From: Octopus vulgaris | Taxonomy: Eukaryota | Assembly: GCA_951406725.2 (NCBI GenBank) | Contig: OX597826.1 | Location: forward strand, 50,158,001 to 50,222,000 | DNA: 64,000 bases | Reading direction: 5' to 3' | In this document: positions 1 to 64,000 of the stretch, piece after piece | Numbering within the stretch: position 1 is the stretch's first letter | How the letters are laid out: each line of letters starts with the position of its first letter | Translations under genes and position numbers: made by a program | The notes under the pieces: generated by a model | Told to the model about the DNA's origin: nothing | What the model saw: the letters and a program-made list of their open reading frames with translations, nothing else | Database searches by the model: none

Positions 1-342
1 GTCTGTATAAGTAACAGTTGTGTATGCAGGAAGCGGCAGTGGATTTCTTTACCCGTGGATCTATAACGATATGTCGACATCCCTAGATATAGCATTTATG
101 TGGTCACGTGATCTGCTAGAAAGGGCAGCCAAATATCCCTCAAATCACCCCCAGCTATTTTAAAACTTAGGGTGGTTTATTGTAGTTCGTATATATACAT
201 CCATATATATGTATACATATAAAGGAATGTATGTGCGTGTGTATATCTGTGTATGCGCGCGTGTGTGTATGTGTGTGTGCGTGTCTGTATGTGTGTGTGT
301 ATGTATGCATGTATGTTTGTATGTATGTATGTGTATGTATGT

Positions 343-544
343 ATACTCTTACTCTTTTACACTTTTACTTGTTTCAGTCATTTGACTGTGGTCATGCTAG
401 AGCACCGCCTTTAGTCGAGCAAATCGACCCCATGACTTAGTACTTATTCTATCGATGTCTTTTGCGGAACCGCTAAGTTGCGGGGACGTAAACACACTAG
501 CATCGGTTGTCAAGCGATGTTGGGGGACAAACACAGACACACAA

Positions 545-638
<94 letters not shown>

Positions 639-801
639 ACATATATTCGACGGGCTTCTTTCAGTTTCTGTCTACCAAATCCACTCACAAGGCTTTGGTC
701 GGCCCGAGACTATAGTAGAAGACATTTGCCCAAGGTACCACGCAGTGGGACTGAACCCGGAACCATGTGGTTTGTAAGCAAGCTACTTACCACACAGCCA
801 C
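343..801 (-). mobile_element. tRNA-derived SINE family A copy with internal (TA)n/(TG)n microsatellite
   Basis: Reverse complement of the family consensus seen at 26652-27070: A box TGGCTGTGTGG, B box GGTTCAGTCCC, CORE-like ACCTTGGGCAA, tail GCGGTGCTCTAGCATGACCACAGTCAAATGACTGAAAC. Confidence 0.9.
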
Positions 802-1351
802 TGGACTGTGACCATATTGGGGCACCCCTTGAAGGCTTTTAGTAAAACGAATCAACTCGCGTATTTATTTTTTTTTAATCTGGCACTTATTTTATCGGTC
901 CTTTATACCGATCCGCTCTGTTACAGGAACATGAACAAACCTACACCGGTTATCCGAATTTACTGAGCTCTAAATGACTGCAAAAACCTTATAACAAATA
1001 TCTTCTGGTCAACTGGACCCGTTCTCTTTATATCCTATTCTCACTCAGCTCGTCTCTTATTTTCACTCACCTCGTCTGTTAATACCGCTTTCCTTGTCTC
1101 CTAACCCCTCCTCGTTTCTTAATCCGGCTCCCTTCATTTCTTAATCTCGAACCAAGAAATACATTGGCACCGCGTATATACACACCTACAACCACACTGA
1201 AATCTATGGTATTAATACATACTGCAATAAATACAGTGTACGAGGGGGATATTGTGTTGTAGAGACATATATTTGACACTATATTGTTGTGTTACATAAT
1301 AGTATATCTTTACTATGGTGGCGGTGTTGAATAGTGTGATGTATAATGTAC

Positions 1352-1671
1352 AGTAGTGGCTTAGTGGCTGGGGGTATTCAGCTCACGATCGTAAGGTCGT
1401 GAGTTCGATTCTCGGTGGTACGTTATGTCCTTGAGCAAAACGCTTTATTTCATGTTGCTTCAATCCACTCAGCTAGCAAAAAGGAGTTGTACCTGTAATT
1501 CAAAAGGGTCAACCTTGTCACACTCTATATCATGCTGAATCTCCCTGAGTACTACATTAAGGATACTCGTGTCTGAGGAGTACTCAGTCACTTGCATGTT
1601 AATTTCATGAGCAGACTGTTCTGTTGATAGGGTCAACTGGAACCCGCGTCCTCGTAACCGATGGAGTGCCA
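1352..1671 (+). mobile_element. tRNA-derived SINE family C (older)
   Basis: A box TGGCTTAGTGG, B box GAGTTCGATTC, then TGTCCTTGAGCAA; colinear along its length with 59157-59460. Confidence 0.7.
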
Positions 1672-1981
1672 ATTTAATGTATTGTGGCGTATATATTATA
1701 CTGTTGTATAATGTAGCATAGTGTAAAGCTATGTCGTATAGTGTGTTGTGGGGTTGTGTGGAGTAAACTGCAGGGTAGTGTCATGTGTATAGCCCAGAAC
1801 AGTACGGTGCTGTCTTGTTACAGTTATTAAGACGCTAGGAGGTAGAATCACAATTTAGCTACATGATAGCCTTTAATTACCATTCTTTACCTCCCAATGA
1901 AGTCAACTTAGTTTTTCACTCTTTAGAAATTTAGTAAAATTAAAATCTTCTCAAGTATTGGTGTCGATATACTCGACAATT

Positions 1982-2396
<415 letters not shown>

Positions 2397-3282
2397 ACTT
2401 CACTTAACGCCTCTTGTGTTCTTCAAAAAGGCATAAACGTTGCACAACTCATTTATTTCCTTCTCTCAATAAACCTGAAACCTTATCTGCCTGTATAAGG
2501 TCTATGTAAATCATTATTTATTAATTACTATTGTTGTGGTCTCTACCACCACCATCAATACATACGTACACACACACGCAGGCACTCACACACACACACA
2601 CACACACATACACACACACTCACGCTCGCACGCACATACTGCAATTTTGTCAGTCTATCCGCCATAATTTTACGCGCGTTCACCTATGTCGTCTGCCTCT
2701 TTGATTCTAAATTCACAGATAAATAATAGAAAGTTTGTCAATAAACGATGCATTTGTTGAACATTATTAATCGTAATGGTGTTATAAAACCTGAATAATT
2801 GTTTCTAGGTTTTAATAAGTCTTCATAGAGAGTGAAAGGCGAGGAGAGAGAAAGAGAAAGGAGGTTGGAATGGTGGCGGGTGGAGGCTTACACACAGGTT
2901 TAAATACATAACAGACACGCTCCGGAATATGATATTGAATACCCTTTCTTTTCGTAATTCTTTCTACTAATGACTGCTAGCCTGAAACTAAAATGGGAAG
3001 CTATTAAAGTTCTAATGAAAGAAAGAAATGGAAATGAAGGTGTCAAAGGAAATCTACAGAAAAATAGGTGCCGTTTTATTGATGTGTCGAGTCGGCGAAG
3101 AATAAAATGTTGAAAAAAATAAACACACAAAATGGTATTGAAAACATTCACTCTTTTGATATTAGTTATACATGATTTCACACCAACTGTTTCGATGTTT
3201 CGATGCCAAGCTCTCACTCTTTCTATTACCGTTTTTCTTCATCACCCTCTCTTTCTATCTCTATCTCTCTCCCTCTCTTTTT

Positions 3283-3345
<63 letters not shown>

Positions 3346-3371
3346 AGCACACATAAATATATACACATATA

Positions 3372-3413
<42 letters not shown>

Positions 3414-3589
3414 TTTATCACTCTTTGTCTTCCTCTTACCCTATCCCTCTCTTTGTATCCCCTTTTCTACCTTATTTTCTCTAACACTCAATCTTTCTCT
3501 GCATAATACATTCTCCCTTTCTGTATCGCTCACTCTATCTATTAATCAATCTCACTCTCTATCTAGCTTCTTATCTCTCTATCTATCAA

Positions 3590-3639
<50 letters not shown>

Positions 3640-3683
3640 ACTATCTTTTTTCTTCTTTCCCTTCTACCTTTTCTACTCACTCA

Positions 3684-3732
<49 letters not shown>

Positions 3733-4319
3733 TTGTCTATCTATCCAACTCTATTTCACTGTCTACCTATCTCATTCTCTCATTCTCTCTCTCTCTCACG
3801 TTCTCTTTGTTTCTCAGTTCTCATCAACTTTCATTTCCTTTTGTTATTCCTTACTCTTTCTCTCTGTCTCTTTCCATCTTTCTCCTTCTCTCTCCCCTTT
3901 CTCTTTCCTTCTCCCCTTCCCTTTCCCTCTCTCTCTCTCTCATATCATTCTATATTATTGAATTGTTCAAGTGTTACGTTAATGCCATTTCCATGTGGAA
4001 TCACCCAGCCATTTCAACCGTTTCCATATTGCCAGAGCAAGTTCCAAACATTCATTTCCGTGCACAAGCTATGCACTTACGATTTTTGCATTGTCACCAG
4101 AAAACAGAGTTTTCTTGTTGATTTTCTGTTTGTTTTCTTTGTTTTTCTTGTTCTTATTTTGTTTTTTTTTTTTGTTTCACAACCCCTATATTACCCCCAA
4201 CCCATCCACGCCTCGAATTAAAACAGCAACAACAAGAAAAACAACAATGATAATAACAAATATAATAATTATTAATGTTAAGGATAATAAAAATCAAAAC
4301 GAATACTGATGAGAATGGT

Positions 4320-5089
<770 letters not shown>

Positions 5090-5661
5090 AAAAAACGAAA
5101 AACTCCACTACACCACATTGACTTCGTTGTTTTAGTTGTTCTTTTTTTTTGTTTTTGTTCTACTTTTAATGTTGTTTGCTTTGTTTTGATTTTTGTTTTT
5201 TGTTGTTGTTTTTTTTAATATTTTAAATTATTGCTTGATTTGAAATTTTACACACAGATATTTTATTTTTTTTATTATTATGATTATTATTATTTTTTTT
5301 TTTTTTTTTTTTTAGTGGGTGGAACGGAATGGTTTTGAACCATTTCATCTTTTTTAATCTATTTAACAGTTACTGAAAACGGAACTTACCGATTACAGAC
5401 ACTAAAAGTGGTATTACAGATTATTCTCTTATTTTATTTCATTTGTTTTTGTCTTATTTTTTGTCTTATTTCATATTTTATCCTTCAATTACAATTCAAT
5501 TGAATTATTGTCGTATTGGTTTTGTTTCGTTTTTGGTTTGTTTTCGGAGGGGTTTTTTCCTCATAATTACAAAGAGTTGTTTTAACATCATCATCATCAT
5601 CATCATCACCACCACCACCATCATCACTATCATCACCACACTCATCGTCGTCGTCGTCGTT

Positions 5662-5719
<58 letters not shown>

Positions 5720-5751
5720 ATAACATTTTAAGATGTTGCTGTGATGTTATC

Positions 5752-5794
<43 letters not shown>

Positions 5795-5823
5795 GCGCCG
5801 AACAAAGTGATAATCGGTATTGA

Positions 5824-6095
5824 AAGGCGGCATATTACGTTCTAGTTTCGAATCATGCCAAGAGCCAACTCTATCTTTCATCATTTCGGGGTCGATAAAA
5901 TAAAGTACCAGTCAAGTACCGGGAGTGATGTAATCGACTGTTCCCCTCCCCCTAAAACTGCAGTCATTGCGCCAAAATTTGAAGCAATTATAGAGTACAA
6001 ATACCGCCGAATATCAACTTTGCGTTTTATCTTTCCGGGGTCGATAAAAGAGAGTACCACGGGTACTGGGATCAATGTACTCGAGTATCCCCTCT
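5824..6095 (+). mobile_element. SINE family B, degraded fragments
   Basis: CTTTCATCATTTCGGGGTCGATAAAATAAAGTACCAG core plus a second, more diverged copy. Confidence 0.7.
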
Positions 6096-6099
6096 TAAC

Positions 6100-6430
6100 A
6101 AATTGCCGTCCTAATCTAGGCACAACCGAAAAACCTAGACAAGATCCCTGGATAGATAGACCCAAACTGCAGCCACCCACACTTGATGGAGGCGAGCAGA
6201 ACTCTTTTACTCTGTTACTCTTTTACTTGTTTCAGTCATTTGACTGCGGCCATGCTGGAGCACCGCCTTTAGTCGAGCAAATCGACCCCGGGACTTATTC
6301 TTTGTAAGCCCAGTACTTATTCTATCAGTCTCTTTTGCCGATCCGCTAAGTGACGGGGACGTAAACACACCAGCATCGGTTGTCAAGCAATGCTAGGGGG
6401 ACAAACCCAGACACACAAACACACAGACAT

Positions 6431-6473
<43 letters not shown>

Positions 6474-7680
6474 CGACAGGCTTCTTTCAGTTTCCGTCTA
6501 CCAAATCCACTCACAAGGCATTGGTCGGCCCGGGGCAATAGCAGAGGACACTTGCCCAAGATGCCACGCAGTGGGACTGAACCCGGAACCATGTGGTTGG
6601 TTAGCAAGCTACTTGCCATACAGCCACTCCTGCGCCTATGGTTAAGAAGGTTAAGTTTCCACATATGTGGTAGCAACAACCACTTGTTGTGGTGTTCTGT
6701 CCACAACAGGAGCTGAGGCAACATGAACCTACATTTCCCCAACACCATGAATACAAAAATAACAGCAGCATCAATAAAAACAACAACGATAACTGCTAGC
6801 ACCACACACGTATCGATAAACAGGAGAGAAGTTTCGACGACTTGGAAGCTAAGGGGATATCTCCCTCCCCTTTAAAAAAAACAAAACAACTACTTAAATA
6901 ACATCCAAATACACGAACCAGGCTTTTCTCTCATTACCCCCACTCCAACGTCTTTGAATCCACGTCAGATGATGAAGAGGAGGAGAACAGGTTTGGTTTC
7001 GATCTCGTTTTCTGTGGTTAGATCGCTTCAGCGCACACATTTGTTTGCAGGTCAAACATAATGACCACTTAATGGAATTGTTTCAACCCGCTCCCCACCA
7101 CTACCACCATCAAGAGTGTTCTCTCTCATCGTTTGCTTTTTTTTTATGTTTTTGCTCTTGCACCATTGCTTCAGAAGGTAGAGATATTGAGGGATATCCT
7201 GTCTCAACTTGAACAGGGTAAAGCTGTGTCGACATACACGGCGAGGTCACCGGAATGGCGTCGAACACTAAAGAAATTAAGATGGTCGTCACCAAACAGG
7301 TGGAAGACGGGAAGGAGAGACAGGAATGCGCATCATCCCGAACAACTCGATGAACTTAGTCTCGTATCTTAAGAGACTGAGGGTACTGTTAAGATGCTTG
7401 GATTCCGATTTTCAAGTGGGAAGGAATTAGGTCGAGGTTACGAGAAGAGTAATCAAGTCTTATTTGAAGATAGGCTTAAAGGAACATAACCTAGAGAGAT
7501 TGAGAAGGAGAGGCGAATCGCCCCCATTAATTAATACTGATTGATCGTCTTGTGTTGCCCCAGTTTTCATGTGGCCAAACTGGAGCATCTGATTTTCCAC
7601 TTCTTGGAGAAAAGACGCGTTCCACTGGTACGAACCTCCGTCTCTTGTCTCTGCATCATCAACTACAGTATATTAAGTTT
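6100..7680 (+). mobile_element. Old, heavily decayed Tx1/L1-like LINE (possible ORF1 zinc knuckle plus RT fragment), interrupted by SINE-A
   Basis: 7110-7250 encodes QECSLSS..YVFALAPLLQKVEILRDI..AVSTYT, homologous to QGCPLSSLLFVLALEPLLQKMEAL..VSAYADD of the element at 24167-24511; ~6655-6710 reads HICGSNNHL..(frameshift)FCPQ, like a CCHC knuckle. Confidence 0.55.
6201..6638 (-). mobile_element. SINE family A, full length
   Basis: Complete head-to-tail match to the family consensus. Confidence 0.92.
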
Positions 7681-9421
7681 CCCTCAGCACCCTCTACTCT
7701 TTTGATTCGGTATGGTTTAGCAGATGAGGTACAGACGAGCATTGAGGCTGGGGGTACAGCATAGGCACAGCTTCCTAAGTAGTGAAGCTGGAGTCGTAGT
7801 TTTTCAAATAGTATTTTTGATGAAGCTGCAGTCTTGAAATTAGTGAAGACCAAAGCTAAATGTGAGATATGTGGAATGTTGTAAACCGTTCACAGTTTTC
7901 TACCAGTTGAGCAATGCGGTGTTTATTTCAGATCACCGTATTCTGAGTTCAAATCCCACAGAAGTCGCCTTTGCTTTTCATCCTGCTGGGGTCAATAAAA
8001 TAAAGGAAAAATGTGGTGGGATTGCTTGAGTATAGGTAGGATCCTTCGCAGCGTTTGTTCCGGCTTTGTACGTTCTGAGTTCTTGGTTGTGGACTTAATC
8101 ACTGGTTTTAATACCAGTACCTGGTTTGGGGGTATCTTTAACGGAATTCACTCTGTAGCAAACATTTGGACCAGTATGAAAATAACTTCATTTTCTTCCT
8201 CTTTCTTGGAGAGCTTAATATATAAAGACATAATATAAAGAGATGAGCACTGTTCTTCAGCGCCTAAGGGAGCGGAAGAAAAATACGATAAGGCTCTGTA
8301 GCTTTATTTTCATGATTCAAAATCATGGTTTATGGCACATTTGATCTTCTCAAAGCATGCCCAATCAAAATTTAAAATTTTTTAACGTAACACGCTAACA
8401 GCTAACAAAGTTTTGAGCGCTAGCAATTAGCTGGTCTTTATTATTGTTTTTATTTTGTTTTATTTGGGGGCGGTTTCTGGAAAATGAACTCCCAGTGAAA
8501 ATTGTAAAAGTGAGTGTGAAACATCACAGCAACCAATTTCTCTTCCCGCTTTGGTTCAATGGCGCTAATCAAATGTAGTATAAATGGTTGTTGATGATTA
8601 TCTAGGAGGTCTGAGTATGAGGGTATTTTGAAAATACCTCACGGAGTGATGACCGTTATCGGCATAGTTACGGGCTGCCCTTTAGCAAAGTATATCACCC
8701 GTTCAGCCACCCTGCTAGGGATATGGTGAAGTCATGGGACTGCAGCATATCGGATTGTGAAGAGGTAACGGAAGAGATCAACTGAGCCAACGGTACTTTT
8801 TACATTGATTCTGAGCGGAGGAATCCTTGAACACCAACGGTCAGGATCACCAAGTACTATCAAGAGAGGAACTGCAACGCATCCATAGCAATGGCGTCCA
8901 TGGTTGTGTAATCAGCTAACGAAAGATTCACTATGACTGAAGCTCCCAACTCAAATTCATAATAATGGAACTGGATGGTGATAGAGTCATGGTAATCCAC
9001 GAAAACAGCGGAAAACTAATCAAGGAAGTAAATCCTTTATCATTTATCAATTTTTTTGTTACCGAAAACTGTGTCTTTAGATTTACCTATGCTACATGTC
9101 CTACAACAATGATTGTTAACCTTCTCTTTACTCCAACCCTTCTTTAGATGAAGTTAGACTTTGTAGCGTAAACGTAGAGGCTTGGGGGCTTTGTTGGGGA
9201 GTACTTCTTTTTATTCCAGAATATGAATAAGATGTTGCGAGAAAATGGGGAATACACGAGAGACGTTGAAAGTGAGAGACATTGACTCTACCAACAAGCT
9301 GGTACAGAAATTAATACAAATATAATTCCGTCAAAGCCTCCAAGATTCAGGTGCTGACATTAAAACCGGAGAAGAATTAAGTCCAAACATATATATTTCT
9401 GAATGACTTTAAAACGAGAAG

Positions 9422-9570
9422 ATGCAGTGACTAAGTGGTTACAGAATTGGGCTTAGACTCGTTAGGCCGTTGGTTCGATTCCTAGAGTGGCTGATACGTT
9501 GTGTCTTTAAGCAAAACACGTCATTCATGTTCCTTCAGTTTCGAGACCGAAACGAGTACCAGTCGAGTAC
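9422..9570 (+). mobile_element. Degraded tRNA-SINE head (family C-like)
   Basis: A-box-like TGACTAAGTGG, B box GGTTCGATTCC, TGTGTCTTTAAGCAA. Confidence 0.45.
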
Positions 9571-9949
9571 TTCTGCACTCCTCTCTACCTCCAGATGTCA
9601 TACTTTGGATGTTGCGCTAGAAAGAGCTGACAGAGTGTCTATGTCTACTCGTGACTACACAGGCACCTAAAGCAATTAGTGAAAGCATGGTACAGGCTAC
9701 CAAGTTATTCTCGATTCCTAGTAACGGCGATAGTTTTGGGGGGCTTTTTCTTTTAACATAAAAATGAATTTGGTGTACAGCGTTGAGTAAATAAGGTTCC
9801 TGGCCCCCTAGCCTATGACATTCGATATCAAAATACCTTACTGTATCGATTGCAAGTCATCACCTGACATTTTCGGTGGCAAGGTTAAATAAATATCACA
9901 CGTCTTTTTCCATTTGACATCTTTATCTTTCTGAGTTAACAGCTTGTTT

Positions 9950-10040
9950 GCGTCTATAAACGGTGCTGCTGTGACGTCACAGCGTTAAACCGTTGCGTCA
10001 TAACATAAAACGCTGTCGTCATAGTTAGTGACACAAGTTC
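9950..10040 (+). promoter_or_regulatory. Candidate CRE/ATF-site cluster (possible promoter or enhancer)
   Basis: Perfect 16-bp palindrome GCTGTGACGTCACAGC (9968-9983) containing TGACGTCA; two more CGTCA half sites within ~40 bp; TATAAA (9955) and CATAAAA (10004) nearby; not part of any repeat recognised here. Confidence 0.3.
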
Positions 10041-10203
10041 AAAATCCCAGTTTATTCTCTTTTACTCCCTTGAGCTCTGTCTGTCTGTCTCTCTCTCTTT
10101 CTTTCTTTTTCTCTCTCCGTCTCTGGCCTTTCTATTTAGTTGCTAGCGCTCACATATGGTTGATCACCTGGGATCAATCAAATGTTTCTTCATGTATGCC
10201 TTT

Positions 10204-10236
<33 letters not shown>

Positions 10237-10570
10237 CATTTATATAAATGTGTGTGTGTGCGCGCGTGCGTGTGATTGAGTGTGTATCTTAGAGAGGAAA
10301 TAAGACAGAAAGAAAAAGGGAGAAAGATAGGATGAAGAAAGAAAGAAAAAAAACATAAAGAAAGACGGTAGGAGGCAAGCTATATTATTCAATCTTATCT
10401 GTGACAAGGTTACATACATTTGCCAGCTGATCTTTTTGGTGGACCGCGGTGATTGCTCCAAAAACCAAAACCTGACCTTTAAGAGGCATTGGAATTATAT
10501 ACATAATATATGCATAGATTATGAGTGGGGAGGGGGTGTATGCATGCATGTCTGTATGTGTGTGTGTTTG

Positions 10571-10609
<39 letters not shown>

Positions 10610-10699
10610 TCATATCTACAAATATTCACACACACACATGTACATATGTGTATATATATATATACATTTATATACATATATATATACATATATATATAT

Positions 10700-10778
<79 letters not shown>

Positions 10779-11070
10779 TGTTTGTATATGTATAGGTTTG
10801 GTAGAACAAACAGTACAAATAGAATTTTTCGAAAAACATTTGTATATGCTTTCTCTGCCATTAAAAATATATAAAAATATATATCTATACACACACATAT
10901 ATGTGGGTGTGTACATGCATGTAAAAGTATATATACACACATAGAGACAAACACACATATATATATATATATATAGTTAATCCCCCCACACACACACACA
11001 CAAAAAAACGAAGAAAAAGCAACGCGAAGACGTGGTACATGCAAAGCATTAGCAGACGCTCAGGGAATAC

Positions 11071-11145
<75 letters not shown>

Positions 11146-11465
11146 CATACATACATACATACATACATACATACATACATACATACATACATGCACGTAT
11201 ATCTATACATACATACATAACGATGAATAGCTTTGCGTAAACCATGGTTCGTTTTGTTTTCTTACTTAATTATCATCTTATAATCATCTCATAATAATGA
11301 CTTTTATGACTCGTATTACTACCTTAGTCAATCTAAATGTATATATTTGTCGTTACCTGTCATAAATAGCCTTCTTCTATTTGCAATGTGCATTTTCGTT
11401 GATTTTTCATATTTTACCCTTACATTTCCACGTGTATTTTATATTTTCTTTTCGTAAAATTTTTC

Positions 11466-11506
<41 letters not shown>

Positions 11507-11519
11507 TTATATCTGCATT

Positions 11520-11800
11520 TGATTAGGAAATTATCTACAGCTTAGATATAAGTCCTGTAAGTTTCTCATTAGTCCTCCATAGATATTCCTTACCCAAATT
11601 TTTTAAGACAGTCGCATCCGCTGTACAGCTGATTTCGACAACGATGCATAACTGTTGCTCATTTTTCCATACACCAATATCTGGCGTGGTGTACTAATAT
11701 ATCAGGGTGCTGTTGCTATTGGAATGTCTCGTCTCCCTTCTCTGTTGAGACTCTCGCCTTCGGCTTCCTGCAATCGTACCCGCTCTATACGTGTTTTCGG
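11520..11800 (-). mobile_element. RLE-type non-LTR retrotransposon fragment (restriction-like endonuclease, Dong/R4- or NeSL-like); duplicated at ~18380-18660
   Basis: Minus strand reads TPDIGVWKNEQQLCIVVEISCTADATVLK...(frameshift)LMRNLQDLY, matching the RLE PD..E..CP.D motif. Confidence 0.7.
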
Positions 11801-11810
11801 TGGCATATTT

Positions 11811-12205
11811 ACTCCTTTACTCTTTTACTTGGTTCAGTCATTTGACTGCGGCCATGCTGGAGCACCGCCTTTAATCGAGCAACTCGACCCTGGGACTTAT
11901 TCTTTTGTAAGCCCAGTACTTATTCTATCGGTCTCTTTTGCCGAACCGCTAAGTAACGGGGACATAAACACACCAGCATCGGTTGTCAAGCAATGCTAGT
12001 GGGACAAACACACACACACACACATACATATACATATATACGACAGGCTTCTTTCAGTTTCCGTCTACCAAATCCACTCACAAGGCATTGGTCGACCCGG
12101 GGCTATAGCAGAAGACACTTGCTCAAGATGCCACGCAGTGGGACTGAACCCGGAACCATGTGGTTGGTTAACAAGCTACTTACCACACAGCCACTCCTGC
12201 GCCTA
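11811..12205 (-). mobile_element. SINE family A, full length (duplicated at 18671-19065)
   Basis: Consensus match. Confidence 0.92.
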
Positions 12206-12757
12206 TTTGCCCAAAATTGTAAACAAAAAATTATGAAGATAGAAAAAACATACATTAATCTCTATTTTTGTAAGCATTTGTATGTATATAGCATGTCTGT
12301 ATTTTTGTATGCAGTGTAAATTAACGAAATATAAGCAAATGAACGAAATAGCACATGTATGGAACTGCTAATTTAACGGTAAATGCCACAATAATTATTA
12401 TAGACAGACAAAGAATTTTATATTTTACCTTGCAACCTTGCAACTGCTGCGATAATTAAACTAGTAATGGAACAGTAAATGTGTATTGTTTTAAAGGAAA
12501 TAAAATAAAATTTCGTACTGACTCTGGCCAACTTGCACTTCACGCTTGTCAGTTGTTAGGTATGTATGTGTAGACGTGTGTGTGTGTGTGTTTAATAATG
12601 TACCGCATATAGTATGTCTATATTTTTGCATGCAGTGTAAATTATTACAAAAAAAAATTACATGCAACACTCCTGGGGTCTCATAGTATTACCATGTAAA
12701 ATTTAATTTGATTTGGTCGAACCGTTTTAGAAAACATTGGGAACAGAGATACAAAGG

Positions 12758-12820
<63 letters not shown>

Positions 12821-12840
12821 GGATATACATACATATACAT

Positions 12841-12896
<56 letters not shown>

Positions 12897-12920
12897 GTAT
12901 ATAGATATATATATATATAT

Positions 12921-13265
12921 ACTCTTTTACTTGTTTCAGTCATTTGACTGTGGCCATGCTGGAGCACTGCCTTTAGTCGACCAAATCGAACCCAGGACTT
13001 ATTCTTTGTAAGCCTAGTACTTATTCTATCGGTCTCTTTTGCCGAACCGCTAAGTTACGGGGACGTAAACACACCAGCATCGGTTGTCAAGCGATGTTGG
13101 GGGGGACAAACACAGACACACACATACATACATACATACATACATACATACATACATACATACATACATACATACATTCATACATACATACATACATACA
13201 TACATACATACATACATACATACATACATACATACATACATCAGTTTCCGTCTACCATATCCACA
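12921..13265 (-). mobile_element. SINE family A, 5'-truncated, with (TACA)n core (duplicated at ~19786-20130)
   Basis: Tail and middle match the consensus. Confidence 0.85.
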
Positions 13266-13611
13266 CATGGATATGTAGTACTTGATATATTACAGAACAG
13301 GTGTAGAGGTCAGAGATAGAACGCCTTCTGTTAGGGCTCTGCTCCATTAGGGTTGAACTCGGAGTTAAACAACAATGAAGACATGTATGCTACCATTTCT
13401 ATTTTGTTTTTATTTTTGTTCTTGTGTTTTTGTTTGTTTTGTTTTTGTTTCAGAACGGTTTTTTTTTTGTTTTTTGTTTTTTTGAAAAATTGATCATTTC
13501 TAACGTATCCTTATAGAGGATTGATGATTAAGCATTAAAAAATATATACTCAATAAATAACATGTTTATTACATCTGGAGTAAATCCAGAAGAAACTAAC
13601 TTGCATGTATC

Positions 13612-13807
13612 TTTTATCTTTTACTTGTTTCAATCAGTAGTCTGCGGCCATGCTGGGGCGCCCGCTGCCTTGAAGAATTTTTAGTCGAACAAATCGATCC
13701 CTCGTATTCTTTTTTTAGAGTCTAGTACTTATTGTATCGGTCTCTTTTAGACGAACCGTTAACAATAGTGGAAGACAAACACAAACACAAACACACACAC
13801 ACGCATA

Positions 13808-13849
<42 letters not shown>

Positions 13850-14280
13850 CATATATATATATATACGCATTGAGTCGAACCAGGGGCAGCAGATGAAGGG
13901 GAATTTTCCTTGTATTGTTTGTCCTGTACTCTGTTTTTTCGTTGTTAAAAAAAAGTCCGTTTCCTTATTTGATTTTATGTTTTCGTTTCTCGTTGTGTTC
14001 TACGTTTATTTGTGGCGTCCTGTACTCATATATGCATGTATATATACATATAGATGTAACTATGTACATTTATGTATGTATATATATGTATATGTTTTAT
14101 TTATTATATATATATATATATATAAACGATGGGCTTGCCTACGAATTCCTCTCACAAGGCGTTTGTCAGCCCGGGGCTGTAGTTAAAAACACCTGCCTAG
14201 CGTGCCATGTAATGGAACTGAACTCAGAACCATGTGGTTCGGAAGGAAACTTCTTACCACACAACCACGCTTGCACCTAA
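13612..14280 (-). mobile_element. Older SINE-A variant split by a fold-back-family arm fragment (~13885-14040); duplicated at ~20477-21145
   Basis: Diverged tail at 13612-13780 and head at 14125-14280; the insert begins CAGATGAAGGGG and resembles 32556-32694. Confidence 0.6.
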
Positions 14281-14564
14281 TATGTACATGATTGACTAAA
14301 ACGATCTTAAAGCGTTACATATTTGGCATGGAAACAAATTTCACATATAGTTCATACTTTAATTGTACTTAACAGCTGTTTCCTGAAGATAAACATCACT
14401 AAGTTTATAATTACATAATTGTGATGCGTAATTAATTTAAATGCTGTGTTTATCCAAATCCTAAAGAATGTTATGTAATATATATATATATGCGTATTAT
14501 ATAAATATAAGTATGTGTGTGTGTACTTCATGTATATGTTGAGCTAGCTAACTCGCTAGGTGGT

Positions 14565-14662
<98 letters not shown>

Positions 14663-14690
14663 TGGTAATTAAAAGCTCATTAATAACAAG

Positions 14691-14936
14691 ACGTTAGAAA
14701 TAACCTACAATCTTGGTGTGTTGCAAAAATCGGTTTTACTTGCAACTGCACGCATGCTGCGTAAAATACTCTCCGCCTGAGGTCCCCGTTGTGGTTTGAC
14801 ACAATACACGCAATATCTTCGATCTACATCACAGTATTGGACACTGTGAAACGTCTTCAATGATGATGATGATGAAATGGCGGTGCCCCAGCATGGCCAC
14901 AGCTCATGAGCTGAAACTAAAATCAATCAATCAATC
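14691..14936 (+). mobile_element. Dong/R4-like RLE LINE 3' end (C-terminus, 3' UTR, (AATC)n tail); duplicated at ~21556-21801
   Basis: Frame from 14691 reads TLEITYNLGVLQKSVLLATARMLRKILSA* (stop 14778-14780), the R4/Dong C-terminal LQK.VLLGTA.ILR motif; the 3' UTR ends in a SINE-A-like tail. Confidence 0.75.
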
Positions 14937-15012
14937 ATACGAAATAGCCCGGCTATAGAAAATGAAGAAGGTGAAGATAGTGCTAGTTATTGTTGGGTCC
15001 TTGGTGGTGGTG

Positions 15013-15072
<60 letters not shown>

Positions 15073-15435
15073 ATAGTAGTAGGCAGCAGCAGCAGTAGCA
15101 GCATCAGTTCTACTACAACTATATCTCTAAACAATAAGAATGTTTATAAACAAGTAAACAACAGAATTAGGATTGTTAATTTTAACAGCCAAATCTCAAT
15201 GGAACAGTATAGAGTTACAACATTTATCATTGAGTCAAGATGTATGTAAAATGAGACTTTTTTTTTCTGTCACGTGACTTCATTGTTAAGTTACGGCTAC
15301 CACATTTCACGTCCCCTATCTCAGATCAATTCCGTATGTTTTGATAACAACATTATCAGAACACTTGTCCATTTTCATATATAAGATATTGTGACTAAAA
15401 GATATTGTGATATTTGGAAATATCTCCTTCTCTCC

Positions 15436-15488
<53 letters not shown>

Positions 15489-15582
15489 AGCACACACATA
15501 TATACAATTATTTATGCATACACACGCATATTTAAGCGTATGTTTGTATTTATATGTATACTATAATCGACTTCGTTGTGTG

Positions 15583-15629
<47 letters not shown>

Positions 15630-15700
15630 TGTATGTATGTATATATATATATATACACACACATTGTATGTATGTATATACATATATATATATATATATA

Positions 15701-15764
<64 letters not shown>

Positions 15765-15853
15765 CGTTTTTGGTTTTGGTTTGCAAGATTCTTTATGTCA
15801 ATTCGTGTGTTGAAGCATATTTTATTGTGTCTGGGAAGAGTCATTCTCTTTTT

Positions 15854-16025
15854 GTGCCTTATTATATAACACACTCACCGGTTCGAATTCCACTCATTCA
15901 CTTATTTATTTTTCCTAAAATTTTCGTTGCGTCTTGCAACCTTTTCAAAAGTCGGTGAGCTCTGATAACGGACAGGGTCAACGACTGAGTGGAAATCGAA
16001 CCGGTGAGTGTGTTAAATAAGGCAC
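15854..16025. mobile_element. ~170-bp fold-back element with ~40-bp inverted repeats (duplicated at ~22709-22880)
   Basis: GTGCCTTATTATATAACACACTCACCGGTTCGAATTCCACTCA versus TGAGTGGAAATCGAACCGGTGAGTGTGTTAAATAAGGCAC. Confidence 0.75.
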
Positions 16026-17592
16026 TTTTTTTGTTTTTGTTTTTTCGCCATGAAAGTTTGAATACAGAGGAGACAATACAGGACAGACAAATATGGGGTC
16101 GCATAAAGATATGGGGGTAAAAATTAGATGGAAATCGATGGATAATGAGTATGGAGAATAAGATGAAGTTAGAGACGTGAGGACCCAACAAGCCACGTAC
16201 CTTCACTGGACTTTTTGGAAGCCTGGGTGTTCGCGCTCAAGTTGACTCGTTCATTCGTATCAAGCGCGCCACTTCCTCCCTCTTGCTGCAAATTTACGCG
16301 GTGATCTATTATACCAAGGCTGGAGAGAAAAATGCCTGTTGCGATTACTCTCACACGTGTCAGCCATATGACCTCCTTCGCTGTAGCCACAAAGTTCCGT
16401 CTTTCCTTGTTGAGAAAAGACGGTGGAACAATCTTGATAATGGACTCGGTTGATAGCTGTACTCTTCCCGTGCATGACAGCAGGTGTTCGACATTAACCC
16501 ATAGCTCTGATATCCGTGGGCACTGCACAATCGCGTACAGAACAGTTTCACTGCTCTACTCGCATCTCGGCGTGGTGGAACTACCGTGTCTGAAGAGTTT
16601 ATCTCGAACGGGCAATCCCCTCGGTATCACTACCAGGCTAAGGATTTCTGCTAGTTGTCCATAGGCCCTGACCCGAAAGTCTTCCGGAACAGTATGGCAA
16701 ATTGACCATCATCGAAACCCAGGACGACATCACACTTGCCCGCTACTAACCCTCTATAGAAAGACGAGGTGGAACCCCGCTGCTCGCTTTGCTCGTTTGG
16801 GAGAGAAACAAGAGGGCCTGACGGCACTCTGCTTGCCAAGTACCCAACCTAGGTCTACGCCTGATCCACGGGTTCAGCTAACTAAAGGAGGTGAACTGTG
16901 GAAAAACAAGTTCAACGAATGGCGACCACACCTGCACGCCATCTAGGTAAAGCGAGAGGTGTCTCAGCTTCAGCGCATGCCTGCGCATCTTTAACCAAGG
17001 CTTCCCCAGCCCCCCATTTAGTGGCAGTTGACAGCAGATAGAACGTCTGACCAGTGGTTTCCTGCCCCTCCACAAAAAGCAGAAGAGCAGGCGTCCCAGC
17101 TTGAGCAGCCATGAATCCGAGCAAGGCACAACGGTTAGGCGGTAGGTGATGACAGATGCGATAAACACATTTTCCACCTCCGCCCTCCCTTTCAAAGACA
17201 GCTTTCTCTCAGCCCATTTCTAGGTGAGATTGGCTACTCTGCTCGTAACCTCGTCCCAGTTTCTCTCTATCTGGAGATCTGGTTCAAACTAGACCCAATC
17301 CGTCCGTTCAACGTCCCACGACGTTCTTGGGCGGCATCGGCCTGCCTCTCCAGGTGCCGTGTAGCAGGTCGACTGTCTTATCCTGGTTTATTTTTGCTCT
17401 CGTCACCACTTTGTAATCTTTCATGGCACCACCTACTTGTTGCAGGTGCGTGTCACTGGATACGATGACGGTGATGTCGTCCGCATACGCTGACACTGTC
17501 CTTCCGCACCCTAGATTATGCGGGATGCCACTCAGAGCCTCCATTTTCTGTAGTAATGGCTCCAGGGCCAGAACAAACAGAAGGGAGGAGAG
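16026..17592 (-). mobile_element. Tx1/L1-like LINE 3' half (copy in the duplicated segment, cut by the gap)
   Basis: LSSLLFVLALEPLL, AYADDITV, GGLG and C-terminal QCPRISELW; A-rich tail at 16026-16045. Confidence 0.85.
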
Positions 17593-17692
17593 NNNNNNNN
17601 NNNNNNNNNNNNNNNNNNNNNNNNNNNNNNNNNNNNNNNNNNNNNNNNNNNNNNNNNNNNNNNNNNNNNNNNNNNNNNNNNNNNNNNNNNNN
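17593..17692. other. Assembly gap (100 N)
   Basis: Run of exactly 100 N. Confidence 0.99.
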
Positions 17693-17930
17693 AAAACATT
17701 TGTATATGCTTTCTCTGCCATTAAAAATATATAAAAATATATATCTATACACACACATATATGTGGGTGTGTACATGCATGTAAAAGTATATATACACAC
17801 ATAGAGACAAACACACATATATATATATATATATAGTTAATCCCCCCACACACACACACACAAAAAAACGAAGAAAAAGCAACGCGAAGACGTGGTACAT
17901 GCAAAGCATTAGCAGACGCTCAGGGAATAC

Positions 17931-18005
<75 letters not shown>

Positions 18006-18325
18006 CATACATACATACATACATACATACATACATACATACATACATACATGCACGTATATCTATACATACATACATAACGATGAATAGCTTTGCGTAA
18101 ACCATGGTTCGTTTTGTTTTCTTACTTAATTATCATCTTATAATCATCTCATAATAATGACTTTTATGACTCGTATTACTACCTTAGTCAATCTAAATGT
18201 ATATATTTGTCGTTACCTGTCATAAATAGCCTTCTTCTATTTGCAATGTGCATTTTCGTTGATTTTTCATATTTTACCCTTACATTTCCACGTGTATTTT
18301 ATATTTTCTTTTCGTAAAATTTTTC

Positions 18326-18366
<41 letters not shown>

Positions 18367-19618
18367 TTATATCTGCATTTGATTAGGAAATTATCTACAG
18401 CTTAGATATAAGTCCTGTAAGTTTCTCATTAGTCCTCCATAGATATTCCTTACCCAAATTTTTTAAGACAGTCGCATCCGCTGTACAGCTGATTTCGACA
18501 ACGATGCATAACTGTTGCTCATTTTTCCATACACCAATATCTGGCGTGGTGTACTAATATATCAGGGTGCTGTTGCTATTGGAATGTCTCGTCTCCCTTC
18601 TCTGTTGAGACTCTCGCCTTCGGCTTCCTGCAATCGTACCCGCTCTATACGTGTTTTCGGTGGCATATTTACTCCTTTACTCTTTTACTTGGTTCAGTCA
18701 TTTGACTGCGGCCATGCTGGAGCACCGCCTTTAATCGAGCAACTCGACCCTGGGACTTATTCTTTTGTAAGCCCAGTACTTATTCTATCGGTCTCTTTTG
18801 CCGAACCGCTAAGTAACGGGGACATAAACACACCAGCATCGGTTGTCAAGCAATGCTAGTGGGACAAACACACACACACACACATACATATACATATATA
18901 CGACAGGCTTCTTTCAGTTTCCGTCTACCAAATCCACTCACAAGGCATTGGTCGACCCGGGGCTATAGCAGAAGACACTTGCTCAAGATGCCACGCAGTG
19001 GGACTGAACCCGGAACCATGTGGTTGGTTAGCAAGCTACTTACCACACAGCCACTCCTGCGCCTATTTGCTCAAAATTGCAAACAAAAAATTATGAAGAT
19101 AGAAAAAAACATACATTAATCTCTATTTTTGTAAGCATTTGTATGTATATAGCATGTCTGTATTTTTGTATGCAGAGTAAATTAACGAAATATAAGCAAA
19201 TGAACGAAATAGCACATGTATGGAACTGCTAATTTAACGGTAAATGCCACAATAATTATTATAGACAGACAAAGAATTTTATATTTTACCTTGCAACCTT
19301 GCAACTGCTGCGATAATTAAACTAGTAATGGAACAGTAAATGTGTATTGTTTTAAAGGAAATAAAATAAAATTTCGTACTGACTCTGGCCAACTTGCACT
19401 TCACGCTTGTCAGTTGTTAGGTATGTATGTGTAGACGTGTGTGTGTGTGTGTTTAATAATGTACCGCATATAGTATGTCTATATTTTTGCATGCAGTGTA
19501 AATTATTACAAAAAAAAATTACATGCAACACTCCTGGGGTCTCATAGTATTACCATGTAAAATTTAATTTGATTTGGTCGAACCGTTTTAGAAAACATTG
19601 GGAACAGAGATACAAAGG

Positions 19619-19685
<67 letters not shown>

Positions 19686-19703
19686 GGATATACATACATA
19701 TAC

Positions 19704-19761
<58 letters not shown>

Positions 19762-20672
19762 GTATATAGATATATATATATATATACTCTTTACTTGTTT
19801 CAGTCATTTGACTGTGGCCATGCTGGAGCACTGCCTTTAGTCGACCAAATCGAACCCAGGACTTATTCTTTGTAAGCCTAGTACTTATTCTATCGGTCTC
19901 TTTTGCCGAACCGCTAAGTTACGGGGACGTAAACACACCAGCATCGGTTGTCAAGCGATGTTGGGGGGGACAAACACAGACACACACATACATACATACA
20001 TACATACATACATACATACATACATACATACATACATACATTCATACATACATACATACATACATACATACATACATACATACATACATACATACATACA
20101 TACATCAGTTTCCTGTCTACCATATCCACACATGGATATGTAGTACTTGATATATTACAGAACAGGTGTAGAGGTCAGAGATAGAACGCCTTCTGTTAGG
20201 GCTCTGCTCCATTAGGGTTGAACTCGGAGTTAAACAACAATGAAGACATGTATGCTACCATTTCTATTTTGTTTTTATTTTTGTTCTTGTGTTTTTGTTT
20301 GTTTTGTTTTTGTTTCAGAACGGTTTTTTTTTTGTTTTTTGTTTTTTTGAAAAATTGATCATTTCTAACGTATCCTTATAGAGGATTGATGATTAAGCAT
20401 TAAAAAATATATACTCAATAAATAACATGTTTATTACATCTGGAGTAAATCCAGAAGAAACTAACTTGCATGTATCTTTTATCTTTTACTTGTTTCAATC
20501 AGTAGTCTGCGGCCATGCTGGGGCGCCCGCTGCCTTGAAGAATTTTTAGTCGAACAAATCGATCCCTCGTATTCTTTTTTTAGAGTCTAGTACTTATTGT
20601 ATCGGTCTCTTTTAGACGAACCGTTAACAATAGTGGAAGACAAACACAAACACAAACACACACACACGCATA

Positions 20673-20714
<42 letters not shown>

Positions 20715-21429
20715 CATATATATATATATACGCATTGAGTCGAACCAGGGGCAGCAGATGAAGGGGAATTTTCCTTGTATTGTTTGTCCTGTACTCTGTT
20801 TTTTCGTTGTTAAAAAAAAGTCCGTTTCCTTATTTGATTTTATGTTTTCGTTTCTCGTTGTGTTCTACGTTTATTTGTGGCGTCCTGTACTCATATATGC
20901 ATGTATATATACATATAGATGTAACTATGTACATTTATGTATGTATATATATGTATATGTTTTATTTATTATATATATATATATATATAAACGATGGGCT
21001 TGCCTACGAATTCCTCTCACAAGGCGTTTGTCAGCCCGGGGCTGTAGTTAAAAACACCTGCCTAGCGTGCCATGTAATGGAACTGAACTCAGAACCATGT
21101 GGTTCGGAAGGAAACTTCTTACCACACAACCACGCTTGCACCTAATATGTACATGATTGACTAAAACGATCTTAAAGCGTTACATATTTGGCATGGAAAC
21201 AAATTTCACATATAGTTCATACTTTAATTGTACTTAACAGCTGTTTCCTGAAGATAAACATCACTAAGTTTATAATTACATAATTGTGATGCGTAATTAA
21301 TTTAAATGCTGTGTTTATCCAAATCCTAAAGAATGTTATGTAATATATATATATATGCGTATTATATAAATATAAGTATGTGTGTGTGTACTTCATGTAT
21401 ATGTTGAGCTAGCTAACTCGCTAGGTGGT

Positions 21430-21527
<98 letters not shown>

Positions 21528-21877
21528 TGGTAATTAAAAGCTCATTAATAACAAGACGTTAGAAATAACCTACAATCTTGGTGTGTTGCAAAAATCGGTT
21601 TTACTTGCAACTGCACGCATGCTGCGTAAAATACTCTCCGCCTGAGGTCCCCGTTGTGGTTTGACACAATACACGCAATATCTTCGATCTACATCACAGT
21701 ATTGGACACTGTGAAACGTCTTCAATGATGATGATGATGAAATGGCGGTGCCCCAGCATGGCCACAGCTCATGAGCTGAAACTAAAATCAATCAATCAAT
21801 CATACGAAATAGCCCGGCTATAGAAAATGAAGAAGGTGAAGATAGTGCTAGTTATTGTTGGGTCCTTGGTGGTGGTG

Positions 21878-21937
<60 letters not shown>

Positions 21938-22300
21938 ATAGTAGTAGGCAGCAGCAGCAGTAGCAGCATCAGTTCTACTACAACTATATCTCTAAACAAT
22001 AAGAATGTTTATAAACAAGTAAACAACAGAATTAGGATTGTTAATTTTAACAGCCAAATCTCAATGGAACAGTATAGAGTTACAACATTTATCATTGAGT
22101 CAAGATGTATGTAAAATGAGACTTTTTTTTTCTGTCACGTGACTTCATTGTTAAGTTACGGCTACCACATTTCACGTCCCCTATCTCAGATCAATTCCGT
22201 ATGTTTTGATAACAACATTATCAGAACACTTGTCCATTTTCATATATAAGATATTGTGACTAAAAGATATTGTGATATTTGGAAATATCTCCTTCTCTCC

Positions 22301-22351
<51 letters not shown>

Positions 22352-22445
22352 AGCACACACATATATACAATTATTTATGCATACACACGCATATTTAAGC
22401 GTATGTTTGTATTTATATGTATACTATAATCGACTTCGTTGTGTG

Positions 22446-22490
<45 letters not shown>

Positions 22491-22561
22491 TGTATGTATG
22501 TATATATATATATATACACACACATTGTATGTATGTATATACATATATATATATATATATA

Positions 22562-22619
<58 letters not shown>

Positions 22620-24451
22620 CGTTTTTGGTTTTGGTTTGCAAGATTCTTTATGTCAATTCGTGTGTTGAAGCATATTTTATTGTGTCTGGGAAGAGTCATT
22701 CTCTTTTTGTGCCTTATTATATAACACACTCACCGGTTCGAATTCCACTCATTCACTTATTTATTTTTCCTAAAATTTTCGTTGCGTCTTGCAACCTTTT
22801 CAAAAGTCGGTGAGCTCTGATAACGGACAGGGTCAACGACTGAGTGGAAATCGAACCGGTGAGTGTGTTAAATAAGGCACTTTTTTTTTTGTTTTTGTTT
22901 TTTCGCCATGAAAGTTTGAATACAGAGGAGACAATACAGGACAGACAAATATGGGGTCGCATAAAGATATGGGGGTAAAAATTAGATGGAAATCGATGGA
23001 TAATGAGTATGGAGAATAAGATGAAGTTAGAGACGTGAGGACCCAACAAGCCACGTACCTTCACTGGACTTTTTGGAAGCCTGGGTGTTCGCGCTCAAGT
23101 TGACTCGTTCATTCGTATCAAGCGCGCCACTTCCTCCCTCTTGCTGCAAATTTACGCGGTGATCTATTATACCAAGGCTGGAGAGAAAAATGCCTGTTGC
23201 GATTACTCTCACACGTGTCAGCCATACGACCTCCTTCGCTATAGCCACAAAGTTCCGTCTTTCCTTGTTGAGAAAAGACGGTGGAACAATCTTGATAATG
23301 GACTCGGTTGATAGCTGTACTCTTCCCGTGCATGACAGCAGGTGTTCGACATTAACCCATAGCTCTGATATCCGTGGGCACTGCACAATCGCGTACAGAA
23401 CAGTTTCACTGCTCTACTCGCATCTCGGCGTGGTGGAACTACCGTGTCTGAAGAGTTTATCTCGAACGGGCAATCCCCTCGGTATCACTACCAGGCTAAG
23501 GATTTCTGCTAGTTGTCCATAGGCCCTGACCCGAAAGTCTTCCGGAACAGTATGGCAAATTGACCATCATCGAAACCCAGGACGACATCACACTTGCCCG
23601 CTACTAACCCTCTATAGAAAGACGAGGTGGAACCCCCGCTGCTCGCTTTGCTCGTTTGGGAGAGAAACAAGAGGGCCTGACGGCACTCTGCTTGCCAAGT
23701 ACCCAACCTAGGTCTACGCCTGATCCACGGGTTCAGCTAACTAAAGGAGGTGAACTGTGGAAAAACAAGTTCAACGAATGGCGACCACACCTGCACGCCA
23801 TCTAGGTAAAGCGAGAGGTGTCTCAGCTTCAGCGCATGCCTGCGCATCTTTAACCAAGGCTTCCCCAGCCCCCCATTTAGTGGCAGTTGACAGCAGATAG
23901 AACGTCTGACCAGTGGTTTCCTGCCCCTCCACAAAAAGCAGAAGAGCAGGCGTCCCAGCTTGAGCAGCCATGAATCCGAGCAAGGCACAACGGTTAGGCG
24001 GTAGGTGATGACAGATGCGATAAACACATTTTCCACCTCCGCCCTCCCTTTCAAAGACAGCTTTCTCTCAGCCCATTTCTAGGTGAGATTGGCTACTCTG
24101 CTCGTAACCTCGTCCCAGTTTCTCTCTATCTGGAGATCTGGTTCAAACTAGACCCAATCCGTCCGTTCAACGTCCCACGACGTTCTTGGGCGGCATCGGC
24201 CTGCCTCTCCAGGTGCCGTGTAGCAGGTCGACTGTCTTATCCTGGTTTATTTTTGCTCTCGTCACCACTTTGTAATCTTTCATGGCACCACCTACTTGTT
24301 GCAGGTGCGTGTCACTGGATACGATGACGGTGATGTCGTCCGCATATGCTGACACTGTCCTTCCGCACCCTAGATTATGCGGGATGCCACTCAGAGCCTC
24401 CATTTTCTGTAGTAATGGCTCCAGGGCCAGAACAAACAGAAGGGAGGAGAG
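17693..24451 (+). repeat. Copy 2 of the ~6.76-kb duplication
   Basis: Begins AAAACATTTGTATATGC (=10833) and matches through AGGGAGGAGAG (=17592). Confidence 0.95.
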
Positions 24452-25687
24452 CGGACATCCTTGGCGAACCAAACGCTTAATGGAGAACAGCTCTGAACGA
24501 AATCCGTTCACCCGAGCGACTGACTGAATGTTGCTGTAAAGAGCGATATACTTTGGCTAAAATCTTCAGCTCTACGTTGAGCAGAGTGACGGGCTTGAAA
24601 TTATCTAAGGAGTCCCCCTTTTTTGGATCCTTTCTTAGCAGCACCATGACTCCCTGGCTTACAGAACTAGGAATGCTCCCATTCTGCTGTCAGTTAGCCT
24701 AAATGCTACTAATAGGTGTCCAAACAAGTCTGGCATGTTGTAATAAAATTCGTAGCGTAGACCATCTATCCCCGGCGACTTGTCCCCGACGCAGCCCGAT
24801 AGGGCCTCTTCCTCCTCCGCAGCTGTGATCGACTCTTCACAGCACTCCGCTTCTCGGCTCGAGAGTCGCAGCATGTTGGATGCACTGCCTGCCCTCATTG
24901 CCTCTTCTAATGACCTGACTAATTTCCTTTCTACTCTATTTTTCTTAAGAACTACATCTTTGCTGAACCTAAATGACTCAAATTTTATGGCTCTTTTGAG
25001 AGTGTACCAACAGTTAAAATGGTGCTTGTTAACACCCTCTGGACTAACTTCCTAATCCGGTTATTGTAAGCATTACAGGCTAGGAGTGATTTGTTTAGCT
25101 TCCATTAACCGGAGTCCAGGCTAGGAAAGCCAGCTAAGTCTACCCTACAGGTCACGAATTTGTGATCTGTGTAGGTAACAATACTGAATTGTGGACAACT
25201 AAAACTATTGTTGTCAGTTACTCTAATAACTACCCTGTCTAAGAATACCTAGAAGACCCGTCGCTATTAGCCCATATCCACGTTGGATATGGGATAATAG
25301 TAATCCAATCTATATCGTCAGCCAGCTGGAAGCAACGGATCAGATATGTGAGACAAGAGTTCCCCTTTCTATTAGAATTTGAGCCAACACAATCTACACG
25401 CGTATCTAAGACTGTGTTAAAGTCAACTATTACGACTAAAGTGTGTGACGTTCCCAGGAAGTTCTCTAGTTGTCTGAAGTAGTCAGACTGTCCAGTTGCA
25501 CATGGTGCATAGACAGCTGTCACTCTGAAGGCATTGCAGCTGTTATACGACACGTCAAAGACGCCCAGTCTGCCCTCCGGGTCCACAACGATTGTTCTAA
25601 TCTCTAAATCCAAAATTTTTCCTGAATAAGACCGCAATTCCCCACCCATTCCCACCCTCAAACGGGCATGGGGAATTTGTATTTCTC

Positions 25688-26397
<710 letters not shown>

Positions 26398-26651
26398 CTT
26401 CAAGCCCCGACTTCAACTTCTTATAGGGACGAAAATTTTCGACGAATCTTGCCGGTAGTAATATCATTGATATCATATATATTATATTATATAACTAAAC
26501 TGCGGTCTGTAAACTTTACAGAGTCTTTCTGCATTCCTTAGCATAAACCATAAATATGAAAAACTTTTAATATATCTGTGAATTGCAGTCAATTTCGATG
26601 CTGCGGGTTCAATAGTAATTCAGTAAAATAAGAGTTGACGAAATTTCTCTA

Positions 26652-27070
26652 TAGGCGTAGGAGTGGCTGTGTGGTAAGTAGCTTGCTTACCAACCTCATG
26701 GTTCCGGGTTCAGTCCCACTGCGTGGCACCTTGTGTAAGTGTCTTCTACTATAGCCTCGGGCCGACCAAAGCCTTATGAGTGGATTTGGTAGATGGAAAC
26801 TGAAAGAAGCCCGTCGTATATATGTATGTATATATATGTGAGTGTGTGTGTGTGTGAGTGTATATGTTTGGTCCCCCAACATCACTTGACAACCGATGCT
26901 GGTGTGTTTACGTCCCCGTAACTTAGCGGTTCGGCAAAAGAGATCGATAGAATAAGTACTAGGCTTACAAAGAATAAGTCCTGGGGTCGATTTGCTCGAC
27001 TAAAAGCGGTGCTCCAGCATAGCCACAGTCAAATGACTGAAACAAGTAAAAGAGTAAAAGAGTAAAGAGT
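26652..27070 (+). mobile_element. SINE family A, full length (reference copy)
   Basis: AGGCGTAGGAGTGGCTGTGTGG (A box) ... GGTTCAGTCCC (B box) ... microsatellite ... GCGGTGCTCCAGCATAGCCACAGTCAAATGACTGAAAC + (AGTAAAAG)n tail. Confidence 0.93.
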
Positions 27071-28898
27071 AAGATTTTATTGTTTTACCGTCAAGTTTAT
27101 TATTTTACACACAAACTATTAACAAAAATTATATAAAACTTTTCTTTATACTTAATTCTTTTTAGATCCAATTTTTCAAAATATTTCAAAGAAAAATTTA
27201 ATCATTCTTACGAACCAAGTTCTTATGAAATATATGTAATGTATCTCATAAAATTGTATTTGTTAAATGCCATTTTCAACTCATTTCTTTTAAAGTACTG
27301 TCAATTTTGACGGTGTAGTTTGACGCGCATATGCCCTCACTCTCTCCCCCCTTCTCTCTCTCACAGACATTATATATCAAACATATATAGATACATGCAC
27401 ATCATACACATATATATGTACATATGCATATATATGTGCACACTCACACATACGCACGCACACACACACAAACATTTACAATTTAGCACATTCAGCCTCT
27501 AAGTTTCTTTCAGTTAAACTGTCTAATACACAAAAACTTTAAATACACGAAGAAAAATAGATTCATCAACGAAAACTGTGTCGATTAAATTCAAGAAAAT
27601 CCACCTTAGGTGTCCCATGCAATAGAACGAATATTTCTTTCTGTAAGGGACAACGATGGCTAGCAAATTTTCTTTGACAAACGTGAACAGAATCTAAGCA
27701 ACATTTCATTTTCAAATATGGATTTAAGTCAACAAATACATACAAAAAGTCTACTTTTACTTTAAAATCTTCAAATTTAAATTTTTTTTTTAATACAGTA
27801 TTTCAAAATATATTAACGTGAAATAAAAAAAAAAGATGCCTGGTAAAGATATCCATTTAATCAGATAATCCAAAGAGCTTTTATCGAATTGACAACAACA
27901 CCTATTGCAGAGCTTTAATAAGATTATCCTCCTCGAGCTAAATTTTACTTCAGTCATACATAGTAGCGAAATATTGTTTGAGCTACTCACAACTAAATAA
28001 ACCTTATTTTACTCTGAAGAACCATAAAGTTAGTCTTTACCATAAATTTTGTATTCGATTAATCAACCTCACGAAAACAGATATAGAAGCGATTAAGAAA
28101 CATTTACTCGACAAAATTAATCTTACCTTTATGGAATAACACCTAAGCAGAAACTGAATTGTTCAAATTAATCAGGAATAAGAATAGAACTAATTTTTTG
28201 CAGTTAATTAACGCGTTTAATTTCGCAATACCCATTAGCAATAACACTAACTCTTAAATAGACATTATACTACATGCAAGTAATTGCTAGTAAATTATAA
28301 CGATTTTATAGTATTTCGGGATGGTCATTTTTTTTCTTTTGCCAAATAAACACACGCACTATATATATTTTTTCTTCACTCATTTATTATTGTTCTTAAA
28401 CGATTTTACTTAGATCAAAAAACATTCTAGCATTCTGTTTGACGTAATCATAGAAGCTAATGATTCAACTGAAATCAATGATAATATTGGTCTTTATTTA
28501 GTGAACCATCTAAAAACCAAATTCTCTCATACTGAAGAGGGCATATATAGAAGAAGATGGTTTTTGACTCTTGCCTCTCAATAACGAATCAACTCCATAA
28601 CTTAATTTTAAGTTTGATACTTATGCTGTAGGTATCTTTTTGGTGAACCGCCAAGTTACGAATATGTAAACAAACCAAAACCTCTCGACATTTTCCAAAA
28701 TTGAGTAGCAAATACACATGCGTACCCATACATATATGTGCACATATATACATGAATATATATATACACATATACATATATACATATAATTATATGTGTA
28801 AATATATTTATAGTAATATGTTTGTATATGTGCGTGTGTGTATGTGTGTGCGTGTACGTATATGTATTTATGTATCTCTCTTTCCATTTCTCTTTCTT

Positions 28899-28929
<31 letters not shown>

Positions 28930-29659
28930 ATGTGTGTGTGTATGCATATGCATGTATATATGGAGGGGGCTATAAAGATAAATGAGGAAGAGGAGGAGGA
29001 GGGGACAGAAAGAGTAAAAGAAAAATTACGACAGAAAAAGGGAGTCTGTGAGTAGGAGGAGATGAAGAGACGTGGTATGATGGAGAGTGGGCAAGTGATG
29101 GAATTGGTGAGGGAGGTGTAAGGAGAGGGGTGAGCATGGACAAAGGTGATGAGTGGAGCAAAGGAACAAGTTGGAAAATGTTCAAAGGATGAGAAAGATG
29201 CGAGAGAAACGATAGAAAGAAAAAAAAATATAGAAAAATTTACCACGGTGAGAAGAGAGAGGGGGAGATGGGTGAGGGGGGAAAGTAGGAGGAGACAGAG
29301 ATGGAGAAATGGACAGGGATGAATTAAAGCAAAGAAAAGACAGCAGAGAGAGGAGGAGCAAGAGGCGGAGGAGGGGGTAAAAATAGAGGAAGAGAGAAAG
29401 AAAAAAGTGACACAGAGAAGAATTAATGAAATATAGAAGGAGAAGAGAGAGAAAGAGGATCATACACACACACTCACATACATACACACACACTGATTAA
29501 AGAAAGAAAAAGAGAAAAAGAAAGACAGACACACATACCGCCTCCACACACACACACACATACACAAAGATGAATTAATAAAAGAACGAGGAACAGAGAA
29601 TGACATACCTGCATAAGAACATGTATCTATGTCTATAATATATATATATATGTATGTAT

Positions 29660-29940
29660 GTAGTACGTATGTACATACATACATACATATATACACAACA
29701 CATACATATATACATGCATACATACATTCATACATACATACATGCATTCATACATACATACATACATACATACATACATACATACATGCATGCATACATA
29801 TATACATACATACATACATGCATGCATGCATACATACATACATACATAAATACATACATACATACATACATACATGCATACATACATACATACATGCATA
29901 CATACATACATTTATACATACATACATACATACATATATG

Positions 29941-29972
<32 letters not shown>

Positions 29973-30187
29973 CATACATGCATACATGCATACATACATA
30001 CATGCAACATACATGCATACATACATACATACATACATACACAACACATACATACATAGATACATACATACACACATACATACATACATACATACATACA
30101 TACATACACAACACATACATACATACATACATACATACATACATACATACATACATACATACATACATACGTACGTACATACATACA

Positions 30188-30218
<31 letters not shown>

Positions 30219-30295
30219 TACATACATACATACATACATACATACATACATACATACATACATACATACATACATGCATTCGTACGTACGTACAT
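29660..30295. repeat. Long degenerate (TACA)n microsatellite
   Basis: Direct reading; source of the HTYI/MYVC ORFs. Confidence 0.95.
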
Positions 30296-30915
30296 AAATG
30301 CGCGTACACACAGTGGAATAAAAGAAAACGAAAGAGGGGGGGGACAGAGAGTGAGAGCGATGATAAAGCGAATACGGAAAGCAAGGTCTCTTTCAAACAT
30401 CTTACTTGGTGAAAAGCTATTTACGAAGAAAGCTCTCCTTTCTAATGCATAATTCTTTTTAAGCTATCCACATGGCTGTAGAATTTCAAATGGCACTTTG
30501 TGTTTTCAATAAATAAGTCACAGACAAAAACACAACCATTTCTACAACTTATTCCTAATATAGGTTTTTCCCGTTGTCGTCTTACTTAATCACTGCCCGC
30601 TTGAGTGATTTTTGCTGGAGAATCTACTGAAAGAAGAAATTGGTTTGGATCTTGATTCCGGTCTTAGAACACCACACCAACCGTAAAGAATCTCCCCTGT
30701 TAATTATATCATTCATAAAGAGTTCTCAATTGTGCCTGCTTTTTCTATCGGCATCACAGGAAAAACTTGGTCGTCGCCATCAAAAATTGTGTGAAACGAA
30801 TAAAAGAGAGCGGCAGGTCAAGAGCAGGTAATTTAGTCGAACCACTGTCATTAGCTAACGTGATTGGAAACATCTTCAAAAGTGATGCTTGAAAAATCGG
30901 TGTTTGATCCCAACT

Positions 30916-31019
<104 letters not shown>

Positions 31020-31888
31020 GAACCTCCCCATACACATTAGCGAAAAAGTCGCAGTTTTCAAAATACGGTGAGTTCTTTGCAGATTGATAACAATTTTATT
31101 GTTATCTTTAATAAAAATTGGTTGAGCACGCATAGTGTGGGCGCGCGTATGCGTGTGTGTGTGTGTGTGCGTGTGTGCGTGTGTGTATGTGTGTATGTGT
31201 GTGTGTATGTGTGTGTGTGTTTAATAAAGGCACAAGCATAGTTGTGTCGTTAAGAAGTTCGCTACATAGCCAAGCGGTTCCGGATTCAATCCCGCTGCGT
31301 GGTATTTAGTTGACTATTTTCTACTGTAGCTCCTGATCGACCAAGTGCCTGTGAGTAGATTCGATGCATAGAAACTGTACTGAAACCCGTCGTATATGTG
31401 CGTGTATGTAGCATGTATGTTTACGTATATGTCTGTGTGTATATAGTTTGATTTGAAAACCCCACTAGAATGGGAGAAAGCGCTAATGATCTAAGTGATA
31501 TGATATATATATAAAAAATGTAATATACAAATAAATATCTGTAAATATAAACCATCCGATCTTCTGAGTACCTCATTTCTTCTAATATATACGTATATAT
31601 ATGTGTATATATATATACGTACATATATGCGTATATTTTCTTGACATCATGCGTTTATGATAAACAAATTACACCGTCCATGCAAGTAGTAATGTTTGCT
31701 TGCATACCATCGCCAAACCACATCCAGACTGGAGGAAATGTTAACTGGGTTGGAAACGGGTGGAGGATGACGATAAGAAGAGCTTCTAACTGTAGAAAAT
31801 CTACCTCATCGAAATTCGTATCACTCATACAAGCATGGAAAAGCAGGCTTTAAACATCTTATTGTGTGTGTACGTATTTGTATACTTG

Positions 31889-32053
<165 letters not shown>

Positions 32054-32109
32054 TGATTGATTGATTGTGGGATTGATTGATTGTGTATATATATATATAT
32101 ATATATACA

Positions 32110-32691
32110 TATGTGGGCACAGGATGTCATGAAACGTGTACGACAAAAAATATGAAGTACGAGTACATGGAATACGAACTATTTTTTCAAACAACGAAAG
32201 ATACAAATGAAAAGGAAAACAAAACAAACAACATAAAGAACGACTCTTCATCAGTTGTTGGCTGTTTTTCTACTCTCGTATTTCGAGCATTTAACAACAA
32301 TATACGCTTTCGATAAAACATTTGCTCCCGCAAAGCAAATTAAATAAAATTTGGGATTTTGCAGAGGATCAAAATTGGTAACACAAACAGAACAGTGAAA
32401 ACAAACAAGAAGGGCTGCTAAGCCTAAACAAGGTTGTGGTGGCGAACGCGTAAATCAAGCTTTGACAGGAGACAGACAAGAACACGTCTTCCTTGTTCCA
32501 GTTACAACGGAGAGAAAGAAAGAAACACAAGATAGGAGAAGAAAGAAAGATGGCCGATGAAAGATCGTTCTTTATGTTTTTTTTCTTGTTTTCCGTTTGT
32601 GTCTTTCGTTGTTCGAAAATATAGTTCATATTCCATGTACTCGTACTTCGTAATTTTTTGTTGTACACGTTTCATGACATCCTATACCCAC

Positions 32692-32694
<3 letters not shown>
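32110..32694. mobile_element. ~585-bp fold-back element with ~140-bp imperfect inverted repeats, embedded in (TA)n
   Basis: Arms 32110-32252 and 32556-32694 are reverse complements; relatives at ~42752-42890, ~43608-44000 (inverted) and ~46230-46270. Confidence 0.8.
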
Positions 32695-32738
<44 letters not shown>

Positions 32739-32823
32739 TAATCCAAACGGGAAAACAGAAAAAACAACAACACGTGGAACAATTACAGTATTATTATTAT
32801 TAGGCGCTCAGGAAAATGGAAGA

Positions 32824-32905
<82 letters not shown>

Positions 32906-33341
32906 GTATAGATGTAAGTATGCACATATACATATATATGTATGTATATAGCTTCATAGGAGCTTCGAATATGAAATGCAATTTATTTAGAAAAGAACTA
33001 TATTCGTGTGAAGCTATAAGGTATTATTCAGGCACTCAACTCTAAATCCACTGCACCTTCTAGCAGAAATAGCAGTCGGCTAATGAAGTTCATAAGATAA
33101 TCATTAATTCTTGTGCCACCTCTCTTTCTTACTGTGAATACGTGCGCGCGCGACGGTCTTCTTTTAATTTACGTCAACCAAATCCACTCACAGGGCTTTG
33201 GTTGGACCGAGGCTTCAGCAGAAGATACCTGCCTAAGTGCCGCTTAGTGTGACTGAACCCGGATCCATGTGGTTGAGAAACAAGCTTCTTACCACCCACT
33301 CACGCCTATATATCAATATATCATATATTAAATATTATATG

Positions 33342-33586
33342 AGGCGGCGAGCTGGCAGAATCGTTAGCTCGCCGGGCGAAATGCGTAGCCGTATTTCGTC
33401 TGCCGTTACGTTCTGAGTTCAAATTCCGCCGAGGTCGACTTTGCCTTTCATCCTTTCAGGGTCGATTAAATAAGTACCAGTTATGCACTGGGGTCGATAT
33501 AATCGACTTAATTTGTTTGCCTGTCCTTGCTTGTCCCTTCTGTGTTTAGCCCCTTGTGGGTAGTAAAGAAATAGGTATTTCGTCTG
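33342..33586 (+). mobile_element. tRNA-derived SINE family B, full length (reference copy)
   Basis: GGCGGCGAGCTGGCAGAATCG (A box), internal hairpin CGAAATGC/GTATTTCG, GAGTTCAAATTC (B box), central GTCGACTTTGCCTTTCATCCTTTC.GGGTCGAT, tail AGCCCCTTGTGGGTAGTAAAGAAAT. Confidence 0.92.
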
Positions 33587-33652
33587 CGGCCGATGGAATC
33601 AGCCTCACTCCTCACCAAAATTTCAGGCCTTGTGCCTATAGTAGAAAGGAGA

Positions 33653-33687
<35 letters not shown>

Positions 33688-33910
33688 CCAGTGAAGGCTT
33701 GTGTACAGTTTCCGTCAAGCAAATTCACACACAAGGCACTGTTCGACTCGGAACTATTGCAGAAGACACTAAGTAAAGGCAACGCGCAATGAGAGCGAAC
33801 TCGAAACCATGTAGTTGCGCAAGTAACTTCTCAACCATACAGCAAGGTTTGTGCCAATATTTGTGTCTCTTCATGAGCACACGTAAACGTATATGTGTCT
33901 ATATATGCAT

Positions 33911-33960
<50 letters not shown>

Positions 33961-34224
33961 TGTGTTTTATATATATGTGTGTGTGTGTGTGTGAGTGTTT
34001 ATCTGTTCGCAAACAGAAGACAAGAAGGCGTTTAATAGTCGGATATTCAAAAGGCGACAATACAAGGCTGTAATGATAGCAAGGATTAGATTAAGACACT
34101 TGCTCAACGTCGATTTAATACTTCGAAAGTTCCCGCCCCGAATTCCAGTGGGGGTGGTATGTGTGTGTGTGTATCAATATATATACATAGTTCTTTCTCT
34201 CTCTCTTTGTACACACACACACAC

Positions 34225-34279
<55 letters not shown>

Positions 34280-34793
34280 CATGTGCATACGCATATATAT
34301 GTATACATGTATGTGTGTGCGTGCGTATGTATGTATATATATAATATAAGCACATACCTACAACGTTCACAAACGCACATGCACATGCACGCGCACGCAC
34401 ACACACACATACACACACACATATGTATGTATATATGTCCAACAAGGCTCCTGTTGGCACACACAGAAGTCGGGTTCAATGTCTCTTAGAAGCGAAGTCA
34501 TAAAACTTGCCGTTCTTTTCTTTGTCAGGGATCTTATTTAAAATACCAAAAAAAAAAGAACAAGTAGAATATAAAAACCAGAAAAAAGAACAATCTGCTC
34601 TACCTCGACCACCGTTTCCATCACCACCAACACCTCCACCACCGCCACCAACAACACTAATACCGGCCCCAACACCACCACCACGAATACTAGTACTAAC
34701 ACTGTCGCCATCACCACCGCCATACCAACAGCACAACCACTAACTAGCACCAACACTGCCACTACTAACACCTATACTACTATCACGACTACT

Positions 34794-35188
34794 AATACCT
34801 ATTTCTTTACTACCCACAAGGGGCTAAACACAGAGAGGACAAACAAGGACAGACAAACGGATTAAGTCGATTACATCGACCCCAGTGCGTAACTGGTACT
34901 TAATCTATCGACCCCGAAAGGATGAAAGGCAAAGTCGACCTCGGCGGAATTTGAACTCAGAACGTAGCGGCAGACGAAATACCTATTTCTTTATTACCCA
35001 CAAGGGGCTAAACACATAGAGGACAAACAAGGACAGACAAACGGATTAAGTCGATTATATCGACCCCAGTGCGTAACTGGTACTTAATTTATCGACCCCG
35101 AAAGGATGAAAGGCAAAGTCGACCTCGGCGGAGAAATACCGCTAGGCATTTTGCCCGGAGTGCTAACGTTTCTACCAGCTCGCCGCCT
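34794..35188 (-). mobile_element. SINE family B with internal tandem duplication, flanked by 60-bp direct repeats
   Basis: 184-bp unit repeated (starts 34794, 34978); flanks 34737-34796 and 35191-35250 differ at 2 positions. Confidence 0.88.
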
Positions 35189-36539
35189 TCCCACTAACTA
35201 GCACCAACACTGCCACCACTAACACCTATACTACTATCACAACTACTAATGCCAACGCCACCACTGCCACAAATTGAATGAAACTCTTGTGTAGAAGATC
35301 GTAAAATACAGTAAGACAGTTACATATCGCGTTTTCTTTCTCCACCTCAACGAATTCTATACCCCGTGGCCTAAGCCACCGGAAAAGGTTTCATTGTTTT
35401 AAGGGGTCTTGTTATTTTTCTGTTGGTATTAGATTTATTTTTTGGTAGGGTTCTTTGTTTCTTCTTGTAGCTCTTCATTCTTTCTCTCTCTCTTTCTTTC
35501 TCTTTCTTTCTCTCTCCCCTTCAAAACGAAAACAAAAAACTGATATATTGTTAGTTTCGCAGATGGACAAGGCAAGATAATGGACCCCGCTGTGACGTAC
35601 GGAATGGCTATAGTTCAAATAGTCAGGCTTGTCTTTGAGACTTTTTAGTTTCCTTGCTAAAGCTATATTTGTTCTTTCACTTCCTTCCCTCCACTCCATT
35701 CCCACCCGACCAAAAGAAATGAAAAATAAAAACAAAAGTTCTCTCTCCCCCTCTCTCTTTCCCTCTCTCCACCCTCATTTTGTTAGCACCAAAAGAACAG
35801 TGTATCATTTTTCTTTCTCGTTCTAAATCCATGTTGTTATTGTTGCTACTGCAATTGATGGTGATGATGATAATGGTGTTGGTGATGGTGTTGTTGTTGT
35901 TGTTGTTGTTGTTTGCCGCTAGGGGGCGAGTTCATAGACAATCATATATACTGTCATTTAGCATTAGTTTAAATTAGGCTGCAACAAGAACGAGACTTCT
36001 TAGGAATGTTCAACCATTAACATTTAAGAAAGATAGATGTGGACAGAAGAAAAGAAAAAAAGAAGAAAGAAAGAAAGACAGAAAGAGAGAAAGAAAAACA
36101 GTGATAAATCTTTGAATATCAAAAATTACTACTTCATCACCTAGCACCACTACCATCACCACCTTTACCACTAACGTTACCATTGCCATCATCATCATCA
36201 TCATCAACAACAACAATAACAACACCATTACCTTTGTCTTTCGTGCTTTCCATTTCTTCCTTCTACCGTTTCTCATTGACGTTGACATTCTCAAAGACAG
36301 CATTCAAGATAAAGATCATCAGAGCTAAACATATGAAAAGGAATTCTTTAAACAGTGTGTGTGTGTGTGTGTAATACACACATACATATATGTGAGTGCA
36401 TATTTGTGTGTGTGTGTATGTGTGTGAAATTTTCTATGGGTGTCTTTTGTAAGAAGAATATACAGTTAAGGGCAAGCTACAATACTGAGCCGAAAATAAT
36501 ATTTAATTATTAATTGCTTTTAAAAAAATGTTGACACAA

Positions 36540-37208
36540 GGGAGGGGATTAATCGATTACATCAACCCCAGTACTTGACTGGTATTTTGTTCTATCGACC
36601 TCGAAAGGATGAAACGCAAAGTTGACCTCGGCAACATTTGAACTCAGAAAGTCAAAAGCCGGAAGAAATGCAGCGTAACATTTTCTTCGGCGTGTTAACG
36701 ATTCTGCCAGTTTGAGGTCCCTTTTTTTAAAATTATTAATCGCAGTTATAAATGTATTATAAACGGTTCGCCAATCCGTTTAATAATGTTTTCAAATTTT
36801 GGTACAAGGCCAGCAATTTTAGAGGAAGGATTAAGTCGATTACATCGACCATCTGTATTATTTTATCGACCCCGAAAGGATAAAAACTAAAGTCGACCTC
36901 GCCGGAATTTGAACCCGGAACGTGAACACGGACGAAATATCGCCAAGCATTTTTGCTTGGCGTGCTTAACGATTCTTATTTCTTTATTGCCCAAAAGAGG
37001 CTAAACACAGAGGGAACAAACAAGGACAGACAAAGAGATTAAGTCGATTACATCGACCCCAGTGCGTAACTGGTACTTAATTTATCGACCCCGAAAGGAT
37101 GAAAGGCAAAGTCGACCTCGGCGGAATTTGAACACAGAACGTAGCGGCAGACGAAATACGGCTACGCATTTCGCCCGGCGTGCTAACGGTTCTGCCAGCT
37201 CGCCGCCT
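36540..37208 (-). mobile_element. Cluster of three SINE-B copies; the best conserved is at 36976-37208
   Basis: Repeated ATCGACC(C/T)CGAAAGGAT...AAAGT(C/T)GACCTCG cores. Confidence 0.85.
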
Positions 37209-37615
37209 TGCATCCGTTTAATATTAAACGAGAGAAGAAAATATATTTCTTGTTCGTTAGTAATAATAATTAAAATGTAATGTTGATTCATATTTATTTG
37301 TTATTTATGTTGTATTAAATAAAAAGAAAAAAAGTCATGATAAAGTTCCAATTACATAGTATTTTCGTCTCAACTGAAGCTCCTTGATGCAATATCGAAC
37401 TCGTGACGACAGGATTTCAAATCATAAAGTCGATGAGTGAATGAAAACGCCCACAGGATTCTATCCCTGCCTCTTTAAAATATAGCAGATGCTCCAATCA
37501 ATAGCTACCATTCACTGCGTGTTCGCTAAAGATGACGGTAGCCACCTCGTATAGTCTCTCGCTGATGCAACTGCTAAAGATATGCGTCGAACCAAGCACG
37601 CACACACACACACAC

Positions 37616-37666
<51 letters not shown>

Positions 37667-38384
37667 CTGCAATAGCTAAGGGAAAATAGCTTGAAGGGAG
37701 AATTTTTCCGTAAACACTTGAAATTACAAAATTTGATGCAAAGAAAAACTCTTTTAGCGTTAATGAGGCTTTTCCCCAGAAGTGACAAGAGAGAGACCTG
37801 TAGAAATTCCAATCAATAAAAAATTTTGAGATTCTCGAAAGTGCAATGTAAAATGCAACTATGATCCTTAATTTCAAGGCATCAATATATAAAATGTTTG
37901 CTGTATGCCTGAAACTAGAACATCTGATAGAATATTCTAGATGCCAGTGATCAGGTCATCTTAGCAGCGCTTGGGCAAATCACTACAATGGCCTGTATTG
38001 TATTTATTTATTGACAGCAAGCCACCACATACATAGATCAATTTTCCCCATCCTCAACCCCACTAGGTCTGTGAGGCCCCTGAGCAACCGCACAGTGTGC
38101 CCATGTCTTATGATGGTACTACCAGTGAAACCCCAAATAGCCAAGAATAGGACAAATTTCTAAAGCACTAAAATGTATATTGACTAATGTTTGCTACCGT
38201 AATGTTTTGGAGATTATTTAAAAATGAGGTATTTCGTCGCGCAAAAATTTTATGTGATGTGCAAAAACCAAAATGATTTTTGGTTTCAACGCCACTAAAA
38301 TTAGTGAAAATATCTGATATAAATCAGAAAAAACTATGTTGACCAGTGTTATATTCTACAATTGCGCAGAGAGCCTTTTCTTTT

Positions 38385-39187
38385 CTTCCTAGCATTTTTA
38401 CCCATGGACCCTTTGCTTCCTATATTGCTCGGATGGACCTTACTAGCCAGTCGGTGTTTTAAAAAAATCCTATATTTTTATAATTAAATATTGGGTTGTC
38501 CGGAAAGTACGTGCCGATTTTTAAAGGAAAGAAAAAGGTCAATAAATACTTGCCATTTACATTTTTAATCAACCAAATATGAACCATTTTGTTGCACAAT
38601 GCGTCTCTATCTTTCCTTTAATATGAAAATACCCTCTTCCCAGAATTGAGGTGGTTTCATGGCAAAGAATTCATCAAGGTATCTTTTTACGTCATCCAAG
38701 GAATTGACATTTTTACCATTAAGACTATTCTGCAGAGGCCTGAATAAGTGGAAATCCGAAGGAGCAATATCTGGTGAATATGGAGGGTGGGGTAACACAT
38801 CCCAGCCGAGCTGCAGCAATTTTTGCCTGGTTCCCAAAGCATCAAGTGCCGAAAATGAACTTTTTTATCTTCCATTTTAAAGGATTACAGAATTAACACA
38901 GGTTAAACCTTCTTCTACGAAAAGATAGCTAAAACCGTGCTCTAAATGGAGGTATAGTCAAATCCTATTTTATGGACTCAAGCATGTTCTAAAATAAGTC
39001 GAAAGGTAAGTTACTATAAATCGGCACGAACTTTCCGGACAACCCAATATCATTAGGAATTGTACCAAAAAAATTAAGATATTTTGTGTATTGTAAGAAG
39101 TAAAACCAATTTATTGCAGATAACTTTTAACAGCAAAATCTTGTATGGAGCCCCAAGGACCATATGGATCTCAGTTGATAACCACTG
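38385..39187. mobile_element. hAT-like MITE interrupted by the mariner; same family at ~51510-52265
   Basis: Ends GTTGATAACCACTG (CAGTGGTT.TCAAC-type terminus); CCATGGACCCTTT..TTCCTAT..CTAGCCA.TCG.TGTTT.AAAAAATCCTAT shared with 51528-51600. Confidence 0.55.
38491..39047 (-). mobile_element. Mariner transposon, internally deleted (557 bp)
   Basis: 30-bp TIRs TTGGGTTGTCCGGAAAGT(A/T)CGTGCCGATTT (1 mismatch); TA TSD at 38489-38490 and 39048-39049; transposase start MEDKKVHFRHLMLWE joined to the C-terminus LGWDVLPHPPYSPDIAPSDFHLF. Confidence 0.95.
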
Positions 39188-39212
39188 TTTTAAAGAGTTC
39201 TTTTTATTAAAC

Positions 39213-39400
39213 GTAAAAAAGATCTCTAAATACATAAAGATTACCAAATATTTCAGACCGTGGCATCTAAAACTAGAAGAAGCTTCGGCCCCGTTCCTTC
39301 AAATATCATCTTTGAATCGGCTCTAAAGTTGTCCGAGGATTCCTGGCTGCGTCAAAGGATTTCAGTTGCTATCATGAGACATAAATTCGGCAAGAGTCCT
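39213..39400 (+). mobile_element. CRE-like RLE non-LTR retrotransposon C-terminal relic
   Basis: KKISKY..TKYFRP(frameshift)VASKTRRSFGP...SWLRQRISVAIMR resembles the CRE-clade K..KY..F.P.A.ET.G..G...QR.S.AI.RGN motif. Confidence 0.6.
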
Positions 39401-39762
39401 TTCTTTTTCAGTTGCCGAAATAACAGATGAGGGAAATATAAAAAAAGAAAAAGTACAAGGAACATTATACTCCTTCTACTTTTACTTGTTTCAGTCATTA
39501 GACTGCGGCTATGCTAGGATTCTGCCTCGAAGGGTTTTAGTCGAAGAAATCGATCCCAGTACTACAAAGTGAGAGTCTTAACCACACGCCTGTGCCTGCG
39601 TCTATGACGAACATGCAGTAGATTCTTGGAGAGCACGATTGTGTTTTGCGTGGCTTTAGATGTTACAACAGTTCAAAATTACCAGCCGGACACCTGTCAC
39701 CCTTGTCTTTTTTTAATCATAATTAGAAATTAATAATTCTTTCCTCCTCACCATGAGTGTAA

Positions 39763-42751
39763 CATATATATATATATATGGGAAATTCTGTCTATGGGTG
39801 TGTTTGTTTGCGGAGTTGTTAGCTAACTTCTACATCGTTTTATCGATTTTGATGAAACTCGATATGTGAGTAGAACTCATGTCTGGAAACCTCATGACAT
39901 ACTCAGATTGGTGAAAAAATCGATAATAGGGTCCCTGGAAGGGATCTTTATATATAACTAATATACTTTATTTTAACAGCCAAGGGAAATAACCCGTTCA
40001 TTTTCCTATATTATTTGGTATATATCAAATTGAGTGTGCTTATTTCTTAGTATTTGAACTGTTAAAGTTATTTTCGCAATTTATCCAGTACAACCCTTAA
40101 ACAAGTAAATAGCATTTTCCTAAACAATAGATCCACTTATTTAGGTTAGTGACTTATTCACGAATATACCATGAATATGCCTTTCATGTCACTTCAGCCA
40201 ATTGACAAGCGCTGCATGAACTGTTCTGCTTTTAGACAAATGCACTGTCAACACAAAGGCCACACCCTGTTTACATATAGGAACAACTTAGAATCTCTCT
40301 GTACAGCTTGAAAATGGCCAGCGTGTATATTTCACAGACGACAATGCTCGAAACGTAGTTCTGAATCCATGAGAGACCACTTTGACAGCTTTCTTCAAAT
40401 TATGCCAATGTGATCTGTTTGCCCGAACACTGTCGTATATAGAGGTCCCCGTGAACTATACCTGGGAACACAACAGATGAAACAGACGCATTGAGGTCTG
40501 GGAAGGAGATGCTGTCTTCAGAAGTGGGACCATCGGGTGGGTGTACACTGTGCACCCTAATCAGCAGGAGTGCTTCTTTGTGCATCATCTGCTACATACT
40601 GTCAGAGGTCCTACATCATTTACAGACTTTCGAAGACACAATGGGAATTCTGCACGACCTATAGAGAAGCCTGCACCAAACATGGATAACTGGAGGACGA
40701 TACTCACTGGGACCAGACACTGGAGGAGGCAGCAGTCAGTACAGCACTAAGTCAACTGCGCCAGCTATTTTATATCAGGTTGATGACATGTGGCTTGCAT
40801 GAACCTCACAAGCTTTGGGCGATCCACAAAACCAGCATGGCAGAGGACATCTAGAAAGGATTCAAAGGCAAACCTCAACGGAAATTGCCACGTTCAGTAA
40901 CGCCATTTACAATGAAGTATTACTTGACCTGGACACCCGAGTGCAAGATATGGGAGGTCAAGGCAATTCCACATTTGATCTGCCTCAACCGGAGCAGACA
41001 GCAAACAATCTCGCAATTGAGTACCTGCGAGAAATCAGCTATGACATCGAGGAAATAGCTGATAAAGAACACAAACTGATGGAGGACCAACTGGGTGTTT
41101 ATAACACCATTATTTCGAGCATGAAAATGAAAGAGGAGGTCTTTTCTTTCTGGATGCTCCACTGCTAAGTGGTGGCCGCACAGCTCATTCCTGTCTCAAA
41201 CACCCTGCAACATCAGTCGTGAATGCAGGTTGATCATCTGGGATGAAGTGACAATGAGCCATAAGGTTCCTTTGAATCTCTTACATATCCCTTCAGGATC
41301 TGAGACACAACAACAGGCTCATGAGATGTGCTACAGTCTTGCTTGTAGGAGACTTTAGACAAACCCTTCCAGTGGTTCCAAAAGGGACAAGAGCTGATTA
41401 AAGTCGTCTTACCTATGGAGTCGTGTGCAAAAGCTAAAACTCACAACAAACATGAGAGTGCAGCTCAATGGTGATGATGCAGACAGAATCTTCTCAAAGC
41501 AACTGTTGGACGTCGGTAATGGCACTTCAGTTGGCGAGAAGTATGGCCTGTAAGCTCGCCTTTTGGATATATGGTATCTGATTTAAAGGAACTAATGAAC
41601 AAGGTGTTTCCTAACCTGAGGAACGAAGTTTGCATACCACAACTGGCTGAAAACCCGTTCCATTTTAGCTCCAAAGAATGTGGGAATTGATGATTTGAAC
41701 TTTAAATTTCTGGAACAGTTGCCAGGTGAGCGTCACATCTACAATTCCATTGCCGCTGTACTGAACATCGATGAAGCTTTGAATTATCCAGTTGAATTCT
41801 TGAATAGTCTAACACCACCAGACCTCCCACCTCACAACTTGCACCTCAAGATTGGGGCACCAGCTATGCTGATTCGGAACCTCGATCCACCAAAGTTTTG
41901 CAATGATGATGATGCCAACAATCTTGAAGACAACAATCTTGACTAGTAAAGCAAGCGGTGAGCCTGTAATCATTCCTAGAATTCCACTTATTCCCTTGGA
42001 GATGCTTTTCCAGTACAGGCGCCTGCAATTCCCGTTGAAACTGAGCTTTGCAATGAGCATTAACAAGGCCCAGGGGCAGTCCTTGAACGTGGTAGGTCCG
42101 AACCTTGCGTAACCAGTTTTCTCCCATGACCAACTTTATGTGGGATGCTCAAGAGTCGACAATCCTAATCATATGTTTATTTATGCTCCACAAGGAAAGA
42201 GTAAAAACGTTGTTTATCAAGAAGCTCTGCAAACTTTATAAGATTCACCAAATCATCAGGTATTTATTTTTTAACTATAAAATTTGTAAGTGTTGTAAAT
42301 GTATTGATAATCTACATGTTATTTTATTTTAAAATCTATATACAAATTTATTTGTACGTCTGCTGTAAAACTAAATGTCAGTCTGTTTCTACATTCATTG
42401 AAATCTATTTCAACACTAGCTCTCCTGAGGGAAATATTCTCTGGGAACGCACAAAAGGCCTTTTCGGATTTTTTTCCTTTGAATTGTTATTATCTCATAT
42501 CTGATTAGCCTATTATTACGTAACATGCGTCACGATTTTAATATTCATACCTTATTGGTATTTCCTCCTAAGTTATATATACTATGGCAACGCATTAAAG
42601 GCCTTTTCGGGTATTCTCTGTAAATGCACAAAAACCGTTTTAATGGCTACGTACTTCGTATTGTTGTTATTGGATTAGCGAAACAATTATGAGAACAGAT
42701 CCAAGGGATAGACCCCCGCTTCTCCGGAAATTACCAGGTACGTCGGCTAAG
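39763..42751 (+). mobile_element. Decayed Helitron (RepHel PIF1-type helicase pseudogene at ~40250-42240)
   Basis: LENGQRVYF, ETTLTAFFKL, YTVHPNQQECFF, VRGPTSF, FFLDAP, LIIWDEVTM, GDFRQTLPVV, LTTNMRV, YPVEFLNSL, LIRNLDPP, QFPLKLSFAMSINKAQGQS, QLYVGCSRV, KNVVYQE; degenerate 3' hairpin plus CTAA at 42724-42750; both ends approximate. Confidence 0.88.
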
Positions 42752-42967
42752 GGTCATTATTTATGTTGCTTGTCTTGTTTTCCGTTTGTGTCTTTCGTTG
42801 TTCGATAAAATAGTTCATATTCCATGTACTCGTACTTCGTATTTTTTGTTGTACGCGTTTCATGACGTCCTGTGCTCACATATCCATATGTGTGTGTGCG
42901 TGTGTGCGTGTGTGCGCGCGCGCGCGTATAGATGTAATTATGTACATATACATATGTATGTATGCAT

Positions 42968-43370
42968 ACTCTTTACTCTTTTACTCTTTTACTTGTTTCA
43001 GTCATTTGACTGCAGCCATGCTGGAGCACCGCCTTTAATCGAGCAACTCGACCCCGGGACTAATTTTTTTTGTAAGCCCAGTACTTATTCTATCGGTCTC
43101 TTTCGCCGAACCGCTAAGTAACGGGGACATAAACACACCAGCATCGGTTGTCAAGCAATGCTAGGGGGCAAACACAGACACACAAACACACACATACACA
43201 CACACATATATATACATATATACGACGGGCTTCTTTTCAGTTTCCGTCTACCAAATCCACTCACAAGGCTTTGGTCGGCCCGAGGCTATAGTAGAAGACA
43301 CTAGCCCAAGGTGCCGCGCAGTGGGACTGAACCCGGAACCATGTGGTTGGTAAACAAGCTACTTACCACA
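42968..43370 (-). mobile_element. SINE family A, near full length
   Basis: Consensus match. Confidence 0.9.
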
Positions 43371-43607
43371 TATATATATTATTTATATTATTATATGATT
43401 GAGCGCCACGCATCCTTTTCCAAGTAAGTTTTATATCTTAATAATTCTGATGCGCACTTTATACGATCTTTTCACCCCTTTCGTTTTTCTCTTTCGCTCG
43501 CTAATTCTTTTACCTCCTTTTCTCCCACTATTCTATCCTATTACTCTGTCACTCTCTCTCTCTCTCTCTCCCTCACTCCTCCCTTGCTCACGTAGCTCCC
43601 ACGTGAT

Positions 43608-44002
43608 CATCGGCCATCTTTCTTTCTTCTCCTAACTTGTGTTTCTTGTCTGTCTCCTGTCCAAGCTTGATTTACGCGTTCGCCACTGCAACCTCGTTTT
43701 GGCTTAGCAGCCCCCCCCTGTTTTTTTTCACTGTCCTGTTTGTGTTGCCAATTTTGACCATCCAAAAATCCCAAATTTTATTTAATTTGTTTTGCGGGAG
43801 CAACTGTTTTATCGAAAGCGTATATTGTTGTTAAATGCGCGAAATATGAGATTAGGAAAACAACCAGCAACTAATGAAAAGTCGTTCTTTATGTTGTTTG
43901 TCATGTTTTCCATATTTCTCTCCCGTTGATTGCATATTTAACTCGTTAGTTATCGTTTTTCCTGTTGTTTACACAGTTGGCGATGTCCCGTACCCGTATA
44001 TG
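43608..44002. mobile_element. Fold-back family member (same family as 32110-32694, inverted)
   Basis: Reverse-complement homology to ~32215-32560, e.g. GTTTTATCGAAAGCGTATATTGTTGTTAAATG. Confidence 0.75.
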
Positions 44003-44017
44003 GTTATATATATATAT

Positions 44018-44120
44018 ATTCAAATTCGTTGGTGCTCTTGAGTTTCAAGAGTGATGATAGTCGTCAATGGCTGACGACTAGCATCATGCCTGAAACTCAA
44101 GAGTACCAACGAATTTGAAT
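44018..44120. repeat. ~103-bp imperfect palindrome between (TA)n tracts, carrying a hammerhead-like core
   Basis: ATTCAAATTCGTTGGTGCTCTTGAGTTTCA...TGAAACTCAAGAGTACCAACGAATTTGAAT. Confidence 0.85.
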
Positions 44121-44130
44121 CAAACTGTTT

Positions 44131-44216
<86 letters not shown>

Positions 44217-44220
44217 GTAT

Positions 44221-44967
44221 ATACTAAGTAATTAAGGGTTTAGCAACGATTTGCCTCACCACACACCGAGTTTAGAAATAGCAGTCAAAGAGTTATAGCT
44301 ATTCCTTCTACTAAAAGGGAGATCTCAGTAAAACCACAGCACTTAGAAGGCAGACGCAGGCAAGAGAGAAAGAAATGACGACAATCATACAATATTAAGT
44401 CACATACGGACGTACGTTTCGAAATTAAGTTTTAGGAAAGCATAAGAATTAGATAATTATGTCTTACCCAACTTTTTTTCTCATCAGCGTAGGACACTAC
44501 AATTATGAATAATTGTATATTAAATTTGGAGATACTAGAAGACATCACCTCAACTCCTAGTATCAGAGCGAGCTAAAGCCGTTACCAGTATCACCAAATT
44601 CAAAGTGTGAATGAAAGTTTGTGTCACCAACCCCCTCCCACCAGCGTGCTGTCAGGACAAGATGTTGTGGTCATTTACTGGGATGAAATATGGTTATCAG
44701 TAATAATATAGGGTGAAATCAATTAATTTGGAATAATTATTAATTTCACCAAGTAGATTTCGGCATGTAAAAGCCCCATTCGTAGGTGACTTAATATTGT
44801 ATGATTGTCGTCATTTCTTTCTCTCTTGCCTGCGCCTGCCTTCTAAGTGCTGTGGTTTTACTGAGATCTCCCTTTTAGTAGAAGGAATAGCTATAACTCT
44901 TTGACTGCTATTTCTAAACTCGGTGTGTAGTGAGGCAAATCGTTGCTAAACCCTTAATTACTTAGTA

Positions 44968-44968
<1 letters not shown>
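44221..44968. mobile_element. 748-bp non-autonomous fold-back element with 188-bp inverted repeats, probably Penelope-like (PLE) derived
   Basis: 44221-44408 is the reverse complement of 44781-44968 with 3 mismatches by eye; flanked by (TA)n on both sides; contains a hammerhead ribozyme. Confidence 0.85.
44405..44491 (-). ncRNA. Type I hammerhead ribozyme
   Basis: Minus strand: TACG-CTGATGA-[GAAA AA AAGTT GGG TAAG ACATAA loop TTATG CTT TCC TAA AACTT AA TTTC]-GAA-AC GTAC GT-C^CGTA. Intact core, stem I TACG/CGTA, long stem II closed by G-C, minimal stem III with palindromic GTAC loop, GUC cleavage triplet. Confidence 0.8.
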
Positions 44969-45007
<39 letters not shown>

Positions 45008-45194
45008 CACGCACACACATATATATACATACACACACACACACATACATACATACATACATACATACATACATACATACATACATACATACATACATAC
45101 ATACATACACACACATAACATACATACCTTCTATTTGTTTTCCTACCCCGTTTTCTATTTTTCATTCTCTTCGGCTTTTCTCTCCGCAACCCTT

Positions 45195-45247
<53 letters not shown>

Positions 45248-46474
45248 GCATGTATATGCGCTCACGCAAACACACACACACACACACATATGTTGGTGGT
45301 GGTATGTATAAACACAGACATTTGTCTCCTGTCTATCTTCCTTTCTCTCCGCCATCGTTTTCTCCTCACTCCGCCTCTTTCTGTCTCTCCCTCTCTCTTT
45401 ATATATATATATGTATCCCGCTCTCTCTCTCTCTTTATATATATATATATATATATATCTTCCTCTCCCTCTCCTTCTCTCACTCCCTCTCTCTTCCACA
45501 TTTTGCTCTCACTTTCTATGGCTCCACCCACTCTCAATGATTTGCACATAAATTCAAAGATCGCCTTATCGCACATAGCAGGTGTTGATTTAATCATCCA
45601 ACAGAAGCAGGAATAAAAATAAATGGAAAGAAAGAAAGAAAGAAAGAAAGAATGAAAGAGAAAGAAAAGAAGGAAGGAAGTAAGACGAAACGAAACGAAA
45701 GAAAGGGGGTGCAATGAGAAAGAGATTGTGAAAATAACAACGAGTAGGAGTGAAAAACAAGACTTGATACTATCACATTCAGGCCATGCGTGTAACATAT
45801 CAGAACATAGGTCGTCTGTTTTTTGTCCAAATATACTGTACGTGCAGCTATTTAGAGAGGAGAGAGGTCAGAGGTGACGAACACATGGTTTATTTCAGTG
45901 CACGCCATTTTCCCTTCAAATTGTTGACCGTGATGGAGTGACCAACATCAGAAACGGTATCAGTACGTTAAGTACCAGTCATATACGGCGAATGACAAAG
46001 AGCGATTGACTGACAGAAACTGTAGTACTGTTTAGTGTAATGTGGTGTTGCGTAATGTTGTTGTTCTTGTTCTTATTCTTTTTCTTGTTCTTGTTGTTTA
46101 GCCCATTCAGCCGCAGCTGGACAAATCTACGATCAAAGATATTTCAGCCATGGCCATCATTCCTATTCTTCGGGCATTGTCTACCTTGGAGTACAAGATC
46201 AAATGAAATGTGTCCTTTTTTTTTTTATTAAATAAAACACAAAGTCGCCCCTTCATCAGTTGTCGGCTATCTGTGTGTAGCATGTCGAACAGATATGAAG
46301 CAGCGTCTATTTTCTTTTTAATCTGCATGGTAGCACCTTACAAGGGGCAGAAAATTTCAAGGCAACGCTAAAGGAACTACTGGGTGTTTAAAGGAACCGT
46401 GATTTTACTTAGAAATAGCAATTTTAAGCAAATTGAAATCAAAAATTTTGTCGGTCTTAAAACATGAACCAGAT

Positions 46475-47250
46475 ATTGTGTTATCAGTGAACAGAAACAT
46501 GACTGATGATGCACCAAGACCTAATATAATTTCATTATGTAAGTCCCCACTTTTTTTTTTTTAGTAATTTAACATTGGGGTCACTATTCACACAAATGTC
46601 TAAGTGTAGGACATTGCGTAATCATTGAGTGGAAACATGACTGATGATGTGCCAAGGACCAGTATAATTTCATTATAGAAGCCCTTACTGTTTAGTAATG
46701 CAGCATAGGAGACGCTAGTCTATAAAATAATCATTGTGTTGTCAGTGTGCAAAAATAGGTCTGATGTTAAACCAAGGCCTAATATGATTTCATTATATAT
46801 GACTTCACAATAAGGCGGCGAACTGGCAGAGTCGTTAGCACGCTGGACGAAAAGCTTACGGTATTTCGCCCGTCGCTACGTTCTGAGTTCAATTTATACC
46901 GAGATCGACTTTGCCTTTCATCCTTTCGGGGTCGATAAATAAAGTACTAGTTACGCACTGGGTTCGAGTAATCGACGTAATCCCTTTGTTTGTCCCCTCT
47001 ATGTTTAGCCACTTGTGGGCAATAAAGAAATATATATCCTTTCTGAGTCGATAAATTAAGTACCAATGAAACACCTGGGTCGTTGTAATCCTCCCCCAAA
47101 TTTGAGGCCTTGTGGCTATAATAGAAAGGATTATATATGTCCTCACTTACTTCAATAATTCACAGTTAAAAAAATTAACACAGGGGTCACTAGTTTATGC
47201 AAGTACCTAATGTAAGGCACATACTGGTTGGGATACAGTAAGAAAATATG
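46475..47250 (+). repeat. Degenerate ~120-140-bp tandem repeat (3-4 units) interrupted by SINE-B
   Basis: Units start at 46475, 46613 and 46733 and share ATTG.GT..TCA.TG..., CTGATG, CCAAG..C.A.TAT.ATTTCATTAT. Confidence 0.6.
46812..47135 (+). mobile_element. SINE family B plus a second partial copy with the alternative tail
   Basis: GGCGGCGAACTGGCAGAGTCG head and consensus core; first tail GTGGGCAATAAAGAAAT, second tail GGCCTTGTGGCTATAATAGAAAGGA. Confidence 0.85.
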
Positions 47251-47737
47251 AATGATAAACCATTGTCGACCATCTCATTAAAAGTCTATTGAGGTTTTTT
47301 TTTCTGAAAATATGGGAAGGGGTGTTTGCAAGGGAAGCACTGAATTATAAAAGATTAAAAACCACTCAAATTATTAAGAAAGTTGAAAATAAAGGCAACT
47401 TATCGCAAAAAATTGTATTTTACTTGACTTCAGATTGTAGATTAATCAGGGGAAACAGTAAAAATTGATTTTTAAAAGCAAAATGCATCACTCTCCTAAT
47501 TACTTCATCTTTCCTACGCACAACAATGCACTACTTTAAATTATTTAACAGTTCACGTTTTCTACGCCTGTTGACCACTTATGTAACTTTCTTTGTGTAC
47601 ATCGTGTGTGTTTGTGCATCTGTGTATTTTGAGTACTTGTGTGTTTGTTTTTCTTGTCTGTACGTGTTATGTTGTGTTTGTTGAATATGAAATTTTACGA
47701 ATGAACATAGCATCATGAAAACCACTCATGCATACGG

Positions 47738-47777
<40 letters not shown>

Positions 47778-47778
<1 letters not shown>

Positions 47779-47969
47779 TTTTTTTTCTTCTTTCAAATTT
47801 GCTTCCATTTCTTGCCGAGTGTCTTCCCGACTCCTAGGGCAAAGAAACTCATAGTATACATTGGTAGGCCATTAAACCAAACTCAGTAGTTCGTTCATTT
47901 TTTTTATTTTTAAGTTAAATTAAAATACATGAGCAGCAACAGTTCTCACATCGACAATGCTCTTTTCAA

Positions 47970-47970
<1 letters not shown>
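47778..47970 (-). mobile_element. Dong/R4-like LINE extreme 3' end within (TAA)n
   Basis: Minus strand LKRALSM* followed by a 3' UTR homologous to 48027-48100 (CCCTAGG...ACACTCGGC.AGAAA.GGAAG.AAATTTGAA). Confidence 0.65.
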
Positions 47971-48026
<56 letters not shown>

Positions 48027-48296
48027 GTTTTTTCCTTCTTTCTTCAAATTTTCTTCCGTTTCTCGCCGAGTGTTTTCCATACACCTAGGGCAGAGACGGG
48101 CATTGTATGCATTCCAAGATTACACGCGCAAATTCACAGATAAAATATGCATTTAAAAATTAATAAATAAATAAATTCATGGATGGATGTTATTTTCACA
48201 GCGATAGTGCTCTTCTCAGTACATGAGCCGTTCCAGTTAATACGATTTTTTGCACTTCCTGTAGGGATGGTAAGCCTGGAATCATTTTCAAATAGG

Positions 48297-48297
<1 letters not shown>
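48027..48297 (-). mobile_element. Dong/R4-like LINE 3' end within (TAA)n
   Basis: Minus strand TYLKMIPGLPSLQEVQKIVLTGTAHVLRRALSL* (stop at 48196-48198); (TAA)n on both sides. Confidence 0.78.
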
Positions 48298-48374
<77 letters not shown>

Positions 48375-50170
48375 AGATGGATTGAACGCCAAAAAATGTC
48401 ATTGTTCATCTACAGCCGGGTCACTGACACAGTTCCACTACATTTTTTTAAAATTACTTTTTCGTTCGTATCATAAATAACAAATTCGGATATCCTAACT
48501 TCAGTAGCGTTAACAGAATAACAAACTTAATCAATCAAACAAGCAAACATGCAAGACAAAAGAACACTTAATTTGGAGGGTTGATTAATATGTTAAAAGT
48601 GGTAAGTGAGAAATGATAGTCGTGGATCACATTTTAAAAGACAATTGCAGCGTGGAAGGTGTTTGTAAGCCATTTAAGAAACACACAAAAGCCGTTCGAT
48701 TCACTTCAACATTTAAGTTTAATTTGTCAAAATATTTTCGTCGCTGCAATTGTTTTCGTTTCAGCACACGATCTCAGATCAAATCACTTGCTATGCAAAT
48801 ACATCTCCGTAACATTTCAAAAGAATATTTCTGAAATCTTTGTATCAACGCTGGCTATTGAAGAAAGGACAAATATTTCATTTTACAAACAAATAAACAA
48901 TTCTCTCATATATTCACCATTTTACGTGATGGGGGCTGTGAGAAGGGGTTTTTTGATGTTACAATCGAGTAATTATTCAATTAGACGGCGGAATGGTAGT
49001 ATAATGGCACAATCGACTAATAGAGGTGCAGGAACTTTGTATGTCTTACTCAAGAAGGGACGACAGTTCCATGGCACTTTAATGAACCTCAAAGACTTAT
49101 GGCAGGGAGGAAAGTATCTTCGGAACTGAGATCGGGCTTGAATGCTTGAAATAAAGTGAACACTGCTAACAGTATCCAAGGATCAAGGGCTGAAGATAAA
49201 CCGAATGGTAGAATAAGTCTACGACCCATGTAAGCTAGGGCAGAATTTAAACTCAGAACGCAAAGAATAGAACAAAGCATTGTCCAATGCTCTATCGATT
49301 CCCTCAGTCCACTGCCCTGATTGGCACTTAATTTACAGACCCCGGGAGAACGAAAGACAAAGTTTACCTCGGCAGGATTTGAACTCAAAATGTAAAGAGC
49401 TAACGAAAAATTCTGCAAGACATTTCGTCCGACGCTCTAATGACTCTACCAAACTACCTTGCAGTGCAATGCATGTTCAAATTCCGACAGGTGTAGGACC
49501 ATTTTGCCTTCTGTCTAGCGACGATGGATGAATACAAGGTACCAGTTATGCAGTGTTGTCGACACAACTGGCCTGCTGTCACAATATAAGAGTTTGTTAC
49601 TTCTATTACCTACACCACAATCACGTTCACAGACAGGCAGACAGACAAACAAGCAGACAGACAAACAGGCAGGCAGACAAACGGGCAGGCAGATATTCCA
49701 TCCAAAACCACCACCACAAACTGGTAGGTAAACAGACGGACTGACAGGCTGACAGATATTCCCACTGTAGTATACAGACTAAAATGAAAATTTGATTTCT
49801 GATGACAATTTCCAGTGCTAGAGCAGTTGGCGGGGAGAGGAGAGGAGAGGAGAGGAGGTCAAAGGTGAAATATTTTACGTGACAAGATTTCATGTCTGAG
49901 AGTACTGGAATGATGAGAAACGGTTGCAGAGAGAAAAGACACAACTGCTGAAAGTAAATAGTGGTTGGCGTGGAAAACAAGCAAAAACAAAAACAAAAAA
50001 GGGGAGAAGCATGCATTCTGCTAAACAAAGATGGAATCTTGGCACCGAGAAAAGATTACAGCCGAGTCTTCGACACATTTATCTTAGCATCAGCCACCCC
50101 CACGTTTCCTCGTATCAGCAAACACCATTGGTTGAACAATATCGCGTTCACATCAATAGTTATTGTTGAC

Positions 50171-50223
<53 letters not shown>

Positions 50224-50475
50224 CGATGACGATGATGATGATGAAGGTTGACGATGATGTTTAGACCTAGGTCCACCGTGATCGCATAAAATTTTGATCA
50301 ATGACGTTTCGAGATGTGACCATCCCGTCTTATTTTCACACATAGAGAGTATGTAACTTATTTTAATCAATGGACCCCCCTTTTTTTTTTTTTGCTAAGA
50401 CAGTTGGGTGTGGACTTCGGGAGAATTTGGTTGCTATTTTTAGCAAGTCACGAGCCAACATAGAACTGTTGCAGT

Positions 50476-50910
50476 TGGTGGTGGTGGTGGTGGTGGTGGT
50501 GGTGGTGGTTTTGGGGGCGGCGGTGGTGGTGGTGGTGGTGGTTTTTGGAGGTGGTGATGGTGGTAGTTGTGGTGGTGGTTGTGATCATGATGGTAGTCGT
50601 GGTAGCGTTGTTGTTATTGCTAGCGTTGGTGGTGGTATTTTGGGGGTTGTGATGGTGGCGCCAGTGATGGTCGTGGTAGTAGTTGTGGTGGGGATTGTGA
50701 TCATGATGGTAGCGTGGTGGCGTTGTTGTTATTGCTAGTGGTGGTGGTCGTGGTAGTTGTGGTGTGGTTGTGGCTGCATCGATGGAGGTGGTCGTGGTTC
50801 TCTGGTCGTTGTCATCATTGTGGTTATGGTTGTGGCGTTGGTCGTGATCGTGTCGTGGTTGTGGCGGTGGTGACAGTGATGGAGATGATAGTGATGGTAG
50901 TGCTGGTGGC
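50476..50910. repeat. Degenerate (GGT)n low-complexity tract
   Basis: Direct reading. Confidence 0.9.
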
Positions 50911-51195
50911 ACAGTGTAAGACAATAATGATGAAGAGAACCCCGACTAGAATCGAAAACCGACCAGGCCAATCTCCCTGTTTCTGTCCACAGAGAGATGC
51001 GAAAATACCAAGGAAAAATATGTTTTTATTTATCACTACATTCAATTACACATCGCAATGACGGCTAGAAGCTTTCGTTGCTGATATCCACAAGCTAATA
51101 ATTGTGGAATTGATGATAACTTATTCGAAGATTCCTTTATTTGAAACAAACTGGTAATCATTCTACCAACTTTAATGAGATTTTAAAAAGCTATT

Positions 51196-51500
51196 GAGGT
51201 GTGGGTGTATGGTTAAGAAGCTTCCTTCCCAACCATGTGGTTTTGGGTTCAGTTCCACTGCATGGCACCTTGAGAAGATGTCTTCCACTCTAGCTCCTAG
51301 CCAAGCAAAGTTGTGTGAGCGGCTTTGGTAAACGGAAACTGAAAGAAGCCTGTGCGTGTTTGTCCCCACCTCCAATACCACCACTACCACCACTGAACAA
51401 CCGATATTGGTTTTTGTACGTCCTCATGACTTAGTGGTTCAGCACGCAGTAGAATAAGTACCAGGCTTAGAAATAATTAATAGGAGCAATTTGTTCGACT
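51196..51500 (+). mobile_element. Older SINE-A variant
   Basis: Diverged head GGTTCAGTTCCACTGCATGGCACCTTGAG and body. Confidence 0.7.
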
Positions 51501-51600
51501 AAACCAATATCTCCAAACCATCTTTAACCTATGGACCCTTTTGATTCCTATTTTATCAGGATAGACTCTCCTAGCCATTCGATGTTTAAAAAATCCTATT

Positions 51601-51805
51601 TAGGCGTAGGGGTGGCTCATAGGCGGAGGAGTGGCTTATAGGCGGATGAGTGGCTGTGTGGTAAGTAGCTTGCTTACCAACAACATGGTTCCAGGTTCAG
51701 TCCCACTGCGTGGTACCTTGGGTAAGAAGTGACTTCTACTATACCCTCGGACCGATCAAAGACTTGTGAGTGGATTTGGTAGACGGAAACTGAAAGAAGC
51801 CTATC

Positions 51806-51890
<85 letters not shown>

Positions 51891-51911
51891 CTATTTTCAT
51901 AAAGCTTCCCG

Positions 51912-51961
<50 letters not shown>

Positions 51962-52187
51962 GTATGCATATGTATATGTTTGTGTGTCTGTGTTTTCCCC
52001 CACCAATCGCTTGACAACCGAAGTTGGTGTGTTTACGTCCCCGTCACTTAGCGGTTCGGCAAAAAGAGCCCGATAGAATACGTACTGGGCTTACAAGGAA
52101 TAAGTTCTGGGATCGATTTGTTCGACTAAAGGCGGTGCTCCAGCATGGCCGCAGTCAAATGAATGAAACAAATAAAAGAATAAAAGA
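51601..52187 (+). mobile_element. SINE family A with triplicated 5' end, inserted in a MITE
   Basis: Three ~19-nt head repeats followed by the consensus; CTATTT on both sides. Confidence 0.9.
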
Positions 52188-52689
52188 CTATTTTTTACAA
52201 TTAAATATTATTCGAAAATGTATAAAAATAATTATTGAAATATCTTGTGAATTGTAGAAGAAACGCGTCTAGTAGGAGCTTCGAGTTTTTGATAGAAAAT
52301 CAACAAAAACAAACTTCAATATTGGTGTTTTTTCGTGGATAGTTGAAGAATAATGAATATTAGCTCTATGAGAAAAAATCCAAAGTTGGCCACAATTTCT
52401 TTGAAAGTGACGGAAGAAGATCTCGGTGGAAGGAATCGGGTCGACAACGTGGACTGTTGACCTCAGGTGACCTTCAGTTCTTATGTCCTCGTTGCCAGGC
52501 GAAAGCAGACAATGTTAAATTATAGACCTGCAGAAACATCTTAGAATACATCCATCCTTCCATTCATCCTATTTCTAGGAGGGTCATAGTGGGTAGAATC
52601 CTTACGCACCTCCTTCACAGGGCCTTATCAAAAGCAACCGTCATTACACTTTCTCGCAGTGTTACTAGCCTGACCAACTGAGGCCATCT

Positions 52690-52909
52690 TTTATCTTTAC
52701 TTTTATTTGTTTCAGTCATTAGATCGTGACCGTGTTGGGGCACCGCCTTGAAGAATCGACTCCAATACGTTTTTAAAGCTTACTACTTATCGATCTTTTT
52801 TGGCCGAACTGCTAAGTTAAGGCGACATAAGTACACCAACACAGGTTTTCAAGCGATGGTGGAAGGACAGAGACATAAAGAAGCGCACACTTAGATACAC
52901 ACACACACT

Positions 52910-52962
<53 letters not shown>

Positions 52963-53185
52963 TCTTTTACTTGTTTCAGTCATTTGACTGCGGCCATGCT
53001 GGAGCACCACCTTTAGTCGAGCAAATCGACCCCGGGACTTATTCTTTGTAAGCCCAGTACTTATTCTATCGGTCCCTTTATGCCGAACCGCTAAGTGACG
53101 GGGACGTAAACACACCAGCATCGGTTGTCAAGCAATGCTAGGGGGACAAACACAGACACACACACGTGTGTGTGTGTGTGTGTGC

Positions 53186-53244
<59 letters not shown>

Positions 53245-53257
53245 CAGATAGATAGAC

Positions 53258-53322
<65 letters not shown>

Positions 53323-53462
53323 CGACGGACTTCTTTCAGTTTCAGTCTGCCAAATCCGCTCACAACGCTTTGGTTTGCCCGAGGCTATAGCAGAAGACGT
53401 TTGCCCAAGGTGCCAGCCAGAAACATGTGGCAAGGAAGCAAGCTTCTTACCACCAGCTCATG
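52690..53462 (-). mobile_element. Two SINE-A copies: old partial at 52690-52870; 52961-53462 with (GATA)n core
   Basis: Consensus matches. Confidence 0.85.
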
Positions 53463-53651
53463 CTTGGAATCTATCCAACCATTTCGTTCTTTGTCTAACC
53501 CTAGGTCTCTTGCTTGTTGGCTCGGCTTAATGAATCTGTCTTGCAATCGTTTCCTACATCATTCTAATCACATTCTCATCTTAGAATACCCCTTAGAATA
53601 AATTCGATGGAATCAAATTTTTGGCACCGAGGGATTCCAATAATAATAATA

Positions 53652-53883
53652 TATTTCTTTATTGCCCACAAGGGGCTAAACATAGAGAGGACAAACAAGG
53701 ACAGACAAAGGGATTAAATCGATTACATCGACCCCAGTGCGAAACTGGTACTTTATTTATCGACCCCAAAAGGATGAAAGGCAAAGTCGACCTCGGCGGA
53801 ATGTGAACTCAGAACGTAACGGCAGACGAAATACGGCTACGCATTTCGCCCGTCGTGCTAACGTTTCTGCCAGCTCGCCGCCT
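53652..53883 (-). mobile_element. SINE family B, full length
   Basis: Consensus match; TCCAATAATAATAATA flanks both ends as a probable TSD. Confidence 0.9.
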
Positions 53884-54448
53884 CCAATAATAATAATAGA
53901 GGACTCTATGCCCAATGTTTTTTTCATTGGACACAAAAAGATTAATGGGTAAGACAGGATGTAAAACGGACCTTCCGATTCTGCTATCCACCAGCCTTAG
54001 AGTAAATATTTCTGATTTAGACACAAGCTTAGCATTTTCTAATTCTCTATCGATTCTATCATCTCATCGTTAATTATTTTAAGTTTTGGCATAAGGCCAG
54101 TAATTGTGTGTGGAGCGGAGTGGGTAGTTGATTACATCGACCCCAGTGCATGACTGGTGCTTTATTTTAACGATCCCGAAGGCATTTTGTCCAGCGTGCT
54201 GACGATTCTATGAACTCGTGGTCTGGGCCTGGAGTTAATAATGACCTCAAATTCTGGCAAAAAGCCAGCAATTTTGAAGGAGGGAAGGTCAGTCGATTAC
54301 ATCGACCCTGTTACGCAGCTGGTACTTATTTTCTCGACCCTGAAAGGATGAAAAACAAATTGAACTCAGTGCGTGAAGATGGACGAAATGCCGCGAACGA
54401 TTCTGCCAGCTTGTCGCCTTACTTGGAGTTAATAATAGAATATTTTAA

Positions 54449-54612
54449 TAGTGGCTGCGTGGTACGTAGCTTGCTTACGAACCACATGGTTCCGGGTTCA
54501 GTCCCACTGCGTGGCACCTTGGGCAAGTGTCTTCTACTATAGCCTCGGGCCGACCAATGCCTTGCGAGTGGATTTGATAGACGGAAACTGAAAGAAGCCC
54601 GTCGTATATATG

Positions 54613-54688
<76 letters not shown>

Positions 54689-54890
54689 TGTGTCTGTGTT
54701 TGTCTCCCTCAACATCGCTTGACCGATGCTGGTGTGTTTACTTCCCCGTAACTTAGCGGTTCGGCAAAAGAGACCGATTGAATAAGTACTAGGCTTACAA
54801 AGAATAAGTCCCGGGGTCGATTTGCTCGACTAAAGGCGGTGCTCCAGCATGGCCGCAGTCAAATGACTGAAACAAGTAAAAGAGAAAGAG
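54449..54890 (+). mobile_element. SINE family A
   Basis: Consensus match with (TG)n core. Confidence 0.9.
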
Positions 54891-54904
54891 AAAGAGATAG
54901 AGTA

Positions 54905-54936
<32 letters not shown>

Positions 54937-55441
54937 TGTGCGTGCGTGTGTTCCGCTCTCACCGCCTTGTTCACGTCTGCATATGAGTGTGTGTGTGCTG
55001 AAGAACGACCGAAGTCTTGTTTAAGAAGATAATCTGAGAAGGGTTTTCGAAACAAGCACTCAAGTGGAACTATGTCTAGCAGAGCATCAACAAGTCGCCT
55101 TTGTTCTTCATCTCAATCTGACGGCTGCCGTATTCAATGGTTGGGCCCCGCCAACGCCACTCTCAACTCCTCCACTATGTCACACACCCAACCAACCACG
55201 CACCACCTATCAGCTATAATCACTACCCTTACCAAATCCGCCACTCTACTCCATCACACCGACAAATGAAGAGGCTTGTCAGAAGAAGAAAAAAAATAGT
55301 TCATCTCTGATGTGTTTGTTTTAATCTTTTATTATTAAGACGAGATATGAAACGTGGGGGCAGATATGAGGGCTTAATGAGTTCTGGGAGACCAGCGACC
55401 AGAAGAGAGGGATGTGTAACTGACAAAGGGTTTGAGACATG

Positions 55442-55483
<42 letters not shown>

Positions 55484-55591
55484 TAGACAAAGAGCGACAG
55501 AGACTGAGAGATAGAAAGATAACGAAAGATAAATTAGATATGGAATGATAAAGTGTGGAGGAACGGGAATCGTCAAAAAGTTCGCTGAAAT

Positions 55592-55641
<50 letters not shown>

Positions 55642-56046
55642 GTGGTGATGATGGTGATGGTAGTGGTGGTGGTGGTGGTGGTGGTGGTGGTGGTGGTGGT
55701 GGTGGTGGTGTTGGGGTGGCGGCGGTGGCGGTGGCGGTGGCGGTGGTGATGATGATTTGGACAATAAGTTCAGAAACAAAAATCTGTTCCTTTCTTCTCG
55801 TTCTTTTATCTTTATTCCATTTCTTAGTAGGTATTTATGTATTTGTGTTGTTTTGATCCCAGATTTTAAAAGACAGATCTATTATCTGCTCCAAGAAGGT
55901 ATCAAGATTAATGTCAGTCTGTCTTTTACTAGTGACTTTGTAAAGGAACTTAAAAAACCAAGATATACTCTATGACTTTATGATAACTGGAAATGACCAA
56001 ACTCGAGCAGTCGGGCCACTTTAACGGTTATCATACCATGTTTTAA

Positions 56047-56410
56047 GGCGGCGAGCTGGCAAAAACGTTAGCACGCCGGACGAAATGCCTAGCGGTATTT
56101 CGTCTGCCGCTACGTTCTGAGTTCAAATTCCGCCGAGGTCGACTTTGCCTTTCATCCTTTCGGGGTCGATTAAATAAGTACCAGTTACGCACTGGGGTCG
56201 ATATAATCGACTTAATCCGTTTGTCTGTCCTTGTTTGTCCTCTATATGTTTAGCCCCTTGTGGGTAGTAAAGCCAAACAGAAAAGATACCAGTTCGTTCC
56301 AGGGCGACATGATTGCGATGAGATTAACTTACCCACAAACACACACACATCGAGATCCTAAACCCGTGGTTTCCCGACAATTGCGCAATGTAGTAAAGAA
56401 ATAGGTATCG
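56047..56410 (+). mobile_element. SINE family B with 13-bp TSD and a 117-bp internal insertion
   Basis: TSD TACCATGTTTTAA at 56034-56046 and 56411-56423; insert 56273-56389 resembles 56690-56820. Confidence 0.9.
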
Positions 56411-56846
56411 TACCATGTTTTAACCATTTAATAACCGAAAAATGGCCGCGTGGGTAAGCAGCTTGGTAACAGCTTGGCTTGATACTATAGAAACAGGCAC
56501 CTACATGTCTGTGACTTTCGATTGGTTAAAATTACCCAAAATTTGCAAAATTTAAAAACTTTTAAATCTTTATTCATTGATGTATGGGGGGAAATGAATT
56601 TCATGGCAATGACTACCATATCAGACTACATCATTACACCAAATATGAAATCAATTGGAACAAAAATTGGAGAAACTGCAAAGTGGCAGCCAAACAGAAA
56701 AGATACCAGTTCGTTCCAGGGTGACATGATTGCGATGAGATTTACTTACACACAAACACACTCACACACACACACACACATCGAGATTCTAAACCCGTGG
56801 TTTCCCGACAGTTGCGCAATGTGCCCTATGTCTTTTATAGTTATAT

Positions 56847-57672
56847 GGGGCTAATGCAGTTTCGCACCTCTCCTTGAAAAATGCATTTAAAAAAAAAAAA
56901 AATTTTTTCGGATTCCGACGTTTTAGATGTCGGAGATTACTATGCAAAAATAATTTTTTTTTAATTTCACTCCCACCCTGCCCATTAATTTTTTTTTTAT
57001 TTTGTTTGCTTTAAAGCGATCGAAGCGAATTGACGAACATATGCAAATCGAAATTAAATACAGACAAAAACATTAAAGTGAAAAGAATTTACGTTTTACT
57101 TGTGTTTGCCTTAAATAATCGTAAATAATAATATAACGTAAATTGAATATACACCATTTTATGAGAAACAAACATTAATGTTTAATAATTAATGTTACAA
57201 AGTTTAATAAAGGGCTCAAATTTCACACCCTCTCCAATTTTAAGTTTTTGAACTTCTTCCTCTATTTAATTATTTATCTATCCGTTTATTCATAAAATAT
57301 ATTTGTCAACTAAATGTAGCGGTCCTATAGAGGACGGTGTTACTGTTTTTTTTAGCCACAGGAAGACATTCACATCTATCTCTTTATACGCCTATCTATA
57401 TGCTTATTGAATTTAAAATTTTAAAAAACGTGGTTTCTTGCATATTCGGAATCTCCATCATCTAAAACATAGGGAAAAAACAATTTTGAAAATGTTCAAA
57501 ATTTTAAGGAGGGAGAGGGAGAGAAGGGGTAATTTAGTTTTTTGTTTTTTTGTTTTTTTTTGGGGTGGTGGGTGCATATTCGTAATTTCCGACGTCTAAA
57601 ACGTAGGGATCCGAAAAATTGTTTTTAAAAAAATGCATTTTTCAAGGAGAGGTGCGAAACTGCATTAGACCC
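56847..57672. mobile_element. MITE / non-autonomous DNA transposon with ~100-bp imperfect TIRs
   Basis: GGGGCTAATGCAGTTTCGCACCTCTCCTTGAAAAATGCATTT versus AAATGCATTTTTCAAGGAGAGGTGCGAAACTGCATTAGACCC; no clear TSD. Confidence 0.85.
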
Positions 57673-57729
57673 GTCATATTTCTATTGAAATAATACACTA
57701 CCTTTGTTTCAATTCATGAAGAAATTACT

Positions 57730-58145
57730 CTCTCTCTTTTACTCATTTACTTGTTTGTCATTTGACTGCGGCCATGCTGGAGCACCGCCTTTAGTCGAGC
57801 AAATCGACCCCGAGACTTATTCTTTGTAAGCTCTGTACTTATTCTATCGGTCTCTTTTGCCGAACCGCTAAGTTACGGGGACGTAAACACACCAGCATCG
57901 GTTGTCAAGCAATGCTAGGGGGACAAACACAGACATACAAACATATACACACACATACATATATATATATATATACATATATACGACAGGCTTCTTTCAG
58001 TTTCCGTCTACCAAATCCACTCACAAGGCATCGGTCGGCCCGGGGCTATAGCAGAAGACACTTGCCCAAGATGCCACGTAGTGGGACTGAACCCGGAACC
58101 ATGTGGTTGGTAAGCAAGCTACTTACCACGCAGCCACTCCTGCGC
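57730..58145 (-). mobile_element. SINE family A, full length
   Basis: Consensus match. Confidence 0.9.
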
Positions 58146-58349
58146 TAGCATTTTTAATTTGATGTTTGAAAACAAATTAACATGGAATTTTAATTGAAAA
58201 TTTTAACTTAGATACTTTAAAACAAGACGTTTTGTTTCATAGAACCAGGGCCGATCTAAGGCAGGTTGGTAGGGATCAAAAGGTTTAAGGCAGCACTACC
58301 TGTCATCGCCTGTATGTTGTTGTTGTTGTTGATGCTGCTCCTGTTGCTG

Positions 58350-58525
58350 GTGCGACACTCGCTTCAGCAGCCACGCCACCTCGCGGAATTCATTTCTCCG
58401 ACGGACCGCCGTTTTGCGGAGGTAATCGGTAGTACGGGGTCCTAGAACATAAGACATCTCGACGGCGAACGGCACAACCTGATAGGGGTCAATCAGACCA
58501 ATCAGACCCCTGCATTTATTGACTT
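58350..58525 (-). mobile_element. CRE-like RLE non-LTR retrotransposon relic
   Basis: KVNKCRGL..DPYQVVPFAVEMSYVLGPRTTDYLRK...REVAWLLKRVS matches the CRE-clade Y.F.PFAVET.G..G...RE..(W/F)L.QR.S motif. Confidence 0.62.
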
Positions 58526-59156
58526 TTCTCTCCTCCACATAACGGGTGGCGACACCCGGGCTTTCAGCCGATGCTTAGAAAGTTGGAGCCAATATGAGAG
58601 TTTTTCGCCCACAGTATAGTTTGTTCTAACAGAACGTCCGCGTTTAAGTGGGAATAAATACACGTTCTGAGTTCCAATTCTGCCTAGGTCGACTTTGCCT
58701 TTCATCCTTTCGGGGTCGATAAAATAAGGACCAGTCAAGCACTGGAGTCGATGTAATCGACTAGCCCCCACTCATATTAATATTAGTATTATTGGCGCCG
58801 ATCGAGCAAACCTTTGGCACATATCTAATCAATCAAGCAACAAGATGAGGACCCTAGATCTATTGTTTGAAATATACTGTTTTCTGTCTCTAAATCAGGG
58901 CCCATGATGTACATTACCCCTCAGTGATAACTGTATAGGGTACAGTACGACAATTGGGATATATTGTATTCTAACCCAGGACCCATGTGTACCCCATGGT
59001 CAAGGTTATGATGTACACCACCCTACATTCTATCGGTGTTGGTATGTTTACGTCCCCATAGCTTAGCAGTTCGGCCAAAGAGAACGACAGAATAAGTATC
59101 AGGCTTTAAAAATATATTTCTATATAAACGTTGTTGTTTAACCCCAAATCAGTGAA

Positions 59157-59460
59157 GATGGGTGGTTTAGTGCTTAGGGTATTCGACTTACGATCGTAAG
59201 GTCCTCGGTTCGATTCCCAGGGGTGCGCTGCATCCTTGAGCCAGATACTTTATTTAAGTTGCTAAAAATGAGTAGTACCTGTAATTCAAAGGGGCCAGTA
59301 TTGTCATATCCTGTGTCATGCTGAAACTCCCAGAGAACTACGTTAAGGGTATGTGTGAATCTGTAGATGGTTCAACCACATGCACGCTAATTTCACGAGC
59401 ATGCTGTCCCATTGATCGGATCAACTGAAAACCTTACCCGTTGTAGCAGACGGAGAACCA
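59157..59460 (+). mobile_element. tRNA-derived SINE family C
   Basis: A box TGGTTTAGTG, B box GGTTCGATTCC; colinear with 1352-1671. Confidence 0.7.
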
Positions 59461-59857
59461 TTTTTAACCCTAAGCTAAATGTAGGCCTTGGTAAAGACGA
59501 TGAGATGATCGCGACTGCAATCCCTTTGGTCATAGGTTCTCATCATCAGGATTAACTTGAGGCCTACAAACAACAACAACAACAACCTCTCATTCGTTTA
59601 GATTTATGCCACAGGCACGGAAGTCCGGGTTTCAGGAAGTCTTCAGAACCGATTTTGTTTTCGGCGCCAATGCCTGCATGGTGCAAGTACCAGCTTACCT
59701 CACCCGTATTCAGCACAAAATAATATCAGGGTACATAAAGGAAATTAAGAGATAGAATTACTTACTAACTGCCTTTCTGTCTCTCCTTTCTCTTTTTCAC
59801 ACAGACATACTCTCTCTCTCTCTTTCTCTCCTCTCTCTCTCTTTCTCCTTCCTCTCT

Positions 59858-59889
<32 letters not shown>

Positions 59890-61009
59890 GTTATCCCTTA
59901 CCTTACCTTTCCCTATCTCTCTGTTCCTTCCTCCCCCGTTCTCATGAAACTTAAGTTCGAAACAAACTTATAATCTTCCTGTTTAGAAATTAAATAATTC
60001 TGAAACACAAGCCACATGATAAACAAAATGTAAAGTCGCATAAAAGAATATTTATTGCGTGGAACGTGAAAAAAAAGATATAATAATAATAAAATAAAAT
60101 AAAATATTCTGTAGTAAAAAAAATTGTTGTATCGCTTACATTGTTTCTGTCAAAAACGGGAGACAACTACGGACATGTTTGACGTTATTTCAGTATCGTC
60201 AGCGAAATGCATATTGGTCCCGACTTAATGAATTAGTGATCAAATGATTGTTTATCAGTTATTAAAGTATTCCCATGATATGATCATTTTGGACTTACTG
60301 TAAAACGCACCAACAGCACGTTATCATTAACATAAGAATATTTTGAGGACTTCGAACGTTAATGGACCAATGGATTTAGGAATTATATTATTTCAAACTA
60401 AAAATAAAAGACCAAGAAGACGATATGAAACGAAAATCATTAACATAAAAGATCAAACTTGAACATAGTCGTGAATTTAAATATGTTTGAAAGAAGAGCT
60501 GTTCCCTGTTCACACGCATACATACATACATACATACATACATACATACATACATACATACATACATACATACATTTATAAACGTTCACACTATATATAC
60601 ATAGATTCATATATACACTTGCGTCAGAAATTAATTAGCACTTCTCAAATTTCTACATTAAATAGGTTAAATCAATTAACCTATGAGCTGTTCAAAACGT
60701 CTTACGCGATGAGAAAACTTAGTATGGTGTGATTTCGGTCCTTGCGAGGCGCTACCTATATCTATTAAACAAAGGAAGATTTGTCTGCATCCGCACTCCA
60801 AGTTGTTGCACTGCTATGTCAACATCATAAGGCTGTTGACTCTCAAACTGCTCTGCAAACAAAGTTACGTCATCGTTCTGCGCAACAGTGAACTCGCAAC
60901 AAAGCAATAGTTCGAGATATGGCCACTAGGTGACAGCACATACCTTGAGTGAAGAGCAAATCAAGGGTGCTAATTAATTTCTGACGGTAGTGTATATATA
61001 TTATTTTAT

Positions 61010-61260
61010 TTTATCCTTTTATTTGTTTCAGTCATTTGACTGTGGCCATGATGGAGCACTGCAGAAGGAATCTACCTCAGGACTTATACTTTGTAAGCCT
61101 GATACTTATTCTATCGGTCTCTTTTGCCGAACCGCTAAGTTACGAGGACATAAACATACCAACATCGGTTGTCAAGCGTTGTTGGTGGAGGACAAACACA
61201 CACAAAGACACATTAATATATATATATGTATCTATATGTATGTATGTATGTATACATATA

Positions 61261-61329
<69 letters not shown>

Positions 61330-61491
61330 GACGGGCCTCTTTCAGTTTCCGTCAACTAAATCCACTCACAAGTCTTTTTGTCGGCCCGAGGCTATAGTAG
61401 AAGACACTTGCCCAAGGTAACACACAGTGGGACTGAACCCGGAACCATGTGGTTTGGCAACAAGCTTCTTTCCACACAGCCACACCTGCGC

Positions 61492-61493
<2 letters not shown>
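61010..61493 (-). mobile_element. SINE family A
   Basis: Consensus match with (TA)n core. Confidence 0.88.
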
Positions 61494-61548
<55 letters not shown>

Positions 61549-61879
61549 TACATACATACATACATACATACATACATACATACATACATACATACATACA
61601 TGATCTTGACAGATGATAGCCGCACACACACATACACCGCACCCTATCACACAGCACAATCCTTCCGTTGATGAGCCTTCACATGACTTTTAAGACCAGC
61701 TGTTGATTGATAGAGTTTAAAACACAAGCGACAGATATTATTCAGGTTTCTTCTATATCTTTACCCTCTGGAATCCGATTCTGAAGGAATATTCCTGTGA
61801 ACTAGCATATGTCTTTTTAAGTTCAGATATTGTCTTACAAGTTTTATGACACAAGTCGTAAGAGGTGGTTGGAGTTCAA

Positions 61880-62390
61880 GATTATTACCTACCTGGGCAT
61901 TTCGGTTTTGACATATCCAATGTTTACTGTTGATTTCAGTTCCAATTGTCCCTTTCCGGCAGGCCCTTTTAATCTCAGAGCGCTGAATCATCTTTTCCTC
62001 CCAGGAATTGCAACCAGTCCTAACAGCACCTCTCCACTTATTCCGATCTCGAACATCAAGTTTCCCAGTCACTTTTGTTCATATCTAGTTTCTTCAGGTT
62101 TCCCGTCACACAGTCTTTGTACCTTTTCCTCAGCTTATGTTGTGGTCGCTTACCAGAGTTGAACTCACCATAAAAAAAAGACGCTTTGGAAATTGCTTAT
62201 CTTTCGTTCTAATAACATGTCCAGCCCATCTCATTTAAACCAAGATAACATGTTGTTCAGTTGAACTACAACGTGCCATGCGCAAAACTTCTGTATCTGG
62301 AATGAAACATTCCCACTTGACTCCCAAGATACGTCTGAAGAACTTTTGATGAAATCTCTCCAGAATTTTCATGTGACGCTTGTAAGTCTC
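61880..62390 (-). mobile_element. RTE-clade LINE 3' coding relic
   Basis: With frameshifts: PKRLF(Y)GEF..GKRPQHKLRKRYKDCVTGNLKKLD...DRNKWRGAVRTGCNSWEEK..IKRACRK, typical of the RTE/BovB C-terminus. Confidence 0.75.
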
Positions 62391-62663
62391 ACCCGAATAA
62401 AAAAAAAAGTGCCGTCAGTACACACGCTTTATATACATACATACATACATACATACATACATACATACATACATACATACATACATACATACATACATAC
62501 ATACATACATACATACATACATACATACACACATACATACATACATACATACATACATGCACACACACACATACATACATACATACATACATACATACAT
62601 ACATACATACATACATACATACATACATACATACATACATACATACATACATACATACATACA

Positions 62664-63212
62664 TGGTGGCTGCCCCCTCGTTATCAAGTATGGCCATTGC
62701 ACGAAGCTTAATCAATGTTGTTATCGTGCAATGCCTGTGCAAGAAGATTTTTTTAAAAGTGAGGAAAGGCTGTGCACCGAGTCAATCCCACTCACTAAGC
62801 AACAGCAGCCATAATCCGAAAAGAAGAACAAGTCAACATCATCGGTAACCACTGAGCCGCAGGTTTTATATCGGAGTTATCCCAGTTACCTGAGTTACCT
62901 TCTAGAAGGATGCTCTAACAAAGGCTAGGAGTCCTTCACTCCCAATGGTTTAACCGCGCGATCGGTTATTAAGTCCGATTATTACTATGTCCCCGCGCAT
63001 GATACAGCCTTAAGACATTTATTGGATGGCCGTTGACTCTCAAGAGTTCCTCCGCCCTTTGACGGGTTTTGTTTTTCATCCCGCAGGGTGTCCAATAAAC
63101 ACCCTCCTCACCAAGCAAGCTTGGTGGGGTTGCCGGTTTAGTCGCCGACGACCCGACCATGCAACATGTTGTACTGGGTTACATGTTACCAGTAGCACTC
63201 GAAAGTGACCTG
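62664..63212 (-). mobile_element. ~550-bp GC-richer, structured, non-coding element inserted in (ACAT)n; possible short non-autonomous RTE derivative
   Basis: Sharp boundaries within (ACAT)n tracts (62432-62663, 63213-63292); several hairpins; loose resemblance to RTE UTRs. Confidence 0.5.
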
Positions 63213-63263
63213 ACATACATACATACATACATACATACATACATACATACATACATACATACA

Positions 63264-63295
<32 letters not shown>

Positions 63296-63594
63296 AATTC
63301 AAGGTGCGTCAGTTTTTTTAGGGCACTTCTTTCTAACATTTTTTTATTACCTTACTTTTCACATAAATGTCAGCCATCAGGTTGACTCAGTAAATGAAAA
63401 GGTTCCTGCAACCGTTGCCTTAAAAATGTTGCATAGTGATACAGAGTTAGCTCGCTCCTTGAAATTTTTCCGATCCTTCGTTGTCAAAGTTCGAACGGAG
63501 CTGGAAACTGCTATTGGGAATCCAACATTAATAGGGTCCTAATACCACCGAAATACATAACTTTGCACAAAAAATCCGAGAAATAATTGATAAA

Positions 63595-63992
63595 AGGTGT
63601 AGGAGTGGCTATGTGGTAAGTAGCTTGCTAACCAACCACATGGTTCCGGGTTCAGTTCCACTGCGTGGCATCTTGGGCAAGTGTCTTCTGCTATAGCCCC
63701 GGGCCGACCAATGCCTTGTGAGTGGATTTGGTAGACAGAAACTGAAAGGAGCCTGTCGTATATATGTATATATATATATACGTTTGTGTGTGTGCTTGTG
63801 TGTCTGTGTTTGTCCCCCTAGCATCGCTTGACAACCGATGCTGGTGTGTTTACTTCCCCGTCACTTAGCGGTTCGGCAAAAATAGACCGATAGAATAAGT
63901 ACTGGGCTTACAAAGAATAAGTCCCGGGGTCGAGTTGCTCGACTAAAGGCGGTGCTCCAGCATGGCCGCAGTCAATTGACTGAAACAAGTAA
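63595..63992 (+). mobile_element. SINE family A, full length
   Basis: Consensus match. Confidence 0.9.
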
Positions 63993-64000
63993 AAAAAAAC

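What the first reader, a model, noticed from the sequence alone, without database searches (positions are those of the whole stretch)
14691..14936. Candidate partner LINE of SINE-A is a Dong/R4-like RLE element
Seen: after the Dong/R4-type C-terminus (LQKSVLLATARMLRKILSA*) the 3' UTR ends GGCGGTGCCCCAGCATGGCCACAGCTCATGAGCTGAAAC (14879-14917). SINE-A ends GGCGGTGCTCCAGCATGGCCGCAGTCAAATGACTGAAAC. The last hairpin keeps its structure but not its sequence (CAGCT-CATG-AGCTG versus CAGTC-AAAT-GACTG). Known: many SINEs share 3' stem-loop tails with the LINE that mobilises them; well-known partners are mostly AP-endonuclease LINEs (L2, CR1, RTE). Inference: the most abundant SINE here is mobilised by an RLE-clade LINE through a bipartite stem-loop. 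I cannot tell whether this pairing has already been reported.
Basis: partly seen in the sequence, partly recalled or inferred. Interest (0 to 1): 0.75.

Follow-up and report, generated by a model that had tools for sequence, protein, structure and literature searches.

The report
SINE tail behind Dong-like LINE end
A short broken piece of a jumping gene ends in the same small two-hairpin RNA tag as the commonest short repeat in this probably octopus sequence, which suggests, from one locus only, that the repeat borrows its copying enzyme from a LINE class rarely seen in that role.

Summary
14690-14937(+) is a 5'-truncated ORF end, an 80-nt UTR, a (GAT)5 run, a 43-nt two-hairpin tail and (TCAA)n. 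The tail is 26-31 of 39 identical to 14 SINE-A tails. The second copy at 21555-21802 is an assembly overlap, so the pairing rests on one locus. R4/Dong identity is likely, not shown: no RT was reachable, but a homologous C-terminus lies between TAA arrays at 48026-48297. That canonical Dong family has a different 3' end with no SINE-A tail. Contigs from four organisms show the ORF end as a low-copy repeat and the tail at about 700-2900 times its depth, behind several other upstream sequences; no listed contig bridges UTR and tail. Best reading (0.55): the tail is the conserved 3' end of one RLE LINE lineage, and SINE-A (probably the OK SINE) is driven by a sister subfamily. Main rival (0.25): a separate tail fragment landed next to the LINE end. 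I found no animal tRNA-SINE/R4 pair in ten paper searches; Entamoeba R4 pairs are known.

The parts
14690..14780 (+). 5'-truncated C-terminal end of an RLE-type (R4/Dong-like) LINE ORF, with stop codon
   Evidence: Translation; 76% to P0001; tblastn of P0002 E 5e-6 within the window; dispersed repeat in 4 of 4 runs, listed pieces start at 14694-14710
14781..14859 (+). LINE 3' UTR with a 7-bp hairpin at 14829-14849
   Evidence: Fold; two ORF-to-UTR joints, each in one contig of 2 of 4 runs
14860..14874 (+). (GAT)5 run: internal to the UTR (best reading) or the true end of the LINE (rival)
14875..14917 (+). Two-hairpin tail shared with SINE-A: hairpin 1 at 14879-14898, hairpin 2 at 14900-14913
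14918..14937 (+). Terminal (TCAA)n repeats; SINE-A ends in a different A-rich unit
   Evidence: two contigs carry tail plus this end (X3 record 8, X8 record 23)
14938..14995 (+). Right flank: a different high-copy repeat that begins directly after the terminal repeats, with no GAT remnant
   Evidence: Loose ends before 14938 in 71-119 contigs per run
14560..14689 (+). Left flank: (GATA)n array, then 27 unassigned bases; no GAT run, and no target-site duplication longer than 4 nt
   Evidence: no cover at 14663-14686 in any of 4 runs
21555..21802 (+). Identical second copy inside the block duplicated across the N gap; not independent
26654..27072 (+). Representative full-length SINE-A: tRNA-like head with A- and B-box-like motifs, internal (TA)/(TG) microsatellite, 3' body, shared tail
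   Evidence: boxes read by eye; ARAGORN and Rfam give no hit
6201..6636 (-). Full-length SINE-A copy, 2.9% from the window consensus of the 3' half
48026..48297 (-). Comparison element: 3' end of a second, TAA-flanked Dong-type family (33-aa ORF end, 170-nt UTR) without the SINE-A tail
47778..47971 (-). Second, shorter copy of the TAA-type lineage stacked in the same TAA array; last 86 nt are 79% identical to the first copy

Best explanation
14690-14937 is one 5'-truncated insertion of a low-copy subfamily of an RLE-type LINE, most likely R4/Dong clade. Its 3' end is the two-hairpin tail plus short terminal repeats. The tail is the conserved RNA recognition module of this LINE lineage, whose UTRs otherwise diverge fast. 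SINE-A (tRNA-like head, probably the octopus OK SINE) took this module from the lineage. Its Pol III transcript would be bound at the two hairpins by the LINE protein and copied by target-primed reverse transcription at a nick made by the restriction-like endonuclease. The direct partner is a sister or ancestral subfamily with the SINE-type hairpin 2, not this subfamily. Shown: shared tail, limits of homology, fold, dispersed ORF end. Inferred: organism, clade, single insertion, protein-RNA recognition, direction LINE to SINE.
For: (1) 16 of 17 independent tail hits have SINE-A body upstream, read by eye; the one that does not is the only one with the other hairpin 2 and lies 95 nt behind an ORF stop on the same strand. 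Uniform chance is 0.09% for one ORF end, about 0.26% for three by my arithmetic; post hoc. (2) The next repeat starts directly after the terminal repeats, and there is no GAT remnant after the tail or before the ORF, whereas both TAA-type copies are flanked by their microsatellite on both sides. (3) The TAA-type pair shows the predicted pattern: ORF end kept, UTR middle diverged, last 86 nt kept at 79%. (4) The tail follows at least two other upstream sequences and has several terminal repeats (loose ends at 14875, 14876, 14917-14919), as expected of a module kept across subfamilies. (5) Both stems are kept. (6) In O. vulgaris Dong-R4 covers 92.7 Mb in 51 families and has the most recent LINE insertions, 1129 of 2533; SINEs and LINEs share an expansion peak (PMC13282606). 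(7) Ages are compatible: 11 of 14 SINE-A copies are 2.9-8.7% from consensus; 29 ORF pieces are 11.7% from the window copy pairwise, about 6% each, capped by the 85% filter.
Against: One locus only. No listed contig bridges UTR and tail, though only 32 of about 17,400 pieces and 24 of about 500 loose ends were shown. Tail depth is 670-2917 times the ORF-end depth, so stray tails are common; homology to the commonest other carrier starts exactly where the GAT run ends (14875). Same-strand stacking in a microsatellite is seen in this window (47739-48372). The TAA-type Dong family lacks the tail. One O. vulgaris transcript has a Dong2_FR match and ends in a (TGA)n run 183 nt later with no tail annotated; another Dong 3' end is followed by (AAT)n with no OK hit (PMC9115989 file 8); family identity of both is unknown and a 39-nt match could fall below the score cut-off. 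Hairpin plus short tandem terminal repeats is also typical of CR1/L2 (own knowledge), and CR1 covers 62 Mb in O. vulgaris. No tool placed the peptide in a clade. Counting any of 15 tails against 3 ORF ends the chance figure rises to 3.9%.
Confidence: 0.55

Rival explanations
1. Two insertions side by side. The Dong-like LINE ends at the GAT run (its terminal or target microsatellite), and a 63-nt 5'-truncated copy of another abundant retroposon landed there. SINE-A's partner is then that other element's LINE, possibly CR1 or L2.
For: Tail depth is 670-2917 times ORF-end depth. Homology to the commonest carrier begins exactly at 14875. Stacking in a microsatellite occurs at 47739-48372. A Dong-annotated transcript ends in (TGA)n. 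No bridging contig is listed.
Against: No GAT units after the tail or at the 5' junction, so the second insertion would have to hit the exact end of a 15-nt run on the same strand. No tail of this type occurs elsewhere in 57 kb, which holds 9 GAT runs of four or more units.
Confidence: 0.25
2. One insertion, but a chimera: reverse transcription began on a tail-bearing RNA and jumped to the LINE RNA, or this LINE subfamily captured the tail from a SINE or another LINE. Tail sharing would then not identify SINE-A's partner.
For: Explains a single target site together with low copy number; tail-bearing RNAs are abundant; one contig shows tandem tail pieces (table 5c). Template jumping by RLE reverse transcriptases is from my own knowledge, not read here.
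Against: No direct sign of a switch. Tail capture by a LINE is less usual than LINE-to-SINE transfer (PMC3747384, PMC4824008; passages).
Confidence: 0.1
3. The tail belongs to the LINE, but the LINE is another RLE clade (Hero, NeSL, CRE, R2), not R4/Dong.
For: Only 30 residues are present and no search placed them. Hero, CRE and R2 exist in O. vulgaris. The peptide shares only 10 of 18 core residues with the TAA-type copy and is not flanked by TAA.
Against: The same Q-K..L..TA..LR..L end is shared with the TAA-flanked copy, and TAA targeting is the published Dong hallmark (PMC3812793, PMC7998251). Dong-R4 is about 11 times more abundant than Hero.
Confidence: 0.1

Closest known systems
EhSINE1/EhLINE1, EdSINE1/R4-1_ED of Entamoeba (PMC3747384 Table 1; PMC2996970 passages)
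   Same: Short non-autonomous element sharing a short 3' end (about 70 bp) with an R4-type RLE LINE.
   Different: Protist; heads are of unknown origin and not tRNA-derived; clear target-site duplications. Here the SINE has a tRNA-like head, the host is probably an animal, the shared part is about 40 nt and no duplication is seen.
Stringent SINE/LINE pairs with a 3' stem-loop: UnaSINE1/UnaL2, BivaV-SINE2 and BivaCORE-SINE1 with CR1-14_CGi
   Same: tRNA head, unrelated body, LINE-derived stem-loop tail with kept pairing, short terminal repeats.
   Different: Those partners are AP-endonuclease LINEs; the candidate here is RLE-type, and the SINE and LINE tails are only 67-79% identical.
Octopus OK SINE (Ohshima and Okada 1994, seen only as a reference; Repbase entry seen through RepeatMasker rows in PMC9115989 file 8)
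   Same: 465-nt tRNA-Core entry, the most frequent of three octopus SINEs in that file (1067 hits against 286 and 163 term hits); many rows stop at position 198 or start near 247-254, which fits SINE-A's internal microsatellite.
   Different: No sequence comparison was possible, so SINE-A = OK is inferred. No partner LINE is named in what I read.
Dong, DongAg, DongBg and ostracod Dong (PMC3812793, PMC7998251; passages)
   Same: Homologous ORF end to a TAA-flanked copy in this window; heavy 5' truncation.
   Different: The finding's copy is not in TAA repeats and has another 3' end than the TAA-type family.
Chlamydomonas SINEX-5/6 with RandI/Dualen
   Same: tRNA-headed SINE paired with a LINE that carries an RLE.
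   Different: Dualen also has an AP endonuclease (title of the cited paper); green alga.

Membership tests
R4/Dong clade LINE | RT domain that groups with the R4 clade | not testable with these tools
   No genome held; no full-length relative found
R4/Dong clade LINE | C-terminal zinc knuckle and PD-D restriction-like endonuclease | not testable with these tools
   Only the last 30 codons are present
R4/Dong clade LINE | C-terminal helix motif at the ORF end | tested here: inconclusive
   Shared with P0001, P0002 and the TAA-flanked copy, but both proteins are unnamed; the clade label for the motif is recalled; Pfam, PDB, Atlas and fold searches are blank
R4/Dong clade LINE | Dispersed, 5'-truncated copies with a short 3' UTR | tested here: met
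   Many distinct contigs in 4 of 4 runs at about 12% divergence
Dong subgroup (TAA-specific) | Insertion in (TAA)n | tested here: not met
   Flanks are (GATA)n plus 27 nt and another repeat; met instead by 48026-48297 and 47778-47971
Stringent SINE/partner-LINE pair | Homologous 3' terminal sequence, homology limited to the tail | tested here: met
   26-31 of 39 identical; none upstream
Stringent SINE/partner-LINE pair | Conserved 3' stem-loop with compensatory changes | tested here: inconclusive
   92% of cells paired; 2 double-sided changes, both from one sequence; 26 of 500 shuffles reach it
Stringent SINE/partner-LINE pair | Tail is the regular 3' end of the LINE family | tested here: inconclusive
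   One locus; no bridging contig among those listed
Stringent SINE/partner-LINE pair | Overlapping age and shared insertion signature | tested here: inconclusive
   Divergences compatible; no duplication above 5 nt at 7 SINE-A copies with heads, none above 4 nt at the LINE
Stringent SINE/partner-LINE pair | Mobilisation in trans that needs the tail | not testable with these tools
   Needs a retrotransposition or primed reverse transcription assay
tRNA-derived SINE (SINE-A) | tRNA-related head with A and B boxes | tested here: inconclusive
   Box-like motifs seen by eye; ARAGORN and Rfam blank
Octopus OK SINE | Sequence identity to the OK consensus | not testable with these tools
   Only length and fragment pattern could be compared

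The most novel reading that the evidence does not exclude
The dominant tRNA-derived SINE of octopus genomes is mobilised by an RLE-only R4/Dong LINE lineage that has given up TAA specificity. The two-hairpin tail, carried by several very abundant families, is that lineage's RNA recognition signal. This would be an animal tRNA-SINE expansion on the order of 10^5 copies driven by a class of LINE usually regarded as site-specific and seldom paired with SINEs.
Probability: 0.5. Interest if true: 0.7.

Novelty: new variant of a known kind. Interest (0 to 1): 0.45.

Why it matters
SINEs make up 11.7% of the O. vulgaris genome, and three quarters of that is unclassified (PMC13282606 supplement). Their expansions are discussed as drivers of octopus genome reshuffling (PMC12988792), yet no partner LINE is named in what I read. 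Naming the partner would link SINE bursts to a specific enzyme. It would also extend animal tRNA-SINE partners beyond AP-endonuclease LINEs and give a compact 40-nt RNA element with which to test how RLE retrotransposon proteins choose their template. If the rival holds, this is an ordinary nested insertion.

Tried and rejected
Pfam: 0 families for the window peptide and P0001, one sub-threshold unrelated hit for P0002. PDB sequence searches: only chance hits or none. Atlas: no usable hit, then three unnamed clusters under 0.9. Protein searches for longer relatives: none among 5 and 201 candidates; near-length search gave P0001 and P0002. The predicted model was two helices with pTM 0.38, and its PDB fold search gave nothing at E 0.001; no weight given. 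DNA pattern scans of viral, metagenome and prokaryote collections: 0 hits. Related-locus scans: none, except L001 and L002, rejected as opposite-strand matches over a bacterial gene (L001 read; L002 assumed alike from its shared neighbourhood). Plasmids: no match. Sequencing runs: no RNA holder listed, best word share 0.18; not used as evidence on expression. No cover at 14663-14686; a hole proves nothing. Transcript FASTA in PMC9115989 could not be read (84 characters; two files too large; file 7 not searched); a tail motif was not found in the text that was searched. In PMC10294476, 12 of 33 supplements were searched without a sequence hit. Albertin 2015 is not held. Rejected: the copy at 21555 as replication (assembly overlap); similarity between the TAA-type UTR and the tail (scores 10-11, below the shuffle means); a TA target preference for SINE-A (5 of 7 listed 5' flanks end in TA, but the bases may belong to the SINE).

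Full report
Setting. The window is a microsatellite-rich, 38% GC eukaryotic sequence dense in SINEs. I take it to be an octopus from recalled features of its SINEs and from the fit to the OK SINE rows described below; no call named the organism. No whole genome is held.

Observation. The anatomy is: (GATA)n to 14662; 27 unassigned bases; ORF end 14690-14780; UTR 14781-14859 with a 7-bp hairpin; (GAT)5 at 14860-14874; tail 14875-14917; (TCAA)n to 14937; then another repeat. The tail pattern has 19 window hits against 0.00 expected. The block 10833-17592 is repeated at 17693-24451 at 99.57% across a 100-N gap, which is best read as an uncollapsed contig overlap. So there is one LINE-type tail and 14 SINE-A tails. 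A covariance model built from these 15 finds 21 hits at E up to 0.001, 4 of them in the duplicate; the two new ones (39485, 795) also sit behind SINE-A body. The LINE-type tail is 26-31 of 39 identical to the SINE-A tails, and nothing upstream is shared. Both fold into two hairpins. Hairpin 2 has two double-sided changes, but from one sequence only; 26 of 500 shuffles reach that count.

Is the ORF end R4/Dong? It is a real dispersed repeat: contigs from 4 of 4 runs, labelled as four organisms, cover 14694-14770 on many distinct records; the 29 listed ORF pieces (of 32 rows; 3 tail or flank rows left out) differ from the window copy by 11.7%. The majority variants V to A and A to G move it towards P0002. 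P0001 and P0002 are the only protein relatives found and both are unnamed. Pfam, PDB, Atlas and fold searches gave nothing. I recognise this C-terminus as R4/Dong from memory only. Independent support came from the window itself: tblastn with P0002 found a second C-terminus at 48264-48202 (E 0.017). It belongs to a 272-nt 5'-truncated element between two TAA arrays, followed by a second, shorter copy and a third TAA array. TAA targeting is the published mark of Dong (PMC3812793 and PMC7998251, passages). The two peptides share 10 of 18 core residues. R4-Dong is reported almost only in cephalopods among molluscs (PMC10294476, passage) and covers 92.7 Mb in O. vulgaris. I put RLE-type at about 0.9 and R4/Dong at about 0.8. 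The finding's copy is not a member of the TAA-specific subgroup.

Does the tail belong to the LINE? This is the open point. For: the only tail without SINE-A body, and the only one with the other hairpin 2, lies 95 nt behind a stop codon on the same strand (uniform chance 0.09% per ORF end; post hoc). No GAT units follow the tail or precede the ORF, and the next repeat starts right after the terminal repeats; in the stacked TAA example each element has its microsatellite on both sides. The TAA pair shows that such LINEs keep the ORF end and the last 86 nt (79%) while the UTR middle diverges. That is the pattern, where the tail follows at least two other upstream sequences (loose ends at 14875 in 47-80 contigs per run, and at 14876) and has several terminal repeats. 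Against: no listed contig bridges UTR and tail, although only a small part of the pieces was shown. Depth over hairpin 2 is 670-2917 times the ORF peak; contig depth is not a copy number and may include partly laid SINE-A tails, but the SINE-A-diagnostic changes at 14887 and 14899 are not listed at 5%, while a loop variant at 14906 holds about a third to nearly a half. So a very abundant family with this tail type exists whose upstream sequence differs from the window's UTR, and its homology starts exactly at the end of the GAT run. It may be a young sister LINE, a SINE, or an unrelated LINE; I could not tell. The TAA-type family has no such tail. In the RepeatMasker table of O. vulgaris transcripts (PMC9115989 file 8, cut when stored; 36 of 39 Dong-R4 places seen) one transcript has a match near the 3' end of Dong2_FR and ends in (TGA)n 183 nt later. 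By my rough calibration that is where the window's GAT run lies, which would support the Dong label and a family-wide GAT run, but it says nothing on what follows. No Dong-R4 3' match in the rows seen was followed by an OK tail hit. I give 0.65-0.7 to an intrinsic tail.

SINE-A. It has a tRNA-like head with box-like motifs, an internal microsatellite and the tail. 11 of 14 copies are 2.9-8.7% from the window consensus; three are 13.9-30.8%. No target-site duplication above 5 nt was found at 7 copies with heads, unlike another SINE in the window with a 16-nt direct repeat; this weakly argues against RTE or L1 as partner but fits CR1/L2 as well as RLE. The Repbase OK entry is 465 nt, is the most frequent octopus SINE in that table, and many of the 25 places seen stop at 198 or resume near 250, so SINE-A is probably OK; no sequence test was possible.

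Mechanism. Most likely the SINE transcript presents the two hairpins to the protein of an RLE LINE lineage, which nicks DNA and primes reverse transcription on it. Specific 3' recognition by R2 protein and by eel L2 is summarised in PMC3747384 (passages). Every step of this for SINE-A is inferred. Because hairpin 2 and the terminal repeat differ and this subfamily is rare, the direct partner is probably a relative.

What is known. Shared stem-loop tails are the standard SINE-LINE arrangement. In the part of Table 1 of PMC3747384 that I read (part 4 of 8, which lacks the first mammalian rows), animal pairs use RTE, CR1, L2, Rex1, I, Vingi or Crack; R4 partners occur only in Entamoeba with non-tRNA heads, and the whole text has no 'octopus' or 'Dong'. 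Ten paper searches returned no report of an octopus SINE paired with Dong/R4. The library lacks most subscription papers and Repbase Reports, and I recall, unverified, RepeatMasker class labels that pair SINEs with Dong-R4 and R2, so prior notice is possible. Seen: PMC13282606 main text parts 1-2 of 3 and its whole supplement; passages of PMC8967140, PMC4758252, PMC5786205, PMC3747384, PMC9115989, PMC10294476, PMC3812793, PMC7998251, PMC12988792, PMC4824008 and PMC2996970; Ohshima and Okada 1994, Akasaki 2010 and Albertin 2015 as reference entries only. Unread supplements (transcript FASTA of PMC9115989, 21 files of PMC10294476) and the Zenodo library could settle the question.

Verdict. Observation confirmed; interpretation partly supported. 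A plausible new variant of a known arrangement that rests on one locus and is quickly testable with an octopus assembly. Interest 0.45; 0.7 if confirmed.

Noticed in passing
window 47739-48372 (-): Two 5'-truncated copies of a TAA-type Dong lineage stacked head to tail between three TAA arrays; ORF ends kept, UTR middles unlike, last 86 nt 79% identical.
   Followed up: yes
window 10833-24451: 6.76-kb direct duplication at 99.57% on both sides of a 100-N gap; probably an assembly overlap artefact that doubles every feature in it.
   Followed up: yes
window about 23030-25740 (-), partial copy 16170-17590 (-): Decayed LINE with AP-endonuclease-like and RT-like frames, L1/Tx1-like by recalled motifs; no SINE-A tail hit at its 3' end.
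   Followed up: partly
window 41620-41943 (+): 108-aa frame that looks like a PIF1-type helicase piece of a Helitron (recalled motif; not searched).
   Followed up: no
window 53630-53900 (-); related copies 33140-33400, 36780-37209, 46810-47090, 56044-56391: A second abundant tRNA-like SINE family with a different 3' end; the 53630 copy is bracketed by a 16-nt (ATT)-rich direct repeat, so it probably has another partner LINE.
   Followed up: partly
window 1356-1645 and 59162-59433 (+): A third SINE-like family with a tRNA-like head, two copies, no shared tail.
   Followed up: no
loose ends before window 14875 and 14876: At least two unidentified high-copy families carry the same tail behind other upstream sequence; neither is in the window. 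Their identity would decide the finding.
   Followed up: partly
window 14938-14995 (+): High-copy repeat of unknown kind next to the element's 3' end; single occurrence in the window apart from the duplicate.
   Followed up: partly
window 795-829 (-) and 51590-51665 (+): SINE-A inserted into the tail of an older SINE-A copy, and a short tandem duplication of the SINE-A head.
   Followed up: no

Follow-up and report, generated by a model that had tools for sequence, protein, structure and literature searches.

A 748-bp fold-back element lies at positions 44221 to 44968 of a 64,000-nucleotide stretch of the Octopus vulgaris genome (contig OX597826.1), here called the window, between (TA)n target tracts at 44133-44220 on its left and 44969-45002 on its right. 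Its 188-bp arms (44221-44408 and 44781-44968) are complementary along their whole length save for three mismatches, at 44260/44929, 44354/44835 and 44404/44785, and the pairing ends at 44409/44780; the size, setting, arm length and mismatch count given in an earlier note on this DNA are thus borne out base by base. Because both flanks are (TA)n, the target-site duplication of this copy is unreadable. The changes at 44404 and 44835 are private to the window copy (0/41 other loci) and the change at 44929 is nearly so (1/41), so that the 1.6% divergence of the arms probably arose after insertion. The neighbourhood is transposon-dense, with fragments at 38607-38864 and 41620-41946 that by their motifs resemble mariner transposase and Helitron/PIF1 helicase, respectively. 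About 100 bp to the left of the element is a second small fold-back in TA (44020-44121), the centre of which falls inside a plus-strand hammerhead-like motif (CUGACGA at 44071, GAAAC, GUA and a 3-bp stem I), and which is probably a remnant of another family of Penelope-like elements (PLEs).

The minus strand of the element carries a canonical type I hammerhead at 44403-44493, recognised by its core pattern and by alignment to the Rfam model, with stems that covary across 36 distinct variants. Stem I is formed by 44493-44488 and 44408-44403, between which lie the CUGAUGA core (44487-44481), a stem II region of 60 nt (44480-44421), GAAAC (44420-44416) followed by the palindromic loop GUAC, and the GUC triplet (44411-44409), with the predicted cut between 44409 and 44408. 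Rfam Hammerhead_1 aligns over 44493-44403 with all core positions at 18.9 bits (E 0.026), under the gathering score of 34, probably because of a 56-nt insert in stem II; an Rfam scan over 43500-45800 did not list the hammerhead at 44403-44493, and the Rfam miRNA matches over the region are sub-threshold TA-repeat artefacts. The hammerhead-core pattern has five matches in the 64-kb window, and by eye only that of the window element has a stem I of at least 4 bp. Its helix I of 6 bp, helix II of 4 bp plus an extension, and helix III of 2 bp with a palindromic loop agree with the definition of the canonical metazoan type I hammerhead, which has a helix I of 6 bp, a helix II of 4 bp, a helix III of 1-2 bp and a palindromic loop (PMC4209133). 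The complete type I hammerhead and cleavage position proposed in the earlier note therefore stand, and by this definition its label 'minimal' does not. The core is complete, and the 3' strand of stem I has T at 44404 where the family has G, a substitution shared by none of 41 other loci, 33 of which have the family form. The change cuts stem I from 6 to 4 contiguous pairs, and a fold constrained to the hammerhead lies 5.0 kcal/mol above the minimum free energy (MFE) in the window copy versus 2.2 kcal/mol in another copy, L004.

The 748-bp MITE-like form had been proposed as the unit of the element, but the unit is a 577-nt repeat, arranged head-to-tail in arrays of up to 6 units with one hammerhead in each, and related subfamilies have units of 583-594 nt. 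When the 2.8-Gb, microsatellite-rich genome was searched with the element, 2,378 candidates were returned, and among the best 40, which were scored, a match over the full 748 nt occurs nowhere but at the window's own locus; the non-self matches cover a 562-nt part at 93-97% identity, and neighbouring matches are separated by a constant 15-nt spacer. Mapped on the natural cut-to-cut unit, where +1 is the first base after the predicted ribozyme cut, the window element consists of two 5'-truncated copies. The direct copy (44221-44782, minus strand) runs from unit +204 to +577, over the ribozyme cut, and on from +1 to +188, and the inverted copy (44781-44968, plus strand), an arm of the type seen in PLEs, covers +1 to +188 and belongs to the same subvariant. 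They meet head to head at 44781-44782, where the arm end (+1, +2) and unit +204, +205 overlap by 2 nt of CG; because of this microhomology the inner end of the arm lies at +1 to +3, and not uniquely at +1.

Abundance was gauged in two ways. One 18-mer taken from the unit occurs 4,392 times in the genome as an exact match, a count that includes sister families and several matches per locus; a control occurs 0 times. In a position-ordered sample, the first 58 of 63 loci listed on contig C1 (~60 Mb), 46 loci belong to the family, or ~0.7-0.8 per Mb, from which a family of about 2,000 loci is extrapolated. Among the 46 loci, 21 are fold-backs and 25 have no inverted arm, and (TA)n stands at the 3' end of 62 of the 68 family runs. 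Constant boundaries of the 748-bp form, one of the checks proposed in the earlier note, did not emerge. What is constant is the 3' end, which falls into two fixed classes, at +188/+194 and at +285 to +298, and 5' ends are scattered across the whole unit. The second, or 'tail', class corresponds to 44688-44701 on the minus strand, where it is internal to the window copy and not an end. Between the two 3'-end sites lies a strong hairpin (unit ~235-274; 44712-44750, minus strand), identified by folding and by alignment to sister families, in which it also occurs, and it is a candidate protein-binding element.

The unit is non-coding, with no long frame inside it. Neither the element itself nor any family copy among the loci screened for long frames yielded a continuous reverse transcriptase (RT)/GIY-YIG ORF. 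Folded as a circle from cut to cut, the unit reaches an MFE of -152 kcal/mol with 63% of its bases paired (z -4.5 vs 25 dinucleotide shuffles). With non-coding tandem repeats, a type I hammerhead per unit and a self-paired monomer, the family answers to the definition of a non-LTR retrozyme as far as sequence can decide it. Units in one array share locus-specific variants, a pattern that fits a circle but also local duplication, and is therefore not counted as proof of rolling-circle copying. The genome holds other families of this kind. A very young sister retrozyme family with a 545-nt unit and copies 99-100% identical (L163 and L180-L209, e.g. C2:160,614,604-160,619,616; 1,661 first-look candidates) is ~65% identical to the 577-nt family over the 3' part, and has a short stem II and a different stem I. 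A third hammerhead tandem family, with a 485-nt unit (L260, C13:52,240,500-52,242,000; L027, L226 and L008), has a longer helix III with a palindromic loop and the same fold-back anatomy, and is a partner in the chimera L295 described below.

Conservation of the ribozyme was assessed in 201 hammerhead matches linked to the family hallmark, a number in which overlapping loci are multiply counted and which comprises 36 distinct variants. The core is present in 36/36 variants, which is not evidence by itself because the search pattern required it. The six pairs of stem I are kept in 36, 33, 35, 36, 31 and 36 of the 36 variants and the base pairs of stem II in 30-36, and stem I shows compensatory changes from C-G to U-A at pair 6 and from U-A to C-G at pair 4. 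Since the variants are related, this covariation represents few events, yet they span subfamilies and the 545-nt sister family. Stem covariation, two cut-to-cut chimeras and a small excess of ends at +1, the last two described below, speak indirectly for self-cleavage by the family hammerhead. A subfamily with a CCGAUGA core (U4C) is represented by L101, L110 and L301, and its place as upstream partner in the chimera L301 suggests that this variant still cleaves.

Fold-back anatomy was compared at 32 loci with at least 55 nt of arm overlap, taken from L001-L129, some of them chosen for their similarity. In 30 of the 32, one arm has the short and the other the tail 3' end (p=1e-7 vs independent choice); the window fold-back, with both 3' ends short, is one of the two exceptions, and for that reason has the outline of a MITE. 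At 31/32 loci the two arms are much closer to each other than to the median other copy, if only slightly so at L084 and L091, although some other locus is marginally closer than the partner arm in 11/32; at L121 the arms have 4 differences in 843 nt, as against 18 for the best other locus and a median of 99. To judge from their variants, these comparisons show that both arms of a locus come from one template variant. The long runs in L066, L106, L115, L126 and the window stop at +175 to +215, about one unit past the +188 start, as if copying stalls on completing a circle or at a bound start region.

PLE insertions are known for 5' truncation, partial tandems, an inverted 5'-truncated copy, a tail that is often one-ended, and microsatellite targets, and the pairing of one short with one tail end in inverted insertions is described in a figure legend of the same source (PMC8557442, Fig. 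2); two internal RT start sites that define the tail have been located biochemically in one PLE (PMC11167929). Fixed 3' ends, an optional tail, 5' truncation, partial tandems, an inverted 5' copy and a microsatellite target are all found in the 577-nt family. With high confidence, we regard the window element as one insertion of a non-LTR retrozyme, a non-autonomous tandem family with a hammerhead in its 577-nt unit. The insertion was likely made into (TA)n by the RT and GIY-YIG endonuclease of a PLE, most likely of Neptune type, and its fold-back is likely the usual inverted 5'-truncated arm of PLEs and not a terminal inverted repeat (TIR). The earlier proposal of a young non-autonomous ribozyme-bearing retroelement, as opposed to a DNA transposon, is upheld in this form, as a PLE/retrozyme kind of element in (TA)n.

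Such an insertion could arise as follows. Multimeric transcripts would self-cleave at GUC, probably as dimers through the palindromic loop, a mode of hammerhead cleavage that has been described (PMC4209133). Re-ligation, probably by RtcB, an enzyme shown to circularise retrozyme RNA in vitro (PMC7229834), would then turn cleaved monomers into circles or, in rare cases, link them to other cleaved RNAs. A PLE protein, probably a dimer, would nick both strands of a TA tract and prime two cDNAs at two internal start sites flanking the ~100-nt structured element; a PLE protein has been predicted to act as a dimer that nicks and extends both strands (PMC11167929). Copying would cross ligated or uncleaved junctions, each cDNA would stop at a variable point, and the two would be joined head to head by microhomology. 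In the window copy both cDNAs would have begun at +188, one running 562 nt through the ribozyme site of a ligated or uncleaved template, and the other stopping after 188 nt, either at a cleaved RNA 5' end, to which we lean slightly, or by chance.

Candidates for the enzyme exist in the same genome. Four young PLE families with long ORFs were found, one with a 717-aa single ORF (L160) and three, Neptune A (L220), B (L256) and C (L319-L323), with ORF1 and an overlapping ORF2. The RT/GIY-YIG frames of 776, 784 and 753 aa match Pfam RVT_1 (E 7.6e-7 to 3.5e-8), and the Pfam match to GIY-YIG is weak in two of the three frames and absent in one. The families have a CX4CXXC linker, and the label 'Neptune-type' is our presumptive assignment from this zinc-finger linker and known motifs, not from a tree. 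The linker has been assigned to Neptune and Nematis (PMC8557442). By eye, L160, L220, L256 and L319-L323 each contain a hammerhead-like motif with variant cores (UUGAAAA, UUGACGA, UUGACAA and CCGAAGA) that standard CUGANGA searches missed. Within the element itself, the 3' region of Neptune B (L256:6117-7900, L264, L265, L270) includes a 1-2 kb stretch that resembles TA/GT/CA microsatellites, so that transposition of Neptune B may spread simple repeats. At L232 (C37:133,617-134,000) a PLE RT match falls in a reported 1,861-aa frame that a frame scan of the locus did not list.

Three chimeric loci connect the family with other elements. At L301 (C5:66,724,627-66,724,647; 66.72 Mb) the GUC end of the family runs straight into a Neptune-type PLE, at the base that follows the cut predicted for this PLE. 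The family part, ~200 nt, is 100% identical to L101 and L110, and the PLE part is a 3'-terminal piece 98.8% identical to L311. The joint is present in both fold-back arms, which end at the short and tail ends of the PLE and differ from each other at the junction base, C vs G. The PLE cut was predicted by eye from a variant core (UUGACAA ... GAAAAC-CG-GUU), and stem I closes right after it, as in two other Neptune-type families. At L295 (C16:33,249,404-33,249,439; 33.25 Mb) 131 nt of the 485-nt hammerhead repeat, ending in GUA, are joined to +1 of the 577-nt family. Neither L295 nor L301 has microhomology across the joint, position 0 belonging to the upstream partner and +1 to the downstream partner. 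Per chimera, the two breakpoints would both coincide with cut sites with a chance of ~4e-6 and 1e-5; as the searches were aimed at one breakpoint, the fair chance is ~1/485 and 1/170 for the second. The third locus, L010 (C18:50,142,530-50,142,848; 50.14 Mb), has 319 nt of sense Neptune-type ORF1, 97.5% identical to L266, between its arms; the joint to unit +102 has no TA, as would follow from a cDNA that was begun on the retrozyme and then switched to PLE mRNA.

The searches that found these joints also returned candidates of other kinds. The family cut end followed by foreign sequence has four matches, the Neptune chimera and three others, of which two belong to a different hammerhead family with the same core and one is a short-repeat insertion with a 5-bp duplication. 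A foreign GUA or GUU end before +1 has 11 matches, ten of them family variants and one L295 again, and no convincing subfamily switch at the cut was seen among 71 distinct junctions. In the literature searched, which included PMC11722881 and left aside subscription papers for the most part, supplements and repeat libraries, there was no report of cut-to-cut chimeras or of the 577-nt family. The family may already be catalogued in repeat libraries; the main text of an octopus repeat annotation, in the part available, names neither hammerhead nor ribozyme (PMC13282606).

Whether formed by ligation or by RT jumping, a cut-to-cut chimera requires that both RNAs had been cleaved, and the chimeras suggest in vivo cleavage and end-joining as well as PLE-driven mobilisation. 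The start sites used at L301 belong to the Neptune RNA, so that this locus speaks for co-ligation or jumping and not for trans-mobilisation of the retrozyme, to which L010 points, as one case. That the RT, on reaching the 5' end of a cleaved RNA, jumped to the 3' end of a second one, with no ligation, is a tentative alternative for the joining step that we hold to be the less probable of the two: the arms of L301 differ exactly at the junction base, as an untemplated base would give, and template switching does occur, per L010. However, both L301 arms have the same partner variant and the same joint, for which one covalent RNA is the simpler source, and RtcB joins cyclic-phosphate to 5'-OH ends, both of retrozymes in vitro (PMC7229834) and in U6/L1 (PMC6789731). 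The precedent for L301 and L295 is indeed found in U6/LINE-1 retrocopies, in which a 2',3'-cyclic-phosphate end is joined to the 5'-OH of a retrotransposon RNA and the product is then retrotransposed (PMC6789731); in the octopus loci, by comparison, both ends would come from the ribozymes of two different mobile elements.

Cleavage might nonetheless be irrelevant to transposition, if the family were the detached pLTR of an unfound autonomous PLE, copied from uncleaved multimers with the ribozyme idle. We consider this unlikely, and it overlaps with the preferred reading in sharing its origin and differing in the role of cleavage. Ribozyme mutants of a reconstituted PLE are without effect on insertion and no reads end at the cut (PMC11167929), Xenopus retrozymes match pLTRs (bioRxiv 2026.07.22.740005), and in the octopus family ~96% of passes read through the 17-nt window around the cut. 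The comparison with PLEs covered only a handful of families: similarity of the unit to the 717-aa family and to Neptune A does not exceed that of shuffled sequence, blastn matches to Neptune B and other PLE loci are weak, and for the three long-ORF families there is no homology above chance. Blastn or local alignment with these three and with some decayed families thus gave no autonomous PLE whose pLTR is homologous to the unit. Descent from a named PLE family, or mobilisation by it, is accordingly at most presumptive. Against an idle ribozyme, the two cut-to-cut chimeras require cleaved RNAs, and compensatory changes have preserved the fold in subfamilies and sister families alike. Against a detached pLTR, no ORF is continuous with the unit in the screened family loci, and nearby PLE fragments lie beyond TA tracts. 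Fragments beside family copies at L023, L064, L112 and L128 were considered as a parent and rejected: TA tracts or host DNA lie between them and the copies, and they were counted as insertions of their own. These short fragments have no Pfam match.

In its strong form, the proposal of the earlier note would have cleavage define the duplicated end, the 748-bp fold-back be the functional unit and arm pairing act as a ribozyme switch. In the window copy the arm does end at +1 to +3, so that homology to the other arm starts at the cut within the ±2 nt of the microhomology, though +1 is not the unique position. Across the family the coincidence does not hold. In the position-ordered sample, a single arm inner end out of 42 and two 5' ends out of 67 lie within -2 to +3 of the cut, end positions far from the cut carrying an error of ~±10 nt between subfamilies. 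Genome-wide, with an anchor at +9 to +25, 1,153 matches keep the upstream core in register vs 28 that are discontinuous at two probe bases, and the pattern used for the discontinuous matches catches about half of such events. Hand-calling reduced the 28 to 24 discontinuities between -7 and +9, after two duplicates of one event and two non-ends were dropped. Position +1 holds 5 of the 24, a ~3.5-fold enrichment (p=0.012 for a pre-specified site, 0.20 when corrected for 17 sites), and -1 to +2 holds 10 of the 24 (p=0.037); two of the five breaks at +1 are internal and not termini, and two of the 24 are arms of one locus. In all, ~4% of passes break in the 17-nt window around the cut and <1% exactly at it.

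This excess of ends at +1 is modest, and it implies that the coincidence in the window copy may be real: the arm end is plausibly a run-off at a cleaved RNA 5' end, with chances roughly even or slightly better. At four loci (L277, L296, L297 and L326) small internal deletions or replacements lie at or beside the cut in copies that are otherwise continuous, and these could be RT errors at a ligation junction. At L302 (C11:99,857,896-99,857,916) the precise cut position of a family copy is occupied by a short (ATG)n-tailed repeat, accompanied by a 5-bp duplication; the repeat is probably an ordinary later insertion.

The proposed switch fares no better. When the entire minus strand is folded to its MFE, +1 to +4 are taken up by the upstream arm and the hammerhead is not formed. 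Read-through transcription of the minus strand would give an RNA whose upstream arm is paired to +1 to +188, which would block the ribozyme. The geometry is, however, private to the window copy, and its ribozyme, with the private mismatch in stem I, is not seen in RNA-like contigs. Contigs of four runs, assumed to be RNA, that were placed on 44221-44782 cover the unit and bridge the unit-to-unit joint in two of the four, but they cannot tell strand, ends, or circle from tandem and are not used as evidence of expression; over 44404 they show the family base, not the window base, in all four runs. Possible splice signals seen by eye inside the unit are not backed by joints in these contigs. A run search with the 545-nt sister locus L195 and its flanks, rather than with the window element, found no RNA run on record. 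The suggestion that the arms are an ADAR substrate likewise finds no support, private variants of the 577-nt family showing no A>G excess (16 A>G vs 32 T>C, p=0.24) and those of the sister family 4 A>G vs 4 T>C, although variants of fixed copies are not RNA editing. With no other 748-bp copy among the 40 scored candidates, a private stem-I lesion and the scarcity of ends at the cut, the idea that cleavage programs the duplicated end is largely refuted at the level of the family and, as a whole, very improbable. The window copy, as a single insertion of the retrozyme family, is an ordinary member, probably an inert dead-end fossil with a weakened ribozyme. A MITE of a Tc1/mariner-like DNA transposon with a TA target, which happens to carry a hammerhead, would account for the outline of the window copy, its symmetrical 188-bp TIR-like arms between TA tracts, but is refuted and of negligible probability, since family copies vary in length and lack constant TIRs, form head-to-tail multimers of up to 6 units, have no inverted arm at 25 of 46 loci, and show variable arm lengths and inner ends, a fixed 3' and variable 5' polarity, and outer ends that are asymmetric in 30 of 32 fold-backs.

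The 577-nt family has features of two known systems. Like metazoan non-LTR retrozymes (PMC7229834; bioRxiv 10.64898/2026.07.22.740005), it consists of non-coding head-to-tail repeats with one canonical type I hammerhead per unit and a short helix III with a palindromic loop, has a GC content <50% and no LTR, PBS or PPT seen, is structured when folded as a circle, and co-occurs with PLEs. Its unit of 577-594 nt is longer than the 170-400 nt given in PMC7229834 but within the 51-972 bp of bioRxiv 10.64898/2026.07.22.740005. It differs from metazoan retrozymes in its mostly dispersed partial copies, its inverted arms and two fixed 3' ends, and in that no homologous pLTR was found; cut-to-cut chimeras are not described in the available text of either source. 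With EN+ Neptune-type PLEs (PMC8557442; PMC11167929) it shares 5' truncation, partial tandems, an inverted 5'-truncated 5' copy, a one-ended tail, a microsatellite target, a hammerhead upstream of the 3' end and two RT starts, and it differs from them in having no RT/GIY-YIG ORF, a canonical and not a minimal hammerhead, and a tail of ~100 nt as compared to 30-40 nt. Retrozymes have been proposed to be non-autonomous PLE derivatives on the basis of co-occurrence and pLTR similarity (PMC7229834; bioRxiv 10.64898/2026.07.22.740005).

The interest of these observations is carried by the chimeras and the end pairing of the family, and not by the window copy. With nucleotide precision, three chimeras connect the 577-nt family with Neptune-type PLEs and with other ribozyme elements, and the pairing of short and tail ends is a quantitative constraint on how PLE inverted insertions form. 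Two questions thereby become testable: whether the hammerheads of PLEs and retrozymes cleave in vivo and whether cleavage matters, one reconstituted PLE having shown no need for it (PMC11167929), and which enzyme moves animal retrozymes, for which the near-identical young retrozyme families and long-ORF PLE families of one genome are a ready panel of enzymes and templates. On balance, and by a narrow preference, we favour a shared germline pool of ribozyme-cut RNAs, in which several retrozyme families and Neptune-type PLEs would cleave, their ends would be ligated into circles and across elements, and PLE dimers would twin-prime at two coordinated internal start sites. If so, the genome would hold, in its cut-to-cut chimeras, direct proof of cleavage in vivo and of PLE-linked mobilisation of animal retrozymes, and ligation at cut sites would be a route for modular exchange among ribozyme-bearing elements.
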